Part shown: in pieces, positions 1 through 64,000 of the stretch | How the letters are laid out: the number at the start of each line of letters is the position of its first letter | Numbering within the stretch: position 1 is the first letter of the stretch | Origin: Escherichia phage vB-Eco-KMB22 | Sequence record: OR539217.1 | Length of the DNA stretch: 64,000 nucleotides | Direction: 5' to 3' (one strand) | The notes under the pieces: generated by a model | The model's database searches: none | Told to the model about the DNA's origin: nothing | What the model saw: the letters and a program-made list of their open reading frames with translations, nothing else | Made by a program: the position numbers and the translations under genes

Positions 1-1307
1 CAGTAACTCAGATTGGCCCAGCTGTTATGGGTATGGTACGTCGTGCTATTCCTAACCTGATTGCTTTCGATATTTGTGGTGTTCAGCCGATGAACAGCCC
101 AACCGGTCAGGTATTCGCACTCCGCGCGGTATATGGTAAAGATCCGATCGCTGCCGGTGCTAAAGAAGCATTCCACCCAATGTATGGTCCAGATGCAATG
201 TTCTCTGGTCAGGGTGCTGCTAAGAAATTCCCAGCTCTGGCTGCTAGCACAGAAACCACAGTAGGTGATATCTATACTCACTTCTTCCAGGACACTGGTA
301 CTGTGTATCTGCAAGCTTCTGCTCAAGTAACAATTAGTGCAAGCGCAACTGATGCAGATAAATTAGATGCTGAAATTAAGAAACAAATGGAAGCTGGTGC
401 ACTGGTAGAAATCGCTGAAGGTATGGCTACTTCTATCGCTGAACTCCAGGAAGGTTTCAACGGTTCTACCGATAACCCATGGAATGAAATGGGCTTCCGT
501 ATCGATAAACAAGTTATCGAAGCTAAATCTCGCCAGCTGAAAGCTGCTTACTCTATCGAATTAGCACAAGACCTCCGCGCTGTTCACGGTATGGATGCTG
601 ACGCTGAACTGTCTGGTATTCTGGCTACAGAAATTATGCTGGAAATCAACCGTGAAGTTGTTGATTGGATTAACTACTCAGCTCAGGTTGGTAAATCTGG
701 TATGACTCTGACTCCGGGTTCTAAAGCTGGTGTATTTGACTTCCAGGACCCAATCGATATTCGTGGTGCTCGCTGGGCGGGTGAATCCTTTAAAGCTCTG
801 TTGTTCCAGATTGACAAAGAAGCAGTTGAAATTGCTCGTCAAACCGGTCGCGGCGAAGGTAACTTCATTATCGCTTCTCGTAACGTAGTTAACGTACTGG
901 CTTCTGTTGATACTGGCATTTCTTATGCTGCTCAAGGTTTGGCAACCGGTTTTAATACTGATACTACTAAGTCAGTATTTGCAGGTGTTCTGGGTGGTAA
1001 ATACCGTGTATATATCGACCAGTATGCTAAACAGGATTATTTCACTGTAGGTTATAAAGGTCCGAACGAAATGGATGCTGGTATTTACTATGCTCCATAT
1101 GTAGCTCTGACTCCGCTGCGTGGTTCCGATCCGAAGAACTTCCAACCAGTAATGGGATTCAAAACTCGTTACGGTATCGGTATCAACCCATTTGCAGAAT
1201 CCGCTGCTCAGGCTCCGGCTTCTCGCATTCAGAGTGGTATGCCTTCTATCCTGAACAGCCTTGGTAAGAACGCTTACTTCCGCCGTGTATATGTTAAAGG
1301 TATCTAA
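1..1307 (+). CDS. 23: major capsid protein gp23, 5'-truncated by window edge
   Basis: ORF open to window start; translated sequence matches recalled T4 gp23 C-terminal region nearly residue for residue; followed by hairpin terminator and gene 24. Confidence 0.95.
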   Translation, partial: VTQIGPAVMGMVRRAIPNLIAFDICGVQPMNSPTGQVFALRAVYGKDPIAAGAKEAFHPMYGPDAMFSGQGAAKKFPALAASTETTVGDIYTHFFQDTGTVYLQASAQVTISASATDADKLDAEIKKQMEAGALVEIAEGMATSIAELQEGFNGSTDNPWNEMGFRIDKQVIEAKSRQLKAAYSIELAQDLRAVHGMDADAELSGILATEIMLEINREVVDWINYSAQVGKSGMTLTPGSKAGVFDFQDPIDIRGARWAGESFKALLFQIDKEAVEIARQTGRGEGNFIIASRNVVNVLASVDTGISYAAQGLATGFNTDTTKSVFAGVLGGKYRVYIDQYAKQDYFTVGYKGPNEMDAGIYYAPYVALTPLRGSDPKNFQPVMGFKTRYGIGINPFAESAAQAPASRIQSGMPSILNSLGKNAYFRRVYVKGI

Positions 1308-1320
1308 TCTTTGACGATTT

Positions 1321-1350
1321 AAGGGACCTTCGGGTCCCTTTAGTTGTTTT
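1321..1350 (+). terminator. GGGACC-UUCG-GGUCCC hairpin plus U-run after gene 23
   Basis: perfect stem with UUCG loop followed by T-rich run. Confidence 0.8.
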
Positions 1351-1355
1351 TATGG

Positions 1356-1363
1356 TATAAATA
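1356..1363 (+). promoter_or_regulatory. late promoter TATAAATA for gene 24
   Basis: exact TATAAATA 28 nt upstream of ATG. Confidence 0.7.
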
Positions 1364-1390
1364 AATCATATAAACTGAAAGGAAAGCGCA

Positions 1391-2674
1391 ATGGCTAAAA
1401 TCAACGAACTTCTGCGCGAATCAACCACAACGAATAGCAACTCAATCGGTCGCCCAAATCTCGTTGCTTTGACTCGCGCTACCACTAAATTAATATATTC
1501 TGACATTGTAGCAACGCAAAGAACTAATCAACCTGTTGCTGCTTTTTATGGTATCAAATACCTTAACCCAGACAATGAATTTACATTTAAAACTGGTGCT
1601 ACTTACGCTGGCGAAGCTGGATATGTAGACCGAGAACAAATCACAGAATTGACAGAAGAGTCTAAATTAACTCTCAATAAAGGCGATTTATTCAAATATA
1701 ATAATATCGTTTATAAAGTATTAGAAGATACTCCATTTGCTGATATTGAAGAAAGCGATTTAGAATTAGCTCTTCAGATTGCAATTGTTCTTTTAAAGGT
1801 TCGTCTATTTTCTGACGCAGCATCAACAAGCAAATTTGAAAGCTCTGATAGTGAAATTGCGGATGCTAGATTCCAGATTAATAAATGGCAAACCGCCGTT
1901 AAATCTCGTAAACTTAAAACTGGCATCACAGTTGAATTAGCACAAGATTTAGAAGCAAATGGATTCGATGCTCCTAATTTCTTGGAAGATTTGCTTGCAA
2001 CCGAAATGGCGGATGAAATCAATAAAGATATTCTGCAGTCTTTGATTACAGTGTCAAAACGCTATAAAGTTACAGGAATTACTGATAGTGGATTCATCGA
2101 TTTGAGTTATGCATCTGCACCTGAAGCGGGTCGTTCATTATATCGAATGGTATGTGAAATGGTTTCACATATCCAAAAAGAATCAACTTATACAGCAACA
2201 TTTTGTGTAGCTTCAGCTCGTGCTGCTGCGATTCTTGCTGCATCAGGTTGGTTAAAACATAAACCGGAAGATGATAAATATCTTTCACAAAATGCCTACG
2301 GGTTCTTAGCTAATGGTTTACCGCTTTATTGCGATACTAACAGCCCATTAGATTATGTAATCGTTGGCGTAGTAGAAAATATCGGTGAAAAAGAAATTGT
2401 TGGATCAATTTTCTATGCTCCGTATACAGAAGGTCTCGACTTAGATGACCCTGAACATGTAGGTGCATTTAAAGTTGTAGTTGATCCAGAAAGTTTGCAG
2501 CCATCTATCGGTTTATTAGTTAGATATGCTTTATCAGCAAATCCTTACACCGTAGCAAAAGATGAAAAAGAAGCAAGAGTAATTGATGGTGGAGACATGG
2601 ATAAAATGGCGGGTCGTTCAGATTTGTCTGTTTTATTAGGTGTTAAATTACCAAAAATTATTATTGATGAATAA
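1391..2674 (+). CDS. 24: head vertex protein gp24
   Basis: 427 aa, gp23 paralog fold signature, position directly after 23, late promoter TATAAATA upstream. Confidence 0.9.
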   Translation: MAKINELLRESTTTNSNSIGRPNLVALTRATTKLIYSDIVATQRTNQPVAAFYGIKYLNPDNEFTFKTGATYAGEAGYVDREQITELTEESKLTLNKGDLFKYNNIVYKVLEDTPFADIEESDLELALQIAIVLLKVRLFSDAASTSKFESSDSEIADARFQINKWQTAVKSRKLKTGITVELAQDLEANGFDAPNFLEDLLATEMADEINKDILQSLITVSKRYKVTGITDSGFIDLSYASAPEAGRSLYRMVCEMVSHIQKESTYTATFCVASARAAAILAASGWLKHKPEDDKYLSQNAYGFLANGLPLYCDTNSPLDYVIVGVVENIGEKEIVGSIFYAPYTEGLDLDDPEHVGAFKVVVDPESLQPSIGLLVRYALSANPYTVAKDEKEARVIDGGDMDKMAGRSDLSVLLGVKLPKIIIDE

Positions 2675-2677
2675 AAC

Positions 2678-2702
2678 AAAGGGACCTTTCGGTCCCTTTT
2701 TA
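2678..2702. terminator. bidirectional hairpin between gene 24 and rnlB
   Basis: gggacc-tttc-ggtccc flanked by A-run and T-run. Confidence 0.75.
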
Positions 2703-2703
2703 T

Positions 2704-3708
2704 TTAACTTACCAATTCAATCCAAGCCGGACGAAGTACATCTTGTACCATTTTAACTAATTCCTTCTTAATCAAAGAAGGATTATCCGCTTGAGTTAGA
2801 GTAATACCTTCACGAGAAGTTTCTTCCAAAATATCTTGAACAGTTAGTCCCATCACCTTTCCAAAATCTTTAGGACCAATTTCGCCAATTTTAGAAATAA
2901 CGTTATTTACCCGGTTCAGTGTAACGTAACAAGCTAAAATCCCCACCAATTTGTTATCAGCTTCTGACAGTTCAACTTTAGCTTTAATAGGCTTATCAGA
3001 CTTTTTCTTTTCACTAAATTTAGAATTCTTGCATTTGATGGCTACACGATTGCGATTAGGCAGCCAAGAAGGATAACAAGGTTTCAATACATATCCTTCA
3101 GCAGTAAATACTTCGCCTTTGGCTTCAGCTTTCCAAACACATTTGTTAGCGTCAATTAAACCTGCATTATCTACGGTAAAATTATAAGACGGAACAACAG
3201 AATCCAAATCATTTGGAAGTTTAATAAGATCTTCAAATTTACCACGACCCAAAAGTGGAGCGATTTTAAACCCAAATGAATTACAAAACGATTCCATCAT
3301 GTAATCATCAACATAAGTTACATCACCACTTTCGGTAGTGACAATAATGTCAAATACATAAAAATCTTTATCGCCATAATCAACATTCTTCTGAATGCCA
3401 GGTCCAGCGAATTCGCCAAAAACTTGATAAGTCACAACAGCTGAAGTTTCCATAATTTCTTGTACTGCTTTAATGGAATCAGCGTAATTCTTTAAAATAA
3501 TTTCATACCCAAAGAAATCTTCAGCAGGAAGAATCGGTCCAGTACGTTTAGCGCAAGTTACTTTATCACGCTCAATAATCAATGAGAAATTTGTGCCGTG
3601 AATCTTTTCACGAGCTACCCATTCGCCGCCAGTCAATCCCAAGCTATAAAGTTTTTCAATAAATTTAGAGTTGTAATGATTTTCAAGACTGCTATACTTT
3701 TTAAACAT
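2704..3708 (-). CDS. rnlB: RNA ligase 2
   Basis: 334 aa; N-terminal KIHG nucleotidyltransferase lysine motif ([10 protein letters not shown]); position after gene 24 as in T4. Confidence 0.9.
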
Positions 3709-3717
3709 AATTAATCC

Positions 3718-3996
3718 TCAAAATGTAATTTCTAACCAATCACCATCACGCTGATCACTATTAACTTTAAAGCTGAATCCTTCTTTTCTCAGCCAATCAC
3801 CAATTTCTTCAGTAATCAATTTATCGCGAGCAGTACAATAATAACTAAAATATGTTTTACCTTGTTCAGCTGCTTTATTAGCAAGTTCTGAAAAATCTTT
3901 AATAAAACACTCTAGCTTAAACTGTTTACTTTTTAATGCTTTTTCACGTAATTGATTAGCAAAAGATTCATTTTCATAAAGATCATACTGTTCCAT
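3718..3996 (-). CDS. hypothetical protein (T4 24.2-position)
   Basis: 92-aa ORF, compact arrangement between rnlB and hoc. Confidence 0.6.
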   Translation of the reverse strand: MEQYDLYENESFANQLREKALKSKQFKLECFIKDFSELANKAAEQGKTYFSYYCTARDKLITEEIGDWLRKEGFSFKVNSDQRDGDWLEITF

Positions 3997-4198
3997 TTTT
4001 CACCTTTTTATTAATATGTCTTTTTCTATAGACAACTTTTTCTCGAGTTTCAAATCTATTCTTAGCAGTCATAGCTCGAGCCCATAATACAGCCACTTCT
4101 TTTGCCTGTAAGTTCAATTCACGAGCAATTTCAATGAATGACTTTCCAGACTCATGAAGCGTAAACACCACAACCTCAGTTCTCATAATCAATCTCAT
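3983..4198 (-). CDS. hypothetical small protein (T4 24.3-position); start codon uncertain
   Basis: 71-aa ORF, no clear SD at first ATG. Confidence 0.45.
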   Translation of the reverse strand: MRLIMRTEVVVFTLHESGKSFIEIARELNLQAKEVAVLWARAMTAKNRFETREKVVYRKRHINKKVKNGTV

Positions 4199-4287
4199 GT
4201 TATCGAGTTGGTGCCATTATATACATCATTTTCTGATTGTGTTTTGTGTGCTTTCAAAATGAAGAAAGGGGCCGAAGCCCCTTATGA

Positions 4288-5418
4288 TTATGGATAGGTA
4301 TAGATGATACCAGTTTCTAAAGCAGTTTTATGAATGATGTATCCATTACGTGATTCTTGAACATCAACTTCTGGATAGTCTTTCATCATCTTCTGAAGAG
4401 TATAACGATGCAGATAGTATTTACTATCTGGGTCTTCAGTTTTCCAATCTTTACCTTCTTCGGTCATTTTTTGGATTTCATCCATAACCCACCAACCGCA
4501 CCAGATGTAAGCTGAAGTACGATGTGGAAGAGGATGAACATAAGGCAATTCACCTTCTGGTTCTGGAGCAACTTTATCAGTTACCTGAACTTGACCTTCT
4601 GCTGTAATAGTTTTGCTATCATAATCAGCAGCAGTAACAGTTGCAGTAACTTCAATAGTTTGACTTCCAATAGATGAGGTATCAACGGTATATACATTAG
4701 TTGACCCTTCTACAGGAGAAGAATCTTTCTTCCATGAGTATTCGATTTGTGCTTCTTCTGGAGCATCAGTGACATTAGCAGTAAATGTAGCCAAAGCATC
4801 TTGTTGAACGTCAATAGAAGGAGGAGTCAATGTAACCTGTGGATTCATTGTCTTCTTATTAACCGTTAATGATACTTCATTCGAAGTAACTTCCTTTGCA
4901 TCATAATCTGCCGCGGTTACTTGAGCCACACACTTAATTGTTTTAACTCCGCTTGCGGTAGGAGTGTAATTGAATGTAGCAGAAGTTGCTTCGCCCACAG
5001 GAGAATCATCTACATACCATTGATAAGTAGCGTTTGCGCCTGATGGCTGCGAAGCTAAAGTAGCGGTAAATTCAACAGCTGTTCCGATTACTCCAGCCGC
5101 AGGACTATCAGGAGTTACTGCCAAGGTAGTCGTCTGAGTCTTGTTTTTGACTGTGATAGTTGTACTAATTTCAGCTGTTTCAGCTTCAGAATCAGGAATA
5201 GTATTTGTTGCAACTACCTTAATAGTCTTTTGACCGGCAGGTCCTTTTAATACATAATCAAAAGTTGCGGCTGATCCTTCTTGGGGAGCATTATTTACAC
5301 TCCATGCATAGGTAATAGTTCCACCTTCAGCCTGACCACTAGGTGCAGCAGTAAACTGTTTGGTTTCATCAATAACCCCTGTTGGTGTTTTAGGAGTTAT
5401 ATCAACTGTAAAAGCCAT
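4288..5418 (-). CDS. hoc: highly immunogenic outer capsid protein Hoc
   Basis: 376 aa, Thr/Ser-rich Ig-like repeats, conserved C-terminal capsid-binding region, position. Confidence 0.9.
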   Translation of the reverse strand: MAFTVDITPKTPTGVIDETKQFTAAPSGQAEGGTITYAWSVNNAPQEGSAATFDYVLKGPAGQKTIKVVATNTIPDSEAETAEISTTITVKNKTQTTTLAVTPDSPAAGVIGTAVEFTATLASQPSGANATYQWYVDDSPVGEATSATFNYTPTASGVKTIKCVAQVTAADYDAKEVTSNEVSLTVNKKTMNPQVTLTPPSIDVQQDALATFTANVTDAPEEAQIEYSWKKDSSPVEGSTNVYTVDTSSIGSQTIEVTATVTAADYDSKTITAEGQVQVTDKVAPEPEGELPYVHPLPHRTSAYIWCGWWVMDEIQKMTEEGKDWKTEDPDSKYYLHRYTLQKMMKDYPEVDVQESRNGYIIHKTALETGIIYTYP

Positions 5419-5427
5419 AAGTTATCC

Positions 5428-6108
5428 TTATTTTAATGTTACGAAAGAAGAATTGCGTGTTTCACGAATTAGAACTGATCCGTCGCGATTAATGTAATAA
5501 ATTAAGCTAAATAAAGTTTGGTGCGCCGACGCGTGTTCAAAACTAGTTGGGTGAGATTTCCAATCCGGAGTTTCAGCAATCCACTGGTAAATCCACCAAG
5601 GAACGGTGCAGAATCCTGGATTTTTTCCAATCAGCTGAAGATTCGGACTAAAGTTTTCCGGAAGAGTAAATACAGACAGCTTTTCAGATTCAATAATCTC
5701 AGCTACAGCCTGCTCGAATTTTTCTTCAACAAAAGGAGTATCTTCAATCAAAACATCGGTATTTTCAGGAATTTTATCCGTTTCTACTACTTCAATTTTA
5801 ATGTCAGATTTAACCGGAGAATCAATCAGAAGTGCTGCCTCTGGATTGACTTCTTCATCGTCATATTTTAATCCGTCTGCAGCATCAGCAGCATCAATTA
5901 AGTCTTTAATAGATAACCCATCAGTCTCTGGCATAGGTTCACTAGCGAGCTTCTGGAGGGCTTCTTCAATATCATTAACGATATTATCAAAAGATTTATT
6001 CTTTTTGACTTTTATACCAAACTGTTCAGCATATTCAGCTAATTTAGCTTTAGCTTCTTTATTATCATCAAGAGCCTTCAGCTCTGCAATATAATCTTTA
6101 TCTATCAT
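5428..6108 (-). CDS. inh: Inh, inhibitor of prohead protease
   Basis: 226-aa acidic protein directly downstream of hoc on same strand, as in T4. Confidence 0.75.
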   Translation of the reverse strand: MIDKDYIAELKALDDNKEAKAKLAEYAEQFGIKVKKNKSFDNIVNDIEEALQKLASEPMPETDGLSIKDLIDAADAADGLKYDDEEVNPEAALLIDSPVKSDIKIEVVETDKIPENTDVLIEDTPFVEEKFEQAVAEIIESEKLSVFTLPENFSPNLQLIGKNPGFCTVPWWIYQWIAETPDWKSHPTSFEHASAHQTLFSLIYYINRDGSVLIRETRNSSFVTLK

Positions 6109-6121
6109 AATATTTCCTCAG

Positions 6122-6129
6122 TATAAATA
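6122..6129 (+). promoter_or_regulatory. late promoter TATAAATA upstream of uvsW
   Basis: exact TATAAATA. Confidence 0.6.
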
Positions 6130-6158
6130 TAGATATATTTATTACATGGTATTTAGAC

Positions 6159-7670
6159 ATGACTGACATTAAAGTACATTTTTATGATTTTAGTCACGTG
6201 AGAATTGATTGTGAAGAAAGTACATTTCATGAACTCCGTGATTTCTTTAGCTTTGAAGCTGATGGATATCGTTTTAATCCGAAATACAAATATGGTCACT
6301 GGGATGGACGAATCCGTCTTTTAGATTATAATCGCCTTCTTCCATTCGGCTTGGTCGGGCAAATTAAAAAGTTCTGCGATAACTTTGGCTATAAATCCTG
6401 GATTGACCCACAGATTAACGAAAAAGAAGAATTATCAAGAAAAGATTTTGATGAATGGCTTTCTAAATTAGAAATCTATTCAGGAAATAAAAGAATTGAA
6501 CCGCACTGGTATCAAAAAGATGCAGTGTTCGAAGGATTAGTTAATCGTCGTAGAATTCTTAATCTTCCAACATCTGCAGGTAAATCTTTAATTCAAGCTT
6601 TGCTTGCTCGATATTATTTGGAAAATTATGAAGGTAAAATTCTTATCATTGTTCCAACGACTGCTCTGACAACTCAGATGGCTGATGACTTTGTTGACTA
6701 TCGTTTATTCAGTCATGCAATGATAAAGAAAATCGGTGGTGGAGCATCAAAAGATGATAAATATAAAAATGATGCGCCAGTCGTTGTTGGTACATGGCAA
6801 ACTGTAGTAAAACAGCCGAAAGAATGGTTCTCACAGTTTGGAATGATGATGAATGATGAATGCCATCTTGCTACAGGAAAAAGTATTTCATCTATCATAT
6901 CAGGTTTAAATAACTGCATGTTCAAATTCGGTTTGTCTGGTTCATTACGCGATGGCAAAGCCAATATCATGCAGTATGTTGGAATGTTCGGTGAAATATT
7001 TAAGCCAGTAACGACCTCTAAATTAATGGAAGATGGACAAGTAACTGAGTTAAAAATTAATAGTATTTTTCTTCGCTATCCCGATGAGTTCACTACTAAA
7101 TTAAAGGGAAAAACTTACCAAGAAGAAATAAAAATTATTACTGGGCTCAGTAAAAGAAATAAATGGATCGCTAAATTAGCTATTAAGCTTGCGCAAAAAG
7201 ATGAAAACGCTTTTGTCATGTTTAAACACGTATCACACGGTAAAGCTATTTTCGATTTAATTAAAAATGAATACGATAAAGTTTATTACGTATCAGGGGA
7301 AGTTGATACCGAAACACGCAATATAATGAAAACCTTAGCTGAAAACGGTAAAGGAATAATTATAGTAGCTAGTTATGGTGTATTTTCTACTGGTATTTCA
7401 GTTAAAAATCTGCATCACGTTGTTTTAGCACACGGTGTTAAATCTAAAATTATTGTATTGCAAACAATAGGTCGCGTATTACGTAAGCATGGTTCTAAAA
7501 CAATCGCAACAGTCTGGGACCTCATAGATGATTGCGGTGTTAAGCCAAAATCTGCTAATACGAAAAAGAAATACGTTCATTTGAACTATCTTTTAAAACA
7601 TGGCATTGATCGTATTCAGCGCTACGCAGATGAAAAATTTAATTACGTAATGAAAACAGTTAATTTATAA
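6159..7670 (+). CDS. uvsW: UvsW ATP-dependent DNA/RNA helicase
   Basis: 503 aa; SF2 helicase motifs (GKS Walker A, DECH box); late promoter upstream. Confidence 0.9.
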   Translation: MTDIKVHFYDFSHVRIDCEESTFHELRDFFSFEADGYRFNPKYKYGHWDGRIRLLDYNRLLPFGLVGQIKKFCDNFGYKSWIDPQINEKEELSRKDFDEWLSKLEIYSGNKRIEPHWYQKDAVFEGLVNRRRILNLPTSAGKSLIQALLARYYLENYEGKILIIVPTTALTTQMADDFVDYRLFSHAMIKKIGGGASKDDKYKNDAPVVVGTWQTVVKQPKEWFSQFGMMMNDECHLATGKSISSIISGLNNCMFKFGLSGSLRDGKANIMQYVGMFGEIFKPVTTSKLMEDGQVTELKINSIFLRYPDEFTTKLKGKTYQEEIKIITGLSKRNKWIAKLAIKLAQKDENAFVMFKHVSHGKAIFDLIKNEYDKVYYVSGEVDTETRNIMKTLAENGKGIIIVASYGVFSTGISVKNLHHVVLAHGVKSKIIVLQTIGRVLRKHGSKTIATVWDLIDDCGVKPKSANTKKKYVHLNYLLKHGIDRIQRYADEKFNYVMKTVNL

Positions 7671-7695
7671 GGGCTTCGGCCCTTTGGAGAAAAAG

Positions 7696-7926
7696 ATGTT
7701 ACTAGAATTTAAACAATTTCTTTATGAAGCTTCTATTGATGAATTTATGGGTAAAATTGCCTCTTGTCAAACGATAGAAGGTCTAGAAGAACTTGAAGCT
7801 TATTATAAGAAAAGAGTTAAAGAAACTGAATTAAAAGATACTGATGACATCTCTGTGAGAGATGCTTTGGCAGGAAAAAGAGCTGAATTAGAAGATTCAG
7901 ACGATGAAGTAGAAGAAAGCTTTTAA
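7696..7926 (+). CDS. uvsW.1: UvsW.1 small acidic protein
   Basis: 76 aa from internal ATG preceded by GGAGAAAAAG SD; ORF-track start at 7684 lacks SD. Confidence 0.7.
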   Translation: MLLEFKQFLYEASIDEFMGKIASCQTIEGLEELEAYYKKRVKETELKDTDDISVRDALAGKRAELEDSDDEVEESF

Positions 7927-7981
7927 ATTAAAAAAGGCCCAACCAAAAAGGAAGGGCCAAAACTATAGACTAAAGGTCACA

Positions 7982-8149
7982 CTATAGCAAAAGTTGTGTT
8001 TCATTTAATTGTTCTTCCGAACTTTCTGAAACTGGTAGTTCTTTAATGTAATTATAGCAAGGCCCAGGATGTACAGGACCTTTGTCTGTTTCAACAACCA
8101 ATGCAGAATCGATTGGAGTTTTACAGACAACGCAAATCTTATCTGACAT
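7982..8149 (-). CDS. small Cys-containing protein (uvsY.-2 position)
   Basis: 55-codon ORF translated by hand (MSDKICVVCKTPIDS...), below ORF-track length cutoff. Confidence 0.5.
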   Translation of the reverse strand: MSDKICVVCKTPIDSALVVETDKGPVHPGPCYNYIKELPVSESSEEQLNETQLLL

Positions 8150-8177
8150 GATTGTCTCCTCTAAATTATATATCTAT

Positions 8178-8402
8178 TTATATAACTCTCATATGCATAT
8201 CAATGCCCATATCTTTAGAATAAAAATATTCATCAAGATATCCGGCAAATTTTCCTTTAATATAAAGGACATCTTCACCACACGGGTGGTCGGCCAGGAT
8301 ACGAATATCCTGACGCTTAAGATTATACTTTTTCATTAAGAATTGAATCTCAGTTTCAAATTCTTCTTCATAATTAAAAGCATCATCAATGCTATATCTC
8401 AT
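8178..8402 (-). CDS. hypothetical protein (uvsY.-1 position)
   Basis: 74-aa ORF, start overlaps uvsY stop. Confidence 0.6.
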   Translation of the reverse strand: MRYSIDDAFNYEEEFETEIQFLMKKYNLKRQDIRILADHPCGEDVLYIKGKFAGYLDEYFYSKDMGIDMHMRVI

Positions 8403-8815
8403 TATTTTCCAGCCTCAAATGCTCGCATGTCTTGAATATGCTTAATAGCAAATCCACGTGATTTAATAGCATCAAGAGCTCCGCTACAGAAATCCAATAA
8501 AATTCCCCAATATTGCAATGAAGTATCAACTTTTAAAACATCCTTATCAGCTGATAGAACTGTCTTCATTTCTGATTTCTCATAACGGTCCATACTAAAT
8601 TCATCACCATCTCCTCGTCCCGAGTAGTAGTCTAATTTAGCTTTAAGAGCAACTTTTTTCTGTGCATCAATTCTAAGCATTTCCTTTTTAATACTTGAAT
8701 GCTTATTAAGCCATTTACTATATAACATCACATTATTAGCTGCTTCATACTGTAATTTAGTCGAATCTATAAACACATCTTTCTTCAATTCTTCTTGAAG
8801 ATCTTCTAATTTCAT
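8402..8815 (-). CDS. uvsY: UvsY recombination mediator
   Basis: 137 aa, matches recalled T4 UvsY length/sequence and position next to gene 25. Confidence 0.9.
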   Translation of the reverse strand: MKLEDLQEELKKDVFIDSTKLQYEAANNVMLYSKWLNKHSSIKKEMLRIDAQKKVALKAKLDYYSGRGDGDEFSMDRYEKSEMKTVLSADKDVLKVDTSLQYWGILLDFCSGALDAIKSRGFAIKHIQDMRAFEAGK

Positions 8816-8881
8816 ATTGTTCTCTATTCAATTGTTATTGGATGGACTTAGATTCATTATACCACGTTTATACGTGAAGCA

Positions 8882-9280
8882 TTATACTCTGTTACTGGAA
8901 GCCAGTTGTAGTTTTATCTGCTCAATATCATCAGGGTTATCGATGACTGAAAAGCGTATTTCTACTATCAGAGTATAATCATCATAAACTGGTATTACAT
9001 TAACTGCTAATTTATCAATACGTGGCTCGTAGTTTCTTACTGCGCTTTCAATGTTACGCTCAACAGTATCAGCAGTAAGAGGAGTCATATTCTCAAAAAG
9101 CTGATCAGATAAATCGCATCCAAACTCTGGGTCAAATGGCCTTGACCCTTTCCTGGTTGTAATAATTCCTAAAAGGCTATTTTTAATTGACCTTAATCCA
9201 AGAGATCTGGAAACGTCTTTGTCCCAATCCATTTTCATTTCTGGGTCAATGTCAGAATAAAGCTTATTAATATTTGCCAT
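8882..9280 (-). CDS. 25: baseplate wedge protein gp25
   Basis: 132 aa, gpW/gp25 family, position. Confidence 0.9.
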   Translation of the reverse strand: MANINKLYSDIDPEMKMDWDKDVSRSLGLRSIKNSLLGIITTRKGSRPFDPEFGCDLSDQLFENMTPLTADTVERNIESAVRNYEPRIDKLAVNVIPVYDDYTLIVEIRFSVIDNPDDIEQIKLQLASSNRV

Positions 9281-9906
9281 TACAATAGCTCAAAGAATTC
9301 TTTGAGTCCTCTTATTACATGAGCGTGAGTTTTTCCACACTCTGGACACTTAATTGGAACAGCCAAATAAACAGTAGGCTTTAAAAGCATATCTTTTATA
9401 GCTACAATATCTGACTCTGTGATGATAGAATATAAATCTTCCAACTCTTTTTCATTTAAGTCTTCAATTGGAATGCTTTCACCGTTAGCATGAATCGTTT
9501 CTATACATGATACTATCATGTGGGCTATATTTTTATCATCAAAAATTTTAGGGTAATGGAACTTAATTTTAATGTCACCCAGTGTATACCAGAGGTCTTC
9601 TGGTGCATCTATTTGTGTATGTAATAGATTTATATGGGTTGGTATTTCAGTTCCACAGGTGCACTTCCAGGAGTTTTCGTGATTAACTTCTCCAAGAGAA
9701 TGCGCCCATAAATGAATCAACAGTAGTTCTGATTCTTGGCGGTTTAAATCTTTTGCATTTGTACAGTCTTTGATTAGCTTTTTAACGATCTCTTCTACTG
9801 AACCGTTCTTTTTAGCAGTAATAAGCTCTAGATATTCTTTAAGAGTAAATGCGCGACAGTTGATTATTTTAGAACCAACTCTCACATCAAATTTGTATTC
9901 ATACAT
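9280..9906 (-). CDS. 26: baseplate hub protein gp26
   Basis: 208 aa, position between 25 and 51; divergent late promoters in 9928-9939. Confidence 0.85.
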
Positions 9907-9927
9907 ATTTAGCTCCTTTATTTATCA

Positions 9928-9939
9928 TATTTATAAATA
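9928..9939. promoter_or_regulatory. overlapping divergent late promoters for 26/25 (-) and 51 (+)
   Basis: tatttataaata contains TATAAATA on both strands. Confidence 0.65.
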
Positions 9940-9956
9940 GAATAAAAGGAGCATCT

Positions 9957-10706
9957 ATGGCAAACATTATTCGTTGTAAATTACCAGATGGTGTTCATCG
10001 TTTTAAACCATTTACGGTAGAAGATTATCGAGATTTTTTGTTAGTTCGAAACGATATAGAACATCGGTCACCACAAGAACAAAAAGAAATAATTGCTGAT
10101 TTAATTGCCGATTATTTTGGAGACTATCCGAAGACTTGGCAACCATTTATATTTTTGCAGGTATTTGTAGGGTCAATAGGTAAAACTAAAGTACCGGTCA
10201 CATTTGTATGTCCAAAATGTAAAAAAGAAAAGACGGTTCCATTTGAAATATATCAAAAAGAATTAAAGGAACCTGTTTTTGATGTAGCTAATGTTAAAAT
10301 TAAATTAAAGTTTCCTTCTGAGTTTTACGAAAATAAAGCAAAGATGATTACTGAAAATATTCATTCTGTTCAAGTAGATGAAATATGGTATGATTGGAAG
10401 GAAATTAGTGAATCAAGTCAAATAGAACTTGTTGATGCCATCGAGATAGAAACATTAGAAAAAATTCTCGATGCAATGAATCCTATTAATTTAACATTGC
10501 ATATGTCATGTTGTAATAAGTATGTAAAAAAATACACTGATATAGTAGATGTGTTTAAGCTATTAGTTAACCCAGATGAAATATTTACTTTTTATCAAAT
10601 CAATCACACGCTCGTAAAAAGTAATTATAGCTTAAATTCAATAATGAAAATGATTCCTGCTGAGCGCGGATTCGTATTAAAACTGATTGAGAAGGATAAA
10701 CAATAA
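9957..10706 (+). CDS. 51: baseplate hub assembly catalyst gp51
   Basis: 249 aa, position, late promoter TATAAATA at 9932-9939. Confidence 0.85.
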
Positions 10707-11881
10707 TGAGTATGTTGCAACGCCCAGGATATCCAAATCTCAGCGTTAAATTATTTGATAGCTACGACGCTTGGAGTAATAATAGATTTGTTGAATTAGC
10801 TGCTACTATTACCACATTAACTATGCGGGATTCTCTTTATGGCCGAAATGAAGGAATGCTGCAGTTTTATGATTCTAAAAATATCCATACAAAAATGGAT
10901 GGAAATGAAATAATTCAGATTTCTGTAGCTAATGCAAACGATATTAATAATGTTAAAACACGAATTTATGGATGTAAGCATTTTTCAGTGTCAGTAGATT
11001 CAAAGGGTGATAACATCATTGCTATTGAATTGGGAACTATTCATTCTATAGAAAATCTTAAATTTGGCAGACCGTTTTTTTCTGATGCAGGTGAATCTAT
11101 AAAGGAAATGCTTGGTGTCATTTATCAGGATCGCACGTTATTAACTCCAGCAATAAATGCTATAAATGCTTATGTTCCTGATATTCCATGGACTAGCACA
11201 TTTGAAAACTATTTGTCGTATGTCAGGGAAGTTGCTCTAGCTGTAGGAAGTGACAAATTTGTATTTGTGTGGCAAGACATCATGGGAGTTAACATGATGG
11301 ACTATGATATGATGATAAATCAAGAACCGTATCCAATGATTGTCGGTGAGCCATCTTTAATAGGTCAATTCATCCAAGAATTAAAATATCCATTAGCATA
11401 TGATTTCGTTTGGTTGACTAAATCGAATCCTCATAAACGTGACCCAATGAAAAACGCTACTATCTATGCGCATTCATTTTTGGATTCTTCATTGCCAATG
11501 ATTACTACAGGAAAGGGAGAAAACTCTATTGTAGTGTCAAGGTCAGGTGCTTATTCTGAAATGACTTATAGGAATGGATATGAAGAAGCTATTCGTCTTC
11601 AAACTATGGCACAATACGATGGTTATGCTAAATGTTCTACTGTCGGTAATTTTAACTTGACTCCTGGCGTTAAAATTATTTTTAATGATAGTAAAAACCA
11701 ATTTAAAACAGAATTTTACGTTGATGAAGTTATCCACGAATTATCTAATAATAATTCAGTAACTCATCTATATATGTTCACTAATGCAACGAAACTGGAA
11801 ACAATAGACCCAGTTAAGGTTAAAAATGAATTTAAATCTGATACTACCACTGAAGAAAGTAGTTCTTCCAATAAGCAATAA
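10706..11881 (+). CDS. 27: baseplate hub protein gp27
   Basis: 391 aa, position and length as T4 gp27. Confidence 0.9.
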
Positions 11882-12359
11882 AGAAGTTTCTATTCCTAAA
11901 ATGGGTCTTAAACATTATAACATTTTAAAAGATGTTAAAGGTCCTGATGAAAATTTAAAACTTCTTATTGATTCTATTTGTCCGAATTTATCACCAGCAG
12001 AAGTTGATTTCGTTTCCATTCATTTATTGGAATTTAATGGAAAGATTAAATCTCGTAAAGAAATAGATGGTTATACTTATGACATTAATGATGTTTATGT
12101 ATGCCAAAGATTGGAATTTCAATACCAAGGAAATACATTTTATTTTAGACCGCCTGGAAAATTTGAACAATTTTTAACTGTGAGCGATATGTTATCCAAA
12201 TGCTTGCTTAAGGTCAATGATGAAGTTAAAGAAATTAATTTTCTTGAGATGCCAGCATTCGTTTTAAAATGGGCAAATGATATTTTTACAACTTTAGCAA
12301 TTCCTGGCCCTAATGGTCCAATAACTGGAATTGGTAATATTATTGGATTATTTGAATGA
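11826..12359 (+). CDS. 28: baseplate hub distal subunit gp28
   Basis: 177 aa, overlaps end of 27. Confidence 0.85.
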
Positions 12360-14128
12360 AAAAGCCACAAGAAATGCAAACGATGCGTAGAAAAGTTATT
12401 TCAGATAATAAACCAACACAGGAAGCGGCTAAATCCGCTTCCAACACTTTATCTGGACTTAACGATATATCTACGAAATTGGATGATGCTCAAGCTGCTT
12501 CTGAATTAATTGCTCAAACTGTCGAAGAAAAATCAAATGAAATAATTGGAGCAATTGACGGTGTAGAAAGCGCAGTGAGTGATACTACTGCTGGTTCTGA
12601 GTTAATTGCCGAAACTGTCGAAATTGGCAATAATATTAATAAAGAAATCGGTGAATCGCTCGGAAGTAAATTAGATAAATTAACGAGTTTACTCGAGCAA
12701 AAAATTCAGACAGCTGGAATTCAACAAACAGGAACTAGTTTAGCTACGGTTGAAAGCGCTATTCCTGTTAAAGTTGTTGAGGACGATACAGCTGAATCTG
12801 TGGGTCCTTTATTACCGGCTCCTGAAGCAGTTAATAATGATCCTGATGCTGATTTTTTCCCTACCCCTCAGCCAGTTGAACCTAAACAAGAATCGCCAGA
12901 AGAAAAACAGAAAAAAGACGCATTTAACTTAAAATTATCTCAAGCTTTAGATAAATTAACAAAGACTGTTGATTTCGGATTTAAGAAATCTATTTCAATT
13001 ACTGATAAAATATCAAGCATGCTATTTAAGTATACCGTCAGTGCTGCTATTGAAGCTGCTAAAATGACAGCAATGATATTGGCTGTTGTTGTCGGAATAG
13101 ACCTGTTGATGGTTCATTTCAAATATTGGTCAGATAAATTTTCACAGGCTTGGGATTTGTTTAGTTCAAACTTTACTAAATTCTCTAGTGAAACAGGAAC
13201 ATGGGGTCCTTTATTACAGAGCATCTTTAGTTCTATTGATGAAATTAAAAAATTCTGGGAAGAGGGAGATTGGGGCGGTTTGACGGTAGCTATTGTAGAA
13301 GGGCTTGGAAAGGTTCTTTATAATTTAGGAGAACTTATTCAGCTTGGAATGGCTAAATTATCTGCTGCAATTCTTCGAGTCATTCCTGGCATGAAGGATA
13401 CCGCTGATGAAGTAGAAGGAAGAGCACTAGAAAATTTCCAAAATTCTACTGGAGCATCTCTCAATAAAGAAGACCAGGAAAAAGTTGCAAATTATCAAGA
13501 TAAACGAATGAACGGAGACCTTGGTCCGATAGCAAAAGGATTAGATAAAATTGCTAATTGGAAAACTCGTGCATCTAACTGGATTCGTGGCGTTGATAAT
13601 AAAGAAGCACTAACTACCGACGAAGAACGTGCAGCAGAAGAAGAAAAATTAAAGCAACTTTCACCAGAAGAAAGAAAAAATGCTTTAATGAAGGCTAATG
13701 AAGCTCGGGCCGCGATGATTCGTTTTGAAAAATATGCTGATTCAGCTGATATGAGTAAAGACTCAACGGTTAAATCAGTTGAAGCTGCCTATGAAGACCT
13801 TAAAAAACGGATGGATGACCCGGATTTAAATAATTCACCGGCAGTTAAAAAAGAACTTGCTGCTAGATTTTCTAAAATTGATGCTACTTATCAAGAGCTC
13901 AAGAAAAATCAGCCTAATGCCAAACCTGAAACTTCTGCTAAATCGCCAGAAGCAAAACAAGTCCAGGTAATAGAAAAGAACAAAGCACAGCAAGCTCCTG
14001 TTCAACAAGCATCTCCTTCGATCAATAATACTAATAATGTTATTAAGAAAAATACTGTCGTTCATAATATGACACCCGTAACGAGCACGACTGCTCCTGG
14101 TGTATTTGATGCGACTGGAGTTAATTAA
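12356..14128 (+). CDS. 29: tail tube initiator / tape measure protein gp29
   Basis: 590 aa, position and length. Confidence 0.9.
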   Translation: MKKPQEMQTMRRKVISDNKPTQEAAKSASNTLSGLNDISTKLDDAQAASELIAQTVEEKSNEIIGAIDGVESAVSDTTAGSELIAETVEIGNNINKEIGESLGSKLDKLTSLLEQKIQTAGIQQTGTSLATVESAIPVKVVEDDTAESVGPLLPAPEAVNNDPDADFFPTPQPVEPKQESPEEKQKKDAFNLKLSQALDKLTKTVDFGFKKSISITDKISSMLFKYTVSAAIEAAKMTAMILAVVVGIDLLMVHFKYWSDKFSQAWDLFSSNFTKFSSETGTWGPLLQSIFSSIDEIKKFWEEGDWGGLTVAIVEGLGKVLYNLGELIQLGMAKLSAAILRVIPGMKDTADEVEGRALENFQNSTGASLNKEDQEKVANYQDKRMNGDLGPIAKGLDKIANWKTRASNWIRGVDNKEALTTDEERAAEEEKLKQLSPEERKNALMKANEARAAMIRFEKYADSADMSKDSTVKSVEAAYEDLKKRMDDPDLNNSPAVKKELAARFSKIDATYQELKKNQPNAKPETSAKSPEAKQVQVIEKNKAQQAPVQQASPSINNTNNVIKKNTVVHNMTPVTSTTAPGVFDATGVN

Positions 14129-14136
14129 GGAATAAT

Positions 14137-15231
14137 ATGGCAATTGTTAAAGAAATAACTGCTGATTTAATTAAAAAGTCCGGTGAGAAAATTTCAGCCG
14201 GACAGAGTACTAAATCAGAAGTAGCAACTAAAACATACACTGCCCAGTTTCCAACTGGGCGTGCTAGTGGTAATGACACTACAGGGGACTTCCAGGTAAC
14301 AGATCTATATAAGAATGGATTATTATTTACTGCATACAATATGTCATCTAGGGATTCTGGAAGTCTTAGATCGATGAGATCTAACTACTCTTCTTCATCT
14401 TCGAGTATTTTAAGTACAGCTAGAAACACTATTAGTAGTACAGTATCAAAACTATCAAATGGATTAATATCAAATAATAATTCAGGAACAATAAGTAAAG
14501 CTCCTGTCGCAAACATTCTTTTACCGAGATCTAAATCTGATGTTGATACATCATCACATAGATTTAATGATGTTCAAGAAAGTCTTATCAGTAGAGGTGG
14601 AGGCACTGCTACCGGTGTGCTAAGTAATATTGCTTCAACTGCAGTATTTGGGGCATTGGAAAGTATAACACAAGGTATAATGGCTGATAATAATGAACAG
14701 ATTTATACGACAGCCAGAAGTATGTATGGTGGTGCCGAAAATAGAACTAAAGTGTTTACATGGGATTTGACTCCACGTTCAACAGAAGATTTAATGGCTA
14801 TTATTAATATCTATCAATATTTTAACTATTTTTCTTATGGTGAAACGGGTAAATCTCAATATGCTGCTGAAATAAAGGGGTATTTAGATGATTGGTATCG
14901 TTCTACGTTAATTGAACCTTTATCTCCGGAAGACGCAGCTAAAAATAAAACACTATTTGAGAAAATGACATCGAGTTTAACTAACGTTCTAGTGGTTTCA
15001 AACCCGACAATTTGGATGGTGAAAAACTTTGGTGCAACATCTAAGTTTGATGGAAAAACGGAAATATTTGGCCCATGCCAAATACAAAGCATCAGATTTG
15101 ATAAAACACCTAATGGTAACTTTAACGGATTAGCTATTGCTCCAAACCTCCCTAGTACATTTACTCTCGAGATTACTATGAGAGAAATTATTACGTTAAA
15201 CCGTGCTTCTTTATATGCGGGGACTTTTTAA
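14137..15231 (+). CDS. 48: baseplate-tail tube junction protein gp48
   Basis: 364 aa, position. Confidence 0.9.
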   Translation: MAIVKEITADLIKKSGEKISAGQSTKSEVATKTYTAQFPTGRASGNDTTGDFQVTDLYKNGLLFTAYNMSSRDSGSLRSMRSNYSSSSSSILSTARNTISSTVSKLSNGLISNNNSGTISKAPVANILLPRSKSDVDTSSHRFNDVQESLISRGGGTATGVLSNIASTAVFGALESITQGIMADNNEQIYTTARSMYGGAENRTKVFTWDLTPRSTEDLMAIINIYQYFNYFSYGETGKSQYAAEIKGYLDDWYRSTLIEPLSPEDAAKNKTLFEKMTSSLTNVLVVSNPTIWMVKNFGATSKFDGKTEIFGPCQIQSIRFDKTPNGNFNGLAIAPNLPSTFTLEITMREIITLNRASLYAGTF

Positions 15232-16196
15232 TGTATTCTTTAGAGGAATTTAATAATCAAGCAATAAACGCAGATTTCCAACGTAATAATATGTTTAGCT
15301 GCGTTTTTGCGACAACTCCATCAACTAAAAGCTCTTCGTTGATAAGTTCAATTAGCAACTTTTCTTATAATAACTTGGGCCTAAATTCAGATTGGCTAGG
15401 ATTAACTCAAGGTGATATTAATCAGGGAATTACCACGCTAATTACAGCTGGCACACAAAAACTGATAAGAAAATCAGGGGTTAGTAAATATCTTATTGGT
15501 GCCATGAGTCAACGTACAGTTCAAAGTTTATTGGGCTCATTTACAGTTGGTACATATTTAATTGACTTCTTTAACATGGCATATAACTCATCTGGATTGA
15601 TGATATACTCTGTAAAAATGCCAGAGAATAGATTATCCTATGAAACTGATTGGAACTATAATTCTCCTAATATTCGTATAACTGGGAGAGAATTAGACCC
15701 TTTGGTTATTTCATTTAGAATGGATTCAGAAGCTTGTAACTATCGTGCAATGCAAGACTGGGTTAACTCCGTTCAAGACCCAGTAACTGGACTGCGTGCT
15801 TTGCCACAAGATGTCGAGGCAGATATTCAGGTTAATCTTCATTCTCGCAATGGATTACCTCATACTGCGGTGATGTTCACAGGATGCATTCCAATATCAG
15901 TGAGCGCTCCTGAGTTATCATATGATGGAGATAACCAAATAACTACATTTGATGTTACTTTTGCGTACAGAGTGATGCAGGCTGGAGCAGTTGATAGGCA
16001 AGCTGCGCTTGAATGGCTTGAATCTGCTGCTATAAATGGTATTCAAAGCGTTCTCGGAAATAGTGGAGGTGTTACTGGACTATCTAATTCGCTTTCACGA
16101 CTTAGTAGATTAGGAGGGACTGCTGGAAGCATTTCAAACATTAATACTATGACAGGAATTGTTAATTCGCAGAGTAAAATATTAGGAGCAATATAA
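15231..16196 (+). CDS. 54: baseplate-tail tube initiator gp54
   Basis: 321 aa, gp48/gp54 paralog pair, followed by strong hairpin. Confidence 0.9.
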   Translation: MYSLEEFNNQAINADFQRNNMFSCVFATTPSTKSSSLISSISNFSYNNLGLNSDWLGLTQGDINQGITTLITAGTQKLIRKSGVSKYLIGAMSQRTVQSLLGSFTVGTYLIDFFNMAYNSSGLMIYSVKMPENRLSYETDWNYNSPNIRITGRELDPLVISFRMDSEACNYRAMQDWVNSVQDPVTGLRALPQDVEADIQVNLHSRNGLPHTAVMFTGCIPISVSAPELSYDGDNQITTFDVTFAYRVMQAGAVDRQAALEWLESAAINGIQSVLGNSGGVTGLSNSLSRLSRLGGTAGSISNINTMTGIVNSQSKILGAI

Positions 16197-16198
16197 CA

Positions 16199-16222
16199 AT
16201 GGGGACCTTTCGGTCCCCATAT
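16199..16222. terminator. bidirectional hairpin after gene 54
   Basis: ggggacc-tttc-ggtcccc between convergent genes. Confidence 0.75.
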
Positions 16223-16224
16223 TT

Positions 16225-16515
16225 TTATTTACGGAATGAAATGAAAGCAGAAACTGAAGCAACTAAACTGTCTTCAATATAAACTTCAATTTTTACCGGA
16301 GCTTCTGACTCGAATTTACCTGTTACTACACCTTGGAAAATACTTTCAGTTTGTTCTGGCTTTGAAAAATTTTCAGAAGGAAAAATTCCGAACTTTTTAT
16401 CTGTTCCAAAAATTTTGATAAATTCATCATAAACTGCTTCATTAAAAGCATTATCAGCAGGAATAACGCCTTCAACTACAAGTTCTTGACCTAAAAAGCG
16501 CAAAGAAGATTTCAT
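16225..16515 (-). CDS. hypothetical early protein
   Basis: 96-aa ORF with GAGGAA SD; early promoter immediately upstream (16547-16576). Confidence 0.6.
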   Translation of the reverse strand: MKSSLRFLGQELVVEGVIPADNAFNEAVYDEFIKIFGTDKKFGIFPSENFSKPEQTESIFQGVVTGKFESEAPVKIEVYIEDSLVASVSAFISFRK

Positions 16516-16546
16516 TTTGTGTTCCTCATGTTATGTCAGTAAGACT

Positions 16547-16576
16547 ACTATAACACAACACGAGGGACTTGTAAAC
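16547..16576 (-). promoter_or_regulatory. early (sigma70-type) promoter GTTTACA-17-TATAGT
   Basis: -35/-10 spacing and 54-bp near-identity with 32333-32386. Confidence 0.7.
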
Positions 16577-18633
16577 TACATCTTGAACTTTTTAGACATT
16601 CCGTTGATGTTAACCAAAGAAGCCAAGATTTGAGAAACTTCGTTTTCCTCTTCTTTTGATTCTTCTACAAGGAATTGATTAAATCCAGCCATTGGACGAA
16701 CTTCACCAGTTTCCATTAAATGGTCGCCATCATATACTGATTCTTCTAATTGTTCAGAAGGAGGAACGATTGTACCTTCTATTAGATACTTGTTATAAGC
16801 AGTTTCTTTCATAAAGTACGTACTTACTTTATTAATCTTCAGTAAAATTCCACGCGGTAGAATAACTTCAGCTTCTGATGGAAATCCTGATAAATGACCT
16901 GGAACGATAACTTTGATTCGCTCAGCTCCTTTAATTACCATACCCACGCTAGTTTCAGCATCTTCAATGGCATATGTAGAATGACTACCCATATGCATTA
17001 AATCTTCTGCATCAACGGAACCTTCTCCTTCGCCAGAAAATACTGCGCCGGAATCATCTAGAGCCATATAGTTTTTACCATGCTCACCGAAGATATTTGG
17101 TTTAAGTGATGTCGATACGAAGTTCTTGAAATAGAACATTTTGTTTTCAATGTTATGACGCAAAGTTTTAAAGGTAACTTCTTGTCCACGGTAAAGTGTA
17201 GTTCCTGGAGGAAGAACTGATCCTTTGGCAAAGGCAGAATCCAACGTCTCGATGTGCTTAATAGCTCGTTCCATATATTCTTCACGGGTAGAATCTGGTT
17301 TACCCAAAAGGAACGAGTTCATTTCAACATATGAATCTGCACAATAATCTTCAATTACATCAGATTCAGCTTGGGTTAATCCTTTTGGAGTTACTTCGGT
17401 GCTTGCGTATTCATATGCCTGGGCAGCAGATTCATTAATCAATTTATAAATGCCATTCATGACAAATTGAATAATAGCTGTCTTTTCATCTGGCGTAGCT
17501 TTAGAACCTTTAACTAAATCATTAATAATTTTCTTAATAACATCAAAGCTATTAGAAATATTAATGTCAGCAAGATCGCTTAAAATTTTATCAGTTTTAT
17601 AATCAAAGAATTCTTTATTCTTTAAATATTCTTGAGAACCTTGATATGTTATATCGCTCTGCAACTTGATAGATGGATCACGTAAACGTGCATGGGCTAA
17701 TGCAATATGATTTCGGAAGTTTTCTAGTTCATAATCGTTAGATTTAAAACGAGAAGCACTTCTCATACCACCGATAGCTCCTTTGCTAAAGTTTGAACCA
17801 ATCTGGATAACCCCGGAGTTCATCGGACCTTCTGCTTTATATACCGGAACTTTAGATTCAAACTCTTGATATTTCTTGACAGCGAAGCTATCACCCTGGA
17901 GTGAAGCATCAACAGTAGAATATTGAGCTTGTGCTGCTAATCGACGACTAATTTTAGTTTTCTGAATAACAGCTTGATCCGTGCGCTTATCATTTTCTAA
18001 AGCAATAGAAGCAGCAACAGCAACAGCTTTAGGAACAGCATTACCTGTTTTAACGTCTACATAAACATCACCAACCTTTGATTCAACTTTTGTGAATAAC
18101 TCAGTTGAAATAGGAGGTACACCTGGAATGTCTTCTAAATTGGCATTTTTACGGTAAACCATAATATATGCATATTTCTTATCATAGTCCCAGATTTCCT
18201 TTAAGAGAACATATCGACCTGCTCCTTTAGTACGTACTAAACGGTCAGCAATAACTTGCATTTGACGAGCTGCGCCATTTGTTTTACTCTTTAGTACGCG
18301 GAATAGGCATGCGTCGATTTTATACTGTTTCATTGTTTGAAGAGCAGTATCAAAAACAGCATTAATGACGCCAATTGGATTTCCACCCAAGTTTCTAAGC
18401 TTAACCAGCGATAATTTCTCGTTGACACCTATCATTACGATATGCATCATTTTATCGCCCGGCTTAACGTTTTTATTTGTATCACCGCCAGAGGTGTATG
18501 TACAAAATCTAAATCCAGGAAGCACGCTTTCTTCACCGGCTTGAATAGCAAAAATTTGAGGTATTTTATGCTTAGGATTTAAGTTAACAACCGGCGCCGA
18601 AGCGCCGTCAAATAATTCTGTAATAAGTTCCAT
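16576..18633 (-). CDS. Alt-family mono-ADP-ribosyltransferase paralog
   Basis: 685 aa; N-terminal ~235 aa closely parallel the downstream Alt (MELITELFD...); C-terminal region has ART R / STS / EAE motifs (LYRGQ, FVSTSL, EAEVILPRG). Confidence 0.8.
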   Translation of the reverse strand: MELITELFDGASAPVVNLNPKHKIPQIFAIQAGEESVLPGFRFCTYTSGGDTNKNVKPGDKMMHIVMIGVNEKLSLVKLRNLGGNPIGVINAVFDTALQTMKQYKIDACLFRVLKSKTNGAARQMQVIADRLVRTKGAGRYVLLKEIWDYDKKYAYIMVYRKNANLEDIPGVPPISTELFTKVESKVGDVYVDVKTGNAVPKAVAVAASIALENDKRTDQAVIQKTKISRRLAAQAQYSTVDASLQGDSFAVKKYQEFESKVPVYKAEGPMNSGVIQIGSNFSKGAIGGMRSASRFKSNDYELENFRNHIALAHARLRDPSIKLQSDITYQGSQEYLKNKEFFDYKTDKILSDLADINISNSFDVIKKIINDLVKGSKATPDEKTAIIQFVMNGIYKLINESAAQAYEYASTEVTPKGLTQAESDVIEDYCADSYVEMNSFLLGKPDSTREEYMERAIKHIETLDSAFAKGSVLPPGTTLYRGQEVTFKTLRHNIENKMFYFKNFVSTSLKPNIFGEHGKNYMALDDSGAVFSGEGEGSVDAEDLMHMGSHSTYAIEDAETSVGMVIKGAERIKVIVPGHLSGFPSEAEVILPRGILLKINKVSTYFMKETAYNKYLIEGTIVPPSEQLEESVYDGDHLMETGEVRPMAGFNQFLVEESKEEENEVSQILASLVNINGMSKKFKM

Positions 18634-18636
18634 GAT

Positions 18637-20733
18637 TTATCCTTGAACGAACTTGTAAGGCATGTTTGTAATATCTATGCAAGACGCAATAATTCCAAGA
18701 GATGATTCTACTTTCTGTTTAACATTTGATGAAACAAATGATGCAAAGTCAACTCTGTCTTCTATTTCAATATCACCTGTCATTGCAACTACTTCACCGG
18801 TTTCCATTAAATGGTCTCCGTCATAGATTACCGATTCGGTGAGCTCTTCCGTGGTCATAACTTCAGCTTGAATGAGTTTTGTATTATTAGATGTTGTTCC
18901 GTCATTATTAGAAGCATCAGTTATTTTATTAACTTTGACCATCAATCCACGCGGTAGAATAACTTCAGCTTCTGTTGCTATTCCGAGACTTCCTGGATAT
19001 ACAACATTAACTTTATGAGCTCCATCAATTGCCCATCCTATTTGAACTTTAACGTATTCAGGATTTTCTTTATACGCTCTTATTTCGTTTGGATTAATAG
19101 TTATTCCTTCTTCATTTTTATCAACTGTTAATTCATTGCGAGCTTCTGGTTCTAAAAGACCAATACCAGCATGTGTGATTCCAAAACGTCCAAAAATGAT
19201 AGGAGTTAAAGAAGTAGATACAAAATTTCTGAAGTAGAACACTTTATTTTTAACTAACGCTTCATATATAGGAGCAGTCATACTTTGAGCACGATAAACT
19301 GTAATGCCTTCTGGTATACGGTCACCATTTTCAAAAGCTGAATCTAAGTTATTTATAGCAGATTCAATTTCTTTTTCACTCATTACATCATATCGTTCTG
19401 GATTGTAACGACCTAAAAGAAGATTATTGATGTCAGTATATCCTGAACCGCAATATTCTCTAATGCCACGCTTTTGTGATGGAGTATATTTAGAACCATC
19501 GCGGGCAATAGTAATATCAATCATTGGACCAGCACCAATTCCAGAAAAACTGTAAATCATTCGTTTGAGGAATTTAGTTTTTGCTGCGTTCCAGGAATTT
19601 TTAGTCATTTCTTCCCAGACTTCATCTGGCTGCCCTTTACGAGTTTTATTATGTTTATCAAGCCAATTATCTTTATATTCTTCAAAGAGTTGATTAACAG
19701 CTGCTGCGTATTTCTCTAAACATTTTATTGAAGTAGTTGGTTCATTTTTAATCGCATTAAGAATTACATCTTTAATTTTTTCAGAAACTTCATTAACCTC
19801 ACTTTTTGAAAAGAATTTATAGTCATAATGAAGTTCATCTGCGGTTCCTTCGGCAATAATTTTTGCTGCCTTAGTTTTAGAAGCTAATGAATTAATTCCA
19901 AGTTTCATTTCTTCTGCTTCGGGAATTAAAGGAGCGGTAGCAGGTTTATTGAAATTAGCTGCGGTAGATTCATATTTCTGGAATAATTCACTTTCAAATC
20001 TAGAAGATTCCAATGACTGACTTTGTGCAATTGCTCTACGGGAAATTTTAACTTTAACGATTACAGCTTGGTCAGAACGTTTATCATTTTCTTGTGCAAT
20101 AGATGCAGCAATTGCCTCATTTTTAGTTACTTGAGCTCCAGTATCTTTATTGATATAAACATCACCGACCTTCGATTCAACTTTAGTAAAGAGCTCGGTG
20201 CTAATTTCCGGAACTCCTGGAATGTCTTCTAGTGATACATTTTTGCGATGTATAAGAATATATGCATACTTTTTATCGTAATCCCAGAGTTCCTTAAGAA
20301 GGACGTATCTGCCACCTGAACGACTGCGGATAAGTCTATCAGCAATAAGTTGAATTTGACGAGCTTGACCAGCAGTTTTAGACTTAAGAATACGGAGCAT
20401 ACAGGCATCAATTTTATACTGACGCATCGTCTGCATCGCAACAGTAAAAACTGAATTGATGTAATTAATTGGGCTTGGACCGAGACCTTTTAATTTAGCA
20501 ATTGAACCTTTAGCAGTTAATGTAAAAGGAACAATATGCATCATTTTATCGCCCATCTTTAAATCGCGATTAGTATCACCTCCAGATGTATAGGTACATA
20601 AACGAAAGCCTGGTTGTTCAATTGCGTCATCAACACGAACTGAAAAAATTTGCGGTATTTTCTTCTTTGGATTTAAGTTTGTAATCGGAAGAGTAGTATC
20701 TTCGTCAAATAATTCTGTAATAAGTTCCATCAT
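18637..20733 (-). CDS. alt: Alt ADP-ribosyltransferase (head-packaged, injected)
   Basis: 698 aa; MELITE N-terminal propeptide; R-STS-EXE motifs; late promoter TATAAATA upstream at 20754-20761. Confidence 0.85.
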   Translation of the reverse strand: MMELITELFDEDTTLPITNLNPKKKIPQIFSVRVDDAIEQPGFRLCTYTSGGDTNRDLKMGDKMMHIVPFTLTAKGSIAKLKGLGPSPINYINSVFTVAMQTMRQYKIDACMLRILKSKTAGQARQIQLIADRLIRSRSGGRYVLLKELWDYDKKYAYILIHRKNVSLEDIPGVPEISTELFTKVESKVGDVYINKDTGAQVTKNEAIAASIAQENDKRSDQAVIVKVKISRRAIAQSQSLESSRFESELFQKYESTAANFNKPATAPLIPEAEEMKLGINSLASKTKAAKIIAEGTADELHYDYKFFSKSEVNEVSEKIKDVILNAIKNEPTTSIKCLEKYAAAVNQLFEEYKDNWLDKHNKTRKGQPDEVWEEMTKNSWNAAKTKFLKRMIYSFSGIGAGPMIDITIARDGSKYTPSQKRGIREYCGSGYTDINNLLLGRYNPERYDVMSEKEIESAINNLDSAFENGDRIPEGITVYRAQSMTAPIYEALVKNKVFYFRNFVSTSLTPIIFGRFGITHAGIGLLEPEARNELTVDKNEEGITINPNEIRAYKENPEYVKVQIGWAIDGAHKVNVVYPGSLGIATEAEVILPRGLMVKVNKITDASNNDGTTSNNTKLIQAEVMTTEELTESVIYDGDHLMETGEVVAMTGDIEIEDRVDFASFVSSNVKQKVESSLGIIASCIDITNMPYKFVQG

Positions 20734-20753
20734 AGCCTCTCTAGTGTTTATTC

Positions 20754-20761
20754 TATTTATA
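20754..20761 (-). promoter_or_regulatory. late promoter TATAAATA for alt
   Basis: exact match on - strand upstream of alt ATG. Confidence 0.65.
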
Positions 20762-20765
20762 AAAT

Positions 20766-20787
20766 TAAAGGCCCGAAGGCCTTTAAT
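20766..20787 (-). terminator. CUUCGG hairpin upstream of alt late promoter
   Basis: aaaggcc-cgaa-ggccttt (UUCG on - strand). Confidence 0.6.
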
Positions 20788-20971
20788 AATCTATTGGTAA
20801 GAGAGTACGATATATTTCAAACTTTGGGCCTTTTTCATAAGCATCAAAAGTTTCTGTGAATTTATTATAAGCATATGCATCTATAAATTCAATCATGATT
20901 TGTGATACAGAAGTAGAAACATCTCCACCTTCTTTTTGAGCCACGACAATTGTTTCTAAGTAAGCTTTCAT
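20783..20971 (-). CDS. hypothetical small protein
   Basis: 62-aa ORF between ligase and alt. Confidence 0.5.
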   Translation of the reverse strand: MKAYLETIVVAQKEGGDVSTSVSQIMIEFIDAYAYNKFTETFDAYEKGPKFEIYRTLLPIDY

Positions 20972-22431
20972 AGACCAGTTACCTCATGAAAATCACCAAA
21001 TACATCCTCGAATGTATTAGCTTTAGTTTTATCTTCACGTAAACGAATCGCAATCGGAAGAAATAATTTAACGTAATCAGTGCGTCCATCAGATTTTAAC
21101 CAACCGTTGCATTCGCACTCTAGAATTTTTCCAATATAATAATTTTGGTTTTCCATGATGCGAGTACGGTCAAGTTCATGCGATTTTACACCGGCTTTAT
21201 CTTTTAAGCCTGAACCAGCATTTACTTTAATTTTTCCACATTCTGATTCAAGAATAAATCCACCCGCTTTAGTAGGGTCTTTACGGTGAGGATAAATTCC
21301 TACAATTTTTAAATCAACATCAATTACTTCTTTAAATTTATAGAGATTTTTTGAACGAGCATTTTCCCATAATCCATCGATATTTTTGAGAATAATACCT
21401 TCAAGACCTTGGTCAATATACTTTTTATAAATTACCTTAGCTTCATCTAGGTTATTTACTACTTGGTTTTCAATTAAAATTACTTTATCATATCCTGATG
21501 TCATTTGTTCTAGTTTAGAAAAACGTACATCATATTTTAAACGAAACGCAGGAAGACCGTATATTTCTACCAACGGGACATAATCCCAGACCTGAAACTT
21601 CATGCATTGAGCTTCTTTTTCAGAAATGGTTCCTTTTAAGGATTTATTGGCGATTCCATTAGAAGTAGTACGAGATTCCGCTACTTCGGCGAATTCTTTA
21701 GCTTTACTAATTTCAGGATAAGCATCAAAAAGAAAATCTAGGCCTTCTGGTTCCTTTTTAACTTGCTCATGGTATACCAATTCGCCATCAATTAACACGC
21801 CTTCTGGATGAATCTGGCGGGCTTCAGCAGTCATTTTGATTAACTCTTCCTTAAGAAGATCTAATCCTAGATATTCATTACCAGCTCGTGATAAAAGACG
21901 AACATCATCTAATTCATCACCTCTAACTTCAGCAAAACACCGAGCTCCATCTGCTTTTAACTGCGCAAAGGCTGGAAACTTGATATTTTTACTAATGCCT
22001 TTTTCATCATAAGAACTTGCCAACATTTGAGGTTGTTCAGGAATTAAACCTGGCCAAACTTTGTTTGCAATAGATACTGAAGCACCGCATTCAAGGTCTC
22101 GCATCATCACTCGACGCAAAACTTCAACATCATCCTTTTTACCATCAGTGATATATCCAGTTAATTCCTCAATTGCCGCATTTCCAGTCAATTTCCGAGT
22201 AGCCAACGTGAATTCAATGAAGTCGAGCATATCTGTAATAGTCAGCATCCCAAAACTCTGGGTAGCAATACCAGGTTTAGGCCATTTCTTGATATAATAC
22301 TGTAACCCACGAGAATAAGTCAGACGATATACTCGTTTAAGCAATTCGTTATCTTTATTCTTTTCAAGAATTGCTTGCTTCTGCTTAGTTGATCCAATAG
22401 ATGCTATTTCATTCAGAATTTTAAGAATCAT
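20968..22431 (-). CDS. 30: ATP-dependent DNA ligase gp30
   Basis: 487 aa; ligase adenylation motifs (KADGAR lysine motif); length as T4 ligase. Confidence 0.95.
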   Translation of the reverse strand: MILKILNEIASIGSTKQKQAILEKNKDNELLKRVYRLTYSRGLQYYIKKWPKPGIATQSFGMLTITDMLDFIEFTLATRKLTGNAAIEELTGYITDGKKDDVEVLRRVMMRDLECGASVSIANKVWPGLIPEQPQMLASSYDEKGISKNIKFPAFAQLKADGARCFAEVRGDELDDVRLLSRAGNEYLGLDLLKEELIKMTAEARQIHPEGVLIDGELVYHEQVKKEPEGLDFLFDAYPEISKAKEFAEVAESRTTSNGIANKSLKGTISEKEAQCMKFQVWDYVPLVEIYGLPAFRLKYDVRFSKLEQMTSGYDKVILIENQVVNNLDEAKVIYKKYIDQGLEGIILKNIDGLWENARSKNLYKFKEVIDVDLKIVGIYPHRKDPTKAGGFILESECGKIKVNAGSGLKDKAGVKSHELDRTRIMENQNYYIGKILECECNGWLKSDGRTDYVKLFLPIAIRLREDKTKANTFEDVFGDFHEVTGL

Positions 22432-22697
22432 TGTTCATCCTTTAGAGTTTGATTTACAGCTCTATTATAAATCAATTCATCATTAAGCTCAGGCAAAGAC
22501 TTATGATATGTAGTTCTAACTTTATTTCCTTGCATCCAGTGCTTGACGTAAATGAAACCTTGCTCTACGCATTTTTTAAAAATTCGTTCGTCTTTTTGAG
22601 CTCGGAATTCTGGATTGCATCTAAAAAATTGATTTACGTGACCGTAATCACGTGTAGTATTACCTTCATTTTCATAAATAGTGTGAACGACAAACAT
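22428..22697 (-). CDS. hypothetical protein (30.1 position)
   Basis: 89-aa ORF, start/stop coupled to neighbours. Confidence 0.6.
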   Translation of the reverse strand: MFVVHTIYENEGNTTRDYGHVNQFFRCNPEFRAQKDERIFKKCVEQGFIYVKHWMQGNKVRTTYHKSLPELNDELIYNRAVNQTLKDEQ

Positions 22698-23560
22698 TAG
22701 AATGCTCCTTGGAAAATATTATCACCACTAGTAAATCTATTAAAATACCCTGCATCACCAGGCTTAGTATAACTCCACGTATGGAATGGATTCATATGAT
22801 ACGGGTGTGTATAATATGGATTATATGGATGTGTATAATATGGATTATACGGATTAAATCCAGGAGTTCTCCAGGTAGTGTTCCAACGAAAAGAATCATT
22901 TTTAATCATCTTTTCAATTACATCTTTTATAGCTTTTTCACTATCAAAACTTTCTTTATTTTCCTTCGGTGAAAAAAGCTTATTTTCTACATCATTCCAT
23001 GTATAAACTCGCTGCGCAGTTTTTGGAATATTGTCACGCTCTCCTCGAGCCATCCAATAAACAGGAACATTTAATATTTCACTCGCATGATCGCAGTGGT
23101 GAGCAAGATCGTCAATATAACAAATTACGTTATATTTCTCTTTTGCCTTTTTGAATAACTCTTCTTTTGAAGAATCATGACCACACATCATTACTTCTGA
23201 GAAGGCACCAGGAAAAAGAGCATTCAAATTAAATTGACGATTCAACAAAGCATCAATAGAATCACCCAATGCTGTAACAGCTACAAAATTATAATCTTCT
23301 TTTAGTTTGTTAATTACACACAGGGCATCTTTATATGGAGACAAATAGCGAATAAAATCTGAACGATTATACTTTTCGATTAATTTAACACCGAGTTCTT
23401 CATCGCAATTAAAGAGCTTACCAGGAGAAATAAATTTTTCGTCCTGAATCATTTTTAAAATATGTTCTAATGGAAGATTATATTTTTGGGCAAAATAAGG
23501 AAGACCTGATTGCCAGCTTAAACATACACCATCAATATCAGTCAAAATAGTAGGCTTCAT
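22697..23560 (-). CDS. HAD-like hydrolase with Pro/Tyr-rich C-terminal repeat (30.2 position)
   Basis: 287 aa; N-terminal DIDGV HAD motif I; C-terminal NPYNPYYTHPY repeats encoded by 24-bp tandem repeat. Confidence 0.65.
   Translation of the reverse strand: MKPTILTDIDGVCLSWQSGLPYFAQKYNLPLEHILKMIQDEKFISPGKLFNCDEELGVKLIEKYNRSDFIRYLSPYKDALCVINKLKEDYNFVAVTALGDSIDALLNRQFNLNALFPGAFSEVMMCGHDSSKEELFKKAKEKYNVICYIDDLAHHCDHASEILNVPVYWMARGERDNIPKTAQRVYTWNDVENKLFSPKENKESFDSEKAIKDVIEKMIKNDSFRWNTTWRTPGFNPYNPYYTHPYNPYYTHPYHMNPFHTWSYTKPGDAGYFNRFTSGDNIFQGAF
22805..22852. repeat. 24-bp in-frame tandem repeat (2 units, 22/24 identical) in HAD-like gene
   Basis: encodes repeated NPYYTHPY on - strand. Confidence 0.85.
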
Positions 23561-24021
23561 AGAGAGTCTCTTAGTAGGTTTAACACATCAATAAATTCAG
23601 CTTCGGTTAGTATTGTATCATCTTTTGTTAGACCACTAGCCATGCTGTGCTTCAAAACTTTTCCTTTTGAGGCTTGTAAGGCATCACGAAACCCCTTGTT
23701 TTGAATCGCTGCTTCAAAATATGCATTTGTATACAACTCTTTCCACGCTGGAGAGTATCTTGAAAATGGAACTCCCAGCCAGAAGAGGGTCCCACGGTCC
23801 TGAGCTCTTGCATAAGACCTTCCAGCTTGTTGGGCGGCAACCCCGGATAACCCAAATATACGTCTTTGCTGCTCAACATTTTTCACCTTGCATCCTTGGA
23901 GGAATCCTTCGAGACCTCCAAATTGAATACCATCCATGACGAAAGGCCATTGGGCGAAATTACTTAATGCACATGATGGCCACCTAAAATTGCTTCTAAT
24001 CTCTAACTCAGACATTTTCAA
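23557..24021 (-). CDS. NADAR (YbiA-like) domain protein (30.3 position)
   Basis: 154 aa; SNFAQWPFVMDG...Q..K segment resembles the YbiA/NADAR core motif (recalled). Confidence 0.55.
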   Translation of the reverse strand: MKMSELEIRSNFRWPSCALSNFAQWPFVMDGIQFGGLEGFLQGCKVKNVEQQRRIFGLSGVAAQQAGRSYARAQDRGTLFWLGVPFSRYSPAWKELYTNAYFEAAIQNKGFRDALQASKGKVLKHSMASGLTKDDTILTEAEFIDVLNLLRDSL

Positions 24022-24214
24022 TGCTTATAATTTCAACATCAGCCCAATGACCATAGCAAGGAAGACGAAATTCAACTGGCCAGTTAGGGTCCTTTTCTAA
24101 TATAATAGACTTAACTTGTGGTTCTTCATGTTCATCTGTATACGGATTTTTATCTGTTACTTTATATGTGACCTTAATGTACTGAATTCCAAAAATCTTA
24201 TTAATTATATTCAT
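24008..24214 (-). CDS. hypothetical protein
   Basis: 68-aa ORF. Confidence 0.5.
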   Translation of the reverse strand: MNIINKIFGIQYIKVTYKVTDKNPYTDEHEEPQVKSIILEKDPNWPVEFRLPCYGHWADVEIISIENV

Positions 24215-24408
24215 ACTAATTCCTTTAATCCATAGATAGGAGATAATTCATCACCCATACGAAGGTCTTCATTTCCATCTACCCAGGAAACAATATAAGC
24301 ATCTTTTACTTGAACATCTCCCAATTTAAATGCAGGTAAAACCTTAGAAATTAATCCAGGTATACCAATTCCCTTTAATTCAACAGTTTGACCTAAAAAG
24401 AATTTCAT
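24211..24408 (-). CDS. hypothetical protein
   Basis: 65-aa ORF. Confidence 0.5.
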   Translation of the reverse strand: MKFFLGQTVELKGIGIPGLISKVLPAFKLGDVQVKDAYIVSWVDGNEDLRMGDELSPIYGLKELV

Positions 24409-24695
24409 TAGAACCTCATCTGAAAACCATGCGATTTAACATTACCACCACCAATATCAGAGATATTAATTTCGCGCGCAATTGAAGGGTCAATGTCAAT
24501 TTCGCGATTGAGTTTAGTGATAGCTAAAGTATCACGCCAATTTACTGTACGGAATTCTAAAGGACAAACCACATCAACGTAATTTTTAATCGATTCACTG
24601 GTAGGTTGCAAATGAGCAGGAAGGTCTTTGGGCGCCTTTGAGAAAACCACTTCACAGAAATTTTTGCGGGTGTCAAAATAAGTAGTCATAAACAT
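24408..24695 (-). CDS. hypothetical protein; start moved to internal ATG with SD
   Basis: ORF-track start 24731 lies inside a GC hairpin; internal ATG at 24695 has GAGGA SD. Confidence 0.55.
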   Translation of the reverse strand: MFMTTYFDTRKNFCEVVFSKAPKDLPAHLQPTSESIKNYVDVVCPLEFRTVNWRDTLAITKLNREIDIDPSIAREINISDIGGGNVKSHGFQMRF

Positions 24696-24736
24696 AATAT
24701 TTTCCTCAGTAAGGGGGCCAAAGCCCCTCATTTATT

Positions 24737-25102
24737 TTAAATATCAAATTCGTTAAGAACTACATCAAAGATTGCTTCAAGATGCTCAGGTTTAGCTCTG
24801 TTACTCAGAATATGACGAATCCAAGTTTTAACCAGAAGCTTGCGATTAACGCCATTCCAGCAAGGATGAGTCCCTAAATCGCGTTGACGAAAATCATCAT
24901 CCAATGCGATTTTAAAAGAAGAACCTTCTTTCGTGATTGAAACCGTGATGCCATTTTCAAATCGCATATAAACGTAGTTAGGAGTCATATACTGCTCAAT
25001 TTCGCATACTGATCCATTTTGATGTTTCCAAAGGCAGATAGTATCAATAGAACCTGCAATACCGTTAGAAACATATTTACGTTCAAAGTTGATGTAATTC
25101 AT
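24737..25102 (-). CDS. hypothetical protein
   Basis: 121-aa ORF. Confidence 0.55.
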   Translation of the reverse strand: MNYINFERKYVSNGIAGSIDTICLWKHQNGSVCEIEQYMTPNYVYMRFENGITVSITKEGSSFKIALDDDFRQRDLGTHPCWNGVNRKLLVKTWIRHILSNRAKPEHLEAIFDVVLNEFDI

Positions 25103-25172
25103 TTTTATTCTCCGAGATGTTTAATTGCGGTACAGGTATATAATATCATATCCTGTACCAAAGTAAACTATT

Positions 25173-25541
25173 TTATGCAACTTTAATCCAATTATCTAAA
25201 TTTAATTCACCTTTGGCTTTCATTTTTTCAATCAAGAGGTCAGCGGTAATACGACCATTTTGATACCACGTAACATCTTCAGAGTAACCAGTTTCTTTAT
25301 CTTCATAAGTCTCACAGCGAATTTTACCAAGAATCAAAGTTTTTAATTCGTATGTATCTCCAGTAAAAAAGTTAGTTAACATTATTTTCCAAGAGAAATC
25401 ATCAGAAGGACCTTCAGGAGTCATGCAACCTACAAATTCAAATTGTTCTTTGTATAAGTGCCACTGAAGTTCTTTAGTTTCGATAGCTTTATAGCCGTCG
25501 TGGTCTTTACCTTTGATGTATGAGTTAAGATTGATTTTCAT
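25173..25541 (-). CDS. hypothetical early protein
   Basis: 122-aa ORF with early promoter 25569-25598 upstream. Confidence 0.6.
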   Translation of the reverse strand: MKINLNSYIKGKDHDGYKAIETKELQWHLYKEQFEFVGCMTPEGPSDDFSWKIMLTNFFTGDTYELKTLILGKIRCETYEDKETGYSEDVTWYQNGRITADLLIEKMKAKGELNLDNWIKVA

Positions 25542-25568
25542 TTTATTCTCCTTTGTTTGTGTAAGATA

Positions 25569-25598
25569 ATACTATCACAAAGGAGCCATACTGTAAAC
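25569..25598 (-). promoter_or_regulatory. early promoter GTTTACA-17-TAGTAT
   Basis: motif and spacing. Confidence 0.6.
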
Positions 25599-25651
25599 AA
25601 CTTTGTGCAATCTTTGGAAAATAAAAAAGGACTCCCGAAGGAGTCCTTAAC

Positions 25652-25828
25652 TTATGCTTTCTGCTTACCAAAACGAGAAGCATCATCTCGAAGAACCGCA
25701 CGTGCTCGGCGCATGATCTTCTCAACAGTTTGATTGATACGAGAGTTCGACCCACGCTTGTAACCAGCGCGTTTAGAATCACCAACTTTCTTTTCAACTG
25801 CTTTCTTTGCTTTAGCTTGTTTTGCCAT
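25652..25828 (-). CDS. small highly basic protein (Lys/Arg-rich), possible nucleic-acid binder
   Basis: 58 aa from internal ATG (ORF-track 25652..25870); composition. Confidence 0.45.
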   Translation of the reverse strand: MAKQAKAKKAVEKKVGDSKRAGYKRGSNSRINQTVEKIMRRARAVLRDDASRFGKQKA

Positions 25829-26022
25829 TATAAATTCTCTTTTAAATGAAAATGCAGGACTTATTGGCATTGCCTGCGCAAGCCCTCAAGGGGTACTTAG
25901 GTTTTGAATATTTACCGACAGGATAACCATAAACCTCGTCAACATTCAAGAGGTACACCGTAAAACAAAGTTCGACGGCTCCTCGTTTTAACTTCACACT
26001 AAGGCAGTGACTCTCCAATAAA

Positions 26023-26271
26023 TTACTTCAGTGTTACCACAAAGTGACGAACTGCTTTTCGTGCGGCAGAAGCCAGAGGCTTAGCATATTTAAGTTCATC
26101 TTTTTCCTGAAGCTCAGCAGCTAATGCAGTTTGAGCAGGATTCAGATGTTTGAAATAACGCAGGATTTCAAGAGCTTCGGCTTCAACATCAATAGATGCG
26201 CCATAGTTTTCGTGACCATTATTCCATGCGTTTCGTTGCAGTTCAAGAGCGTGTTGTAATTGTTTAATCAT
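26023..26271 (-). CDS. rIII: rIII lysis inhibition accessory protein
   Basis: 82 aa, matches recalled T4 rIII; position upstream of gene 31. Confidence 0.85.
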   Translation of the reverse strand: MIKQLQHALELQRNAWNNGHENYGASIDVEAEALEILRYFKHLNPAQTALAAELQEKDELKYAKPLASAARKAVRHFVVTLK

Positions 26272-26397
26272 TTAAAAATTCTCGTTAGAGATTAAAACTC
26301 GGTAGTCACGTTCTTCTGAATTTCATCTTCTTTCGACAGATCTCTCAGTTGTAGACTACCACATAGAATTGAAACTCAATTCATATTATTATTTATA

Positions 26398-26733
26398 TCA
26401 CTTATAAAGACACGGAATAGCTTTATAGTGACAGGTAACAAATTTTTGTTTAATTTCTTTTGGCTGCTTAAGACCTAGAGCTACAAAAGGATGCGGAACG
26501 TTTCGAATTTGACCAACTGGAAGAGAAGTCAAATCACCAACTTCGCAGAAACCTTCAGGAACATCAGGACCAACAGAGTGAACTACACACAGTTCAGGAA
26601 CTTCACCTTGGACACGTTTACCAATAATAAGTCCTGATTCTGTAACTTCTTCATCACCGGCTTGCGCAGGTTCAGAAACTAAAATAACATATTCACCGAC
26701 AGCACGAATTGGTAGCTGTTGTACTTCAGACAT
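26398..26733 (-). CDS. 31: co-chaperonin gp31 (GroES analogue)
   Basis: 111 aa, matches recalled T4 gp31. Confidence 0.9.
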
Positions 26734-26763
26734 CGTTTTTCCTTTTTGTTAACAGATGAATTA

Positions 26764-26790
26764 ATAATAACAAATAATTCTTAAAGCATT
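26764..26790 (-). promoter_or_regulatory. candidate middle promoter (MotA box AATGCTTTA then TATTAT) for gene 31
   Basis: MotA-box-like element ~12 nt upstream of -10-like hexamer. Confidence 0.4.
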
Positions 26791-27098
26791 TATTTACCAA
26801 TAAATTGAAGCAAATGCTCAACTTTCATGCCATTAACGGAAATCAATTTGTCAATAGAAAAACCTCGCCATGCACCGAGTTCAACATCAAATATCGGAAT
26901 CATATCAGTAGATTCTTTCCGAGTAGATTCAGTCAATTTACCGGTTTGCATAGTTGGCATAAAGTCAGCATCACGGGTGCCTTTCATAGTACGAATAGTA
27001 CCATCAGACTTTTCAAAAACCACGTTTGAAATACCCATGGACAATTTAGTTTTCAAAATTTCACGAATTGCTACTTTCTGTTCAGTTGTCAGTTTCAT
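26790..27098 (-). CDS. hypothetical protein (31.1 position)
   Basis: 102-aa ORF. Confidence 0.55.
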   Translation of the reverse strand: MKLTTEQKVAIREILKTKLSMGISNVVFEKSDGTIRTMKGTRDADFMPTMQTGKLTESTRKESTDMIPIFDVELGAWRGFSIDKLISVNGMKVEHLLQFIGK

Positions 27099-27335
27099 TT
27101 ATTTACCTATTACAGTTTTAATATGAGTTGTTCCACGTTCTTTAAGAGTGGAAAGCAACTTTTGGCATTTTTCTAAATCAGATTTCCAACTATACGGCCT
27201 ATCAATACAAACCCATTCTGACTTATAATACTGTTTCCATTTAGAGAAAAAATATTTCTTATACTCTACAGCAAATGAAATGTTCTCGTTAGAATAAGAA
27301 CTAATTGCTGTGAGCTGTACCAAACGAAATTTCAT
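27099..27335 (-). CDS. hypothetical protein (31.2 position)
   Basis: 78-aa ORF. Confidence 0.55.
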   Translation of the reverse strand: MKFRLVQLTAISSYSNENISFAVEYKKYFFSKWKQYYKSEWVCIDRPYSWKSDLEKCQKLLSTLKERGTTHIKTVIGK

Positions 27336-27916
27336 TATTCACCACAGAATTCGTTGATATTTTCCCAATTTAACTTATTCAAGTTTTTCTTAGGAACATT
27401 AAACACTTCAATACCTGCATTTCGCAGAATATCATCCCAGCCAGGTTTATTTTTATCGTATGTTTCGCAATAAACCAGTTTTTTAATTCCAGATTGAGCT
27501 ATGGCTTTTGCACAATCCGGACAAGGAGAAAGTGTTACATACATAGTAGCACCTTCAATTGAAGAACCGTTTCGTGCAGCAAACAAAATCGCATTTAGTT
27601 CAGCATGAATTTCATTTTTAGACGACCATTCAGAGTGAGCATTACGATGTTCTTTCGCCAAGACAAAACGATCAGTTGAACCAAATGATACACATTCAGG
27701 CTTATGACCTTGAATGATAGTATGTTTAGGTTTATTCAACAACCAACCTTGCTCGGCAGCATAATCGCAGCAATTCACACCACCTGCCGGAGAACCGTTA
27801 TATCCGGTAGAAATAATACGTCCATTCTTTTCAATTACTGCTCCTACCTTCCAGGAGCAACATTTTGATTCTTGTGATACTAAATATGCAATTTGAAGTA
27901 CTGTACTCGCTTTCAT
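27335..27916 (-). CDS. cd: dCMP deaminase
   Basis: 193 aa; zinc-binding HAE...PCxxC deaminase motifs (HAELNAI, PCPDCAKAI). Confidence 0.9.
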   Translation of the reverse strand: MKASTVLQIAYLVSQESKCCSWKVGAVIEKNGRIISTGYNGSPAGGVNCCDYAAEQGWLLNKPKHTIIQGHKPECVSFGSTDRFVLAKEHRNAHSEWSSKNEIHAELNAILFAARNGSSIEGATMYVTLSPCPDCAKAIAQSGIKKLVYCETYDKNKPGWDDILRNAGIEVFNVPKKNLNKLNWENINEFCGE

Positions 27917-28251
27917 TTCATAATCACCAGATAAGCAGATTTAGCAGTTTCAACACGATAAATTTCGTGACGAAGTTTAGTTATACTTTTAATAACAGAA
28001 CTAATTATATTCTGCCCATCTTTAAAGCGGTTTTTCTTATCAATAAAAATTGCACCAGCCATCTTTTTGTGAAGCTCAACTGGATATTTCGTCACAATAA
28101 TAGCATCATACACAGAAGGATGAATACTATTCACTAGAGTATCATTCATTAAAGTTATTCTAATGAACTGTGCTGTTTCAGAATCAAGCGCTCTATGATC
28201 GCCAGTATCATTTTCAAGACAATTATCAATTATATCAGTTAAATTCATCAT
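27913..28251 (-). CDS. hypothetical protein (cd.x cluster)
   Basis: 112-aa ORF. Confidence 0.5.
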   Translation of the reverse strand: MMNLTDIIDNCLENDTGDHRALDSETAQFIRITLMNDTLVNSIHPSVYDAIIVTKYPVELHKKMAGAIFIDKKNRFKDGQNIISSVIKSITKLRHEIYRVETAKSAYLVIMK

Positions 28252-28484
28252 AGTACGCCATACACCCTTTGTGCTTCAACTAATCCATCAAAATCCAGTT
28301 TAAGATGTGTTATTTGGTCACCATCACCTGGATTCACAATTACTAATACTGAACGAGGAGTTTCGGTAATAACACGAACCGATGTTTCTGGAAATCGTTC
28401 AGAAACCTTATTTACCAATTCCTGAGCAAATAGTTTAACTTTTTCTTGGAATTCTTTAACAGTAATTGGTTTTTCACTTAGCAT
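28248..28484 (-). CDS. hypothetical protein (cd.x cluster)
   Basis: 78-aa ORF. Confidence 0.5.
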   Translation of the reverse strand: MLSEKPITVKEFQEKVKLFAQELVNKVSERFPETSVRVITETPRSVLVIVNPGDGDQITHLKLDFDGLVEAQRVYGVL

Positions 28485-29005
28485 GTTGATCCCAGCTCCT
28501 TACTTTCAACGTTTTTAACTAATTTGACAGAAACTAATTCGGCATCTTGAGTAATCATTACCGGGCCTTCTTCATACTCTTCAAGATATTCTAGAGCTTT
28601 CTTTTTAGCTTCTTCCTTCGTATCAGTTTGAGCATAGATATAAAACATACAACCAGTAATACCTACTACTTTCCACTTAATTTCTTTATCAGTTTTAATT
28701 TCAAATTTACTGATAGAGTCATCTTTTTGAACTTCTTCGAAAAAATAATATTCTGACATATAAGTAATTGAAAATAGCGGGCTATCTTTATAAGATTCGC
28801 CCATTACATCAACAGCTTTATACCAGCAATCGTCAATTTCGCGTTTAATGCTAATAACATTTTTCGCAGGATCTATTTTTACTTTAAATGAATTTTCCCC
28901 AATAAACTGAGAAATTCGTTTATTAGCCCCGCAAGTTTCATTAAAAATATCTTTATATCCAGCTTTAAAGTGATAAACCTTATCTTCTTCAAACCATTTG
29001 CTCAT
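28478..29005 (-). CDS. hypothetical early protein (cd.x cluster)
   Basis: 175-aa ORF; early promoter 29036-29065 upstream. Confidence 0.55.
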   Translation of the reverse strand: MSKWFEEDKVYHFKAGYKDIFNETCGANKRISQFIGENSFKVKIDPAKNVISIKREIDDCWYKAVDVMGESYKDSPLFSITYMSEYYFFEEVQKDDSISKFEIKTDKEIKWKVVGITGCMFYIYAQTDTKEEAKKKALEYLEEYEEGPVMITQDAELVSVKLVKNVESKELGSTC

Positions 29006-29035
29006 TTCAATTTCCTCATTTGTTTTGGTAGAGCT

Positions 29036-29065
29036 ATAATATCACAACTCTACCGTAAAGTAAAC
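29036..29065 (-). promoter_or_regulatory. early promoter GTTTAC-n-TATTAT
   Basis: motif. Confidence 0.55.
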
Positions 29066-29067
29066 TG

Positions 29068-29343
29068 TTAAATTGCCTTGAATTCTGATGTCTGTGATTC
29101 AAAGCGAATATCGCCTTTGATGACTAGCTCAGCATCAAGACCAAATACGACAATGATATGCGCAGAACCTGGATACAGCGTAATGGCAATAGAATCCACC
29201 TGGTCTGGAAGCAAAGTGTTCAATACATGAGTCACTTGAGCATGAATTCGAAGCTCAGCTGCGTTATCAAGCTTTTCAAACATATTATTAGCAATAATTT
29301 GACTAAACACTACTTCTACGATTTTAGAATAAGTCGGAAACAT
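29068..29343 (-). CDS. hypothetical protein
   Basis: 91-aa ORF. Confidence 0.5.
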   Translation of the reverse strand: MFPTYSKIVEVVFSQIIANNMFEKLDNAAELRIHAQVTHVLNTLLPDQVDSIAITLYPGSAHIIVVFGLDAELVIKGDIRFESQTSEFKAI

Positions 29344-29345
29344 AT

Positions 29346-29538
29346 TTACCTCACATAATTTTCTTCAAGCCAATCAATAACATCCAACGCATTATCAAAA
29401 GTTGAACCATCTACTTTGTCTTCTGTTTCATAATCAAGAACATCTAAGCCTACTCTTCCATCAACAATAGGCCATAAACAAAATAGATATTTCTTTTCTT
29501 TTTCAATTTTATCACAAAGACGATAAATCTTTTCTATA

Positions 29539-29546
<8 letters not shown>
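29346..29546 (-). CDS. hypothetical protein
   Basis: 66-aa ORF. Confidence 0.5.
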
Positions 29547-30957
<1,411 letters not shown>

Positions 30958-30961
<4 letters not shown>

Positions 30962-31188
30962 TTATTTTTCTCAACCAATGATTGAATATAATCATGTAGG
31001 TCTTTAGATGCTTTACCCCACTTATTTTGGTATTCATTTTTAAGATTAGCACGTGATTGAGCTAATAAAACATCATTAGTTGGAGGTAAAGATTCTAACC
31101 GCTGAATCTGGCGTCCGTAAATCATTGCAGCCATCTCGGATTCATAAATCAATCCTTTGAGATGTTCAAATTGATGCCATGAAATCAT
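30958..31188 (-). CDS. hypothetical protein
   Basis: 76-aa ORF. Confidence 0.5.
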
Positions 31189-31481
31189 TTACATTTATCC
31201 TCTTTTAACTCTTGGCGATAATAACATATCATAGTTTTCTGGTCATGTATATATCGTTTTACATCATTAAGCCAAATACGAAATTCCTGAGAATCTTCAA
31301 ATGGCATACCGACCCAAGCTTTACCATCAATAACTTTAACTTGCCAGGATAGTTTAGCTTCATATGACTTTATTTGTACTGGCCAATTAGGATGAACTGT
31401 TTCTTTCTTTACTTCTAGAGGCTTTGTCGAACAACCAACTAGAAGACCAATAGATAATATTACTGCTGATAGTCTAATCAT
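31185..31481 (-). CDS. outer-membrane spanin lipoprotein (o-spanin, Rz1 equivalent)
   Basis: 98 aa; signal peptide with lipobox LLVGC; follows i-spanin on same strand. Confidence 0.7.
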   Translation of the reverse strand: MIRLSAVILSIGLLVGCSTKPLEVKKETVHPNWPVQIKSYEAKLSWQVKVIDGKAWVGMPFEDSQEFRIWLNDVKRYIHDQKTMICYYRQELKEDKCK

Positions 31482-31831
31482 TTAGAAAGGTCCTGGATGT
31501 CTTCTGCGAACTTGTTGAAGGAGTTGTTGATTTGTTTTTCAACCAATCCTGGCTTATGAGCCACCACATCCGCCTTCTTTGCGTCTTTGCGCAGTTTTTC
31601 ATTTTCACGCTCAATAGCAGCAATTGCCTCACGATTTTTATTATTCATCGCATCAATATAATTATACTGAATTCGCAAATTATTTAATGCTAAAGCGTTT
31701 TCATTGGCCGTTTTTGTAATTTCTACAACAGACGTTTCTAATCTTTCAATTTTATTTTTTAAAATTAAAGAAGTTCCGCCCAATGCAATTACAATTAATA
31801 GCAAGCCTGTTGTCGTATTACTTAATTGCAT
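31478..31831 (-). CDS. inner-membrane spanin (i-spanin, Rz equivalent)
   Basis: 117 aa; N-terminal TM helix then coiled-coil-like region. Confidence 0.7.
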   Translation of the reverse strand: MQLSNTTTGLLLIVIALGGTSLILKNKIERLETSVVEITKTANENALALNNLRIQYNYIDAMNNKNREAIAAIERENEKLRKDAKKADVVAHKPGLVEKQINNSFNKFAEDIQDLSK

Positions 31832-32328
31832 AAAGTTTTAATAACCTCTATAATATCGTCTTGAGAAAGACCGTTAATTAAAATATGATGTTCAGCCGGA
31901 GATTTAGAAATTTTAAAGCATGCCTCAACATCTTCTGCCATATCCGATGCGCTACGATTTGGATTACTAATTCCAAGACGATGTTTTCCCGTTAAAGGAT
32001 TAACGATGATATAGCATTTACAGTTGTTAATATGAACATTAGGTTGAGTCTGATTAATGAACACATCACAATCATATTTCGCAAGCTGATTTTCTAAAAA
32101 GACTTTCATCTCCTCAACCGCATCAGGAAGCATATCACGGGCTTGCTCAAGACGACGATTTCGATATTCTTTAATGGTCGTTTTCCGCTTGACTTGCTTA
32201 GCTAAATCTTTCTTAAGATCGGTGATATATCCAACTCGACGATTTCCTTTAAATACAGAAATCCCATCTGTAGTATCACCGTATGCTTCAACGACCATTT
32301 CAGTAGTAATAAGCTGTAAATCCATCAT
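31822..32328 (-). CDS. alc: Alc transcription terminator for dC-DNA
   Basis: 168 aa, matches recalled T4 Alc; early promoter 32357-32386. Confidence 0.85.
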   Translation of the reverse strand: MMDLQLITTEMVVEAYGDTTDGISVFKGNRRVGYITDLKKDLAKQVKRKTTIKEYRNRRLEQARDMLPDAVEEMKVFLENQLAKYDCDVFINQTQPNVHINNCKCYIIVNPLTGKHRLGISNPNRSASDMAEDVEACFKISKSPAEHHILINGLSQDDIIEVIKTLCN

Positions 32329-32356
32329 AAAGTCCTCATGTTATGTCAGTAAGACT

Positions 32357-32386
32357 ACTGTAACACAACACGAGGGACTTGTAAAC
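32357..32386 (-). promoter_or_regulatory. early promoter for alc (GTTTACA-17-TACAGT)
   Basis: copy of the 16547-16576 cassette with one substitution in -10. Confidence 0.65.
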
Positions 32387-32389
32387 AGC

Positions 32390-33977
<1,588 letters not shown>

Positions 33978-34004
33978 AATAAAATGGGCCTTGCGGCCCA
34001 CTCC

Positions 34005-35183
34005 TTAAAAATATTTTTTAAAACTCATCATAACTTTATCATCAACGTCATTATCAATCTGTGCTACAAGATAAGATGACAGTTCTACTTCTTGTGGCGC
34101 GGATTGAACATTATCAGAATTAAGATACTCACGAATCCAAGGATATGGATGTTTAACCGGAGCATCGGTAATTGGGCATGGAAGACCACACTGTTTCATA
34201 CGAGATACAGTTAAGTAATCAATAAAGCTCCACATGCTATTTGTATTTAATCCAGGAACATCGCCATCTTTAAATAAATGAACTGCCCAATCTTTTTCTT
34301 GGCGGTTAACTTCCATGAAAATATCAACTGCTTCTTGTTCACACTCTTGAGCAATTTTAACCCATTCATCGCCATCAGTGCCAAGTTGAAGTTGACGAAT
34401 AATATATTGGGTGCCTTTAAGGTGAAGCTGCTCATCACGTGCAATGAACTTCATAATCTTGGCATTACCTTCCATGATTTCCATATTCTTATGGAAGTTA
34501 AAGGTACATGCAAAAGATACATAAAAACGAATAGCTTCTAGGGCATTAATAACGTGCAAACAGAGGTAAAGAGATTTCATTAAAGCACGTTTAGCTTCGG
34601 CTTCTTGTTTAATAGCTCGGTTTAAACGAAAGTCAGCATCAGGAGATTCTTTAGCTAGTTCTACAAATTCTTTAGCATTTTCCCATTCACGGGTTTTAAT
34701 CAGAACATCATCATAATAACGTCCAATTGATTCAGCACGTTTCATAATAGCTTCATCCAATACAATTTCATCAAATACCTTCGATGGATCAGTATAAAGA
34801 TTTCGCATGATATGAGTATATGAACGGCTGTGAATAGTTTCACTAAAAGTCCATGTAGCAACCCATGTATCAAGACTTGGGTCTGAAATTAATGACATAA
34901 GTACAGCAGATGGCGCACGACCCTGAATGCTATCCAAAAGTGATTGATACTTCAAGTTATTAGTAAAAATGTTTTGCTGATACTGAGGAAGCTTATTAAA
35001 CTGTGCAGCATCCATCATTAAGTTTACTTCTTCAGGCCGCCAGAAAAATGATAATTGCTTTTCGGTCAAATCTTCAAAAACTTTATGACGTTGAATATCA
35101 TAACGCGCAATACCAAGACCTGAACCAAAAAACATGGGTTCTTTTAAAACATCAACTGGATTTGTATTAAAAACTGTGCTCAT
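34005..35183 (-). CDS. nrdB: ribonucleotide reductase small subunit, uninterrupted
   Basis: 392 aa continuous; no intron. Confidence 0.9.
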   Translation of the reverse strand: MSTVFNTNPVDVLKEPMFFGSGLGIARYDIQRHKVFEDLTEKQLSFFWRPEEVNLMMDAAQFNKLPQYQQNIFTNNLKYQSLLDSIQGRAPSAVLMSLISDPSLDTWVATWTFSETIHSRSYTHIMRNLYTDPSKVFDEIVLDEAIMKRAESIGRYYDDVLIKTREWENAKEFVELAKESPDADFRLNRAIKQEAEAKRALMKSLYLCLHVINALEAIRFYVSFACTFNFHKNMEIMEGNAKIMKFIARDEQLHLKGTQYIIRQLQLGTDGDEWVKIAQECEQEAVDIFMEVNRQEKDWAVHLFKDGDVPGLNTNSMWSFIDYLTVSRMKQCGLPCPITDAPVKHPYPWIREYLNSDNVQSAPQEVELSSYLVAQIDNDVDDKVMMSFKKYF

Positions 35184-35234
35184 AAATTTTCCACTTAGTT
35201 AATAGTTGGTGACTCGTCCATGAGTCAAATTATA

Positions 35235-37499
35235 TCATAATTTACAGGATGAACAATCTTCAGCTTTTGGAGTTTCTATTTCATAATCATCAGTACCAGA
35301 ACCATCGCGGGTATTATGATAATAGAAATTTTTTCCGCCAAAATACCAAAAATACAAAAGGTCATCAATCATTATTGACATTGGAACCTTTCCTTTTGGA
35401 AAAATCTGCGGGTCATAGTATGTATTCGCCGAAGCTGATTGACAAACCCATTTCAGCATAATAGCTACCTGCGTAAGATAAGGTTTATTACCTTTCTTAG
35501 CTAATTTCCATGTATAATCATAGAGGTCTATGTTATGCTCAATATTGGGCACGACTTGATTAAAGGAACCCTCTTTTGATTCTTTAACAGAGACTGGTCC
35601 ACGTGGAGGCTCGATACCGTTTGTACTGTTAGAAACTTGGGAAGATGACTCACATGGCATAAGTGCTGATAATGTGCTATTACGGATGCCAAAGAGCTTA
35701 AGGTCTTCCCGCAGCGACGACCAGTCACAAACGTATTTTGGAGCTGCGATTTGGTCAATCTTTTTATTGTACCAGTCGATAGGTAATTCGCCTCGAGACC
35801 AACGAGTGTCTGAATAATATTCGCAAGGTCCTTTTTCTTTGGCGAGCTTAATGGATGCTTTAATGAGTCCATACTGTAATCTCTCAAATAGTTCATGTGT
35901 TAAATCGTTAGCATCTTCATAAGAAGCAAAGTTACTTGCCAGCCAAGCTGCATAGTTGGTAACACCTACACCGAGGTTACGACGCTTTTTAGCTTTTTCT
36001 GCTTCAGGAACTGGATATCCTTGGTAATCCAAAAGATTATCAAGAGCACGAACTTGAACTTCTGCCAATTCATTAATTTTATCTTGGTCTTGCCAGTCAA
36101 AATTATCTAGTACGAATGCAGAAAGAGTACACAATCCAATTTCAGCATCAGGGCTATTCACATCATTTGTTGGAATAGCAATTTCACAGCACAAGTTACT
36201 CTGACGAATAGGTGCCTTTTCACGAATAAACGGAGTGTAGTTATTCGTATTATCAATGAACTGCACATAAATCCTTGCTGTTCCTGAACGTTCAGTCATG
36301 AGCAATTCAAATAGTTCACGGGCTTTAATACGCTTTTTGCGAATATTAGGGTCTTTTTCTGCTGCTTCGTATAATTCACGGAAACGGTCTTGGTCTTTAA
36401 AATAAGAATAATAAAGCTCGCCACCCATTTCATGCGGACTGAACAAAGTAATGTAATCGTTCTTTCCGAATCGTTCCATCATCAAATCATTCAGTTGAAC
36501 ACCATAATCCATATGACGAATGCGGTTTTCTTCTACGCCTTTGTTATTTTTCAAAACGAGAAGATTTTCAACTTCCAAATGCCAAATAGGATAATAAGCA
36601 GTAGCAGCGCCGCCACGAATTCCACCCTGTGAACATGATTTAACTGCAGTCTGAAAATGTTTCCAAAAAGGAATAACACCAGTATGACGTACTTCACCCA
36701 TGCCAATCTTAGAACCTTCGGCACGAATCATACCAACGTTAATACCAATTCCAGCACGTTTGGAGATATATTCAACAATCGAAGCGGAAGCCTTATTGAT
36801 AGACTTCAATGAATCACCTGCCTCAATAACAACGCATGAACTAAACTGTCGAGTCGGAGTACGGCAACCAGCCATAATAGGAGTTGGCAATGAAATCTGT
36901 CGAGTAGATACTGCTTCATAAAAACGGATAACATGTTTTAATCTATCAACAGGTTCATCTTGATGCAATGCCATTCCAATAGCCATAAATGCAAACTGTG
37001 GAGTTTCATAAATTTGACCAGTGGTTTTATCTTTAACTAGATATTTTTCTTTTAATTGCATCGCCCCGGAATAAGTAAATTCCATATCCCGTTCGTGCTT
37101 AATTTTTGATTCTAAAAATGTAATTTCTTCTGCTGAATATTTTGACAATAATTCAGGGTCATATTTACCTTCATTTACGCAGTAAGAAATATGGTCAATA
37201 AATGAACGTGGTTCATACTGCCCATAAACATGCTTACGAAGAGCAAACATTAAACAGCGGGCAGCTACATATTGGTAATCAGGCTCTTCAACCGAAATAG
37301 AATTCGCAGCAGCCTTAATGACAATAGTCTGAATATCATCAGTTGTCATTCCATCACGGAGATAAGATTTAATGTTTTCATATAATTCATAAGGATCTAC
37401 TGATGTTCCTTCAGCTGCCCAAGATAAAACTTTAATAATTTTTTGTGGGTCAAAGCTCTGAGAAACACCACTACTTTTGATAACATTAATTAATTGCAT
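35235..37499 (-). CDS. nrdA: ribonucleotide reductase large subunit
   Basis: 754 aa; class Ia RNR catalytic cysteines region. Confidence 0.95.
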   Translation of the reverse strand: MQLINVIKSSGVSQSFDPQKIIKVLSWAAEGTSVDPYELYENIKSYLRDGMTTDDIQTIVIKAAANSISVEEPDYQYVAARCLMFALRKHVYGQYEPRSFIDHISYCVNEGKYDPELLSKYSAEEITFLESKIKHERDMEFTYSGAMQLKEKYLVKDKTTGQIYETPQFAFMAIGMALHQDEPVDRLKHVIRFYEAVSTRQISLPTPIMAGCRTPTRQFSSCVVIEAGDSLKSINKASASIVEYISKRAGIGINVGMIRAEGSKIGMGEVRHTGVIPFWKHFQTAVKSCSQGGIRGGAATAYYPIWHLEVENLLVLKNNKGVEENRIRHMDYGVQLNDLMMERFGKNDYITLFSPHEMGGELYYSYFKDQDRFRELYEAAEKDPNIRKKRIKARELFELLMTERSGTARIYVQFIDNTNNYTPFIREKAPIRQSNLCCEIAIPTNDVNSPDAEIGLCTLSAFVLDNFDWQDQDKINELAEVQVRALDNLLDYQGYPVPEAEKAKKRRNLGVGVTNYAAWLASNFASYEDANDLTHELFERLQYGLIKASIKLAKEKGPCEYYSDTRWSRGELPIDWYNKKIDQIAAPKYVCDWSSLREDLKLFGIRNSTLSALMPCESSSQVSNSTNGIEPPRGPVSVKESKEGSFNQVVPNIEHNIDLYDYTWKLAKKGNKPYLTQVAIMLKWVCQSASANTYYDPQIFPKGKVPMSIMIDDLLYFWYFGGKNFYYHNTRDGSGTDDYEIETPKAEDCSSCKL

Positions 37500-37816
37500 A
37501 AGTCCTCAACTTGAAAATCGTCTTTAAACAATCGGTTAACTATATGAGCTATTATATCACCATGACACGGCTTTGGTTTACATGTGCATCCTAGCCTCAT
37601 TCCACGTAAAGGCTCTAAATGTGCTTTAGTTATTTCTCCGGATTTAATTCGACGTATAAAATCTTTTTTGAATAATTCAATGGCAGCCTCCCGGCTGCCA
37701 GCATCTTTACCGACGTAATTTCCCCAAAATGTACCGCGGTGAATATTAACATCAAAGTCGGATTTATATTTATTCACTACCCGGCATAGACGGCCCACGC
37801 TGGAATAATTCGTCAT
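37490..37816 (-). CDS. hypothetical protein with [11 protein letters not shown] motif (nrdA.1 position)
   Basis: 108-aa ORF, Cys/His cluster. Confidence 0.55.
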
Positions 37817-38033
37817 ATTGTTTTTCCGTTAATACAGTAATATCATAGTAACAATCGGAAGAAGTTTTAACTGTGGAAATTTTATTATCAAAATACTCAC
37901 GAGTCATTTTATGAGTATAATATTTTTTACCATAAATGATAATAGGCTGTTCTGGTCCTGGAACTTCTAACTCGCTTGGGTTAGGAAGTGTAAAAAGAAC
38001 AACGCCAGAAGTATCTTTAAATCGTAAAATCAT
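37770..38033 (-). CDS. hypothetical protein (nrdA.2 position)
   Basis: 87-aa ORF. Confidence 0.5.
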
Positions 38034-38890
38034 ATTGCCATTTTCCCTTTAATTGCTGGATGCGATTCATAATTTTCAAGGATAAAATCTTTCGGTTTCA
38101 TGTATTCAGTTAACCAGTAAAGCTGTGTTTCGGTGTCACAATTTCCAAACTCTATAGGCCAATCAATTTTAAGTTCACATAGTTCTTTAGGCTCACGACG
38201 TAAAATTTCTTTACATTGCTCAGTATGATTCATATAGATGTGAGTATTACCACCAGAAAATATCAAATCTCCTGGGATAAGATTACACATCTTAGCCACA
38301 ATATGTGTCAAGGCAGCGTACGAGGCAATGTTGAATGGCAATCCCAAGAAAACATCTACACTTCTTTGGTACCATTGTAAATCAAGATAACCATTACGCA
38401 CATTAAACTGATAGAACATATGACAGGGCGGTAATGCCATTTGATTGATTTCAGCTGGATTCCATGCTGAAACGATTTGACGTCGATCAGTTGGTAATTT
38501 TTTAATACGATCAATAGTTTCAACTAATTGATCCACACCACCGAAATCACGCCATTGTTTACCGTATATAGGACCAAGTTCACCACTATGATATCCTAGG
38601 TCTTTAGCCTGGTTTTCATAGTTATCGTCCCAAATAGTTTTACCTTGAATAAGACTACCATGAGTGCGAAGACGTAAATCATTAACATTGGTAGAACCGG
38701 AAATAAACCATAGAAGCTCAGCAATGCATGCATTCCAGGCGAGCTTCTTAGTTGTTACTGCAGGAAAACCTTTAGTTAAATCCCAACGCAATTTAGTACC
38801 GAACAAAGCAATTGTTCCTGTGCCTGTTCGGTCATCGGTTTCATAACCATTTTCAAAAATGTCTTTAATTAAATCTTGGTATTGTTTCAT
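38030..38890 (-). CDS. td: thymidylate synthase, intron-less
   Basis: 286 aa continuous ORF; catalytic PPCH motif; no group I intron. Confidence 0.95.
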
Positions 38891-38934
38891 TTAGTACCTT
38901 ATATAAATTATAATACATTTTATGAAGCTAATAA

Positions 38935-39282
38935 TCAATACGGTTTAGCATCAAATTTTCTTTCAATTTCAGGCGTAAAATACAATTCTTTACCACGCTT
39001 GGAAAAGCGACCAATAATATGATAATTATTCTCATCAAACGTGATATTGCCGATATCCATAGCTTTCAACCAAATATCGATATTTCTGTCAAGCTTTATA
39101 TCAAAATTCCAATATGGAGAACTATTACCAAAAATACTACAAGCGGATTCAGTGAAACAACTGCTATAAATCTTGTCTTTAGGAACTACTAATTGATAGA
39201 CACCTTTAATAAACTGAGGACCCTGCCATTTTGGTTGTTTCGCGTCTTTTTCTAATAGAATAGGGTAATAATTAAAATTCAT
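38935..39282 (-). CDS. hypothetical protein inserted between frd and td
   Basis: 115-aa ORF, no recognisable motif. Confidence 0.55.
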   Translation of the reverse strand: MNFNYYPILLEKDAKQPKWQGPQFIKGVYQLVVPKDKIYSSCFTESACSIFGNSSPYWNFDIKLDRNIDIWLKAMDIGNITFDENNYHIIGRFSKRGKELYFTPEIERKFDAKPY

Positions 39283-39301
39283 ATTTTCCGCCAGTGTTAT
39301 T

Positions 39302-40128
<827 letters not shown>

Positions 40129-40139
40129 ATTATCTCCTA

Positions 40140-40472
40140 TTAAAAAGGATCAGGAACATATCCGCTAGCTTTAATCATTTTAATTAACGTTAACATTCCT
40201 TTGTTAACTGCTCGTGAGATTTCATCAAAAACTTCATCACTAAAAAGTTCTAACACGCCCTTCTGAACTTTTAATTTACAGCCAACAATTTCTTCATCGC
40301 CTATAGTAAATTCATTACCACCAATTCCACCGAAAAACTTAATTACACCAGTTAACTGTCTTCCACGAGAATATGGGTCGTGTGATAAAGTAATATGAGT
40401 CACCCCGGGTACAGTTTTAAATTGGCAGCGAATATTTACTTGTGAAATTCCAGTTACATGAATGTCAGACAT
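40140..40472 (-). CDS. hypothetical protein (frd.x)
   Basis: 110-aa ORF. Confidence 0.5.
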   Translation of the reverse strand: MSDIHVTGISQVNIRCQFKTVPGVTHITLSHDPYSRGRQLTGVIKFFGGIGGNEFTIGDEEIVGCKLKVQKGVLELFSDEVFDEISRAVNKGMLTLIKMIKASGYVPDPF

Positions 40473-40482
40473 AATATTTTCC

Positions 40483-40725
40483 TCAAATAGACTTTTTCAC
40501 AATTTTCCAATCAGCTTTAAACTGCTCGACGTCAGAATGGTAAATCCAGAATCCTGCGCTTTCTCCGTCTTCATAAAGAGGACATCTATCACATTCATCT
40601 TCCCATCCCATGTCACGTAAAAGATGTTCAGCTTTTTCAACAAGTTCAGAATCTTTACCGATGATATTAAAATACCATTTACCTCTAACTTCTGAATCTT
40701 TGATGCTTTGGCGTTGTAATCTCAT
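40483..40725 (-). CDS. hypothetical protein (frd.x)
   Basis: 80-aa ORF. Confidence 0.5.
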   Translation of the reverse strand: MRLQRQSIKDSEVRGKWYFNIIGKDSELVEKAEHLLRDMGWEDECDRCPLYEDGESAGFWIYHSDVEQFKADWKIVKKSI

Positions 40726-40782
40726 TTTATTCTCCTCAGTGGTTAATAGGGTAATAGTATCACACTACTACCCTGTTGTAAA

Positions 40783-41163
40783 CTACTTTTTGAAAGTTTT
40801 TCGCAAAAGTTCAATGATTTCGTCTACATTGTTTTCATCTACAATGCAGTGAATTTTTGTTACGCCAGAAACCGGGTCTTTGACTTCATCTTTTTCAGAA
40901 GTCGGTTCTTTATACTCACGAAAACAATGAAATTCGTCTTCGCAAATTTCTAAAAGTCTATCTTTGAGGTAAAAATGCTTTCCATTTGCGCATTCAATGT
41001 GTTTTACTGCTTTATATCCGTTAGCGACGGAAACTTCTTTAACTTCAAACCATCCGCCATTATCTCGAATGGCTTTAACTATTGATGAATTAGAACGTGG
41101 GCTATAATTAATAAATGTATCAATAAGTCTTGGAACAAGTTCATACTTTTTACCAGTATACAT
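40783..41163 (-). CDS. hypothetical protein
   Basis: 126-aa ORF. Confidence 0.5.
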   Translation of the reverse strand: MYTGKKYELVPRLIDTFINYSPRSNSSIVKAIRDNGGWFEVKEVSVANGYKAVKHIECANGKHFYLKDRLLEICEDEFHCFREYKEPTSEKDEVKDPVSGVTKIHCIVDENNVDEIIELLRKTFKK

Positions 41164-41207
41164 TACGGTTTCCTCATTTTAATAGGGGCTTGATAGCCCC
41201 TTGATAA

Positions 41208-41459
41208 TTATTGTTCAATCAGTCCCATGTAAAATTCTGCGTCTTCAGAATCCATGCCATCACAATATTCATTAGCCATAAAGCGGGTGAGGTCTTCAAG
41301 AGGACCTTCAATGACAATAGAAAAATTGCAATAATTGGGATCATCGTGAATACTTGTGATGCTAAGTTCAGGATAACGATTACGAATAATTTCTTCGATA
41401 TATTCAAAATCAACGATGTCAATATCAACTTTAGCCATATTATTTTCCTCTTTAATCAT
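41208..41459 (-). CDS. hypothetical acidic protein
   Basis: 83-aa ORF; early-type promoter 41476-41510. Confidence 0.5.
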
Positions 41460-41475
41460 CAGCAGTATTGCTGAT

Positions 41476-41510
41476 AGTTGTATAGTACCATGGAAGAACA
41501 GGGATGTAAA
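41476..41510 (-). promoter_or_regulatory. early-type promoter (ATTTACA-17-TACTAT)
   Basis: shares leader motif with 58453 and 62150 cassettes. Confidence 0.5.
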
Positions 41511-41520
41511 TAGTTTTGTG

Positions 41521-41566
41521 AAAAAAAAAATTTTTTAAAATAAAAAAGGGGACCCTAGAGGTCCCC
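41521..41566 (-). terminator. hairpin plus long U-run after gene 32
   Basis: 7-bp GC stem followed on - strand by >20 T/A-rich run. Confidence 0.8.
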
Positions 41567-41588
41567 AATTAATTAGTAATATAATCTA

Positions 41589-42494
41589 TTAAAGGTCATT
41601 CAAAAGGTCATCCAGGTCCGTGTCATCAGCACTAGATGAACTGCCAGAGCTTGAGCTCATAAAATCATCTTCAGTTTTTGTATTGAAGTCATCAACATTG
41701 AATGCATCCAAATCATCAGCAACTTTATCAGCTTTCTTAGCAGCAGTTGCTGCGGCACCACCCATAGCAGCAGTTCCCATAACTTGACTGAACTTAGTGC
41801 TCAGTTCTTCAAACGATTTGAATTTATCTTTAGAAGTCATTTCAGAAAGGTCAACCATTTGTTCGAACAGTTCTTTCTGGAAAGATTCATCATCAATGTT
41901 TGGAATCGCAGATTGATTCAGGAATTTAGATTCGTCGTAGTTACTAAAACCAGAAACTTGTTTAACTTTCAGTACAAAATTAGCACCTTCCCACGGACAA
42001 GTTACATCAACCGGAGTTTCACCCATTTCAACATCAACCGCAATCATCGCGTTGATTTTATCCCAGATTTTCTTACCGAAACGATATTTAAATACTTTAC
42101 CTTCATTTTCTGGAGCAGCTGGGTCTTTTACAACAAGAATATTAGCCCAGTAAGAAGTTTTACGTTTAACAAGACTGTACTCTTTATTGTCAGTGTTGTA
42201 CAAATCATTTTTACTGATGTACTGACATACTGGGCAAGAATCGTAATCACCGTGGGTAGATGAACATGTTTCAATATACCATTTACCATTTTTCTTGAAA
42301 CCGTGATTTACAAGAATTGCGAATGGTGCTTGTTCATCATTTTTAGACGGAAGAAAACGAATTACTGCTTGACCGTTACCCGCATTGTCGAGTTTCAGTT
42401 TCCACTCGCCTTTATCTTCAGAAGAAAAACCTTTATTGCCATTCAGTTTAGCCATTTGTGCAGCAAGTTCAGCAGTAGATTTACGTTTAAACAT
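41589..42494 (-). CDS. 32: ssDNA-binding protein gp32
   Basis: 301 aa; zinc-finger region and acidic Ser/Asp-rich C-terminus. Confidence 0.95.
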
Positions 42495-42543
42495 TTTATT
42501 TCCTTTTTAATTTAATTAACAGTTGGTGCTATGACACTTTACC

Positions 42544-43176
42544 TCATAGCTGGCATAATTTGCAATACTCTGGGTCTTCGAGAGGTATCCAACCTGAGTT
42601 GAAATACTTTACCATCGATTTAGCAGTTGTATCAGTTATATTTATATTACCTTTAACTCTTCGCCATCCAGGAGTTTTACCGTACAGATTAGAGGATAAT
42701 AATAACACATAATTCTCGTAAGCAATATGAGATAATTTCCAAGACTCTATATTAGCTCGTGATGTTTTCCAAGGTCTAAAATCGTCACGGTTCATATAAT
42801 TAGCCAATCTCATATGCTCTCTAACTTCCGGGTCTTTGGCTGGATGAGTTTCACCACTCACACCAAATCCACCACCAGCATATACCAGATTAAAATAGTC
42901 TGGATTATCTCTGGCATTTACTTCAAGTTGGTATTTTCGTTCTGCTTCAATAACATCCAAGTCATCATCAATTTGAATTATTTTAACGCTCGGTTTTTGA
43001 AGCATTACCGCATTCAAAAATCTTTTTTGTTTACATGAACTCCAGTATTCCTTTCCGGAAGAGTCATATATTATTCCGTTCTCAAATGAGCAATTTAATT
43101 TACTACCGATATAGTAGTATGGCGGAGTCTTATTTTTGATACGGTCTTCAAATGTAAACCAATATACTATATTCAT
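42544..43176 (-). CDS. segG: GIY-YIG homing endonuclease (SegG-like)
   Basis: 210 aa; N-terminal IVYWFTF...PYYYIGS GIY-YIG motif; located between 32 and 59. Confidence 0.65.
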   Translation of the reverse strand: MNIVYWFTFEDRIKNKTPPYYYIGSKLNCSFENGIIYDSSGKEYWSSCKQKRFLNAVMLQKPSVKIIQIDDDLDVIEAERKYQLEVNARDNPDYFNLVYAGGGFGVSGETHPAKDPEVREHMRLANYMNRDDFRPWKTSRANIESWKLSHIAYENYVLLLSSNLYGKTPGWRRVKGNINITDTTAKSMVKYFNSGWIPLEDPEYCKLCQL

Positions 43177-43177
43177 A

Positions 43178-43831
43178 TCAATACTTGCAAGATTTCACAG
43201 TTTCAATGAAAACATTTTTAGCTTTCTGTGAATCAATATTTAAAATTTTTCTATAAGCCTTTAACTTTATAGAATAATTATTCCAGACTAAATTATCAGT
43301 CTGTTCATCATGTTTATCAATTATATTTAAAAATGAATCAAGCAAAATAAACGTCTCAAACGAAATTATGTTCGATTGCAGAAGTTTAAAAATATAACTT
43401 GACTGGACCTTTGGATTATATTCAAAGATTTCTTTAAAAGCAGAAACTTCAACTTTTTTACTAAAATAATAAATGTTGCGAATATCTTCTTCAAACTTAA
43501 ATTTAATTTGCTTTAAGCGTCCGATATATTCACGATAAAACACAAGTGCATCAGCGTCAGAGATGTCACCAATCCAAGCATCTTGGTTAGCAACCAAATT
43601 ACTTATAAAAATTAAAGCAAGTTCCTTTAATTTATATTTTTCTGATAACTTCTGGAAAAAATACTTATCCCTTCGCTTTTGATAAGCGGCATCAGACACC
43701 CGCATGCACCAATTATACTTAATAACATCATACTTTCCATTCATATGTTGTTTTATCATTAAGTATAATTTATAAACTGATTTACCATCAATGTATCTTT
43801 CACCACCAGCAGGCATGCGGAGTTTAATCAT
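43178..43831 (-). CDS. 59: helicase loader gp59
   Basis: 217 aa, position and length. Confidence 0.9.
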   Translation of the reverse strand: MIKLRMPAGGERYIDGKSVYKLYLMIKQHMNGKYDVIKYNWCMRVSDAAYQKRRDKYFFQKLSEKYKLKELALIFISNLVANQDAWIGDISDADALVFYREYIGRLKQIKFKFEEDIRNIYYFSKKVEVSAFKEIFEYNPKVQSSYIFKLLQSNIISFETFILLDSFLNIIDKHDEQTDNLVWNNYSIKLKAYRKILNIDSQKAKNVFIETVKSCKY

Positions 43832-44166
43832 AGTAGAAAATCTAATGTATTAGTTTTTTCACAACGAACAACAGAAGGACGTAAAAGATTTTCGTCAATA
43901 GCTTCTGACTGAATTTTTTCAATTATACCCGAAGGAATAAATTTAGCAAATTGAGTTTCAGGAATAGAATTTTCTTCCAAGAATGCTGTCGTAGCTTCAA
44001 GATAACTCATTCCAAACTCTTCTACCATTTTTTCAATAATAAATCCATTTTCTTGACGATCAAGAAGCTTTGCTATTTCATCCTTTTCTTTCTTAATTGA
44101 AAGTTCTTTTTCTGAAAGACCGGTCTCATCGACCGGACGAATATCATTTAGAGAAAACTGTGTCAT
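43828..44166 (-). CDS. 33: late transcription co-activator gp33
   Basis: 112 aa from MTQFSLND. Confidence 0.85.
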   Translation of the reverse strand: MTQFSLNDIRPVDETGLSEKELSIKKEKDEIAKLLDRQENGFIIEKMVEEFGMSYLEATTAFLEENSIPETQFAKFIPSGIIEKIQSEAIDENLLRPSVVRCEKTNTLDFLL

Positions 44167-44413
44167 AAAGTTCAACTACCTCTTCAGTTTCAGCTTCAAA
44201 CACATCACGGTTATCTTTATGATACAAAGCTAATAGACGATTAAACATCTTACCATCAACGCCAAGTTCATCTTTGGCACGAATTCGAATATCTTTAATC
44301 AGTTCATTATAACCGGAAATTTTCAGTTTATGATCAGATGCTTCTTTAATAAATTTAGCCAAGTCTTCGCCATGGATAGCTTCATCAAATTCAACCATTT
44401 CTTTTTTAGCCAT
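44144..44413 (-). CDS. dsbA: DsbA dsDNA-binding protein
   Basis: 89 aa, position between rnh and 33. Confidence 0.8.
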   Translation of the reverse strand: MAKKEMVEFDEAIHGEDLAKFIKEASDHKLKISGYNELIKDIRIRAKDELGVDGKMFNRLLALYHKDNRDVFEAETEEVVELYDTVFSK

Positions 44414-44421
44414 TATTCACC

Positions 44422-45339
44422 TCAAAATTCATTAATGCTATTAGTTAATTTAGAAAGACCCGCTTTTACAAAATATGAATAAATTTTGCCACGCGGTGGT
44501 AATTTATATGAATTATAGTAATTCACAATGTTTGAAGCAATATTATCAGGAATATAATCAAAATCAATTAGAACTAAATTTTCTTTATAACGATTATATT
44601 CAGATTCTGTGAGAAGCACCTTAGCTTGCTCACGGTCATTAGCAATAGCTTCAACGATTGAAGTTTTCATTGAAGGAGTTCGTTCACCTTCAACTCTGGT
44701 AAACCAAAAGTCAGATCGTACTTTAACTGAAGCAACGTTATCCTTTTTGTCGCCTTTAAGGATTTTAGTCATGCAATCAATTTCAGCAGAACCGCTTTTA
44801 ATTTTAACCCATTTCTTATGCATCGGTGACCATTGCTTAACATTTGGATATTTGTGAAGCTGTGTAAAGTCACCATCCGATGAAATGATTAAAATCTTGT
44901 GTCCTTCTAAAGAGAACTTTTTAACAAGAACAGCAATGTGGTCATCCGCTTCATACTTATCAATATCCATAACAATGTATGGCATATAAGCTTTCAATTC
45001 ATCTATAACTTTATGGCTGGATTCAAAATAACCTTCCCAGTCCCAAGTAGATTCTTCTCGTGCTTTTCCACGGTTTTTCTTATAATAATAAGCGAAATCA
45101 CGACGCCAGTATCCAGATTTCGCGTTATCAATACACAGTACAATTTTAGTGTATCCAAGCGTTTTTGCTTTTTTGACATTAAACTTAATTGAGTTCAATA
45201 TCAAATGACGAACCATTGATAAATTAATTTTTTCTTTATCTGGGAAGTTTACTAAAGCAGTTGAAAGCGCAATTTGACTAAAGTCAATAAAGCAAATTCC
45301 TTCTTTGTAATCTTCATCCAACATCATTTCTAAATCCAT
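44422..45339 (-). CDS. rnh: RNase H (5'-3' exonuclease, FEN family)
   Basis: 305 aa from internal ATG with GAGG SD. Confidence 0.9.
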   Translation of the reverse strand: MDLEMMLDEDYKEGICFIDFSQIALSTALVNFPDKEKINLSMVRHLILNSIKFNVKKAKTLGYTKIVLCIDNAKSGYWRRDFAYYYKKNRGKAREESTWDWEGYFESSHKVIDELKAYMPYIVMDIDKYEADDHIAVLVKKFSLEGHKILIISSDGDFTQLHKYPNVKQWSPMHKKWVKIKSGSAEIDCMTKILKGDKKDNVASVKVRSDFWFTRVEGERTPSMKTSIVEAIANDREQAKVLLTESEYNRYKENLVLIDFDYIPDNIASNIVNYYNSYKLPPRGKIYSYFVKAGLSKLTNSINEF

Positions 45340-45368
45340 ATGAACCTCGTTCAATTAGTGAGATTTCT

Positions 45369-45398
45369 ATTATATACCATCCAAATCTTAAAGTAAAC
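45369..45398 (-). promoter_or_regulatory. early promoter for rnh (GTTTAC-n-TATATAAT), divergent from gene 34 late promoter
   Basis: motif and spacing. Confidence 0.6.
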
Positions 45399-45401
45399 AA
45401 G

Positions 45402-45409
45402 TATAAATA
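45402..45409 (+). promoter_or_regulatory. late promoter TATAAATA for gene 34
   Basis: exact match. Confidence 0.7.
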
Positions 45410-45443
45410 CTTATTATTGAAAACACAATAGGAGCCCGGGAGA

Positions 45444-48400
45444 ATGGCCGAGATTAAAAGAAAGTTCAGAGCAGAAGACGGTCTGGACGCAGGTGGCGAT
45501 AAAATAATCAACGTAGCTTTAGCTGATCGTACCGTAGGAACTGACGGTGTTAACGTTGATTACTTAATTCAAGAAAACACAGTTCAACAATATGATCCAA
45601 CTCGTGGATATTTAAAAGATTTTGTAATCATTTATGATAACCGCTTTTGGGCTGCTATAAATGATATTCCAAAACCGGCAGGAGCTTTTAATAGCGGGCG
45701 CTGGAGAGCATTACGTACAGACGCAAACTGGATTACGGTTTCATCTGGTTCATATCAATTAAAATCCGGTGAAGCTATTTCGGTTAATACTGCAACTGGA
45801 AATGACATCACGTTTACTTTACCATCTTCTCCAATTGATGGAGATACTATCGTTCTCCAAGATATTGGAGGAAAACCTGGAGTTAACCAAGTTTTAATTG
45901 TAGCTCCAGTGCAAAGTATTGTAAACTTTAGAGGTGAACAGGTACGTTCAGTACTAATGACTCATCCAAAGTCACAGCTAGTTTTAATTTTTAGTAATCG
46001 TCTGTGGCAAATGTATGTAGCTGATTATAGTAGAGAAGCTGTAGTTGTAACACCAGCGAATACTTATCAAGCGCAATCTAATGATTTTATCGTGCGTAGA
46101 TTTACTTCTGCTGCACCAATTAATGTCAAACTTCCAAGATTTGCTAATCATGGCGATATTATTAATTTCGTTGATTTAGATAAACTGAATCCACTTTATC
46201 ATACAATTGTTACTACATACGATGAAACGACTTCAGTACAAGAAGTTGGAACTCATTCCATTGAAGGCCGTACATCGATTGACGGTTTCTTGATGTTTGA
46301 TGATAATGAGAAATTGTGGAGATTGTTTGACGGGGATAGTAAAGCACGTTTACGCATTATAACGACTAATTCTAATATTCGTCCAAACGAAGAAGTTATG
46401 GTATTTGGTGCGAATAACGGAACAACCCAAACAATTGAGCTTCAGCTTCCTACTGATATTTCTGTTGGTGATACTGTTAAAATTTCCATGAATTACATGA
46501 GAAAAGGACAAACAGTTAAAATCAAAGCTGCCGGTGAAGATAAAATTGCTTCTTCAGTTCAATTGCTGCAATTCCCAAAACGCTCAGAATATCCGCCTGA
46601 AGCTGAATGGGTTACAGTCCAAGAATTAGTTTTTAATGGTGAAACTAATTATGTTCCAGTTTTACAGCTCGCTTATATTGAAGATTCTGATGGAAAATAC
46701 TGGGTTGTACAGCAAAATGTTCCAACTGTAGAAAGAGTAGATTCTTTAAATGATTCTACTAGAGCAAGATTAGGCGTAATTGCTTTAGCTACACAAGCTC
46801 AAGCTAATGTCGATTTAGAAAATTCTCCACAAAAAGAATTAGCAATTACTCCAGAAACGTTAGCTAATCGTACTGCTACAGAAACTCGCAGAGGTATTGC
46901 AAGAATAGCAACTACCGCTCAAGTAAATCAGAACACCACATTCTCTTTTGCAGATGACCTTATCATTACTCCTAAAAAGCTGAATGAAAGAACTGCTACA
47001 GAAACTCGTAGAGGTGTTGCTGAAATTGCTACGCAGCAAGAAACTAATACAGGTACTGATGATACTACAATCATCACTCCTAAAAAGCTTCAAGCTCGCC
47101 AAGGTTCTGAATCATTATCTGGTATTGTAACTTTTGTATCTACTGCAGGTGCTACTCCAGCTTCTAGTCGTGAATTAAATGGTACGAATGTTTATAATAA
47201 AAACACTAATAATTTAGTTGTTTCACCTAAAGCTTTGGATCAGTATAAAGCTACTCCAACACAGCAAGGTGCAGTAATTTTAGCAGTTGAAAGTGAAGTA
47301 ATTGCTGGACAAAGTCAGGAAGGATGGGCAAATGCTGTTGTAACGCCAGAAACGTTACATAAAAAGACATCAACTGATGGAAGAATTGGTTTAATTGAAA
47401 TTGCTACACAAAGTGAAGTTAATACAGGAACTGATTATACTCGTGCAGTCACTCCTAAAACTTTAAATGACCGTAGAGCAACTGAAAGTTTAAGTGGTAT
47501 AGCTGAAATTGCTACACAAGTTGAATTCGACGCAGGCGTCGACGATACTCGTATCTCTACACCATTAAAAATTAAAACTAGATTTAATAGTACTGATCGT
47601 ACTTCTGTTGTTGCTCTATCTGGATTAGTTGAATCAGGAACTCTCTGGGACCATTATACCCTTAATATTCTTGAAGCAAATGAGACACAGCGTGGTACAC
47701 TTCGTGTAGCTACACAGGTTGAAGCTGCTGCAGGAACATTAGATAATGTTTTAATAACTCCTAAAAAGCTTTTAGGTACTAAATCTACCGAATCGCAAGA
47801 AGGTGTTATTAAAGTTGCAACTCAGTCTGAAACTGTGACTGGAACATCAGCAAATACTGCTGTATCTCCAAAAAATTTAAAATGGATTGTGCAGAGTGAA
47901 CCTACCTGGGCAGCTACTACTGCGATAAGAGGTTTTGTTAAAACTTCATCTGGTTCAATTACATTCGTTGGTAATGATACAGTCGGTTCTACCCAAGATT
48001 TAGAACTGTATGAGAAAAATAGCTATGCGGTATCACCATATGAATTAAACCGTGTATTAGCAAATTATTTGCCGTTAAAAGCAAAAGCTGTAGATAGTAA
48101 TTTATTGGATGGTCTAGATTCATCTCAGTTCATTCGTAGGGACATTGCGCAGACAGTTAATGGTTCACTAACCTTAACCCAACAAACGAATCTGAGTGCC
48201 CCTCTTGTATCATCTAGTACTGCTGCGTTTGGTGGTTCAGTTTCGGCAAATAGTACATTAACTATTTCTAATACTGGAACGGCAACTCGTCTGATTTTTG
48301 AGAAAGGACCTCAAACTGGAACTAACCCAGCGCAGACGATGACTATCAGAGTTTGGGGAAATCAGTTTGGTGGTGGATCAGATACAACACGTTCTACTGT

Positions 48401-49313
48401 ATTTGAAGTTGGTGATGAAACATCTAATCACTTTTATTCTCAACGTAATAAAGCTGGTAATATTACGTTTAGCATTAATGGTACTGTGATGCCAATAAAT
48501 GTTAACGCTTCCGGTTCATTGAATGCGAATGGCGTAGCAACATTTGGTAGTTCAGTTACAGCCAATGGTGAATTCATTAGCAAGTCTGCAAATGCTTTCA
48601 GAGCAATAAACGGTGATTATGGATTCTTTATCAGGAATGATGGCGGCAGTACATATTTTATGCTTACTGCATCTGGTGATCAGACCGGTGGATTTAATGG
48701 ATTACGTCCATTATCAATTAATAATCAATCCGGTCAAGTCACAATTGGTGAAAGCTTAATCATTGCCAAAGGTGCTACTATAAATTCAGGCGGTTTAACT
48801 GTTAACTCGAGAATTCGTTCTCAGGGTACTAAAACATCTGATTTATATACCCGTGCGCCAACATCTGATACGGTAGGATTCTGGTCAATTGATATTAACG
48901 ATTCAGCCACTTATAACCAATTCCCGGGTTATTTTAAAATGGTTGAAAAAACTAATGAAGTGACTGGGCTTCCATACTTAGAACGTGGAGAAGAAGTTAA
49001 ATCTCCTGGTACACTGACTCAGTTTGGTAATACACTTGATTCACTTTACCAAGATTGGATTACTTATCCAACGACGTCAGACGCGCGTACCACTCGCTGG
49101 ACACGTACATGGCAGAAAACCAAAAACTCTTGGTCAAGTTTTGTTCAGGTATTTGATGGAGGTAACCCTCCTCAACCATCTGATATCGGTGCTTTACCAT
49201 CTGATAATGCCACAATGGGTAATCTTACTATTCGTGATTTCTTACGAATTGGTAATGTTCGCATTATTCCTGACCCAGTGAATAAAACGGTTAAATTTGA
49301 ATGGGTTGAATAA
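45444..49313 (+). CDS. 34: long tail fibre proximal subunit gp34
   Basis: 1289 aa; about ten ~40-aa internal repeats; late promoter 45402-45409. Confidence 0.95.
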   Translation: MAEIKRKFRAEDGLDAGGDKIINVALADRTVGTDGVNVDYLIQENTVQQYDPTRGYLKDFVIIYDNRFWAAINDIPKPAGAFNSGRWRALRTDANWITVSSGSYQLKSGEAISVNTATGNDITFTLPSSPIDGDTIVLQDIGGKPGVNQVLIVAPVQSIVNFRGEQVRSVLMTHPKSQLVLIFSNRLWQMYVADYSREAVVVTPANTYQAQSNDFIVRRFTSAAPINVKLPRFANHGDIINFVDLDKLNPLYHTIVTTYDETTSVQEVGTHSIEGRTSIDGFLMFDDNEKLWRLFDGDSKARLRIITTNSNIRPNEEVMVFGANNGTTQTIELQLPTDISVGDTVKISMNYMRKGQTVKIKAAGEDKIASSVQLLQFPKRSEYPPEAEWVTVQELVFNGETNYVPVLQLAYIEDSDGKYWVVQQNVPTVERVDSLNDSTRARLGVIALATQAQANVDLENSPQKELAITPETLANRTATETRRGIARIATTAQVNQNTTFSFADDLIITPKKLNERTATETRRGVAEIATQQETNTGTDDTTIITPKKLQARQGSESLSGIVTFVSTAGATPASSRELNGTNVYNKNTNNLVVSPKALDQYKATPTQQGAVILAVESEVIAGQSQEGWANAVVTPETLHKKTSTDGRIGLIEIATQSEVNTGTDYTRAVTPKTLNDRRATESLSGIAEIATQVEFDAGVDDTRISTPLKIKTRFNSTDRTSVVALSGLVESGTLWDHYTLNILEANETQRGTLRVATQVEAAAGTLDNVLITPKKLLGTKSTESQEGVIKVATQSETVTGTSANTAVSPKNLKWIVQSEPTWAATTAIRGFVKTSSGSITFVGNDTVGSTQDLELYEKNSYAVSPYELNRVLANYLPLKAKAVDSNLLDGLDSSQFIRRDIAQTVNGSLTLTQQTNLSAPLVSSSTAAFGGSVSANSTLTISNTGTATRLIFEKGPQTGTNPAQTMTIRVWGNQFGGGSDTTRSTVFEVGDETSNHFYSQRNKAGNITFSINGTVMPINVNASGSLNANGVATFGSSVTANGEFISKSANAFRAINGDYGFFIRNDGGSTYFMLTASGDQTGGFNGLRPLSINNQSGQVTIGESLIIAKGATINSGGLTVNSRIRSQGTKTSDLYTRAPTSDTVGFWSIDINDSATYNQFPGYFKMVEKTNEVTGLPYLERGEEVKSPGTLTQFGNTLDSLYQDWITYPTTSDARTTRWTRTWQKTKNSWSSFVQVFDGGNPPQPSDIGALPSDNATMGNLTIRDFLRIGNVRIIPDPVNKTVKFEWVE

Positions 49314-49321
49314 GAGGTATT

Positions 49322-50437
49322 ATGGAAAAATTTATGGCAGAGTTTGGACAAGGATATGTCCAAACGCCATTTTTATCGGAAAGTAATTCAGTAAGATACA
49401 AAATAAGTATAGCGGGTTCTTGCCCGCTTTCTACAGCAGGACCATACGTTAAATTTCAGGATAATCCTGTAGGAAGTCAAACATTTAGCGCAGGTCTTCA
49501 TTTAAGAGTTTTTGACCCTTCCACCGGAGCATTAGTTGATAGTAAGTCATATGCTTTTTCGACTTCAAATGATACTACATCAGCTGCTTTTGTTAGTTTC
49601 ATGAATTCTTTGACGAATAATCGAATTGTCGCTATATTAACTAGTGGAAAGGTTAATTTTCCTCCTGAAGTAGTATCTTGGTTAAGAACCGCCGGAACGT
49701 CTGCTTTTCCATCTGATTCTATATTGTCAAGATTCGACGTATCATATGCTGCTTTTTATACTTCTTCTAAAAGAGCTATTGCATTAGAGCATGTTAAATT
49801 AAGTAATAGAAAAAGCACAGATGATTATCAAACTATTTTAGATGTTGTATTTGACAGTTTAGAAGACGTCGGAGCTACCGGGTTTCCAAGAAGAACGTAT
49901 GAAAGCGTTGAGCAATTCATGTCAGCGGTTGGTGGAACTAATAACGAAATTGCGCGTCTACCAACTTCAGCTACTATAAGTAAATTATCTGATTATAATT
50001 TAATTCCTGGCGATGTTCTTTATCTTAAAGCTCAGTTATATGCTGATGCCGATTTACTTGCTCTTGGAACTACAAATATATCTATCCGTTTTTATAATGC
50101 ATCAAATGGATATATTTCCTCGACACAAGCTGAATTTACCGGACAAGCTGGGTCATGGGAATTAAAGGAAGATTATGTAGTTGTTCCAGAAAACGCTGTA
50201 GGATTTACGATATATGCACAAAGAACTGCTAAAGCTGGCCAAGGTGGCATGAGAAATTTAAGCTTTTCTGAAGTATCAAGAAACGGTGGTATTTCAAAAC
50301 CTGCTGAATTTGGCGTCAACGGTATTCGTGTTAATTATATCTGTGAATCCGCTTCACCTCCGGATATAATGGTACTTCCTACGCAAGCATCATCTAAAAC
50401 TGGTAAAGTGTTTGGGCAAGAATTTAGAGAAGTATAA
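49322..50437 (+). CDS. 35: long tail fibre hinge gp35
   Basis: 371 aa, position. Confidence 0.9.
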   Translation: MEKFMAEFGQGYVQTPFLSESNSVRYKISIAGSCPLSTAGPYVKFQDNPVGSQTFSAGLHLRVFDPSTGALVDSKSYAFSTSNDTTSAAFVSFMNSLTNNRIVAILTSGKVNFPPEVVSWLRTAGTSAFPSDSILSRFDVSYAAFYTSSKRAIALEHVKLSNRKSTDDYQTILDVVFDSLEDVGATGFPRRTYESVEQFMSAVGGTNNEIARLPTSATISKLSDYNLIPGDVLYLKAQLYADADLLALGTTNISIRFYNASNGYISSTQAEFTGQAGSWELKEDYVVVPENAVGFTIYAQRTAKAGQGGMRNLSFSEVSRNGGISKPAEFGVNGIRVNYICESASPPDIMVLPTQASSKTGKVFGQEFREV

Positions 50438-50440
50438 ATT

Positions 50441-50468
50441 GAGGGAGCCTTCGGGTTCCCTTTTTCTT
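50441..50468 (+). terminator. hairpin plus U-run after gene 35
   Basis: gggagcc-ttcg-ggttccc then ttttt. Confidence 0.75.
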
Positions 50469-50476
50469 TATAAATA
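50469..50476 (+). promoter_or_regulatory. late promoter TATAAATA for gene 36
   Basis: exact match. Confidence 0.7.
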
Positions 50477-50499
50477 CTATTAAAATAAAGGGGCATACA

Positions 50500-51165
50500 A
50501 TGGCTGATTTAAAAGTAGGTTCAACAACCGGAGGCTCTGTCATTTGGCATCAAGGAAATTTTCCATTGAATCCAGCCGGTGACGATGTACTCTATAAATC
50601 ATTTAAAATATATTCAGAATATAATAAACCACAAGCTGCTGATAACGATTTCGTTTCTAAAGCTAATGGTGGTACTTATGCATCAAAGGTAACATTTAAC
50701 GGTGGAATTCAAGTTCCGTATGCTGTAAACAACACAAACCCATGCGGTGTTTATCCAGGTAACGGTGATAATGCTACTTTTGCTGTAGCAAATATCGATA
50801 TTGTTTCGTGGAATGGTATTGGTTTTAAATCATCACAAGGTTCAGCAGCTCGAACTGTTGTAATTAATGCACGTAATGGTGATATTAGTACAAAAGGCGT
50901 TGTGTCGGCAGCAGTTCAAGTAAGAAGTGATGCGGCTGCTCCTATAGCAGCGAATGACCTTACTAGAAAGGACTATGTTGATGGAGCAATAAATACTGTT
51001 ACGGCAAATGCAAACTCTAGGGTGCTACGGTCTGGTGACACCATGATAGGTAATTTAACAGCGCCAAACTTTTTCTCGCAGAATCCTGCATCTCAACCTT
51101 CACACGTTCCACGATTTGACCAAATCGTAATTAAGGATTCTGTTCAAGATTTCGGCTATTATTAA
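50500..51165 (+). CDS. 36: long tail fibre distal connector gp36
   Basis: 221 aa; late promoter 50469-50476. Confidence 0.9.
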
Positions 51166-51173
51166 GAGGACTT

Positions 51174-54100
51174 ATGGCTACTTTAAAACAAATACAATTT
51201 AAAAGAAGCAAAACCGCAGGTGCACGTCCTGCTGCTTCAGTATTAGCCGAAGGTGAATTGGCTATAAACTTAAAAGATAGAACAATTTTTACTAAAGATG
51301 ATTCAGGAAATATCATCGATTTAAGCATTTCTACTGGCGGTAATATCAGTGGTAATATCACTCAAACTGGTGATTATACACAGACTGGAAAATTTAATTT
51401 AATTGGTCCGCAAATTGTAGCAAGCGGTGGATATATTGAGTTTAATTATCGTACTACTGGAAGTGGGGCTTGGTCCGGTCAACATACTGCGAAAGCTCCA
51501 ATTTTTGTAGATTTAAGCTCAGCTACTTCCACATCTGAATATAATCCTATAATTAAACAGCGCTTTAAAGATGGAACTTTTTCATTAGGTACTTTAGTTT
51601 CTAAAGGTTCGTTGAAGATTCATTATATCAATGAATCTGGCGATTCGAAATATTGGACGTTTCGACGTGACGGCGGATTTACTGTTGACGGTGGAGGTTT
51701 AGCAGTATCAGGAGGTAGTATAACTACATCTGGAAATATTGCAGCTATTGGAAATATTACTTCGCCTCAGATTAATACTAAAAATATTATTTTAGATACA
51801 AAAGCATTTGGACAATACGATTCGCAATCATTAGTTCAATATGTTTATCCTGGAACAGGCGAAGAAAATGGTATAAACTATCTTCGTAAAGTTCGAGCTA
51901 AATCAGGCGGTACAATTTATCATGAATTAGCTTCTGCGCAAACCGGAAAAAGTGATGAACTTTCTTGGTGGACTGGTAATACAGCCGTTAATAAACAAAT
52001 GGGTCTTCGTAATGATGGGGCTTTAGTATTACGACGCTCACTCGCAATTGGTACAATTACAACAGATGAAAACATTAATAACTACGGCTCCGCTGGAGCA
52101 ATGGGCGAATGTTATATAGTTATCGGTGATGCATCAACAGGCTTATCATACAAAAAAACTGGAGTATATGATTTAGTTGCTAGTGGTCTTTCTTTAGCAT
52201 CTATTACTCCTGATAGTTTCCGTAGTACCCGTAAAGCGATTTTTGGTCGTTCCGAGGACCAAGGTACAACATGGATTATGCCTGGAACCAACGCCGCGTT
52301 TTTATCGGTTCAAACACAAGCTGATGAAAACACTGCTGGAGACGGCCAGACGCATATTGGCTATAACTCAGGCGGAAAAATGAACCACTATTTCCGTGGT
52401 AAAGGCAAAACTAATATTAATACTCAAGAAGGCATGGAAGTTAACCCGGGTATTTTGAAATTGGTAACTGGCTCTAATAATGTAATGTTTTATGCTGATG
52501 GCGGTATTACATCTGTTAAGCAGCTTTCAATATATAATGGCATATATTTAGCAGCTAATAATTCTACTGCTGGGCTAACATTCGCTCCAACTACTACAAT
52601 TGATGGCACTAAGCAAATTTTGTGGGAAGGCGGTACTCGTGCTGGTCAGAATAAAAGCTATGTAACTGTTAAAGCATGGGGTAATTCATTTAACGCATCT
52701 GGCGATCGTAATCGTGAAACGGTTTTTGAAGTAGCTGATGGACAAGGATATTATTTTTATTCACAGCGTGTGGCTCCAAGTGGCTCTGAAACTACTGGGC
52801 CTGTTGTAACCCAGTTCAATGGACAAGTTAATGCTAGAGGAAGTATTATTACTGACGGAAGTTTTAAAGTTAATGGATTAAGCACTTTAGTCGGTAATGT
52901 TACCATGTCTAATGGTTTGTTTGTCCAAGGTGGTTCTTCTATTACTGGACAAGTAAAAATTGGTGGAACTGCTGATGCATTAAGAATTTGGAATGCCGAA
53001 TACGGTGCTATTTTCCGTCGCTCAGAAACAGCATTACATATTATCCCGACTCCTAAAGATGCCGGTGAAAGTGGTGGAATAAGTAATCTCCGCCCACTTA
53101 GTATTAGTCTTAATAATGGTATGGTACAAATGCGCCATTCTGTTACGTTAGGCGATGATGGCGCTGGCGGTAATATGATTACTGTGGACAACGATACCAA
53201 ACTTGTTGTTGTTACTAGTAATAGTCGCATTTCTCCTAATTACCGTATGCAGGTAGGACAAGCAGCTTATATTGATGCTGAATGTACTGACACAGTTCGC
53301 CCGGCTGGTGCAGGGTCTTTTGCTTCACAAAATAATGAAAACGTTCGTGCTCCATTCTATATGAATATTAATCGTACAGATACAAGTACTTACGTTCCTA
53401 TTTTGAAACAACGATATGTCCAAGGAAACAGTTGTTATTCTCTGGGAACTCTAATTAACGGCGGTAACTTCAGAGTTCATTATCATGAAGGCGGCGATGG
53501 CGGTTCGACTGGCGCTATTATAAAGGATTTAGGTTGGGAATTTAACAAAAATGGTGATTTTATATCTCCTAAGCGTGTTTCTGCTGGTGGTTCAGTTTAT
53601 TTAGGTACAGACGGCAATATTACAGGTGGTTCTGGCAATTTTGCTAATTTAAACAGTACAATTGAATCACTTAAAACCGATATTGTATCGAGTTACCCAA
53701 TCGGTGCTCCTATTCCATGGCCAACGGATACTCCTCCTGACGGTTACGCTATTATGGAAGGCCAGACTTTTGATAAGTCTGCATACCCAAAATTGGCTAT
53801 GGCTTACCCATCTGGCGTAATTCCAGATATGCGCGGGCAAACTATTAAAGGTAAACCAAGTGGTCGAGCTGTATTAAGCGCAGAAGCCGATGGTGTTAAG
53901 GCTCATAGCCATAGTGCATCGGCTTCAAGTACTGACTTGGGTACTAAAACTACGTCGAGTTTTGATTATGGTACTAAGACGACAAGTAGCTTTGACTATG
54001 GCACTAAGACTAGCAATACCACAGGTAACCACTCTCATACTGTAAGCGGTACTACGAGTTCTGCTGGTGCACACCAACATGCGCGCTCAGGTCCTCAGAT

Positions 54101-54449
54101 ACAAGCCGGCATACCCAATAACATATTCTATGACGGATATAATAGTGTAGGTGCAAACGCCAACGCTAAATTCACTGGAACCGTGAACGGTGCTACTGCA
54201 GGGTCGAATATAGCCAAAACTTCTTCAGACGGTGCTCATACTCATACTTGGTCTGGTACTACAAGCACTACAGGTAACCATGCTCACACAGTAGGTATTG
54301 GTGCTCATACCCATACTGTAGGTATCGGTGCTCATACCCACACGGTAGCAATTGGCTCGCATGGTCATACTATCACTGTAAATAGTACAGGTAATACAGA
54401 AAACACGGTTAAAAACATTGCTTTTAACTATATCGTTCGTTTAGCATAA
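51174..54449 (+). CDS. 37: long tail fibre distal subunit gp37 (receptor-binding tip)
   Basis: 1091 aa; C-terminal His-x-His repeats and [11 protein letters not shown] terminus. Confidence 0.95.
54291..54371 (+). repeat. three 27-bp tandem units encoding His-x-His nonapeptides in gp37 tip
   Basis: units 1 and 2 differ only at 3 synonymous positions; unit 3 diverged. Confidence 0.85.
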
Positions 54450-54451
54450 GG

Positions 54452-54470
54452 AGAGGGGCTTCGGCCCCTT
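54452..54470 (+). other. intercistronic CUUCGG hairpin between 37 and 38 (no U-run)
   Basis: aggggc-ttcg-gcccct. Confidence 0.5.
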
Positions 54471-54476
54471 CTAAAT

Positions 54477-55028
54477 ATGAAAATATATCATTATTATTTT
54501 GACACTAAAGAATTTTACAAAGAAGAAAATTACAAACCGGTTAAAGGCCTCGGTCTTCCTGCTCATTCAACAATTAAAAAACCTTTAGAACCTAAAGAAG
54601 GATATGCAGTTGTATTTGATGAACGTACTCAGGATTGGATTTATGAAGAAGACCATCGCGGAAAACGAGCATGGACTTTTAATAAAGAAGAAATTTTTAT
54701 AAGTGAAATTGGAAGCCCGGTTGGTATAACTTTTGATGAGCCTGGCGAATTTGATATATGGACTGATGACGGTTGGAAAGAAGACGAAACATATAAGCGA
54801 GTTTTAATTCGTAATAGAAAAATTGAAGAATTATATAAAGAGTTCCAAGTTTTAAATAATATGATTGAAGCTTCTGTCGCCAATAAAAAGGAAAAATTTT
54901 ATTATAAAAACCTTAAGCGGTTCTTTGCTCTTTTAGAAAAGCATGAGCATTTAGGTGGTGAATTCCCTTCATGGCCTGAAAAAGAACGGAAACCTTGGTA
55001 TAAGCGTTTATTCAAGCATTACGTATAA
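54477..55028 (+). CDS. 38: gp38 tail-fibre assembly chaperone (T4-type, not T2-type adhesin)
   Basis: 183 aa, Lys/Glu-rich, no glycine-rich adhesin segments. Confidence 0.85.
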   Translation: MKIYHYYFDTKEFYKEENYKPVKGLGLPAHSTIKKPLEPKEGYAVVFDERTQDWIYEEDHRGKRAWTFNKEEIFISEIGSPVGITFDEPGEFDIWTDDGWKEDETYKRVLIRNRKIEELYKEFQVLNNMIEASVANKKEKFYYKNLKRFFALLEKHEHLGGEFPSWPEKERKPWYKRLFKHYV

Positions 55029-55048
55029 ATATCTTAAAAGGAGGGTCT

Positions 55049-55705
55049 ATGGCAGCACCTAGAATATCATTTTCGCCCTCTGATATTCTGTTTGGTGTTC
55101 TAGATCGCTTGTTCAAAGATAACGCTACTGGGAAGGTTCTTGCTTCCCGGGTAGCTGTCGTAATTCTTTTATTTATGATGGCGATTGTTTGGTATAGGGG
55201 AGATAGTTTCTTTGAGTACTATAAGCAATCAAAGTATGAAACATACAGTGAAATTATTGAAAAGGAAAGAAATGCACGCTTTGAATCTGTCGCCCTGGAA
55301 CAACTCCAGATAGTTCATATATCATCTGAGGCAGACTTTAGTGCGGTGTATTCTTTCCGCCCTAAAAACTTAAACTATTTTGTTGATATTATAGCATACG
55401 AAGGAAGATTACCTTCAACAATAACTGAAAAATCACTTGGAGGATATCCTGTTGATAAAACTATGGATGAATATACAGTTCATTTAAATGGACGTCATTA
55501 TTATTCTGACTCAAAATTTGCTTTTTTACCAACTAAAAAGCCTACTCCCGAAATAAACTACATGTACAGTTGTCCATATTTTAATTTGGATAATATCTAT
55601 GCTGGAACGATAACCATGTACTGGTATAGAAATGATCATATAAGTAATGACCGCCTTGAATCAATATGTGCTCAGGCGGCCAGAATATTAGGAAGGGCTA
55701 AATAA
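55049..55705 (+). CDS. t: holin T
   Basis: 218 aa; single N-terminal TM segment and large periplasmic domain. Confidence 0.9.
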   Translation: MAAPRISFSPSDILFGVLDRLFKDNATGKVLASRVAVVILLFMMAIVWYRGDSFFEYYKQSKYETYSEIIEKERNARFESVALEQLQIVHISSEADFSAVYSFRPKNLNYFVDIIAYEGRLPSTITEKSLGGYPVDKTMDEYTVHLNGRHYYSDSKFAFLPTKKPTPEINYMYSCPYFNLDNIYAGTITMYWYRNDHISNDRLESICAQAARILGRAK

Positions 55706-55978
55706 TTATTTGTTCGTATACATCTCTAGATATCGATATACACCCTCAAAACCCTCGTTGAATTCGTCGATGAGGGTTTTCTTATCTTCTTGAGTTAATT
55801 CAGAAACAATTTTACGGAATGAATTCTGATTTAATTTTCTACCTTCATGCGTTACTCCAATCTCATTCAGAAATGCAATAAAATTAGCACGATTTTCAAC
55901 AATATCTTCTCTGGAAAATTTAATCAAAATAGACGCAACAGTAATAATTTCACGAACTGTATCAATGTTTTTATTCAT
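55706..55978 (-). CDS. asiA: anti-sigma70 factor AsiA
   Basis: 90 aa, matches recalled AsiA. Confidence 0.9.
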   Translation of the reverse strand: MNKNIDTVREIITVASILIKFSREDIVENRANFIAFLNEIGVTHEGRKLNQNSFRKIVSELTQEDKKTLIDEFNEGFEGVYRYLEMYTNK

Positions 55979-55990
55979 TAACTATACCAC

Positions 55991-56143
55991 TCAATTAGTT
56001 GACTTTGTTATAATATCATCAGACGCTTGATTTGTAAACTGGTCTGTGTTATTTTCTTCAAAAATTTTTTCTACGAATTCCTTGAACGACTTACGTTCCT
56101 GAGCTACATTATGCTCGATTACCTTTTCAAGATTATGACTCAT
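55991..56143 (-). CDS. small hypothetical protein
   Basis: 50-codon ORF translated by hand; ATGA coupling with arn stop. Confidence 0.45.
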   Translation of the reverse strand: MSHNLEKVIEHNVAQERKSFKEFVEKIFEENNTDQFTNQASDDIITKSTN

Positions 56144-56418
56144 TCGAAATAATCTTCAATTTCATAATCATGGACATAAATCATTATAGTTTTTAATACA
56201 TCATCAATACTTTTTCCTGGAGCTGGAATTACGTAAAAATACCCTGCTTTTGAGAGGTCTTTATAAGTTCCAATCAAGAAATCATTATTCTCAAGATGTA
56301 GTTCTTCAACTAATTCATTAACAATTGAGTGGTATAAATTTGGTAGAAACTTATATAGCTTTTCTAGAATATCAATTTTGATTGTGTATTGAACCACAGA
56401 CTGAGAATCAATAATCAT
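56140..56418 (-). CDS. arn: Arn anti-restriction (McrBC inhibitor)
   Basis: 92-aa acidic protein, matches recalled T4 Arn. Confidence 0.8.
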   Translation of the reverse strand: MIIDSQSVVQYTIKIDILEKLYKFLPNLYHSIVNELVEELHLENNDFLIGTYKDLSKAGYFYVIPAPGKSIDDVLKTIMIYVHDYEIEDYFE

Positions 56419-56501
56419 AGACCTTCCCCTTATGTTTCTGTTTGCGATTAGATTCTTTAAACGCTTTCTTCTTATCCTTATGAACAGAAGCTTTATTGAA
56501 A

Positions 56502-56720
56502 TTATGTTTTGCGACTAAATTGTTCATAGTGCTGAATTACCTCTCTCAAACATTTGCATGTGAATGAAAACTTTTTAGCTACACCACATTCAAATATATG
56601 TTCTCTTAAATCGCGTGTATCGGTATATCCCATCTCAACAATAAAATGCCGTATTAGATTTTTATCTTTATCATTGAGAGAATTAAAATAATCAGATTTT
56701 GAATTAATTTCCCTGGCCAA
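56502..56720 (-). CDS. hypothetical protein (arn.x)
   Basis: 72-aa ORF. Confidence 0.5.
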   Translation of the reverse strand: MAREINSKSDYFNSLNDKDKNLIRHFIVEMGYTDTRDLREHIFECGVAKKFSFTCKCLREVIQHYEQFSRKT

Positions 56721-57000
56721 ATTGAATCACCTTCAGTTGACGTTTTAATTCTTTTATCATTTCTTCGTTCATCGCAATATAAAGATCGCGTAAAGCAGGT
56801 TTTAGCATTCCATTTACTGGAGAACTAAATGGACATACATAATCTTTTCCTACAAGCTTTTTGGCAAATTCCATATCACAAAATTTAAATGCCGGCTCAT
56901 TCGCATAAATTCCCCAATTAGTTGACATCATTTTATTGGCATATTCCAGTGCCTGGATTTGATTCATAATTCCATCGATTTGAAACTTTTTAATATTCAT
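56704..57000 (-). CDS. hypothetical protein (arn.x)
   Basis: 98-aa ORF. Confidence 0.5.
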   Translation of the reverse strand: MNIKKFQIDGIMNQIQALEYANKMMSTNWGIYANEPAFKFCDMEFAKKLVGKDYVCPFSSPVNGMLKPALRDLYIAMNEEMIKELKRQLKVIQFGQGN

Positions 57001-57461
57001 TAGTAAAGGTCCTCAGAGTAAAGTTCTTTTTCACTACCACCACGTTCAATACGTACTTGTCCAGCGTAAGTTGCAATAATCATTGCTTCTTCACGTGTCC
57101 AATAATTACTGTATTGGTCAATAAACCCTTGGTCATCATCACAAACTTGTTGAGTAACTAATTGAGGTTTAACTACATCTAAAACTTCGGCCATATCTTT
57201 AGAATAATGACGAGCACCTGGAATAATAAGAGTTCGTCCATCTTTTAATTTAAAACGGTTGGCTGCACAGACAATTCGTCGTTGATACTTTTGGTTTTCA
57301 TCCCAGTACGCAGTCTGCCAACAGATTTCAGGAACTTCTTTCAGAATATCTTCTTCGGTACATTTATAACCATGCGCTTTAAATTTTTCAACAAGACTTT
57401 CTGGAGTTTCACGAGATAAAGGAACATTCAGCATTTTTAAACGATTAATAAATGGGTTCAT
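57000..57461 (-). CDS. hypothetical protein (arn.x)
   Basis: 153-aa ORF. Confidence 0.55.
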
Positions 57462-57787
57462 TTAAACCATCCTTTAATACGTTGCCACAAAGTTTTCTGC
57501 TGAGCTCTGTTAACACCAATTGAACGAATAACCGGTTGAGATTCCTGGAATTCTTTATAATCAGCAAGGTAAATTTCGTAAGCTGCATCCGTAAATGAAC
57601 TTATCGCTGCCATAAAATTATTACGAATACCTACTGGAGCATCTTTACTTTCACGAATAATCATGTATTTACCAGTCTTAATCTTTACGATAGTTCCAAG
57701 ATAAGCTCCATGATACCAGATGTCCCAACCCTCTTGTGTAGGTTCTGCACAACGACGAAGTTCATTAACAATTTCTAACTTGTTCAT
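57458..57787 (-). CDS. hypothetical protein (arn.x)
   Basis: 109-aa ORF. Confidence 0.5.
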
Positions 57788-57797
57788 TATTTATTCC

Positions 57798-58433
57798 TCA
57801 CAGTTCAGATGCTACAGTGATTACTGCTTCAATGTTTTCTGCTGAGCGTTTAATGTCAAGATACACATTACCGTTTTTAGCGATTTTACATGACATTCCG
57901 ATATCAGTAAATTTCTGAATATGATGTTCCATCATTTTGTATCCAAAAATTCGCATATTTCCATTGTTGTTAATTTCAAAATTGCGAATTCCATGAGTAC
58001 GTTTTTCTAAAATGGCAAGATAATTACTACGATAAGTTTCAACCTTTTTAAGAACAAATCCATTTTCATCTAGCAGTTTTAACATGAGGTCTTTATCTTC
58101 TTCCATATCAGAAGTAATCTCACGAGCTTTACGAGTTGCTCGTTTTTTCAGAAGTTCTGGAGCATTTTCCTGTGCATATAAAGTTGCTGCATTTGAAATA
58201 ATATCTTGTGCTTCACCCGTGATGATTAATCCATCACCTGATTTCTCTACCAGGCCTTTTTTAATTAATACCCCAATATTACTATTAACTACTGCGTTAC
58301 CTAAATCTGGATGCACCTCACGAACTTCTGCAGCTGTAATGAAATCTTTCTTAGCAATGGTAATTAAAATCGCAGCGGTTTTTTCATTCAGAACATCGTT
58401 AGAAGCTTTGATGATGTAAGTTACTTTAGACAT
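57798..58433 (-). CDS. motA: MotA middle-transcription activator
   Basis: 211 aa, matches recalled MotA; early promoter 58474-58503. Confidence 0.9.
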   Translation of the reverse strand: MSKVTYIIKASNDVLNEKTAAILITIAKKDFITAAEVREVHPDLGNAVVNSNIGVLIKKGLVEKSGDGLIITGEAQDIISNAATLYAQENAPELLKKRATRKAREITSDMEEDKDLMLKLLDENGFVLKKVETYRSNYLAILEKRTHGIRNFEINNNGNMRIFGYKMMEHHIQKFTDIGMSCKIAKNGNVYLDIKRSAENIEAVITVASEL

Positions 58434-58473
58434 TTTCTAATCTCCGTAATTCTGTATCAGTAGTTGATAGTTG

Positions 58474-58503
58474 TATAGTACCACAGTATGCTTTGGTTGT
58501 AAA
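58474..58503 (-). promoter_or_regulatory. early promoter for motA (TTTACA-17-TACTAT)
   Basis: motif; 31-bp leader identical to 62150-62180. Confidence 0.7.
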
Positions 58504-58520
58504 CCGTTTTGTGAAAAAAT

Positions 58521-58556
58521 TTTTGAAATAAAAAAGGGAGAGCCTCGGCTCTCCCT
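58521..58556 (-). terminator. hairpin plus U-run after gene 52 region, before motA promoter
   Basis: gggagagcc-tc-ggctctccc with A-run on + strand. Confidence 0.7.
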
Positions 58557-58560
58557 AAAA

Positions 58561-58765
58561 TTACTGCATGACTGTGATAACTGTCATGATAACACGTTGA
58601 ATGCCGAACGCAAGAAGACCTCCTGCTACGGCTGGAACAACACCTAAACCCGCCAGTAAAATGCTAAAGAAGACCTCCTGCTACGGCTGGAACAACACCT
58701 AAACCCGCCAGTAAAATGCTACCGGATACTAATGCAGCGCTTGTAATACCTATGAATGGACTCAT
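58561..58765 (-). pseudogene. small hydrophobic protein ORF truncated by 55-bp tandem duplication
   Basis: Hand translation: reads MSPFIGITSAALVSGSILLAGLGVVPAVAGGLL then stop at 58664; removing one repeat copy restores a 49-aa ORF ending at 58561. Confidence 0.6.
58612..58721. repeat. perfect 55-bp tandem direct duplication (2 copies)
   Basis: 58612-58666 identical to 58667-58721 base for base. Confidence 0.95.
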
Positions 58766-60090
58766 TTGATTTCCTCTAAATCTTTGGTGTATTCTGTAAC
58801 TACATCAGTAGTTTTCCAATATTCGTTTTCTTCTTTTTTAGCTTTAGCTTCTTCAGCAAGTTTCTTTGCTTCATCAGAAGTCATATGAAAAATATTCATA
58901 CCAACTAGTTTATCAACATAAGAAGAATACATCTCAATTTTAGAAAGTTCTTCGGTCAGTTCTTTACGAGTTTTACCCTGTACAACAATTTCACCTGAAA
59001 TTACTTTCTTAATGAAATGCGCCTTGGCAAAGGCTAAACGAAAAGCTGATTCAGTTTCTTTGATTTTGTTATCAATTCGTTTTTGGACATAAGTTTTACG
59101 AACTTCAACAAAGTCTTTAATTAAATCGACTACGTTATCGTAAACTTGTAGTTTTCCTTTCTCATTAATAACCGTAATATTCTGAGAACGACGCTCAATC
59201 AACCCGAAGTCTTTCATAATTTTTGCATGGCGTTCTTCTTCATTATCGCTCAAAGAATATTCTTTACGGAATTTAACTTTAAAGCCAAAACCATGCTCAC
59301 CACAAGCATCATCCCATGTAATGAAGCCTTTATCTTCAAGTGGGTCTAAGATTTTACTCACATAAGTTTCACGATCATACTTATACGGAATCTCAGTGAT
59401 ATGCATTTGAGTTCGTGAAGTAAACTTATATGTTCCACGAATTTCATATTGCCCATCAATTTCAACGACTTCACCACGAAATTCTGGGAATTCTACCTTC
59501 GGTTTAGTTACTTTCTTTCCTTGAAGAGCTTGCAGTACAGCTTTCTTGACAGAAGAAACACTATGAGGAAGAATGTAAGTTGCATAACCAGTTGCAATAC
59601 CGGAAACGCCATTAAGAAGAACAGTAGGAATAATAGGTAAATAGAAAGCAGGCGGAATGTGTTCTTTATCTTGATGTACCGGAGCATATTCAGTATCTTT
59701 ATATACGTTATAGAAATTTTTACTTACACGAGCAAAAATATAACGACTTGCTGCTGCTTTTTGGACGGTACGAGAACCAAAGTTTCCTTGACCATCTAAC
59801 AGAGGAAAATTATTATTCCAAGTGTTAGCCATCAAAGCACCTGCATCTTGTGCAGAGTTTTCACCATGATGATATCCAAGGTCAGCTACACCACCTGCAA
59901 TAGAAGCAAGTTTGTGAAACTTATCTTTATTTCCTCGTGCCAAATCAAGAGCTCGAGCAATAACAAATCGTTGGACTGGCTTAAATCCGTCAATCATATT
60001 TGGGATAGCACGATTTTCAACCGTGTACATAGCATAAGCCAATGCTTCATTATCAATGATACTTTTTAAATCGCGATTATTCAGTTGCAT
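58762..60090 (-). CDS. 52: DNA topoisomerase II medium subunit gp52
   Basis: 442 aa, position and length. Confidence 0.9.
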   Translation of the reverse strand: MQLNNRDLKSIIDNEALAYAMYTVENRAIPNMIDGFKPVQRFVIARALDLARGNKDKFHKLASIAGGVADLGYHHGENSAQDAGALMANTWNNNFPLLDGQGNFGSRTVQKAAASRYIFARVSKNFYNVYKDTEYAPVHQDKEHIPPAFYLPIIPTVLLNGVSGIATGYATYILPHSVSSVKKAVLQALQGKKVTKPKVEFPEFRGEVVEIDGQYEIRGTYKFTSRTQMHITEIPYKYDRETYVSKILDPLEDKGFITWDDACGEHGFGFKVKFRKEYSLSDNEEERHAKIMKDFGLIERRSQNITVINEKGKLQVYDNVVDLIKDFVEVRKTYVQKRIDNKIKETESAFRLAFAKAHFIKKVISGEIVVQGKTRKELTEELSKIEMYSSYVDKLVGMNIFHMTSDEAKKLAEEAKAKKEENEYWKTTDVVTEYTKDLEEIK

Positions 60091-60094
60091 AAAT

Positions 60095-60235
60095 TTACCA
60101 TACTAGTGAATGTAGTGCCATAATAACATCAGAAATGAAAAGCACGACTTGAATTAATCCGAACATTATTCCGTAATATAACGCTACCAATAAAGTAGCA
60201 AGGGCTAGTGAATAGCCCAAGATTTTCTTAATCAT
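60095..60235 (-). CDS. small membrane protein (52.1 position)
   Basis: 46-aa hydrophobic ORF translated by hand. Confidence 0.5.
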   Translation of the reverse strand: MIKKILGYSLALATLLVALYYGIMFGLIQVVLFISDVIMALHSLVW

Positions 60236-60386
60236 TAGTAGATAACAACACAAATGTTAAATATGCACACATACCCTGGGCTAAAGCTTGTGAAAACACA
60301 CTGCTGGCATCAATACAGATAGTTAAAACACATGCTACTATCCAACAAATAAATGAAATAACTCCTAATAATTTTGCGATATTCAT
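60228..60386 (-). CDS. ac: Ac small membrane protein (acridine sensitivity)
   Basis: 52-aa hydrophobic ORF between stp and 52.1; GAGGAA SD. Confidence 0.6.
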   Translation of the reverse strand: MNIAKLLGVISFICWIVACVLTICIDASSVFSQALAQGMCAYLTFVLLSTND

Positions 60387-60393
60387 ATTTTCC

Positions 60394-60474
60394 TCACTGG
60401 CGTCCGAAGACGCCTTTAGTTTTAAGATTGTTACGATAAAACTGCATCACATGTTCGTTGTGGAAATTACTCAT
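60394..60474 (-). CDS. stp: Stp peptide (activator of host PrrC anticodon nuclease)
   Basis: 26-aa [29 protein letters not shown], matches recalled Stp; start overlaps ndd stop. Confidence 0.8.
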
Positions 60475-60917
60475 TAATATGCCTGCAAAACGAATTTAAA
60501 GTTATCAGCCAACATACGGTTCATTTCTTCAAGTGTTTGATACTCAGAATGATGATTACGAGTAAACGCCAAAGCTAACTGACCTTTACCAAATCCTGTC
60601 GTCAGAGGTTTCATCTTAGAAGCAGGCAGATAAAATACTGTGTATGGAACATTGTTATTTACAATAGTACGCGCAAGTTGAGACCGGCGTTGACGAATAT
60701 GACTTAGAACTGCGCTGAATCCTTGCTTAGAACGCTGATTACCCACATAAAATCGTGCGGATACGCATGAACCATCGAATTCATTTACTAAAAAGTAAAA
60801 TCCAGGTTTAGATAAAATATCTTTATGCGGAGTTCCCAAAAACCACTTACCACCCTTGATTGTACCAATAACAGTAGCGCCTGCGTTGTTCAGATCAGTA
60901 ACAGTCATGTATTTCAT
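60474..60917 (-). CDS. ndd: nucleoid disruption protein Ndd
   Basis: 147 aa, matches recalled Ndd. Confidence 0.85.
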
Positions 60918-60976
60918 TTTAATTTCCTCTAATTATTTTCTACTCCAAGGCCGCATGAATACACGCGGCCATTAAA

Positions 60977-61192
60977 TTAATCGTCGCAGTCGACGCTCAA
61001 TTCCCAGAATTCTTCTACGGTGTAAGTTTCAGTATCATTTTCAATACAGAAACGTTCATTACTATTATTTGCTAAAGTAGCATTAACTGTCGGTTTCTCG
61101 CTAGTGCTCTTAAGAGGTGAAATACGAATTAACTGATCACCATTATCTAAACAGAAAATTTCACCAACTTTTACATCTTTAAAACTTTTCAT
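60977..61192 (-). CDS. hypothetical protein (ndd.x)
   Basis: 71-aa ORF. Confidence 0.5.
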   Translation of the reverse strand: MKSFKDVKVGEIFCLDNGDQLIRISPLKSTSEKPTVNATLANNSNERFCIENDTETYTVEEFWELSVDCDD

Positions 61193-61200
61193 AATTCACC

Positions 61201-61311
61201 TCAAGGAGTATAAAATCCAAATGCAGTTGTTGACCATCCCATCCAATATGGGAAATTTGCGCCAATGTAAAACATAAGAATATAAAACCAAATGTTTAGT
61301 AAATTCATCAT
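61201..61311 (-). CDS. tiny hydrophobic peptide
   Basis: 36-codon ORF, ATGA-coupled to upstream ORF. Confidence 0.4.
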   Translation of the reverse strand: MMNLLNIWFYILMFYIGANFPYWMGWSTTAFGFYTP

Positions 61312-61526
61312 TTTACACCATTCCAAATTGTTTCAACTACGGATTTTAAACCATTTTGATGAATATCCATTCCGACTACCGCCATCAAATAGATTCCAAC
61401 TACAACTGAACCTAAGGCAAAAATCAGCATGAAAATGAATAAAGCCGGAAAAATATTATCGAAAAACCATTCAATAAATGTAAAAGCACTGCGTTTACGC
61501 TTCATATTTTCCTCACATAAATCCAA
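61308..61526 (-). CDS. small membrane protein (ndd.x)
   Basis: 72 aa with TM segment. Confidence 0.5.
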   Translation of the reverse strand: MDLCEENMKRKRSAFTFIEWFFDNIFPALFIFMLIFALGSVVVGIYLMAVVGMDIHQNGLKSVVETIWNGVK

Positions 61527-61626
61527 AGTAAGCGTTTAATACATCAATCATTAAAACGATTGGGAATATACTCAAAACTATTAATATTATAACTACATTC
61601 CATATAGCTTTAATAATCTTTTTCAT
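61513..61626 (-). CDS. tiny membrane peptide
   Basis: 37 aa from ATG with GGAGGAA SD; early promoter 61651-61685 lies inside the longer ORF-track call. Confidence 0.5.
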   Translation of the reverse strand: MKKIIKAIWNVVIILIVLSIFPIVLMIDVLNAYFGFM

Positions 61627-61650
61627 TTTCTGTTCCTCCGTAGTTGATAG

Positions 61651-61685
61651 AGTAATAATACCACGGAAGAACAGTCTTGTAAACA
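61651..61685 (-). promoter_or_regulatory. early promoter (GTTTACA-17-TATTAT)
   Basis: motif. Confidence 0.6.
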
Positions 61686-61869
61686 ACTTTTTTAAAAATA
61701 TTCGTAATAAATGTGAATACCAACTACTACCGCTGAAACCTGTGCAACCCACCACGCGCAAGCAATAAGTACAGAATCCAAAATTTTCATAATAACCTCA
61801 TTACAAAAGTAAATGTTAAACAAATTACTGGAATACTAATTAACCAAATAAAACACCACCATAATGAAC

Positions 61870-62145
61870 TCATAGCTCAATCTCAGCGATTTTCATTTCA
61901 TTACTATTAATAGCCGCTTTAAGACTATCTGAAAGAATTACATTCCAGTGGTCATTCATATGACCATTAATTAAGCGTGTAATTTCTTCGGGAGTTGAAA
62001 AATAAGGCTGATCAGACTCCCAATGCGATAATCCTAAGCGAGTATAAATCATGCCTTCATCATCGCTAGAATATTCAACTGACACAAACTCATCAGTTAT
62101 TTTATGTTTAGCGTAATAAAATTTAAATTTCATTTTATTCTCCAA
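61870..62145 (-). CDS. hypothetical early protein (ndd.x)
   Basis: 91-aa ORF; early promoter 62166-62200. Confidence 0.55.
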   Translation of the reverse strand: MENKMKFKFYYAKHKITDEFVSVEYSSDDEGMIYTRLGLSHWESDQPYFSTPEEITRLINGHMNDHWNVILSDSLKAAINSNEMKIAEIEL

Positions 62146-62165
62146 ATCCGTATCAGTAGTTGATA

Positions 62166-62200
62166 GTTGTATAGTACCACGGTCCTTGTGGTATGTAAAC
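62166..62200 (-). promoter_or_regulatory. early promoter (GTTTACA-17-TACTAT)
   Basis: motif; leader identical to motA promoter leader. Confidence 0.7.
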
Positions 62201-62217
62201 TGTTTTGTGAAATTTTT

Positions 62218-62775
62218 TTAAATGGAAAGATACCATCCGTTGTAGTTGCTTTTTCTTACAACCTTACGAAGGTCTTCTCTGTCACCGATGAACTTCGGAG
62301 TGTACTGGATGACACCTGGATGAATTTCTTTAGTGTTGAATATAATTATACAGTCAGCGACTTGATGATTTAGAATGGGCCCTAAATTTATTCCAGAACC
62401 ATATGGATACTCTCCGCTGCATCCCGTTGTTACCGAAATCCAACGCGAGTCAGTTTGATGTGTTTTGACTTCTACACGAAGCCCGCAATATTTTGGATGC
62501 GCTAAAACATCCCATGCATACGTGTACGGATCATCGACATTTTCTTGGCCTTTATTGACATATCCGCTTAGCCAATCTGCCACAAAAAACTCTGCGTACA
62601 CAGCGATACGGCATCTTTCGATAACTTCTGCTTTATCCTGGTTCGGGTTTTGTTTTAAAGAGTATCTTGCTGTATCAGCAATTTTGACCTTCATTTCACT
62701 AGTCAAGTCACTGTTCGATAGGGTAAATGTCGGAATCTGAAATAGTCTCTGTAAACCCGGATTCGTTTTCTGCAT
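62218..62775 (-). CDS. denB: endonuclease IV
   Basis: 185 aa, matches recalled DenB. Confidence 0.85.
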   Translation of the reverse strand: MQKTNPGLQRLFQIPTFTLSNSDLTSEMKVKIADTARYSLKQNPNQDKAEVIERCRIAVYAEFFVADWLSGYVNKGQENVDDPYTYAWDVLAHPKYCGLRVEVKTHQTDSRWISVTTGCSGEYPYGSGINLGPILNHQVADCIIIFNTKEIHPGVIQYTPKFIGDREDLRKVVRKSNYNGWYLSI

Positions 62776-62807
62776 TTAAACTTTCCTTTATGTCGGAATC
62801 ATAATTT

Positions 62808-62836
62808 CTCTTAAAACAAAAGGGCCGAAGCCCTTA
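62808..62836 (-). terminator. CUUCGG hairpin plus U-run upstream of denB
   Basis: gggccgaagccc with flanking A/T runs. Confidence 0.6.
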
Positions 62837-62838
62837 TT

Positions 62839-63033
62839 TTATTTGAATTGTGCGATTCTTTTCTCTAGACACTCAGCATAAGATTTCATTGAGATGAACT
62901 GCGAAAGTAGCAGTTCTTGCTCAACTGCGTTAACTGTTAGAAACTTTGCGCTTTCTAAAAATTTACTCAGTGCATTAATTTTGAGCATTAATTGATCGTA
63001 TTCTTCTTTTACTCGTGCTTGATAACCTAACAT
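62839..63033 (-). CDS. hypothetical coiled-coil protein
   Basis: 64-aa ORF. Confidence 0.5.
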   Translation of the reverse strand: MLGYQARVKEEYDQLMLKINALSKFLESAKFLTVNAVEQELLLSQFISMKSYAECLEKRIAQFK

Positions 63034-63061
63034 AATTTTCCTTAGTTAAGGGCCGAAGCCC

Positions 63062-64000
63062 TTATTTAAATTGTTCAGTAACGTCTTCAACTACTTCGTA
63101 TTGGCAGGTACGCATTTTAGCATCGTTGTAATCAATCGGAATTGATACTACATCACGCGGATGTACTTTAACTTTTACAACTCGGCTAGTTGAACTGCCA
63201 AAGTGACGAATATAAGATTTAGAACACACATGCAGACCACGAGAACAAGTTTGTGTATCATCGTCATTCACACGAGTACGCGGCATTTTAACTACTTTAC
63301 CAGGACTGTTATCAAAGGTGTTTGAGTGACAGTCAAAGTAGTTGTCACGAACTACTTTCCAAGCATAGAAGTAACCATCTTCTGTAATTTCAATATCGTT
63401 TGCTACCAAGAAATCAAAGAGTCGAGATACCGCTTTCTGGCTTGGGTTTTCCAGCAGATTTTCCAAGAACGGAAAATAAAATTCAAAGTTTTCACCTTTT
63501 TCCATCGAATCGAGAATACGATCAACTAAACCAGACCGTAATTCGATATTTTGATAGAACAAGCTTCCGCCTTCAATTCGAACATCGCCGGAAATATATT
63601 TTTCAACAGCGCGACGAACATTAATTTTTTGTGCCGCTTCTTCCAACTTATCTGCTACAAGCAGATTAAGAATTTCCTGGAAGTTTGAATGAGTATTAGG
63701 AGTTGCGTTATAAGTTACACCGTCAACAGTAATTGAAATGAATTTTTTAGATGCATTCCAAATAATGTCAGATTTAGCAACTGGAGCAATAACTGCATCG
63801 CTATTAACTTTAATTGTAATATCACCGCTAATAGTAACTTTAGAGCGTTTAGCTTCTTCAGCATTTTTCAAAACACGACGAATTGTGTCAACCGATACAC
63901 CTTGCCAATCAGCCAATTCCTGTTGGGTGTAATTACCACTTGAATACAGTTTAACAATTTCAGCTTGTTCGTTTTTGGTCAGGCATTTAATATTGTACAT
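63062..64000 (-). CDS. rIIB: rIIB
   Basis: 312 aa; start codon at last base of window. Confidence 0.9.
   Translation of the reverse strand: MYNIKCLTKNEQAEIVKLYSSGNYTQQELADWQGVSVDTIRRVLKNAEEAKRSKVTISGDITIKVNSDAVIAPVAKSDIIWNASKKFISITVDGVTYNATPNTHSNFQEILNLLVADKLEEAAQKINVRRAVEKYISGDVRIEGGSLFYQNIELRSGLVDRILDSMEKGENFEFYFPFLENLLENPSQKAVSRLFDFLVANDIEITEDGYFYAWKVVRDNYFDCHSNTFDNSPGKVVKMPRTRVNDDDTQTCSRGLHVCSKSYIRHFGSSTSRVVKVKVHPRDVVSIPIDYNDAKMRTCQYEVVEDVTEQFK

Follow-up and report, generated by a model that had tools for sequence, protein, structure and literature searches.

A 54-bp early-promoter cassette shared by alc and alt.-3 in T4 and its relatives encodes a hairpin predicted to mask the Shine-Dalgarno sequence

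Within a 64,000-nucleotide stretch of the genome of Escherichia phage vB-Eco-KMB22 (OR539217.1; hereafter the window), two distant genes are preceded by almost exactly the same 54 nucleotides. What is this element, when was it copied, and what might it do for the genes that it serves? A first-pass annotation, made from the sequence alone, had described it as a promoter and leader reused by two early genes and had proposed that the copying was recent, that the repeat could serve as a recombination substrate, and that the single base by which the copies differ provides a built-in difference in promoter strength. We therefore followed up these proposals by computational analysis of the window, of related phage genomes, and of metagenomic sequence collections.

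The repeat was recovered as family D8 when the window was compared with itself. Its two copies, designated A (ahead of a 96-aa ORF that corresponds to alt.-3 in T4, NC_000866) and B (ahead of alc), lie 15.8 kb apart on the minus strand and are identical at 53 of 54 bp (16523-16576 versus 32333-32386; Table 1), with the sequence GTTTACAAGTCCCTCGTGTTGTGTTA[T/C]AGTAGTCTTACTGACATAACATGAGGA. The lone mismatch affects the third base of the -10 hexamer (cassette position 27), where the minus strand carries T at 16550 and C at 32360, so both the near-identity and the placement of the single difference (TATAGT versus TACAGT) stand as originally described. Sequence likeness ends sharply at either edge of both copies, and the flanks are unrelated. 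The gene upstream of copy A encodes a 685-aa Alt paralog, and the G of its TAG stop is at once the first base of the copy and the G of GTTTAC; the copy ends with GAGGA, 7 nt 5′ of the ATG of alt.-3. Copy B begins 3 nt past the TAA of rnlA and terminates at the GAGGA ahead of alc, whose start codon as annotated in T4 is the second ATG (32325), located 7 nt past GAGGA and thus at a spacing equal to that of alt.-3.

Table 1. Positions of the two cassettes, their parts, and neighboring features in the window.
Feature	Position	Strand	Counterpart in copy B	Remarks
Cassette copy A	16523-16576	-		Whole intergenic region, from the stop codon of the alt paralog to the Shine-Dalgarno (SD) sequence of alt.-3; family D8
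Cassette copy B	32333-32386	-		Entire rnlA-alc intergenic region; 53/54 identical to copy A
-35 hexamer TTTACA, copy A	16570-16575	-	32380-32385	From consensus scan
-10 hexamer TATAGT, copy A	16547-16552	-		Preceded by TGn; 17-bp spacer
-10 hexamer TACAGT, copy B	32357-32362	-		Differs from copy A solely at 32360 (C for T), within the 2-nt hairpin bulge
Predicted transcription start, copy A	16540	-	32350	A, 7 nt past the -10 hexamer; placed by spacing
Hairpin 5′ arm, copy A	16552-16565	-	32362-32375	Cassette positions 12-25, promoter spacer, CCUCGUGUUGUGUU
Hairpin 3′ arm, copy A	16524-16537	-	32334-32347	Cassette positions 40-53, leader and GAGG of the SD, GACAUAACAUGAGG
alc-specific CTT beyond the repeat	32330-32332	-		Lengthens the stem at alc (AAGTCC...GGACTT); counterpart absent at alt.-3
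alt.-3 (96 aa)	16225-16515	-		Gene behind copy A
alc (inhibitor of host transcription)	31822-32328	-		Gene behind copy B
alt paralog (685 aa)	16576-18633	-		Late gene in T4; TAG stop overlaps the first base of copy A; proposed source of read-through RNA
rnlA (RNA ligase 1, gene 63)	32390-33550	-		5′ of copy B; proposed source of read-through RNA
Bidirectional terminator-like hairpin, gene 54/alt.-3	16199-16220	.		Would close the copy-A transcription unit
Late-promoter motif TATAAATA	20754-20761	-		Just 5′ of the alt paralogs

A resemblance of this kind could in principle reflect convergent selection for one optimal promoter, or chance among constrained promoters, given that T4 early promoters have an extended consensus beyond the -35 and -10 elements (PMC2988021). 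We therefore compared the cassettes of the window’s 12 credible GTTTAC-class early promoters. The alc/alt.-3 pair was identical at a fraction of 0.98, against a median of 0.48 for the 66 pairs, and the next-best pair, which offers convergence some encouragement, reached 0.81. The 53/54 identity extends across spacer and leader positions that are not part of the consensus, outgroup genera have promoters at both sites with quite different sequences, and a comparable match arose in none of 100 dinucleotide-preserving shuffles. Convergence or chance is effectively refuted by the shuffles, the promoter background, and the outgroup sequences, and we consider it exceedingly improbable; the two cassettes are related by copying.

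The promoter anatomy described in the first-pass annotation (-35, -10, leader, and GAGGA SD) was recovered by a promoter consensus scan, which returned TTTACA-17-TATAGT at copy A (10 of 12 matches) and TTTACA-17-TACAGT at copy B (9 of 12 matches), both TG-extended. The T4 early promoter class consists of an UP element, a GTTTAC -35, TGn, and a -10 (Hinton 2010, PMC2988021), and the cassettes resemble it in their GTTTACA -35, 17-bp spacer, TGn, and TAnnnT -10, as well as in the early expression of their downstream genes in T4. They differ from the class in having TATAGT or TACAGT rather than TATAAT as the -10, and in lacking a clear A/T-rich UP element, the space next to the -35 being occupied by coding sequence. 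Clear A/T tracts are present upstream of the -35 of other promoters in the window.

Mapped 5′ ends at either copy, or usable genome-wide maps of T4 start sites, were not found in the accessible literature, and neither AF158101 nor NC_000866 carries a promoter annotation at the alt.-3 or alc site. Time-resolved T4 omics data classify alt.-3 and alc as early at both the RNA and the protein level (PMC9697503), and the label of early genes previously given to both is therefore correct. This early expression supports the presence of an early promoter of its own at each site, and the assignment of the cassettes as promoters, which is a consensus match, is thereby supported indirectly. In the same data, alt is late, and rnlA has early RNA but late protein (PMC9697503), so genes of different timing meet at each cassette. 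Alc, which is made early, terminates host transcription where the DNA contains cytosine (PMC2988021). Alt.-3, whose gene sits directly behind the late gene alt, is an uncharacterized and dispensable protein of 96 aa, and variants of it that are extended at the C terminus allow T4 to escape the CmdTAC defense system (PMC11618068).

The age of the copying can be judged from the distribution of the pair. The window is from a Tequatrovirus, with phages R5505 and teqdroes as best matches and about 500 records at 95-99% identity. In T4, the cassette at alc is identical to copy A of the window and that at alt.-3 has one change (ACTAACAT), and both -10 hexamers are TATAGT. A megablast search with the 54-mer against 50,697 phage records matched 448 of them at 741 places, and more than two places per record were seen in none of 60 sampled rows. 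We also searched for exact core matches, by a 17-mer in IMG/VR and by a 26-mer with two degenerate positions in JGI/ENA metagenomes, and all 16 matches lay 5′ of alc or alt.-3. These searches found no third cassette site in the window (allowing up to three mismatches), the phage records, IMG/VR, or the metagenomes. A mobile element with many insertion sites was also considered and dropped, because the searches gave the alc and alt.-3 sites alone.

To follow the copies after their separation, we read both sites in each of 10 Tequatrovirus genomes. The copies differ from each other at 0, 1, 1, 1, 2, 2, 2, 4, 5, and 6 of the 54 positions, and of the 18 variant occurrences, not one is seen at both sites of the same genome. 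Rather, identical variants reappear at the orthologous site across genomes. At the alc site, T27C is found in the window, in EH2, and in two metagenomic genomes, G16A and T33A occur together in phiD1 and phage 132, and T33A occurs by itself in IMG/VR 2974787500; at the alt.-3 site, G29A, G32A, and C34T are shared by EH2 and phage 132. Because the pair is present in T4 and throughout the genus and the variants are site-specific, the copying is old, having taken place in or before the Tequatrovirus ancestor, and we see no sign of ongoing homogenization. Since then the two sites have diverged slowly and separately, probably held in check by purifying selection. Thus, the first-pass annotation was right to propose copying but not that it was recent.

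The same data bear on the proposed difference in promoter strength, which was not borne out. T4 and most other genomes carry TATAGT at both sites, and C at the third -10 position is common in this promoter class, with TACTAT found in 4 of the 10 other promoters of the window. The T/C difference reflects a variant of the alc copy that is carried by one sublineage.

A rival account holds that ongoing gene conversion or recent copying keeps the copies alike and that the cassette is an active recombination substrate in present-day phages. Its 54 bp are about the minimal homology reported for efficient recombination in T4 (Singer et al. 1982), and some genomes have no differences between their copies. 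The promoter-early stem-loop (PeSL) cassettes of T4-type phages (Arbiol et al. 2010, PMC2839356; Comeau et al. 2014, PMC4122927) provide a precedent, since pairs of these elements recombine detectably in RB49/phi1 (PMC2839356), and PeSL copies are described as recombination sites at which neighboring genes are reshuffled. Moreover, an independent partial exchange between alc and alt.-3 sites is seen in IMG/VR 2706795356, a relative of JS98, in which the 3′ half of the alc cassette (ACCTTACACAAACATGAGGAGAACATT, 27 nt) is identical to that of its own alt.-3 cassette and the 5′ half of the alc cassette is retained; JS98 itself has no such 3′-half identity. The alc and alt.-3 sites of APCEc01 are likewise 0.83 identical, compared with a gapped background having a median of 0.65 and a 95th percentile of 0.72. 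These are single cases, and they fit the published PeSL crossovers, which map to the interval between the -10 and the SD (PMC2839356). Standing against ongoing conversion are the 0/18 mirrored variants, their recurrence by site, the differences at up to 6 of 54 positions, and the absence of a third site from the phage, IMG/VR, and metagenome searches. If the copies recombined reciprocally, about 15.8 kb would be lost, including the DNA ligase gene and gene 31. The evidence for recombination amounts to one inferred copy event in the Tequatrovirus ancestor and the one partial exchange in IMG/VR 2706795356. We therefore find ongoing conversion distinctly unlikely: the idea of a recombination substrate is plausible historically, in view of the copy event, the JS98-like partial exchange, and the PeSL literature, but signs of ongoing exchange were not seen.

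What the first-pass annotation overlooked is a predicted hairpin that would hide the SD on read-through RNA. The folded cassette forms a long hairpin (ΔG of -22 kcal/mol, z of -5.39), and an equally stable structure was obtained with none of 200 shuffled sequences. Positions 12-25 pair with positions 40-53, where 3 of the 14 main-stem pairs are G-U in Tequatrovirus, and an inner 4-bp stem (AGUA/UACU) borders the hairpin loop. The -10 element is enclosed in this structure, with T25 paired, A26 and T27 forming a 2-nt bulge, and A28-T30 located within the inner stem, such that the polymorphism T27C falls on a base of the bulge. Most main-stem polymorphisms keep the pairing (GU to AU, UG to UA, GC to GU, and UA to UG). 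Neither copy gave an Rfam match (15000-34000 scanned, E ≤ 1).

The predicted transcription start (position 37) lies 3′ of the entire 5′ arm, and consequently an RNA from the cassette’s own promoter could not form the hairpin, whereas an upstream-derived RNA could. We computed the cost of opening the region from SD to AUG as an ensemble energy with three lengths of downstream context, and at both copies it is predicted to be 2-4 kcal/mol for the self-initiated RNA versus 14-17 kcal/mol for the read-through RNA. Note that opening energy was used in place of the probability that the SD is unpaired. At alc this probability also separates the two RNAs (0.02 for read-through versus 0.75 for self-initiated RNA), but at copy A it gives no contrast and is misleading, owing to a weak 5-bp helix (GAGGA/UCUUC) predicted at the SD of the self-initiated alt.-3 RNA. 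The SD of this RNA has an unpaired probability of 0.03-0.17 with 20-90 nt of downstream sequence and of 0.80 with 10 nt. Opening energy is thus the sole measure that separates the two RNAs at copy A, and the prediction for alt.-3 should be read with this caveat.

A significant stem (z < -2.3) that brackets the -10 is present in 7 of the 12 early promoters of the window, and in 4 of these the SD belongs to the 3′ arm. The design is common among the early promoters of the window, and the cassette is an extreme case of it. Because these 7 stems are equally dyads in the DNA, they also lend themselves to the interpretation that the inverted repeat acts as DNA, perhaps as a cruciform, an easily melted promoter region, or a protein site, and that the RNA hairpin is a by-product. 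When genera are compared, the sense and antisense strands fold with similar stability (no significant difference, p = 0.21), which is compatible with a DNA-level role. In Tequatrovirus, however, the G-U pairs (3 of 14) give the sense RNA a stability of -24 kcal/mol versus -15 kcal/mol for the antisense strand, and the same positions would be G-T and A-C mismatches in a DNA cruciform. Furthermore, the polymorphisms interchange Watson-Crick and G-U pairs, and the 3′ arm tracks the SD. We consider a role confined to DNA very unlikely.

We next asked how widely the hairpin is conserved. In JS98 (Dhakavirus), APCEc01 (Mosigvirus), Marfa, and CIP9, both sites are present and the compact layout is kept, with a stop codon overlapping or abutting GTTTACA, N17, a -10, a leader of about 20 nt, and an SD, and the alc-site and alt.-3-site sequences are clearly unlike each other. 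The alc and alt.-3 upstream regions were gathered from IMG/VR genomes, and every unique cassette was folded. Because the alc stems are out of register between genera in a MAFFT alignment, column-wise covariation was replaced by an analysis of each hairpin in turn. Among 20 unique alc cassettes from other genera, 17 have a hairpin that spans the -10 with z ≤ -3, and in 14 of these 17 the SD is paired. The arms vary by lineage with pairing maintained (CCTCGTTTGTT/AACAAACGAGG, CCTCATTTTGTTG/CAACAAAATGAGG, AACCTCTCATTTT/AAAATGAGAGGTT, and TCTCCTCATG/CATGAGGAGA), and in the arms CCCATTTTGTT/AACAAAATGGG the SD and anti-SD covary; across the alc cassettes this covariation takes the form CCTC/GAGG versus CCCA/TGGG. 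In the set of 17 non-Tequatrovirus alc cassettes used to compare read-through with self-initiated RNA, 12 have a ΔΔG of at least 5 kcal/mol. Three alc cassettes, including the Mosigvirus type, have no hairpin. In three others (L036, L041, and L052) the hairpin ends before the SD, indicating that SD masking is not the sole conserved role of the stem.

The alt.-3 site behaves differently, with the hairpin found in none of the 9 unique cassettes from outside Tequatrovirus. Within the genus, one alt.-3 variant (L058) has three changes that keep pairing and a stem that reaches into the alt.-3-specific flank (ΔG of -25.7 kcal/mol, z of -6.2), and at alc the stem continues into flank peculiar to that site (AAGTCC...GGACTT). 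Because the hairpin is conserved at alc in other genera and absent from outgroup alt.-3 sites, we infer that the hairpin cassette probably belonged to alc originally and that alt.-3 received its copy in the Tequatrovirus ancestor; the two extended stems agree with this. The direction is read from structure, as sequence identity is uninformative on this point (0.68 versus 0.70, p = 0.48).

The published view of PeSL stem-loops suggests another function, in which the stem serves as a terminator or attenuator against polymerase arriving from upstream and the insulation is of transcription rather than translation. When tested in a transcriptional fusion, the stem-loop of an RB49 PeSL lowered lacZ expression to an extent similar to that of a strong terminator, and this role was proposed for PeSLs generally (Arbiol et al. 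2010, PMC2839356). Like an intrinsic terminator, the cassette hairpin is stable and lies where the upstream gene ends, the stem at alc is followed by the moderately U-rich CUUUAUGAU, and the three alc-site hairpins that stop short of the SD fit a role independent of masking. However, unlike an intrinsic terminator, the stem is not followed by a U tract, encloses a -10 element, and uses the SD of the next gene as its 3′ arm. Terminator scans were negative at both copies, the tail after copy A is AACACAAAAUG, with no U tract, and a G+C-rich stem followed by a run of U was seen at neither copy (tails AACACAAAAUG and CUUUAUGAUG), so we rejected the classification of the hairpin as an intrinsic terminator. 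In addition, 14 of the 17 alc cassettes that have a hairpin use the SD as its 3′ arm, and anti-SD and SD covary, features that a pure terminator would not need. Overall, a transcriptional role in place of SD masking seems to us unlikely.

With these alternatives weighed, we lean toward the interpretation that the element is an early cassette of the PeSL kind whose hairpin masks the SD, that it would limit translation to self-initiated early RNA, and that it was copied once from alc to alt.-3. The cassette would comprise the upstream stop codon, GTTTACA as the -35, a 17-bp spacer, TGn and the -10, a leader of about 13 nt, and the GAGGA SD. Host σ70 RNA polymerase would start at the A located seven nt past the -10, and the resulting RNA would carry the 3′ arm alone, leaving the SD open for early translation. 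An RNA entering from upstream would have both arms, and the hairpin would bury the SD. At copy A, read-through RNAs of this kind would be late transcripts of alt; at copy B, they would be transcripts through rnlA, either prereplicative or late. By terminator scan, there is no terminator between alt and copy A, and the interval from the next upstream GTTTAC promoter (40782) to copy B has no excess of terminator-like sites. Each gene would in this way be uncoupled from upstream transcription and confined to the early period, and the timing boundary at each cassette would give such a gate a job to do. The hairpin form would be ancestral at alc, and its single transfer to alt.-3 in the Tequatrovirus ancestor probably occurred by homologous exchange between two early-promoter cassettes that already existed. 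More tentatively, we suggest that the element may be a transplantable gate for early-only translation, of a design common among T4-type early promoters, conserved at alc in several genera and moved whole to alt.-3.

Such a gate has close counterparts among later-expressed T4 genes. In e (lysozyme), soc, 49, and I-TevI, the ribosome-binding site is sequestered by a helix that has an internal promoter (Uzan & Miller 2010, PMC3014915). There, the SD and/or AUG is held in a helix on RNA initiated upstream, as is predicted here for GAGG, and a promoter in the helix-coding DNA yields an RNA that lacks the 5′ arm, as would result from the start that we place by spacing. In these genes, translation is tied to one promoter and one time window. 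The difference lies in the timing, since their internal promoter is late (gp55) and the silenced RNAs are early or middle, whereas in the alc/alt.-3 cassette an early σ70 promoter would lie inside the helix and late or long prereplicative RNAs would be silenced, a reversed polarity. With similar reserve, the cassette may thus be regarded as the mirror image of T4 lysozyme, with the gene silent on the middle and late RNAs that sweep through it. The review that describes these T4 genes (PMC3014915) does not mention alc.

The closest published relatives of the cassette are the PeSLs, to which a T4/PST pair with the consensus TTTACW-N17-TAYWAT has been added (Comeau et al. 2014, PMC4122927). Like them, the cassette spans an upstream stop codon, a σ70-type early promoter, an SD, and a start codon, and it is repeated within a genome. 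TTTACA-N17-TATAGT/TACAGT with its TGn agrees with the T4/PST consensus. The definition of a PeSL calls for a stem-loop, in which G-T pairs may occur, situated either between the -35 and -10 or overlapping the latter; the stable stem-loop described here brackets the -10 and includes G-U pairs. There are also differences. PeSLs have an A/T-rich stretch upstream, but at both copies here the -35 is abutted by coding sequence. PeSLs are typically found 1-4 kb apart, next to small ORFans in hyperplastic regions, whereas the alc and alt.-3 copies are located 15.8 kb apart around essential genes, and at 98% they are far more alike than the usual members of a PeSL family. Finally, the SD itself constitutes the 3′ arm here, whereas the published role of the stem is termination or attenuation. 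A search of the accessible literature found no paper on the alc/alt.-3 pair. We therefore place the cassette with the PeSLs and T4 early promoters, and propose the SD-masking hairpin as a testable extension of that type.

In T4 and its relatives the repeat is both fixed and old, and it represents neither a recent event nor a tuning device. If the proposed action of the hairpin is true, then masking of a ribosome-binding site tied to one promoter would extend from the late genes of T4 to its early genes, and PeSL stem-loops would have a functional reason other than termination. Such an arrangement would also account for the timing of densely packed T4 early genes despite heavy read-through, and it would mean that a module consisting of promoter, gate, and SD was moved intact between unrelated genes. 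For annotation, it would supply a simple rule, namely to look for an early promoter with a spacer complementary to the SD.

Folding of the 12 GTTTAC-class early promoters in the window revealed a significant hairpin stem that brackets the -10 hexamer at seven of them (z, stability relative to shuffled sequences, -2.4 to -5.3), including both copies of the 54-nt promoter-leader cassette that precedes alt.-3 and alc. At promoters 61683 and 25597, the Shine-Dalgarno sequence also lies within the 3′ arm of the hairpin, for example CTGTTCTTCCGT...ACGGAGGAACAG. Adjoining promoter 25597, at 25613-25696 on the minus strand, is an Rfam match to the Rhizobiales sRNA Atu_C8 that stays below the gathering score of 50 (32.5 bits, E 0.004) and most likely arose by chance.

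A second early-promoter family has three members, two of which (58448-58523 and 62144-62219) are 80% identical across 76 nt. This similarity encompasses an A/T-rich UP-like tract and a palindrome, CCAC...GTGG, that resides inside the spacer. In three phages outside Tequatrovirus (JS98, Marfa, and APCEc01), the alt.-3 site carries the same spacer type.

Features located in the window
Feature	Position	Strand	Remark
Alt paralog	16576-18633		full length, in tandem
Alt paralog	about 18640-20730		full length, in tandem
Second-family promoter	58448-58523
Second-family promoter	62144-62219
Second-family promoter	41455-41530
Promoter with -10 hairpin	61683	-
Promoter with -10 hairpin	40782	-
Promoter with -10 hairpin	29064	-
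Promoter with -10 hairpin	25597	-
Promoter with -10 hairpin	25167	-
Cassette before alt.-3, with -10 hairpin	16523-16576	-
Cassette before alc, with -10 hairpin	32333-32386	-
Tandem duplication, 2 x 55 bp	58612-58721		copies 100% identical; window self-comparison

The two paralogs of Alt, the RNA polymerase ADP-ribosyltransferase, share 72-82% nucleotide identity in blocks at an offset of 2094 bp. Whereas T4 carries a single alt gene plus the remnants alt.-1 and alt.-2, two Alt paralogs are likewise found in JS98, phiD1, EH2, and phage 132.

The 55-bp tandem duplication lies within a small gene flanked by motA (57798-58433) and gene 52 (58762-60090). Because only 396 bp of the surrounding 451 bp are matched in the nearest relatives (G8, Ozark, and teqhad), these phages carry a single copy of the unit. 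Given that the unit length is not divisible by 3 and that no minus-strand ORF of at least 40 aa is left at the site, the duplication is probably private and frameshifting.

In the VR26-like IMG/VR genomes behind upstream regions L034, L035, and L054, there is no GTTTAC promoter upstream of alc, and its place is taken by a G+C-rich, terminator-like hairpin (AAAAGGGGTGTACAAGCCCCTT). The alc match in these genomes is ~240 nt longer, and therefore their alc locus is organized differently. Finally, in the JS98-like genome IMG/VR 2706795356, the 3′ half of the alc cassette is identical over 27 nt to that genome's own alt.-3 cassette (L040 and L062, respectively), with the identity extending through the spacer between the Shine-Dalgarno sequence and the ATG. 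JS98 itself lacks this shared 3′ half. Judged from these sequences, the genome appears to have undergone an independent partial exchange between its alc and alt.-3 sites.

What the first reader, a model, noticed from the sequence alone, without database searches (positions are those of the whole stretch)
16576..20733. Tandem pair of Alt-family ADP-ribosyltransferases with diverged middle and C-terminal regions
Two adjacent - strand ORFs (685 and 698 aa, 3-bp spacer) share a closely similar N-terminal ~235 residues, including the MELITE start typical of a prohead-protease-cleaved propeptide. Both keep arginine-ART catalytic signatures (R, STS, EAEVILPRG). The central regions and sequences flanking the catalytic motifs differ strongly. 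I recall only one full-length Alt in T4, so this may be a duplicated injected effector with a second target specificity. Only the downstream copy has its own late promoter, so both would be co-transcribed late and potentially co-packaged.
Basis: partly seen in the sequence, partly recalled or inferred. Interest (0 to 1): 0.6.

Follow-up and report, generated by a model that had tools for sequence, protein, structure and literature searches.

The report
Two tandem Alt ADP-ribosyltransferase genes
This T4-like phage carries two neighbouring, intact genes for Alt-type toxin-like enzymes that are probably injected into the host; this is the ordinary, already annotated arrangement in phages T2, T6 and about 400 relatives, and laboratory phage T4 is the exception because it has lost most of the second gene.

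Summary
Two - strand genes sit 3 bp apart: 18637-20730 ("altA", 697 aa) and 16576-18633 ("altB", 685 aa). They are 41% identical overall: 67% in the N-terminal 236 residues, 15% in the helical middle, 19% between the STS and ExE motifs. Both pass the Pfam ART cut-off and keep invariant R, S-T-S and E-x-E residues. altA is the T4 Alt orthologue. altB is the full-length form of the gene that T4 keeps only as the alt.-1/alt.-2 remnant (1.69 kb deletion plus a 1-nt frameshift). The intact pair occurs in T2, T6, RB32 and about 400 phage records, usually annotated "Alt-like RNA polymerase ADP-ribosyltransferase" twice, so it is not new. altB is functional: dN/dS is 0.03 against T2, and it supplies the only Alt catalytic module in ECML-134 and Yersinia phage PST, where unequal crossover collapsed the pair into one hybrid gene. 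The most likely mechanism is late co-transcription from one TATAAATA promoter, packaging through the shared N-domain, gp21 trimming, injection, and arginine ADP-ribosylation of partly different host targets. Packaging of altB and its distinct targets are inferred, not shown. I found no functional study of altB.

The parts
20767..20784 (-). Hairpin AAAGGCC-TTCG-GGCCTTT followed by AATTTT, overlapping the alt.1 stop codon; a terminator-like element just upstream of the alt late promoter
   Evidence: Read directly from the sequence. The identical block is present in T4 and T2. A conserved terminator upstream of alt was noted in PMC1524935. The simple terminator scan did not report it because its T-run is short.
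20754..20761 (-). T4-type late promoter TATAAATA, about 13-20 nt upstream of the altA start codons
   Evidence: Conserved at the same place in T4 and T2. T4 alt is a late gene by transcriptome and proteome (PMC9697503).
18637..20730 (-). altA, 697 aa (698 aa if the in-frame ATG at 20733 is used): orthologue of T4 alt, carrying the T2/T6-type catalytic cassette
   Evidence: 70% identical to T4 Alt overall: 99% in residues 1-236, 93% in the tail, 32-39% in the linker and in the STS-ExE stretch. Pfam PF03496, 129 bits. PHROG 802 matched end to end. Weak PDB sequence hits to CDTa and iota Ia align the R and ExE motifs.
18946..19992 (-). altA residues 247-595: variable linker plus ART-core cassette
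   Evidence: tblastn against phage records is bimodal: 318 records at >=90% identity (including T6, RB6, wV7), 33 at 80-90%, and 858 below 60%, where T4-type phages score 44-47%.
18640..18644 (-). AAGGA Shine-Dalgarno for altB, inside the end of altA, 6 nt before the altB ATG; 3-bp spacer at 18634-18636
   Evidence: Read directly from the sequence. No terminator-like site between the two genes.
16576..18633 (-). altB, 685 aa: full-length form of RB32 alt.-2 and of the T4 alt.-1/alt.-2 remnant; second Alt-family ART
   Evidence: Pfam PF03496, 71.8 bits. PHROG 802 matched end to end. AlphaFold2 model with pLDDT 75.7, whose ART core matches Vis, C3, Certhrax, VIP2 and iota/CDTa at probability 1.0. 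dN/dS 0.026 against T2. The 90% identity cluster has 772 members.
17926..18633 (-). altB N-terminal domain (aa 1-236), including the MELITE propeptide; the family is named PF26846 Tevenvirinae_ADPRT in precomputed Pfam hits
   Evidence: 67% identical to the altA N-domain. Domain model has pLDDT 85 and pTM 0.83, with residues 1-9 disordered. In the exhaustive search it is always N-terminal and almost always paired with an ART domain.
16759..17388 (-). altB ART domain (aa 416-625); catalytic codons R482 at 17188-17190, S507-T-S509 at 17107-17115, E587-A-E589 at 16867-16875
   Evidence: dN/dS for aa 411-625 is 0.012.
16596..18285 (-). The 1,690-bp segment of altB that is deleted in phage T4
   Evidence: The T4 remnant aligns to altB nt 1-355 (95%), then to the last ~80 nt of the altB region (97.5%). 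The junction lies in an imperfect 9-bp repeat, CTAAAGAGT / CTAAAAAGT. This segment is present in 401 phage records at 94-99.9% identity.
16225..16515 (-). alt.-3 (96 aa, Pfam DUF5498), the conserved downstream neighbour, with its own sigma-70 early-type promoter at 16547-16575 and a bidirectional terminator at 16199-16220
20783..20971 (-). alt.1 (62 aa, Pfam PF24647 'Phage blade protein'), the conserved upstream neighbour

Best explanation
The region holds the standard two-gene alt locus of T-even (Tequatrovirus) phages. altA (18637-20730) is the orthologue of T4 Alt. altB (16576-18633) is an old, intact paralogue, annotated alt.-2 in RB32. Proposed mechanism: late in infection both genes are transcribed as one message from the TATAAATA promoter at 20754-20761, and altB is translated from its own Shine-Dalgarno sequence 3 bp after the altA stop. 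Each protein uses the shared N-terminal domain and MELITE propeptide to enter the prohead core, is trimmed by the gp21 prohead protease, stays in the filled head and is injected with the DNA. Inside the new host, each uses NAD+ to mono-ADP-ribosylate arginine residues of host proteins through an R / S-T-S / E-x-E active site. The helical linker and the loops between STS and ExE are only 15-19% identical, so the two enzymes probably prefer partly different targets. Shown here: gene structure, homology, intact catalytic residues, ART fold of altB, purifying selection, and distribution across phages. Taken from the T4 literature for altA's orthologue only: late expression, about 40 copies per head, gp21 processing at both ends, injection, and RNA polymerase alpha and other targets. 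Inferred: co-transcription, packaging and activity of altB, and distinct target sets.
For: Synteny with T4, RB32, T2 and T6, between gene 54/alt.-3 and alt.1/gene 30. Both proteins pass the Pfam PF03496 cut-off and match PHROG 802 end to end. The catalytic R, both S and both E are invariant across 24 family members and T508 is >=90% conserved, and they map onto the T4 Alt motif; the ExE glutamate mutant 'E577A' is inactive (PMC11404850; mapping). The altB model has a C3/VIP2/iota-like ART core. altB is under strong purifying selection: 58 synonymous against 6 nonsynonymous differences from T2, dN/dS 0.026, and 0.012 in the ART core. altB's catalytic part is the only Alt-type module in the viable isolates ECML-134 and PST. 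The late promoter and hairpin are conserved in T4 and T2. There is no terminator between the genes and a Shine-Dalgarno sequence precedes altB. The N-domain is 67% conserved between paralogues while the rest is 15-48%. T4 literature: gpAlt is a prohead-core protein at about 40 copies with an N-terminal peptide removed by gp21 (PMC9958956), it is also processed at the C-terminus (PMC9026906), and it is expressed late (PMC9697503).
Against: There is no direct evidence that altB is translated, packaged or enzymatically active. I found no paper on it. T4 and roughly 100 related records do without altB, so it is dispensable at least in some hosts. The internal TATAAATA at 19350-19357 could give altB a separate late transcript. 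Divergence of the specificity loops shows difference in sequence, not necessarily different targets. altA's structure was not modelled.
Confidence: 0.75

Rival explanations
1. altB is a redundant dosage copy. It modifies the same host proteins as altA (RNA polymerase alpha and others) and simply raises the amount of injected ART.
For: Same catalytic motif, EAEVILPRG, and the same ExE arginine-type signature in both. Some phages manage with only one of the two catalytic modules: T4 with altA type, ECML-134 and PST with altB type. This could mean the modules are interchangeable.
Against: A dosage copy would not be expected to hold 15-19% identity in the linker and the STS-ExE loops while each lineage stays 94-99.9% conserved in about 400 genomes under dN/dS 0.03-0.06. 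Tandem pairs with similarly diverged partners persist in a more distant T4-like contig and in phage 44RR (PMC1524935).
Confidence: 0.15
2. altB is made late but is not packaged. It acts inside the producing cell, or is a non-catalytic internal head or structural protein (a pseudoenzyme).
For: There are no proteomic data for altB. In T4, Alt also has a volume-occupying role in the head, since alt- mutants package more DNA (PMC3012670).
Against: The MELITE propeptide and the N-domain are conserved with the protein known to be packaged. The catalytic residues are invariant. The lowest dN/dS falls in the ART core, 0.012, which argues for a working enzyme.
Confidence: 0.07
3. altB is a decaying duplicate, or an insertion into alt.-2 as the RB32 note words it, with no function of its own.
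For: T4 carries only a wreck of it. The RB32 record note says 'apparent insertion in alt.-2'.
Against: The ORF is intact in all four tandem-pair loci inspected (window, RB32, T2, T6) and its T4-deleted segment is 94-99.9% conserved in 401 records, with dN/dS 0.026. The T4 state shows a deletion between short repeats plus a 1-nt frameshift in an A-run, which cuts a folded domain in half. Relatives at 45-50% identity exist in other genera.
Confidence: 0.03

Closest known systems
Phage T4 Alt (gpAlt, NP_049811), the head-packaged, injected NAD+:arginine mono-ADP-ribosyltransferase
   Same: altA is its positional orthologue. It has the same flanking genes, the same late promoter and hairpin, 99% identity in the N-domain, 93% in the tail, and the same R/STS/ExE motifs. 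altB shares the architecture, PHROG 802 end to end, the MELITE start and the DGDHLMETGE tail motif.
   Different: altA's linker and ART core are a different allelic cassette from T4's (32-39% identity in the linker and STS-ExE stretch, 70-74% around the R and STS motifs). altB is only 41% identical overall and 10-27% in the linker and the STS-ExE loops.
RB32 alt.-2 (YP_803136) and the identical tandem pairs of T2, T6 and RB14; the T4 alt.-1/alt.-2 remnant
   Same: altB is this gene. It has the same length (685 aa), the same position and the same 3-bp spacer, with 94-99.9% DNA identity over the T4-deleted 1.69 kb in 401 records. T4 alt.-1 and alt.-2 are its 5' end and extreme 3' end.
   Different: No difference of kind. 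The window is one more instance of the same arrangement. T4 differs by a 1,690-bp deletion and a 1-nt frameshift.
T4 ModA and ModB, the non-packaged early ARTs of the same R-S-E clade
   Same: They share the R-S-E active-site chemistry and belong to the Alt/VIP2 clade (PMC5512222).
   Different: By my recollection, ModA and ModB are about 200 aa, expressed early, and lack both the Tevenvirinae_ADPRT N-domain and the propeptide. They were not compared here by alignment.
C3 exoenzyme, VIP2, iota Ia/CDTa and Vis toxins (Pfam PF03496, R-S-E ARTs)
   Same: The fold of the altB ART core matches them: Foldseek probability 1.0, target-normalised TM-score 0.55-0.69 for the single-domain targets. The R, STS and ExE motifs align in sequence.
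   Different: Sequence identity is 13-20%. The toxins are secreted bacterial proteins with other delivery domains. The Alt proteins have a longer, variable insert between STS and ExE.
Single hybrid alt genes of ECML-134, Yersinia phage PST and vB_EcoM_SCS4
   Same: They are built from the same two parents: an altA-type N-domain start joined in frame to the altB middle, ART and tail, which is 98% identical to altB.
   Different: There is one gene instead of two. The crossover points differ (about nt 300, 450 and 660), so the events were independent.

Membership tests
R-S-E ADP-ribosyltransferases (Pfam PF03496 ADPrib_exo_Tox; Alt/VIP2 clade) | Profile match above the curated gathering score | tested here: met
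   altB 71.8 bits and altA 129.2 bits, against a cut-off of 23.4.
R-S-E ADP-ribosyltransferases (Pfam PF03496 ADPrib_exo_Tox; Alt/VIP2 clade) | Catalytic Arg, Ser-Thr-Ser and Glu-x-Glu present and aligned | tested here: met
   altB R482, S507-T-S509, E587-A-E589. altA R480, S505-T-S507, E587-A-E589. R, both S and both E are invariant in 24 sequences and T508 is >=90% conserved. The R and ExE motifs align to CDTa.
R-S-E ADP-ribosyltransferases (Pfam PF03496 ADPrib_exo_Tox; Alt/VIP2 clade) | ART fold | tested here: met
   The altB model (pLDDT 75.7) matches Vis, C3, VIP2, iota and CDTa at probability 1.0. altA was not modelled; it has only the sequence-level evidence.
R-S-E ADP-ribosyltransferases (Pfam PF03496 ADPrib_exo_Tox; Alt/VIP2 clade) | NAD+-dependent ADP-ribosyl transfer to arginine | not testable with these tools
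   Needs an enzyme assay. That ExE rather than QxE signals arginine specificity is established knowledge from C3 and iota toxins, not a test made here.
T4 Alt family (PHROG 802; Pfam PF26846 Tevenvirinae_ADPRT plus PF03496) | Full-length architecture: N-domain, helical linker, ART, tail | tested here: met
   Both proteins match PHROG 802 end to end: 2-674 of 674 profile positions, E = 2.7e-255 and 8.8e-273. Homologues carry PF26846 plus PF03496.
T4 Alt family (PHROG 802; Pfam PF26846 Tevenvirinae_ADPRT plus PF03496) | Conserved genomic position between gene 54/alt.-3 and alt.1/gene 30 | tested here: met
T4 Alt family (PHROG 802; Pfam PF26846 Tevenvirinae_ADPRT plus PF03496) | N-terminal propeptide ending in a gp21 (L/I)-x-E site | tested here: met
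   Both start MELITE, with I-T-E at residues 4-6. Residues 1-9 are disordered in the model. Actual cleavage cannot be tested here.
T4 Alt family (PHROG 802; Pfam PF26846 Tevenvirinae_ADPRT plus PF03496) | Late promoter driving expression | tested here: inconclusive
   TATAAATA lies directly ahead of altA and is conserved in T4 and T2. altB has none adjacent and depends on read-through or on the internal site at 19350-19357. No expression data are available for this phage.
T4 Alt family (PHROG 802; Pfam PF26846 Tevenvirinae_ADPRT plus PF03496) | Packaged in the head and injected with the DNA | not testable with these tools
   Known for T4 Alt (PMC9958956; PMC9026906). I found no virion proteomics covering altB.
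T4 Alt family (PHROG 802; Pfam PF26846 Tevenvirinae_ADPRT plus PF03496) | [quoted passage not shown] | not testable with these tools
   This is a biochemical property of T4 Alt. It is unknown both for the T2/T6-type altA cassette and for altB.

The most novel reading that the evidence does not exclude
altB would be a fourth, functionally distinct T-even ADP-ribosyltransferase. It would be delivered in the virion with its own host target set, and T4-centred work would have missed it because T4 deleted the gene. The alt locus would then behave as a recombining effector-cassette system: a conserved packaging N-domain re-paired with alternative catalytic modules. Four observations fit this: discrete altA cassette alleles, tandem pairs, hybrids from unequal crossover, and deletions. 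My evidence excludes none of this, and none of it has been tested experimentally.
Probability: 0.5. Interest if true: 0.45.

Novelty: already known. Interest (0 to 1): 0.22.

Why it matters
Nearly everything known about phage ADP-ribosylation of host proteins comes from T4, which counts three ARTs: Alt, ModA and ModB. Most natural T-even phages, including T2 and T6, encode a fourth intact ART that is under strong selection. If it is injected and hits other targets, host take-over by these phages is richer than the T4 model implies, and T2/T6 versus T4 differences in early infection or in sensitivity to defence systems could trace to it. The locus is also a clean natural example of modular effector evolution, with a conserved delivery domain and swappable catalytic cassettes. 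As a genome finding, however, it is ordinary: the genes are already annotated in hundreds of records.

Tried and rejected
NCBIfam gave no hit for either protein.

The PDB sequence search gave nothing for altB and only weak toxin hits for altA.

I tested whether the N-domain is a general packaging module fused to many effector types. Foldseek against viral models suggested this: probability 1.0 but TMq about 0.5, with 11-16% identity to large phage proteins, some annotated as zeta toxin, deaminase or ParB. The exhaustive HMMER search did not support it at sequence level. It found only 69 clusters, nearly all of Alt length, and five of the seven outliers tested carry an ART domain. It remains a weak lead.

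Counting T4-type deletion carriers by at-least-80% coverage of the T4 remnant did not work, because 83% of that query is shared with intact altB. The figure of about 100 comes from subtracting 401 from 501 and is rough.

Literature searches for any functional or proteomic study of the second copy found nothing. Koch et al. 1995 is not held in the library.

The pseudogene and 'insertion' readings of altB were rejected on the selection and junction evidence.


Full report
WHAT IS THERE

The window is a Tequatrovirus (T-even) genome segment, about 97% identical to many E. coli phages. Gene order is as in T4: gp29, gp48 and gp54 on the + strand, then alt.-3, the two long ORFs, alt.1 and DNA ligase on the - strand.

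The two ORFs are 16576-18633 (685 aa, here "altB") and 18637-20733 (698 aa), separated by 3 bp. The longer ORF starts ATGATG. T4, T2 and RB32 annotate the second ATG, and the GAGAGG Shine-Dalgarno spacing fits it better. I therefore take altA as 18637-20730, 697 aa.

CHECK OF THE OBSERVATION

The pair is 41% identical (E = 8e-162). The similarity is very uneven:
- N-terminal 236 residues: 67%
- helical linker, 237-415: 15%
- first part of the ART domain: 36%
- between the catalytic Arg and STS: 48%
- between STS and ExE: 19%, with indels
- C-terminal tail: 37%

Both proteins start MELITE. Both pass the Pfam PF03496 gathering score and match PHROG 802, "Alt-like RNA polymerase ADP-ribosyltransferase", from end to end.

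The catalytic residues are:
- altB: R482, S507-T-S509, E587-A-E589
- altA: R480, S505-T-S507, E587-A-E589
- T4 Alt: R478, S503-T-S505, E574-M-E576

R, both S and both E are invariant in a 24-sequence family alignment, and the central T508 is >=90% conserved. A published T4 Alt mutant in this motif, "E577A", is catalytically dead (PMC11404850). By my count of NP_049811 the second glutamate is E576, so the paper's numbering appears to be offset by one.

An AlphaFold2 model of altB (pLDDT 75.7) shows four parts:
- an alpha/beta N-domain, residues 11-236
- a helical region, about 240-470
- a beta-rich ART core, about 470-625
- a low-confidence tail

The ART core matches Vis, C3, Certhrax, VIP2 and iota/CDTa toxins at Foldseek probability 1.0.

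TRANSCRIPTION SIGNALS

The only TATAAATA next to a start codon is at 20754-20761 (- strand), directly ahead of altA and preceded by a hairpin that overlaps the alt.1 stop. The whole hairpin-plus-TATAAATA block is identical in T4 and T2. A conserved terminator upstream of alt was already noted in 2006 (PMC1524935).

There is no terminator-like site between altA and altB. An AAGGA Shine-Dalgarno sequence sits 6 nt before the altB ATG. Co-transcription with independent or coupled translation is therefore the simplest reading, but it is an inference.

A second TATAAATA lies inside altA (19350-19357). It is conserved in T2 and absent from the T4-type alt gene, so it could give altB a second late start. 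TATAAATA is not enriched in the window as a whole (12 found, 9.4 expected), so the internal site may be chance.

T4 alt itself is late by transcriptome and proteome (PMC9697503).

RELATION TO T4 AND OTHER PHAGES

altA is the T4 alt orthologue. altB is not a novelty:
- RB32 annotates the same 685 aa gene as alt.-2.
- T2 and T6 have the same 697 + 685 aa pair with a 3-bp spacer.
- The 1.69 kb of altB that T4 lacks is present at 94-99.9% identity in 401 phage records.
- The altB cluster at 90% identity has 772 member sequences.
- RefSeq names both genes "Alt-like RNA polymerase ADP-ribosyltransferase".

T4 carries alt.-1 (61 aa) and alt.-2 (67 aa) at this position. Their DNA is altB nt 1-355 at 95% identity, joined to the last ~80 nt of the altB region at 97.5%. 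The junction lies in an imperfect 9-bp direct repeat, CTAAAGAGT / CTAAAAAGT. A 1-nt loss in an A-run at altB nt 160 splits the remnant into two ORFs.

T4 is therefore a deletion derivative of the two-gene state. This contrasts with the T4 record's wording, "duplication of the first part of gene alt". Roughly 100 other records appear to share the remnant state (501 records with remnant-homologous DNA minus 401 with intact altB; a rough figure).

Alt paralogues, including a full-length one in phage 44RR, were reported in 2006 (PMC1524935). A more divergent T4-like contig also has a 697 + 694 aa pair with a 3-bp spacer. The arrangement is therefore old.

IS altB FUNCTIONAL?

Against T2, altB shows 58 synonymous and 6 nonsynonymous differences. 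dN/dS is 0.026 overall and 0.012 in the ART core. altA gives 0.063.

Several isolates have a single alt gene that is an in-frame hybrid, with an altA-type start and an altB-type remainder:
- ECML-134 switches at about nt 450.
- Yersinia phage PST switches near aa 100 and is 98% altB-type from residue 241 onward.
- A Logan contig (L005) switches at about nt 660.
- A 65-kb contig (L006) shows the lone hybrid gene between alt.1 and alt.-3.

Different crossover points mean independent unequal crossovers between the tandem N-domain sequences. In these phages the altB catalytic module is the only Alt-type ART present. That outcome is hard to reconcile with altB being junk.

MECHANISM

For T4 Alt the literature gives:
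- about 40 copies in the prohead core, with removal of a small N-terminal peptide by gp21 (PMC9958956)
- C-terminal processing by gp21 as well (PMC9026906)
- ejection into the host and ADP-ribosylation of RNA polymerase and other proteins (PMC5512222; PMC9026906)

altB keeps the propeptide, the N-domain and an invariant tail motif, DGDHLMETGE, which contains an L-M-E gp21-type site. I therefore infer the same route: late synthesis, core incorporation, trimming, injection, and arginine-directed mono-ADP-ribosylation. That ExE rather than QxE signals arginine specificity is established knowledge for C3 and iota-type ARTs.

The stretch between STS and ExE includes the loops that set target choice in C3-like enzymes. 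It is 19% identical between the paralogues, and the helical linker is 15% identical. This makes partly different target sets the more likely reading. Only biochemistry can settle it.

RIVAL READINGS

- A redundant dosage copy remains possible, at about 0.15.
- A non-packaged or non-catalytic protein is unlikely, given the conserved propeptide, the invariant catalytic residues and the lowest dN/dS falling in the ART core.
- A decaying duplicate is excluded by the selection and distribution data.

OTHER FINDINGS AT THE LOCUS

altA itself is a mosaic relative to T4 Alt: 99% identity in the N-domain and 93% in the tail, but 32% in the linker and 39% in the STS-ExE stretch. Across phage records this segment is bimodal: 318 records at 90% or more (T6 type), 33 at 80-90%, and the rest below 60%. 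The Alt catalytic module therefore exists as discrete allelic cassettes between conserved ends.

The N-domain has no convincing solved-structure relative. By sequence it is confined to 69 clusters among 1.8 billion representatives. It is always N-terminal and almost always paired with an ART domain. Fold-level similarity to the starts of other large phage proteins is a weak, unverified lead.

NOVELTY AND VERDICT

The feature is real and the description accurate, but it is the normal, publicly annotated state of the alt locus in T-even phages.

What is not known is what altB does. I found no functional or proteomic study of it in the searchable literature. That gap, together with the cassette and hybrid dynamics, gives the locus modest research interest. 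As a scan finding I rate it "already known", interest about 0.2.

Noticed in passing
window 18946-19992 (altA residues 247-595): altA is a mosaic relative to T4 Alt: near-identical ends, but a linker and ART core at only about 32-39% (linker, STS-ExE) to 70-74% (around R and STS) identity. Across phage records this segment is bimodal (318 records >=90%, 33 at 80-90%, 858 <60%). The Alt catalytic module therefore occurs as discrete allelic cassettes in otherwise ~97%-identical phages.
   Followed up: partly
window 16596-18285, and about 18474; T4 locus L001:5066-5451: T4's alt.-1/alt.-2 is a deletion remnant of altB. A 1,690-bp deletion lies between the imperfect 9-bp repeats CTAAAGAGT / CTAAAAAGT, and a 1-nt loss in an A-run at altB nt 160 adds a frameshift. 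The T4 record note instead calls it a duplication of the first part of alt.
   Followed up: yes
L007:1742-3802 (ECML-134), L008:1742-3802 (Yersinia phage PST), L005:5001-7061, L006:5001-7055: Some isolates have one hybrid alt gene, an altA-type N-domain start fused in frame to the altB-type remainder, alone between alt.1 and alt.-3. Crossover points differ (about nt 300, 450 and 660). These are independent unequal crossovers between the tandem N-domains.
   Followed up: yes
window 16702-16731 (altB aa 635-644) and 18793-18822 (altA aa 637-646): A DGDHLMETGE motif in the otherwise variable, low-confidence tail is identical in altA, altB and T4 Alt, and 7 of its 10 residues are invariant across the family. 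It contains L-M-E, a gp21-type (L/I)-x-E site. T4 Alt is reported to be C-terminally processed by gp21 (PMC9026906), but the text I could read does not give the site. altB has three other L/I-x-E candidates in its tail.
   Followed up: partly
[not shown]
   Followed up: partly
window 20728-20733: altA begins ATGATG, as does T4 alt. Records annotate the second ATG, making MELITE a 6-residue propeptide. A review speaks of a 7-residue Alt propeptide, which would fit MMELITE from the first ATG.
   Followed up: no
window 19350-19357 (- strand): A second TATAAATA lies inside altA, about 715 nt upstream of altB. It is conserved in T2 and absent from the T4-type alt gene. It could be a separate late start for altB, or chance.
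   Followed up: partly
window 16547-16575 and 16199-16220: alt.-3 (DUF5498) has its own sigma-70 early-type promoter, TTTACA-17-TATAGT with an upstream TG, placed immediately after the altB stop codon. A perfect 9-bp-stem bidirectional terminator lies between alt.-3 and gene 54. alt.-3 is therefore probably expressed early, unlike the alt genes next to it.
   Followed up: no
window 22697-23560 (gp30.2 homologue, 287 aa): The C-terminal part contains a tandemly repeated peptide...NPYNPYYTHPYNPYYTHPYHMNPF... The T4 gene is 278 aa.
   Followed up: no
T4 Alt, L001:5455-7503: The published inactive mutant is called E577A (PMC11404850). In NP_049811 as translated here, the ExE glutamates are E574 and E576, so the paper's numbering seems offset by one.
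   Followed up: no

Follow-up and report, generated by a model that had tools for sequence, protein, structure and literature searches.

An adfN gene for a phage-type NADAR beside a HAD phosphatase-type gene of probably separate function in Escherichia phage vB-Eco-KMB22

Two adjacent early genes of Escherichia phage vB-Eco-KMB22, a T4-like coliphage, are very probably separate in function. Judged by its sequence, the smaller gene is adfN, which encodes AdfN, a phage-type NADAR and an already known anti-DarTG1 factor; the larger, the orthologue of T4 30.2, is predicted to encode a HAD phosphomonoesterase that stands outside the anti-DarT mechanism. Our analysis used a window of 64,000 nt from this phage (OR539217.1), in which the original prediction had placed an ORF of 154 aa next to one of 287 aa, with the DNA ligase gene and genes for Alt-type ADP-ribosyltransferases (ARTs) nearby. 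Both ORFs are real: they lie on the minus strand at the predicted positions, and neither is a chance ORF. The first, a mechanical call at 23557..24021, carries ALSNFAQWPFVMDGIQFGGLEGFLQGCK, and the second, at 22697..23560, has the N-terminus MKPTILTDIDGV and the C-terminus NPYNPYYTHPYNPYYTHPYHMNPFHTW. We place the true start of adfN at the ATG at 24015 rather than at the TTG at 24021, giving a protein of 152 aa rather than 154, because this start agrees with the T4 annotation, gives an end-to-end alignment with gp30.3, and reproduces the published numbering of E36 and K43. The features of the locus are:

24008..24214, minus strand: T4 30.4 orthologue, 68 aa, from direct reading of the sequence (phrog_2042, E=2e-35)
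23557..24015, minus strand: adfN (T4 30.3 orthologue), 152 aa plus stop, predicted phage-type NADAR DNA ADP-ribosylglycohydrolase
22697..23560, minus strand: T4 30.2 orthologue, 287 aa plus stop, predicted HAD-superfamily phosphatase-type enzyme
22976..23560, minus strand: HAD part of gp30.2, residues 1-195, made up of a Rossmann-like core and a four-helix C1 cap
22700..22975, minus strand: C-terminal tail of gp30.2, residues 196-287, variable among homologues, with mostly low pLDDT and in-frame indels relative to T4
22799..22854, minus strand: 24-bp tandem repeat, 2.3 copies, encoding NPYYTHPY (TRF score 98, 90% matches)

The gene order, 30.4-30.3-30.2-30.1-30, is identical in T4. The start of 30.2 overlaps the stop of adfN through ATGA, and the 3' end of 30.4 overlaps the start of adfN by 8 nt (ATGTCTGA). 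DNA ligase and two tandem Alt paralogues, which are 41% identical to each other, are encoded just downstream of 30.2, as had been proposed; the Alt-type ARTs, named according to the annotation of the T4 record, lie ~3 kb from adfN, past the ligase. A scan for promoters and terminators between 20.7 and 26.4 kb returned no more candidates than chance would give, with the exception of a single terminator-like hairpin near 25.63 kb, and Rfam and tRNA scans between 20 and 27 kb gave no matches. We rejected the idea that the internal ORF 30.3' is an overlapping gene under conservation, because several relatives have lost its start codon or have an interrupted frame.

The adfN product matches T4 gp30.3 at 150 of 152 positions, in an ungapped alignment of proteins of equal length; the only differences, L59V and I125M, are both conservative, and the neighbours, overlaps, catalytic residues and C-terminal helix are all like those of T4 AdfN (Johannesman et al., Nat Commun 2025, PMC11825919). 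The 30.3 protein was found in 1,510 phage records by tblastn. In Pfam searches, PF08010 (Phage_30_3) matches the adfN product over profile positions 1-138 of 138, with E=4e-70 and a score of 234 bits where the cut-off is 36. For the HAD-like protein of the window, Pfam gave no match, and neither did NCBIfam or PADLOC. PF08719 (NADAR) returned nothing at E<=1 for AdfN of the window; 22 of the 59 Phage_30_3 members do match it (best E=1.5e-7), and since PF08010 is a separate Pfam family, we take these matches as a bridge between the two families rather than as a requirement. Searches of NCBIfam and PADLOC with the NADAR protein gave no matches, and a single-sequence search of PDB sequences gave chance matches only.

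Structure prediction gave a clear answer. The AF2 model of AdfN (pLDDT 93, pTM 0.88) has as its top three Foldseek matches in the PDB E. coli YbiA (2b3w; TM 0.67, E=2e-4), a Phytophthora NADAR with ADP-ribose (8bau) and a Geobacter NADAR (8bat), all with a probability of 0.99-1.00; the remaining matches have a probability of at most 0.06, so that YbiA and NADARs are the only meaningful fold matches. The predicted resemblance to the YbiA/NADAR family is thus upheld by the clear fold match, with PF08719 matches in other members of the family. Among 59 homologues, E36 and H123 are invariant and K43 is at least 90% conserved; E36 and K43 are the catalytic Glu and Lys with which NADARs contact ADP-ribose, and H123, the phage-type His, occupies the third catalytic position on the last strand. 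The C-terminal helix is intact, the protein having its full 152 aa and a helix at 138-151 in the model.

T4 AdfN ("anti-DarT factor NADAR") is a guanine-specific DNA ADP-ribosylglycohydrolase that is both necessary and sufficient against DarTG1 (PMC11825919, PMC11125620), and given the identity of the window protein to it, the proposed anti-DarT counter-defence role of the small ORF is correct but already known. T4 and T2 without adfN form no plaques on a DarTG1 host, RB69 is rescued fully by plasmid-borne adfN alone, and ADP-ribose is taken off DarT1-modified DNA by purified T4 AdfN; E36A and K43A weaken the T4 protein, and the absence of the last 15 residues lowers the activity of RB69 AdfN (PMC11825919). 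In vitro, G-ADPr is cleaved and T-ADPr is not (PMC11125620; PMC12945103). In published T4 Tn-seq data from a DarTG1 host, 30.3 has a log2 fold change of -7.25. T4 AdfN does not rescue uninfected cells from DarT1 toxicity and has full function only in T-even infection (PMC11825919, PMC11125620), which implies that the mechanism as described still lacks a cofactor or some feature of the substrate; a T-even-specific factor is reportedly required (PMC11825919).

We infer the activity, guanine specificity and phenotype of the vB-Eco-KMB22 allele from the 99%-identical T4 protein. Host DarT1 would ADP-ribosylate guanine in replicating phage DNA, and AdfN would hydrolyse the base-ribose bond, releasing ADP-ribose and restoring a replicable template; with its template restored, the phage would escape DarTG1. 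Catalysis would involve E36, K43 and the phage-specific H123, and would require the C-terminal helix. DarG1, the NADAR antitoxin of DarTG1 (e.g. that of Geobacter lovleyi, 8bat), has both the fold and the guanine-DNA de-ADP-ribosylation in common with AdfN. Unlike DarG1, AdfN lacks the N-terminal extension, has His in place of Asp, and fails to neutralise DarT1 in uninfected cells. There is also no DarT1 toxin gene beside adfN, where the flanking 30.4 and 30.2 genes do not encode ARTs and PADLOC finds no match; we therefore regard this NADAR gene as an orphan antitoxin-like gene and not as part of a toxin-antitoxin system.

The product of the larger gene is 91% identical to T4 gp30.2 (phrog_420, E=3e-89), and the 30.2 protein was found in 1,439 phage records by tblastn. 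The HAD motif I (DIDGV) noticed in the original prediction proved to be one of four conserved HAD motifs. Its residues D8 and D10 (TDIDGV) show no variation across 60 homologues or across 93 distant ones; among the 60 homologues, K132 of motif III is likewise invariant, and T96 of motif II and D150/D151 of motif IV are at least 90% conserved. The model is a confident HAD fold, with a Rossmann-like core and a four-helix C1 cap, in which T96, K132 and D150/D151 sit at the ends of successive core strands. No Pfam HAD family matches gp30.2 or its close relatives above threshold. The NT5C profile (PF06941) matches 9 of the 60 close homologues at E<=0.1 (best E=1.2e-4) and 40 of the 93 distant relatives (best E=4e-10), and at least one distant relative (P0340) passes the gathering cut-off, with 25.5 bits against 24.8. 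Since the window protein itself falls below that gathering score and distant relatives match, we call gp30.2 allied to NT5C, not a member of it.

The comparison with NT5C-type 5'(3')-deoxyribonucleotidases (cdN/mdN: 2jao, 2i7d, 1mh9; and the putative enzyme 3bwv) points the same way. These enzymes have the HAD core, the C1 cap and the DxD in common with gp30.2, as well as an extended motif I in which an aromatic residue at D+8 is followed by SGL. They are the best compact structural matches of gp30.2, and no other sequence-profile match in the PDB extends over most of the domain, although identity is just 16-21% and gp30.2 has an extra disordered tail of ~90 aa. A profile built from the distant relatives matches 3bwv over its full length (E=5.7e-6); a single-sequence search of PDB sequences with gp30.2 gave chance matches only. 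The extended motif I of gp30.2, DxDGVxxxWxSGL, aligns with DMDGVLADFESGL of cdN, such that the invariant W16 (D+8) falls on the Phe of that cdN segment, and SGL is common to both. In cdN and mdN structures, this Phe stacks on the base; an aromatic residue at D+8 is the nucleotide-binding signature that follows motif I in the NT5C family. We propose that gp30.2 would be a Mg-dependent HAD phosphomonoesterase, with the DxD as nucleophile/acid pair and a C1 cap, and that its substrate is most likely a small phosphorylated metabolite, e.g. a (deoxy)nucleoside monophosphate. A literature search on gp30.2 found nothing relevant. In published T4 Tn-seq, from which we took the 30.2 rows of the HIDEN-SEQ tables for the library comparison, DarTG1, and LB versus M9, 30.2 is non-essential on K-12 and shows no phenotype on DarTG1 or in LB versus M9. 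A null result for 30.2 in single-condition Tn-seq is compatible with a redundant or minor contribution.

The tail of gp30.2 is Pro/Tyr/Asn-rich and mostly modelled at low confidence, with one confident helix at 202-220 and pLDDT below 50 from residue 242. The Pro/Tyr-rich repeat that had been described at the end of the ORF corresponds to the 24-bp tandem repeat listed above; the NPYYTHPY that it encodes explains most of the difference in length between this protein (287 aa) and T4 gp30.2 (278 aa), relative to which the tail has in-frame indels. Homologues span 196-347 aa, with the tail absent or different in many of them. We considered a clamp- or SSB-type motif at the C-terminal tip and rejected it, the tails being too variable. 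A loose G(T)GIEYLxRQPT motif recurs at the tail in some lineages and is present in a diverged form in vB-Eco-KMB22. The extra parts of longer gp30.2 relatives contain no Pfam domains and so offer no functional clue.

Each of the two proteins could be read differently. YbiA tops the structural matches of AdfN, the two have an alpha-helical core in common, and some sources name relatives "YbiA (DUF1768 family)"; the small protein might then be a housekeeping N-glycosidase acting on riboflavin-pathway intermediates rather than in DNA repair or counter-defence. YbiA itself has reported housekeeping roles, in riboflavin intermediates and swarming, and gives no protection from DarT1 in vivo (PMC11125620). 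We find this reading scarcely credible, since identity to YbiA is 19%, since the third catalytic position is Glu in YbiA, Asp in DarG1 and His in phage NADARs (PMC11125620, PMC12945103), and since published T4 data contradict it: experiments have shown that the T4 protein removes ADP-ribose from DNA, and its phenotype is specific to DarTG1. For gp30.2, the location of its gene within ~2 kb upstream of the ligase gene in 76 of 80 related loci could instead indicate a DNA-end 3'-phosphatase, similar to the HAD domain of polynucleotide kinase/phosphatase, that prepares nicks for the ligase encoded downstream. A weak PHROG match to polynucleotide kinase (E=1.2e-3) and a weak match to Pfam HAD_PNKP in 1 of the 93 distant relatives are consistent with this idea, and the phosphatase domain of PseT, the T4 polynucleotide kinase, has a HAD-type DxD, comes from the same kind of phage and shows weak profile similarity to gp30.2 in motifs II-IV. 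The PseT phosphatase has no cap and acts on DNA and RNA 3' ends. gp30.2, by contrast, lacks a kinase domain and has a four-helix C1 cap that covers the active site in the model; in HAD enzymes, such a cap is associated with substrates that are small molecules, not macromolecules. NT5C is, moreover, by far the commonest Pfam match (40 of 93, against 1 of 93 for HAD_PNKP), T4 already has PseT, and the ligase is essential whereas 30.2 is not. A role for gp30.2 at DNA ends is thus improbable, and we favour a phosphomonoesterase acting on small metabolites. As a nucleotidase, gp30.2 may serve a counter-defence or nucleotide-pool function, an option that we hold to be weaker than the possibility, considered below, of gp30.4 being a partner of AdfN.

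The original prediction went further and combined NADAR, HAD protein and the Alt-type ARTs nearby into one ADP-ribose/NAD-handling counter-defence module; in such a module, gp30.2 might act on the ADP-ribose that AdfN releases, or might itself be the T-even factor that T4 AdfN reportedly needs. adfN and 30.2 overlap (ATGA) and are co-transcribed, the NADAR-HAD-ligase order recurs in distant T4-like phages whose NADARs are ~42% identical, and nearly all T4-like phages carry both 30.2 and the NADAR, with comparable counts for each host genus. The published DarTG1 Tn-seq nonetheless hits 30.3 (-7.25) and spares 30.2 (log2 fold change -0.12, p=0.61), 30.1 (-0.01) and alt (-0.01). Linkage is also loose: a NADAR gene lies within 4 kb upstream of 30.2 in ~38 of 80 related loci, so that about half lack one there, whereas the ligase adjoins 30.2 in 76 of 80; in Aeromonas phage 60AhydR15PP, a contig and a record of matching length (165,795 bp) suggest that 30.2 and the NADAR gene are ~100 kb apart, if the two sequences are identical and their coordinates share one frame; and none of the non-T4-like phage contigs examined has a 30.2-like gene beside its Phage_30_3 NADAR. 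We consider a joint module highly improbable, and for DarTG1 it is largely refuted. On the T4 Tn-seq data and the lack of conserved linkage we rejected gp30.2 as an AdfN potentiator or as a member of an ADP-ribose module; we also rejected Alt as a member, because alt is unaffected on DarTG1 and because the literature gives Alt a different role, against Mokosh type I. The NARP3 paper on NAD-reconstitution pathways contains no link to a HAD protein or to 30.2. We favour adjacent but functionally separate genes, with 30.2 staying beside adfN because both belong to the conserved 30.x run upstream of the DNA ligase gene.

The upstream neighbour, 30.4, is the one gene besides 30.3 to reach significance in the T4 screen on DarTG1 (log2 fold change -1.79, padj 0.014), and gp30.4 could be a genuine partner protein for AdfN, perhaps the T-even-specific potentiator, beyond being a mere translational coupler. 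Consistent with a partnership, 30.4 is unaffected in the LB versus M9 Tn-seq and is confined to Tevenvirinae loci, in all of which adfN follows it directly; for the gene upstream of rIIA, the same data set gives no sign of such a polar effect. Against this, 30.4 is probably translationally coupled to adfN, because the last 30.4 codons contain the adfN ATG (ATGTCTGA, with the 8-nt overlap), and the preceding 20 nt contain no Shine-Dalgarno-like run; insertions in 30.4 would thus be expected to reduce translation of adfN, and the partial effect of 30.4 fits such a reduction. In addition, adfN supplied on a plasmid is by itself enough for full rescue of RB69, although that phage already has a 30.4 gene of its own. 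We conclude that the 30.4 signal on DarTG1 is likely due to translational coupling and that a protein partnership, though it retains some small probability, is unlikely. NCBIfam and PADLOC gave no matches for gp30.4. The depletion of 30.4 on DarTG1 is not discussed in the preprint that published the screen.

NADARs fall into four recognised families, of which the phage NADARs are one, and the anti-DarTG1 role of T4 gp30.3/AdfN is established. The 30.4 signal points to one candidate for the cofactor that would let T4 AdfN work only in T-even infection. gp30.2, by its conserved motifs a clear phosphatase-type enzyme, is the product of a near-core gene of T4-like phages that stays beside DNA ligase. 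For annotation, the smaller gene can be named adfN, and resistance to DarTG1 is predictable for phage vB-Eco-KMB22.

The window comes from a T4-like coliphage; the 1.85-kb stretch around the two predicted ORFs shares 96% DNA identity with Shigella phages ESh18 and Shfl2 and with many Tequatrovirus records. From ~18.6 to 27 kb every gene is on the minus strand, with tight packing. We took the gene order from the ORF list and the T4 reference annotation; it runs as follows, from upstream to downstream:

upstream of 30.4, minus strand: 30.7, 30.6 and 30.5
24008..24214, minus strand: 30.4 orthologue (gp30.4), 68 aa, phrog_2042
23557..24015, minus strand: 30.3 orthologue (adfN), from T4 annotation and alignment
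22697..23560, minus strand: 30.2 orthologue, from T4 annotation
22428..22697, minus strand: 30.1, from ORF list and T4 annotation
20968..22431, minus strand: DNA ligase gene 30, from ORF list and T4 annotation
between gene 30 and the Alt paralogues, minus strand: alt.1
18637..20733 and 16576..18633, minus strand: tandem pair of intact Alt paralogues (698 and 685 aa), Alt-type ADP-ribosyltransferases

The coordinates of the original prediction, 22697-24021, correspond exactly to the span of the 30.3 and 30.2 orthologues, and the motifs quoted in it are found there. The two Alt paralogues are 41% identical to one another; in T4, by contrast, the second alt copy is decayed, leaving alt.-1 and alt.-2. 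A scan for promoters and terminators gave chance-level results apart from one strong terminator-like hairpin (9-bp stem with 5 GC pairs, T-run; 25627..25648, minus strand), upstream of the 30.8-30.x gene run.

The small protein of this phage is AdfN. Its start codon is the ATG at 24015, giving 152 aa, in agreement with the T4 gene and the published residue numbering; the TTG at 24021 is only a mechanical ORF start. The protein is identical to T4 gp30.3 at 150 of 152 positions, L59V and I125M being the sole differences, and it matches Pfam PF08010 (Phage_30_3; E=4e-70). The Pfam NADAR profile, PF08719, does not match the protein directly, but it does match 22 of 59 aligned Phage_30_3 family members (best E=1.5e-7). 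An AlphaFold model built with 59 homologues in the alignment (pLDDT 93, pTM 0.88) has three meaningful PDB matches, namely E. coli YbiA (2b3w), a Phytophthora NADAR with ADP-ribose (8bau) and a Geobacter lovleyi NADAR (8bat); the remaining matches have probabilities of at most 0.06. E36 and H123 are invariant in the family, and K43 is nearly so (at least 90%). The modelled protein has the C-terminal helix that is missing from the inactive RB69 allele. A 75-aa ORF in the +1 frame within adfN (30.3'; 23652..23879, minus strand), which the T4 annotation lists as a product of internal translation, is likewise open in this phage. Among related phage contigs, its ATG is replaced in some (L005-L008, L011, L012, L014, L015) and the frame is broken by a stop in another (L010); judged from these sequences, 30.3' is probably not a conserved gene.

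Phage gp30.3 proteins were assigned to the NADAR superfamily by Schuller et al. (2023), as described in papers citing that work, and phage NADARs are one of four NADAR families (PMC12945103). T4 gp30.3 removes ADP-ribose from guanine, not thymine, in DNA in vitro (PMC11125620). T4 and T2 lacking the gene, since renamed adfN, form no plaques on DarTG1 hosts, RB69 is rescued by ectopic AdfN, purified AdfN de-ADP-ribosylates DarT1-modified DNA, and E36A, K43A and C-terminal truncation weaken the protein (PMC11825919). A T4 transposon screen reported in a preprint found adfN insertions to be lost on DarTG1 (log2FC -7.25). Given the near-identity of the two proteins and this published T4 work, the motif-based reading of the small ORF as an anti-DarT NADAR was right; this central element is, however, already known.

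The proposal that the NADAR, HAD and Alt genes form one module was not supported. In the HIDEN-SEQ resampling table for DarTG1, the source of the per-gene log2FC values, only 30.3 and 30.4 (-1.79, padj 0.014) are significant in T4, with no effect for 30.2 (-0.12, p=0.61), 30.1 (-0.01) or alt (-0.01). On K-12, T4 30.2 is dispensable, and it is neutral in LB versus M9; for Alt, a separate counter-defence role against Mokosh type I has been reported. Among 80 viral contigs with a 30.2 homologue (L002-L081; T4-like phages of many host genera, 30.2 at about position 4001), DNA ligase lies just downstream of 30.2 in 76, and the intervening and flanking genes, 30.1 and 30.3-30.7, are variably present. 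Only ~38 of the 80 have a solid NADAR match (E<=1e-36) in the 4 kb upstream of 30.2, by both tblastn and family HMM. An apparent ~100-kb separation of the two genes in Aeromonas phage 60AhydR15PP, if both coordinate frames are the same, suggests that the NADAR gene can sit elsewhere, and the examined non-T4-like phage contigs with a Phage_30_3 NADAR have no 30.2-like gene nearby. We therefore rejected even a module of 30.3 and 30.2 alone, on the HIDEN-SEQ nulls, the partial linkage and these other phages. Phage records with 30.3 and 30.2 number 1,510 and 1,439, with matching counts per host genus; both simply belong to the near-core gene set of T4-like phages. Separately, Phage_30_3-type NADARs ~38% identical to this AdfN are encoded in large phage-like contigs (up to 308 kb) unrelated to this phage (5001-5468 in both L082 and L085); their neighbours differ, L082 having Nudix and Thg1-like genes nearby and L085 a GGDEF gene, and the L085 protein matches both PF08010 and PF08719.

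The HAD assignment of the larger ORF was borne out by four motifs and a modelled HAD core. The protein is 91% identical to T4 gp30.2 and itself has no match in Pfam, NCBIfam or PADLOC. Among 60 homologues all four motifs show complete or near-complete conservation (D8 and D10, T96, K132, D150 and D151), and the model is very confident at residues 1-195, with a Rossmann-like core and a four-helix C1 cap. In the HAD superfamily, a DxD motif indicates a phosphatase rather than a dehalogenase. The family profile, run in a full HMMER search, gave 1,295 cluster representatives, mostly of ~200 aa, the core without the tail. Pfam NT5C, the 5'(3')-deoxyribonucleotidase family, matches 40 of 93 distant relatives (best E=4e-10); a profile built from these relatives can be aligned along its entire length with the putative 5'(3')-deoxyribonucleotidase 3bwv (E=5.7e-6); the extended motif I, DxDGVxxxWxSGL, aligns with DMDGVLADFESGL of the family member cdN; and the most compact structural matches are deoxyribonucleotidases too (target-normalised TM 0.63-0.70). 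We therefore call gp30.2 an NT5C-allied HAD phosphatase, with a (deoxy)nucleotide as its most probable, putative substrate. The tail is absent altogether from many family members. In the model it is partly confident (helix 202-220), with pLDDT <50 from residue 242, and its 24-bp tandem repeat (NPYYTHPY; 22799-22854) is the main source of the extra length relative to T4 gp30.2. Repeat copy number and in-frame indels vary in the tail region (22700..22975, minus strand) among close relatives. Many homologues from other genera carry a loose tail motif, G(T)GIEYLxRQPT, diverged to GDAGYFNRFT in this phage, and in one homologue cluster, P0015, a DUF3045 (30.1) domain is apparently fused to the HAD core.

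In uninfected cells T4 AdfN fails to relieve DarT1 toxicity, and it is fully functional only in T-even infection (PMC11825919, Johannesman et al.), implying an additional phage factor or substrate feature. One candidate is gp30.4, as a true partner of AdfN. Besides adfN, 30.4 is the only DarTG1-specific gene in the T4 transposon data, a signal absent from the preprint's main text. The 30.4 gene shows no change in LB versus M9 and occurs in Tevenvirinae loci only, in every case as the immediate upstream neighbour of adfN, and the gene upstream of rIIA shows no generic polar effect in the same data set. Nonetheless, we consider such a partnership unlikely; translational coupling to adfN is the simpler explanation. 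The adfN ATG lies inside the last codons of 30.4 (ATGTCTGA; 8-nt overlap), and no Shine-Dalgarno-like run is present in the 20 nt before it, such that insertions in 30.4 would reduce AdfN synthesis and produce a partial DarTG1 phenotype. Only two parts of this locus could still give something new: the 30.4 signal, and the widely conserved gp30.2, its substrate in particular.

Follow-up and report, generated by a model that had tools for sequence, protein, structure and literature searches.

Gene X of the frd–td junction: a widespread accessory gene of T-even phages with a predicted beta-barrel product

The frd–td junction of phage vB-Eco-KMB22

The DNA analyzed here, called 'the window' below, is a stretch of 64,000 nucleotides from Escherichia phage vB-Eco-KMB22 (OR539217.1). 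On its minus strand the genes for dihydrofolate reductase (frd) and thymidylate synthase (td) are separated by a third, small gene, which we refer to as X. X has the orientation of the early nucleotide-precursor genes and is tightly packed among them. The preliminary description of this DNA had placed a 115-aa open reading frame with short spacers of its own between frd and td, and this is what the locus contains, the spacers being 19 nt and 44 nt long. The features are, in the order in which they are transcribed:

39302..39883, minus strand: frd (dihydrofolate reductase), 193 aa, stop codon TGA at 39304-39302; Pfam DHFR_1, 6e-19
39294..39308, minus strand: upstream repeat copy, TAAATGAAATAACAC, comprising the frd stop and a relic of the td start (ATG AAA TAA)
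39283..39301, minus strand: spacer between frd stop and X start, 19 nt, with a weak Shine-Dalgarno-like GGCGGA inside
38935..39282, minus strand: gene X, 115 aa, ATG at 39282-39280 and TGA at 38937-38935
38891..38934, minus strand: spacer between X and td, 44 nt
38901..38930, minus strand: Tequatrovirus-specific part of that spacer, 30 nt, TAGCTTCATAAAATGTATTATAATTTATAT, absent from Mosigvirus SF and KMB38
38928-38923 and 38912-38907, minus strand: promoter-like elements in the 30-nt segment, a MotA-box-like GCTTCA and a -10-like TATAAT, respectively
38879..38893, minus strand: downstream repeat copy, TAAATGAAACAATAC, which holds the functional td start codon
38030..38890, minus strand: td (thymidylate synthase), 286 aa, intronless; Pfam Thymidylat_synt, 7e-96

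The open frame of frd reaches 39910 (39302..39910); the start equivalent to that of T4 lies at 39883, and the T4 and window proteins are 97% identical in amino acid sequence. The td start codon (38890-38888) is preceded by a Shine-Dalgarno AAGG at 38900-38897. In T4 (NC_000866), frd occupies 145109-145690 and td ends at 145112, so that the two genes share a 4-nt ATGA overlap, with the sequence TATAAATGAAACAATACC. Coordinates and sequence thus agree with the overlap that the preliminary description had given for T4.

Two variations in the neighborhood of frd may be mentioned here. Between frd.1 and frd the window has two further small genes on the minus strand. The gene at 39883-40128 encodes 81 aa (PHROG 3183), and that at 40140-40472 encodes 110 aa (DUF7247 according to the annotation of related contigs). 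By tblastn, neither has a counterpart in the T4 or RB69 loci, and the corresponding position in T4 is a gap of only 71 nt; the 81-aa gene is found in T2 and T6. In some phages that carry X, frd itself encodes 204-205 aa instead of 193: it reads past the usual stop into the start of X and overlaps it by 11 nt. This longer frd occurs in RB14 (L041, 2671-3285), in L042 and L043 (2397-3011) and in KMB38 (L037, 1842-2459), where it is apparently caused by a 2-nt insertion within a TATAAATGA motif.

X is a genuine gene under strongly purifying selection. Between the window and T2 it has accumulated 18 synonymous differences and no non-synonymous ones (dS 0.36). Among eight sequences compared, omega is mostly 0-0.06, and higher only for near-identical pairs with very few changes; it remains near 0 with dS of up to 0.99 within the Tequatrovirus/Mosigvirus set. 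The absence of a domain match and of a known function might suggest a chance open frame or a decaying pseudogene. Such a reading is contradicted by the near-zero omega at these distances, by the retention of homologs across sequence divergence of at least 70%, and by a confident fold prediction (discussed later). An open frame of 115 codons would arise by chance with a probability of about 2e-4 at the base composition of the window, but the 18 synonymous and 0 non-synonymous differences from T2 are the more decisive reason for regarding X as more than a chance frame. The substitution pattern rules the chance-frame or pseudogene reading out, at a probability that we put next to nil. The identical protein is indexed in 637 blocks of a public assembly collection, and lies between frd and td in all six of the places listed. 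The exact protein has also been recorded on one contig of 489,447 bp, far exceeding the size of a T4-like genome; this is probably a concatemer or a chimeric assembly.

Distribution of X and the other occupants of the slot

X is a catalogued accessory gene of T-even phages, and not a new insertion. It matches the phrog_1928 HMM (E = 8.4e-36) over essentially its full length, residues 4-111 aligning with positions 2-125 of a profile of 126. The GenBank record of RB14 calls it 'RB32ORF229c hypothetical protein' and remarks that it is 'flanked by 9 bp repeat'. T2, T6 and RB14 have it at the frd–td junction; of the three classical T-even phages, T4 alone lacks it. The protein of the window is 100% identical to those of T2 and RB27, and the RB32ORF229c/PHROG 1928 proteins of T2, T6, RB14, RB27 and other Tequatrovirus members represent the same gene, in the same position and with the same 9-bp repeat; we find no difference between them and X of the window. 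The family has neither a Pfam model nor a solved structure. Source records name X 'hypothetical protein', except those of the BASEL phages, which name it 'putative homing endonuclease'. The preliminary description had allowed that the frame might prove to be a widely conserved, already annotated gene of known function; it is widely conserved and annotated (RB14, PHROG 1928), as a protein without assigned function. Literature searches on X, its accessions, RB32ORF229c and T2/T6-versus-T4 phenotypes yielded no functional study.

DNA of X is present in ~364 records, compared with ~687 that match the surrounding 2-kb frd–td region (~53%); these junction-state counts are approximate, being taken from search summaries and ignoring kinship among genomes. 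By tblastn, X-like coding sequence is found in 620 records, in 258 of them at less than 60% identity. These 258 are from T4-like phages that infect Klebsiella, Enterobacter, Salmonella, Citrobacter and other bacteria. Homologs with 25-46% identity to X, often in tandem pairs, directly follow frd in at least eight other lineages. In these lineages the adjoining frd is itself just 42-53% identical to that of the window. In every locus that was fetched (Kanagawavirus L004, Jiaodavirus L005, Gelderlandvirus L006, 14 IMG/VR contigs of 158-176 kb, and two Logan contigs), the X homolog lies ahead of td, its start coinciding with the frd stop or being only a few bases away from it. Start and stop codons overlap at the borders of the X homologs in most genera. 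Since X occurs in T2, in T6 and in ~53% of records, and diverged homologs occur in other lineages, the empty junction of T4 and RB69 is the minority state.

Most of these other lineages carry a second ORF, Xb, between X and td. A profile built from X alone matches it at 1e-9 to 1e-20, and it too falls in phrog_1928 (E = 8e-36); on these two grounds, Xb is a tandem paralog of X. It differs by an insertion of ~20 residues following a QKKW motif. Examples of the tandem arrangement, and of its reversal, are:

L019 and L020, 4001-4300 and 4380-4667: tandem X paralogs
L014, 3559-3993 followed by 3986-4297: reversed order, with the Xb-like gene (144 aa) first and X (103 aa) second

The slot can also be occupied by a gene unrelated to X. 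This gene, Y, encodes 68 aa (MSNKLKVKDVP..., PHROG 9550); it overlaps both neighbors, its start sharing bases with the frd stop (ATGA) and its stop with the td start (TAATGA). Y is the sole occupant in L030-L032 (~4079-4285) and in L028 (893-1100), where it is frameshifted, and it is a third gene, between Xb and td, in L011, L012 and L022. By tblastn, Y is found in 238 phage records, ~135 of them close relatives (phages of E. coli, Shigella and Yersinia). Matches at 40-43% identity also occur in E. coli phages of ~150 kb (e.g. ESCO13 and nepoznato), as against ~160-175 kb for T4-like genomes. Finally, T4, RB69, L029 and L033-36 have nothing in the slot and show the ATGA overlap. The frd–td junction is, then, a polymorphic slot that contains X, X and its paralog (with or without a third gene), the 68-aa gene, or nothing. 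The comparison of synteny across T4-like genomes that the preliminary description had proposed thus yields several states, and its view of the junction as a site for accessory cargo is borne out by the alternative occupants.

The X family is confined to the Tevenvirinae, and always lies immediately downstream of frd. A HMMER search of 1.84 billion representative proteins gave 22 clusters and no convincing relatives beyond small proteins: 20 of the 22 are proteins of ~100-116 aa, and the other two (321 and 380 aa) are weak matches in multiple stretches. A profile search revealed no second copy of X elsewhere in the 64-kb window, and none in the T4 or RB69 loci.

Borders, origin and exchange of the cassette

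When T4, T2 and the window are aligned, a clean indel of 411 nt stands out. It is the discrete Tequatrovirus cassette that carries X, and it has a direct repeat of the td start at both ends. The preliminary description had called the frame 'extra', which is a T4-centered statement, X being present in T2, T6 and about half of the records. The two copies of the repeat are identical in their first 9 nt (TAAATGAAA) and agree at 13 of 15 positions overall; those parts of the repeat that are free of coding constraint match with p ~1e-4. RB69, and several other lineages without X, have an overlap sequence, TATAAATGAAACAATACC, identical to that of T4.

The relic td start and the RB69 junction point to insertion of X into an ancestral overlap junction in Tequatrovirus. 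Conversely, X could be ancestral in Tequatrovirus, and a deletion between the 9-bp repeats could have produced the T4-type ATGA junction. The arrangement with X seems old, as many genera have homologs in this slot, and deletion could plausibly act on a direct repeat of 9 bp. Against this, the overlap is identical in RB69 and several other lineages, X has a lower dS than its neighbors, and in Tequatrovirus with X a decayed td start comes after the frd stop (ATGAAATAACAC versus ATGAAACAATAC), which is expected from insertion with target duplication and is unlikely to be there by chance (p ~1e-4). We consider a deletion origin possible, and its probability fairly low. An insertion may also have been followed by precise loss by way of the repeat. 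Insertion and deletion at this junction may both be recurrent.

Comparison with Mosigvirus indicates that X has been exchanged laterally. Mosigvirus SF and KMB38 carry X, with 94% amino acid identity. SF has no 19-nt spacer, the start of X instead overlapping the stop of frd (ATGA), and X ends only 15 nt short of td; compared with Mosigvirus, the cassette of Tequatrovirus is longer by 26 nt on the upstream side and by 30 nt on the downstream side. The synonymous divergence of the two genera, Tequatrovirus and Mosigvirus, varies along the locus:

X (versus SF): dS 0.53
td (versus SF): dS 1.2
frd (versus SF): dS 2.0
nrdA (versus RB69): dS 2.8

SF, which has X, and RB69, which does not, have nearly identical flanks (dS 0.15). 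Exchange of X is indicated by these two observations, the lower dS of X compared with its flanks and the difference between SF and RB69 in X despite like flanks. The closest X proteins outside Tequatrovirus and Mosigvirus (63-66% identity) adjoin an frd only 49% identical to that of the window, which likewise argues for exchange between genera.

The td gene is variable in its own right. Its alleles are strongly mosaic: td of the window and of T2 are 86% identical in amino acid sequence, with a dS of 1.2, and frd, nrdA.1, nrdA.2 and nrdA of the same two phages are 95-100% identical. Identity to T4 is 91% in exon 1 and 73% in exon 2. The gene is intronless in the window; in T4 and T6 it is split by the I-TevI intron. 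A search with a chimeric query of X and the T4 td intron returned 79 records with both, T6 among them, and so ruled out that X and the intron are mutually exclusive. Roughly 285 records had X only, 159 the intron only and 164 neither, according to search summaries that take no account of kinship; X and the intron show an apparent negative association in these counts, to which the same limit applies.

The 30-nt segment that distinguishes the Tequatrovirus X–td spacer contains the promoter-like elements listed above, and may be a putative td promoter, supplying td with one of its own once coupling to frd had been broken. The spacing between GCTTCA and TATAAT, 10 or 12 nt, is atypical, the clearest sites of the window having 13 nt. 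A search of the X–td spacer for terminator-like sites gave none. The pattern GCTTYA-N9-13-TANNNT occurs 28 times in the whole window, versus 11.3 expected, and no shuffle reached 28 (e.g. 8856-8880, 28004-28028 and 47653-47677, minus strand). These 28 sites are consistent with middle promoters of the T4 type throughout the window.

The predicted protein and its possible roles

The product of X is mildly basic and has a mass of ~13 kDa; for the family as a whole, the median pI is 8.6. As the preliminary description had said, it has no recognizable motif: neither X nor its relatives gave a domain match in Pfam, NCBIfam or a PDB sequence search, made with the single sequence and with two profiles. 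The structure prediction that the same description had suggested proved informative. An AlphaFold2 model based on an alignment of 22 sequences has a pLDDT of 92.1 and a pTM of 0.84, and supersedes an earlier model from 4 sequences (pLDDT 61). It contains strands at residues 6-12, 27-34, 62-64, 80-82, 86-96 (or 80-96 as a single strand) and 99-104 and a helix at 68-76. The order b1-b2-b3-helix-b4-b5 fits that of the OB-fold, as judged by secondary structure. X is predicted, with high confidence, to be a small beta-barrel with an OB-like order of strands. Foldseek found no significant match to the model among the solved structures of the PDB, OB domains included; among viral models, the only matches are uncharacterized proteins of T4-like phages, some of them from Aeromonas phages. 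Among the closest known proteins are OB-fold binding domains (HIN, RPA/Teb1, the RecO N-terminal domain, S1/cold-shock), to which X has no significant structural similarity.

Across 29 family members, X and Xb together, residues Q16, W19, G27, G91, K95 and G97 are invariant, and L9, Y29 and F93 are nearly so. No Asp, Glu, His or Cys is invariant in this set. The predicted barrel, conserved residues that include no acidic, His or Cys residue, and a basic pI argue for a binding protein rather than an enzyme.

These properties bear directly on the name given to X in the BASEL records, according to which it would be a free-standing homing endonuclease or another selfish mobile gene. Some of what has been described is in keeping with this: X is sporadic between two conserved genes (~364 of ~687 records; present in SF, absent from RB69), it forms a discrete cassette flanked by repeats, and it has been transferred between genera. 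T4 genes of the seg and mob kinds, such as MobE and SegG, resemble it in being small, in being present or absent between conserved genes of nucleotide metabolism, in moving between related phages, and in having expression signals of their own. They differ from X in that X has no nuclease motif or fold, experiences very strong purifying selection, and possesses tandem paralogs as well as ancient homologs in synteny. Neither X nor 22 members of its family match GIY-YIG, HNH, LAGLIDADG or PD-(D/E)xK models in Pfam at E <= 1, and NCBIfam gives no match for X. None of the acidic, His or Cys residues is invariant in the family, the confidently predicted structure is a beta-barrel, the fold matches listed include no homing endonuclease, and X, at 115 aa, is smaller even than T4 MobE (141 aa). 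The methods of the BASEL paper describe annotation by comparative genomics, and no domain evidence for putative homing endonucleases (PMC8594841). A published tally of homing-endonuclease genes gives one for T2 (HNH class) and two for RB14, both seg-like GIY-YIG (PMC2993671); X, which both phages carry and which has neither motif, was therefore not counted. We reject the endonuclease reading, which has become highly improbable, for want of a nuclease motif in the sequence and of a nuclease fold in the model. The label 'putative homing endonuclease' is unsupported.

The reading that we favor, with some reserve, is that X is an accessory gene of T-even phages, borne in a slot, exchanged laterally, and coding for a non-catalytic binding factor. 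X would be transcribed early together with the nucleotide-precursor genes, and its product would work not as a catalyst but through binding to a protein or nucleic acid partner. With low confidence, we would further suggest that it is a conditionally useful accessory or host-interaction factor. Because T4 and RB69 do without it, X is dispensable for phage growth and for the core Td/Frd pathway.

What the partner might be is a more tentative matter. It could be a factor of the host or a component of its defenses, in which case X would have an accessory or counter-defense role; we regard this as possible. Arms-race genes do not usually show purifying selection as strong as this, which counts against an accessory or host-interaction role, as does strict adjacency to frd and td with overlapping codons, which could mean a role in thymidylate and folate metabolism. 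X might, then, be a non-catalytic subunit or regulator of the phage's thymidylate/folate module: an adaptor for Td, Frd or the dNTP-synthesis complex, or an OB-like binder of frd–td mRNA. X and its paralog occur only between frd and td, across lineages whose frd genes are 42-53% identical to that of the window; the frequent overlaps of start and stop codons imply translational coupling; selection on X is strongly purifying; and the protein has a mildly basic character and conserves aromatic and Lys residues. Other observations speak against such a role. T4 and RB69 have the frd–td overlap in place of X, X can be present or absent in near-identical genomes (SF versus RB69), the slot may hold the unrelated 68-aa gene instead, and X occurs alongside several divergent alleles of td and frd. 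Gene order is generally conserved among T4-like phages, moreover, so that adjacency alone is a weak argument. We judge a subunit or regulator of this kind rather unlikely, and the broader proposal, that X modulates the phage's own Td/Frd module or its mRNA, has in our view a similarly small chance of being right.

Small anti-defense proteins of T-even phages that vary between lineages offer a comparison, for example TadIV-1 of T4, which resembles X in its size (~100 aa), in having no recognized domain, in its restriction to enterobacterial Straboviridae, and in being variable among T2, T4 and T6 (PMC13243611). X is unlike TadIV-1 in that the two have no relation in sequence or fold and have opposite distributions, X being present in T2 and T6 and not in T4. 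That PHROG 1928, X and its paralog together, might represent a new and structurally unprecedented class of phage host-interaction or counter-defense proteins, being a small barrel without a solved relative in a cargo slot within the nucleotide-precursor operon, strikes us as improbable.

For a T-even genome X is an ordinary finding, and the repeat that flanks it had already been noticed by the GenBank annotators of RB14. The analysis corrects a T4-centered view, nonetheless: the 'extra ORF' is an artifact of taking T4 as the reference, and the junction may be empty or contain one of two or more unrelated small genes. X loses a 'homing endonuclease' label that had no support, and hundreds of 'hypothetical protein' entries, together with tandem paralogs in other genera, are joined into one family with a confident predicted fold. 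Being strongly constrained and yet dispensable (T4 lacks it), X is a clean candidate for work on function, and two of the three classical T-even phages have it, both readily crossed and engineered. If the counter-defense proposal were true, X, being carried by T2 and T6 and not by T4, could explain some of the differences between T2 or T6 and T4 in sensitivity to bacterial immune systems, for example to those that act on nucleotide pools.

Follow-up and report, generated by a model that had tools for sequence, protein, structure and literature searches.

A near-identical copy of T4 segG between genes 59 and 32 of Escherichia phage vB-Eco-KMB22, a T4 relative with five other T4 selfish-element sites empty

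The segG gene, its cassette and the gene 32 upstream region

The window analysed in this study is a stretch of 64,000 nucleotides (64 kb) from Escherichia phage vB-Eco-KMB22 (accession no. OR539217.1), which extends from within gene 23 to the start codon of rIIB and represents ~38% of the ~168 kb genome. The ORF list of the window contains a coding sequence of 210 aa plus stop codon on the minus strand (42544-43176), flanked by two genes of the same orientation. The upstream neighbour is gene 59 (helicase loader; 43178-43831, minus strand), the product of which is identical to T4 gp59 at 217/217 aa, and the downstream neighbour is gene 32 (ssDNA-binding protein; 41589-42494, minus strand), the product of which is identical to T4 gp32 at 298 of the 301 aa. 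The ORF is separated from the stop codon of gene 59 (43178) by 1 bp and from the start of gene 32 (42494) by 49 bp.

The original prediction described this ORF as a SegG-like GIY-YIG gene between genes 32 and 59. Comparison with T4 identified the product as SegG itself at the 32/59 site of T4, with 207/210 identical residues (98.6% in tblastn) and three substitutions relative to T4 SegG (V13I, L57V and E206K); nucleotide identity to the T4 records was 99.4%. The T4 RefSeq record carries SegG, annotated as "homing endonuclease; GIY-YIG family", in exactly the same position. The ORF thus shows what is expected of a SegG orthologue, namely high identity over the full length and a co-oriented location between genes 59 and 32. 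It is intact, keeps 11/11 residues that are invariant in the family, and generated a hit on phrog_7504 ("homing endonuclease") over residues 1-210 with an E value of 2e-133. T4 SegG (gene 32.1; NP_049855) was described by Liu, Belle, Shub, Belfort and Edgell (2003, J Mol Biol 334:13; cited in PMC2330249 and PMC2988022), and experiments established that it is a GIY-YIG endonuclease that targets gene 32, cutting this gene in phages without SegG such as T2, and that T2 gene 32 markers are excluded (PMC2988022, PMC2330249). The T4 gene and the gene in the window share the length of 210 aa, the insertion site between genes 59 and 32, the orientation, the embedded TTGCTTA and TATAAATA motifs, and a stop codon located inside a hairpin upstream of gene 32. 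They differ in their surroundings, as the backbone around the gene is teqdroes/303Ecol101PP-like here and is the T4 backbone in T4. We therefore conclude with high confidence that the ORF is segG, a homing endonuclease gene of the free-standing kind, carried by a Tequatrovirus.

The borders of the insertion were determined in an alignment of ten sequences, five with segG (the window, T4, PE37, SH-2 and P922) and five without it (T2, AV120, wV7, SH7 and teqhal). The segG cassette comprises 626 bp (42554-43179, minus strand), compared with 38 bp in the empty-site phages, and the junctions of cassette and filler were identical within the five segG-positive and within the five segG-negative phages. 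The 38-bp filler reads AATTGCTTATTATAAATAGATTATAATTATCTCACTGA, and the right junction, CCAGCTATGAGG, is common to genomes with and without segG.

Two promoter-like elements were read from the sequence inside segG. The octamer ATTGCTTA (42719-42726, minus strand) resembles a MotA box and is a candidate gene 32 middle promoter, and TATAAATA (42639-42646, minus strand) corresponds to the T4 late-promoter consensus and is a candidate gene 32 late promoter. According to a review, gene 32 has its middle and late promoters within segG, an arrangement that favours retention of segG (PMC2988022); judged from its sequence, the octamer at 42719-42726 may be the middle promoter concerned. The 38-bp filler of the empty-site phages contains its own MotA-box-like TTGCTTA and its own late-promoter consensus TATAAATA. 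A generic sigma-70 promoter and terminator scan around segG returned 9 sites against 8.1 expected, which is not above background, and the sigma-70 model is unsuited to middle and late promoters of T4.

Folding of the strand in the window and in T2 (positions 1210-1290 of the T2 locus) placed a hairpin, GCUAUGA...UCAUAGC, upstream of gene 32 (42528-42550, minus strand), which may correspond to the translational operator pseudoknot of gene 32. The stop codon of segG, UGA (42544-42546), is located in the 5′ arm of this hairpin. The stem is identical in phages with and without segG, and the loop carries three SNPs and a 3-nt indel that are perfectly associated with the presence of segG in the comparison of five against five phages. 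Probably, segG is also kept because promoter elements of gene 32 are located inside it and its stop codon forms part of the hairpin.

Empty selfish-element sites and the relation of the window to T4 and its relatives

The window was compared with T4 by blastn, and the alignment was read against the T4 annotation. Five T4 blocks had no counterpart in the window: segD, segE, mobE, the td intron with I-TevI, and the nrdB intron with I-TevIII. Alignment to T4, proposed as a check together with the original prediction, thus showed these elements to be present in T4 and absent from the window. The intergenic region between genes 23 and 24 (1308-1390) is 83 bp long, close to the ~80 bp given in the original prediction, and in T4 it is 789 bp including segD. 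The genes inh and uvsW had been called adjacent, and 50 bp (6109-6158) were found between them, compared with 635 bp including segE in T4. The region between nrdA and nrdB (35184-35234) is 51 bp long, compared with ~700 bp carrying nrdB.1 and mobE in T4; this further empty site had not been named in the original prediction.

Both td and nrdB are uninterrupted, as had been predicted. Each is a single ORF colinear with the joined T4 exons, nrdB encoding 392 aa (34005-35183, minus strand), where T4 has an additional ~600 bp (intron and defective I-TevIII), and td encoding 286 aa (38030-38890, minus strand), where T4 has an additional 1016-1021 bases (intron and I-TevI). For td, the T4 exons were explicitly joined before alignment, and the junction in the window was intact (VDVFLG/LPFNIASY), the extra bases of T4 being located at FLG/LPF. 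For nrdB, the two T4 exons aligned end to end with the window gene. An Rfam scan of the window for group I introns generated no matches, and neither did the td and nrdB introns of T4 that served as the control; the control was run at the gathering threshold. At this threshold Rfam thus misses the T4 td and nrdB introns, and a negative Rfam scan cannot show that ORF-containing phage introns are absent. The absence of introns from td and nrdB is therefore based on the continuity of the ORFs and on the alignments.

The C-terminus of Td had also been said to differ from that of T4. The peptide singled out in this claim is encoded at 38084-38179 (minus strand), inside td, where T4 has CELVISGLPYKFRYLSTKEQLKYVLKLRPKDF, and the equivalent of exon 2 encodes 76/104 aa identical to T4. 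In this stretch of ~30 aa the sequence is almost wholly replaced relative to T4. The td gene is a mosaic allele in comparison with T4, its exon-1 equivalent being 84% identical in nucleotide sequence and its flanks 94-96%, and it is of the teqdroes type throughout at informative sites. In nrdB, the exon-1 equivalent (34510-35183) is 86% identical to T4 and the exon-2 equivalent is 99% identical at the amino acid level; a variable segment around residues 170-195 makes the protein 4 aa longer than its T4 counterpart.

The suggestion that the phage offers a clean background for homing assays was borne out in part. The nrdB junction is nearly identical to that of the joined T4 exons, but the I-TevI homing site in td carries 11 substitutions between positions -27 and +13, the CNNNG cleavage motif being kept (CAACG in T4, CAAAG in the window).

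Phage records carrying each element numbered 55 for segD, 159 for segE, 21 for mobE at full length, 197 for the td intron and 118 for the nrdB intron. As each of the five elements is a minority trait, a phage lacking all five is unremarkable, and their absence here is the usual state for T4 relatives. T4 with its 15 homing endonuclease genes is an outlier and most relatives have few (PMC2988022); T2 is likewise sparse in such genes compared with T4 (PMC10448857). Their patchy distribution in T-even phages was already known in the late 1980s (PMC2988022).

Homing endonucleases were surveyed within the 64-kb window. All 15 T4 homing endonuclease genes (encoding SegA to SegG, MobA to MobE and I-TevI to I-TevIII) were translated from the T4 record and used as queries in phmmer and hmmsearch with the --max option against all six-frame ORFs of at least 25 aa. 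In phmmer, SegG detected its ORF with an E value of 3e-149, and the other 14 queries had no partner in the window (best E value 0.025, 10.5 bits). Searches with small Seg-family and Mob-family profiles revealed no further homing endonuclease in the window, DenA ranking second on the GIY-YIG profile with an E value of 0.04. Within the 64-kb window, the claim that only one homing endonuclease is present thus holds, SegG alone among the 15 T4 queries having found a partner. Ten ORFs, which together cover every insertion of the window relative to T4, were considered as hidden endonuclease genes in window-specific DNA, and this possibility was rejected, as none matched an endonuclease family; their hits were to PHROGs of unknown function, DUF7247, Phage_30_8, T4_Y13H and Alt.

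The sole window protein that passes the Pfam GIY-YIG model is DenA (endonuclease II; 33567-33977, minus strand), which scored 28.7 bits on PF01541 against a cut-off of 22.6. T4 endonuclease II is an enzyme of host-DNA degradation present in all relatives and has no separate DNA-binding domain, unlike SegG, which is encoded by a mobile cassette. As DenA passes Pfam and SegG does not, a Pfam-based census of this window would flag DenA and miss SegG.

The window aligns to the 102-169 kb region of T4 with ~94-96% identity and many indels, and no phage record at least 99% identical to a 25-kb piece of the window was found. The phage is therefore a Tequatrovirus related to, and distinct from, T4, as the original prediction had it. 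The closest backbones are those of teqdroes and 303Ecol101PP, which possess every window-specific ORF, intronless td and nrdB, and an empty mobE site, and which lack segG. The window and 303Ecol101PP are perfectly identical at 26000-30000, 44000-45500 and 46500-51000, and diverged at 30500-43700 and 46000-46500. This alternation of identical and diverged blocks is a sharp mosaicism, typical of recent Tequatrovirus recombination.

Several further differences from T4 were observed along the window. Two Alt-like ADP-ribosyltransferase genes, both full-length, are arranged in tandem (16576-18633 and 18637-20733, minus strand; 685 and 698 aa), whereas T4 has one alt plus the truncated alt.-1 and alt.-2, described in the T4 record as an old partial duplication; the phage thus keeps an intact alt duplicate. 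A 115-aa ORF (38935-39282, minus strand; phrog_1928, no Pfam match) lies between frd and td, which overlap directly in T4, and is also present in teqdroes and 303Ecol101PP. Other ORFs that T4 lacks, likewise on the minus strand, are two between frd and frd.1 (39883-40128, 81 aa, phrog_3183; and 40140-40472, 110 aa, DUF7247, phrog_3566), one between cd.2 and cd.3 (28478-29005, 175 aa), one adjoining pseT (30641-30961, 106 aa) and one near ndd/denB (61870-62133, 87 aa). The ORFs of 175, 106 and 87 aa matched PHROGs of unknown function, and none of the three is endonuclease-like. The uvsW gene is a 503-aa ORF (6159-7670, plus strand) followed by a separate 76-aa ORF (7696-7926, plus strand); T4 RefSeq has a single 587-aa UvsW with flagged sequence discrepancies, and the window supports the two-gene reading. 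The distal half of gene 37 (51340-54306), corresponding to the tip region of the long tail fibre, is 75-79% identical to T4 or not alignable, and the product is 1091 aa long compared with the ~1026 aa implied by the 3081-nt T4 coding sequence. The divergence of the tip sequence suggests that receptor specificity may differ from that of T4.

Distribution of segG and the diverged patch around it

The segG gene was found in 141 phage records, in all of them at full length and with at least 97.8% identity. Approximately 497 records carry a 32/59 region at least 95% identical to that of the window, and ~356 of these lack segG; the segG-less records that were sampled have the 38-bp filler at the site. 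segG therefore shows a presence/absence polymorphism at a fixed site with precise boundaries.

Around segG, the window departs from its closest relatives. Compared with 303Ecol101PP, ~57 differences are located in 41470-43724, a stretch made up of gene 32, the sequence on either side of segG and the 3′ portion of gene 59, while the bins at 26000-30000 and 44000-45500 show 0 mismatches per 500 bp, and the 43500 and 45500 bins show two mismatches each. On its right side the patch is thus bordered by near-perfect identity. At sites informative between teqdroes and T4, which are few, the window agrees with T4 from 42438 to 43382 and with teqdroes further out. The left edge of the diverged patch is blurred because the region to the left of gene 32 is itself mosaic. 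A search for the exact donor of the segG tract found none.

The ~2-kb diverged patch may be the footprint of co-conversion, a reading that its sequence pattern only suggests. By inference from T4, SegG would combine an N-terminal nuclease domain of the GIY-YIG type with a C-terminal helical DNA-binding domain and, when its phage co-infects a cell with a segG-less relative, would introduce a double-strand break into gene 32 of the relative. In the 2003 work of Liu et al., the T4 SegG cut reportedly lay at a distance of ~330 bp from the site of insertion. Recombinational repair from the segG-positive genome would then copy the local sequence of gene 32, segG and gene 59 into the cut genome, and the outcome would be the spread of segG together with flanking markers, that is, marker exclusion. 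Whether the phage arose in this way, a 303Ecol101PP/teqdroes-type genome having gained segG and a ~2-kb co-converted tract with gene 32 and the 3′ portion of gene 59 from a segG-positive phage, we judge tentatively, at slightly short of an even chance. If true, the phage would document SegG-driven marker exclusion in nature, and the length of the converted tract could be measured.

The gene 32 coding sequence was also compared between the five segG-positive and the five segG-negative phages. No nucleotide was fixed between the two groups. The target thus shows no visible sign of self-protection, and the position of SegG cleavage could not be derived from the sequence in this comparison. An "immunity" polymorphism against SegG in gene 32 was therefore rejected, as the only fixed differences were located in the loop of the hairpin, beside the junction. 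A set of 18 apparent fixed differences at 42678-42710 was an alignment artefact, in which the 38-bp filler had been aligned against segG. At codons 18-21 of gene 32 (42428-42443), a 3-bp deletion and three SNPs are common to the window, T4 and PE37, and are absent from the segG-positive phages SH-2 and P922 and from all five segG-negative phages, indicating that gene 32 alleles are not strictly linked to segG.

The absence of a target-site difference between segG-positive and segG-negative gene 32 would also fit a decayed or domesticated segG, in which the endonuclease is inactive and the gene is kept only for the gene 32 promoters and its part of the operator hairpin. The promoter-like elements of gene 32 inside the ORF (PMC2988022 for the promoters) and the stop codon in the hairpin agree with such a relic, and T4 already has defunct endonuclease genes in I-TevIII and mobA. 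However, the ORF is full length in 141/141 records, and the protein encoded in the window differs by only three conservative changes from the experimentally active T4 protein, with all invariant residues kept. Moreover, the absence of the gene from the closest backbones and the diverged patch around it suggest recent mobility rather than a frozen relic. We consider decay very unlikely and retain the reading of segG as the gene of a homing endonuclease that, by analogy with T4, would cleave gene 32 and home.

The GIY-YIG assignment of SegG and its implications

The SegG sequence in the window divides into an N-terminal nuclease domain with a divergent GIY-YIG fold (approximately residues 1-102; 42871-43176, minus strand) and a C-terminal helical domain, presumed to be the DNA-binding module (approximately residues 110-210; 42547-42849, minus strand). 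The AlphaFold model of SegG (pLDDT 88.7) consists of a β-hairpin-rich N-terminal domain (residues 1-100), a disordered linker (103-108) and a helical C-terminal domain. V4-Y5-W6 is located on strand E3-8 and Y22-I23-G24 on strand E21-26, which places the motifs on a β-hairpin, and the catalytic domain has the alpha/beta fold seen in I-TevI and UvrC. In an alignment of 29 sequences, P19, Y22, I23, G24, S25, K26, Y44, S47, E79, N96 and A100 were invariant; these residues include YIG itself, the Y..S motif of the Seg type and the catalytic residues Glu and Asn. A profile of the GIY-YIG N-terminal domain built from other T4 enzymes had the segG ORF as its top match in the window (E value 0.006). 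Alignment of SegG with other T4 GIY-YIG enzymes by hhalign gave an E value of 1.3e-3 with a probability of only 19%, and placed YIG over YVG, N96 over N90 of I-TevI, and E79 one position off E75. The position aligned with Arg27 of I-TevI has no Arg in SegG, in which K26 is invariant and R12 nearly invariant. The spacing between "VYW" and "YIG" is 16 residues in SegG, longer than the 10-11 residues typical of the GIY-YIG family.

Searches with curated profiles and structures did not detect this relationship. SegG generated no hits on Pfam (PF01541 and PF19835) or NCBIfam families at E values up to 1, a sequence-profile search of the PDB gave no match, a Foldseek search of the model against the PDB gave no significant match (1ln0, E value ~1), and none of 30 SegG homologues carried a precomputed GIY-YIG Pfam domain. 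In control searches, T4 SegG and SegF, both experimentally proven enzymes, also gave no Pfam family, I-TevII and SegE scored under the PF01541 cut-off, and I-TevI and SegA clearly passed. Thus, the test by curated profiles is too insensitive for the SegG clade. Failure in GIY-YIG profile searches, which had been named in advance as speaking against the assignment, did formally occur with Pfam and NCBIfam, but it was not counted, as T4 SegG and SegF fail likewise. That SegG is a nuclease or DNA-binding protein of some other fold, labelled from weak motif matching, would accord with the missing Pfam, NCBIfam and PDB sequence matches, the non-significant Foldseek result and the low hhalign probability, but is extremely improbable given the sequence motifs, the profile alignment and the predicted fold, from which we conclude that SegG is a divergent but genuine GIY-YIG enzyme.

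SegG differs in several respects from I-TevI, the td intron endonuclease and archetypal GIY-YIG enzyme (structures 1LN0 and 1MK0). I-TevI is intron-encoded and SegG free-standing, the sequence similarity between them is under Pfam detection, and the motif spacing is longer in SegG. Their C-terminal domains differ, SegG having neither the zinc finger of I-TevI nor a match to I-TevI_DNA-bd, and the invariant Lys26 of SegG is a candidate counterpart of Arg27 in I-TevI. SegF of T4 is likewise a GIY-YIG endonuclease with a free-standing gene, and it excludes gene 56 of T2 (Belle, Landthaler and Shub 2002; PMC2330249). Like SegG, SegF is encoded next to the essential gene that it cuts, causes localized marker exclusion (PMC2330249), and is invisible to the Pfam GIY-YIG models; it differs from SegG in its site at soc/56, outside the 64-kb window, and the two proteins have no detectable pairwise similarity.

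The SegG clade comprises ~30 clusters in 5.8 billion proteins. In ten SegG homologues the similarity was confined to the N-terminal nuclease half (~50% of the query), and the C-termini of these proteins contained a CPVCGK zinc-finger-like motif, NUMOD3 or a longer HTH tail. The different C-termini on SegG-type N-terminal halves indicate that the catalytic domain has been shuffled onto several DNA-binding modules. As a weaker side point, the SegG clade appears to form a subfamily of GIY-YIG enzymes that escapes Pfam and NCBIfam and has at least three different modules at the C-terminus. As neither database detects the SegG and SegF clades, counts of homing endonuclease genes that rely on profiles miss members of both.

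Taken together, a known gene is present here, nearly unchanged and at its known site, in a relative of T4 with the usual sparse set of selfish elements, which accords with the published picture. Its value is mostly one of annotation: the gene can be labelled segG, and the phage recorded as lacking segD, segE, mobE and the td and nrdB introns. In crosses for homing or marker exclusion, the phage could donate segG and might receive the other five elements, and the closest segG-less backbones would let a co-conversion tract be read directly from natural isolates.
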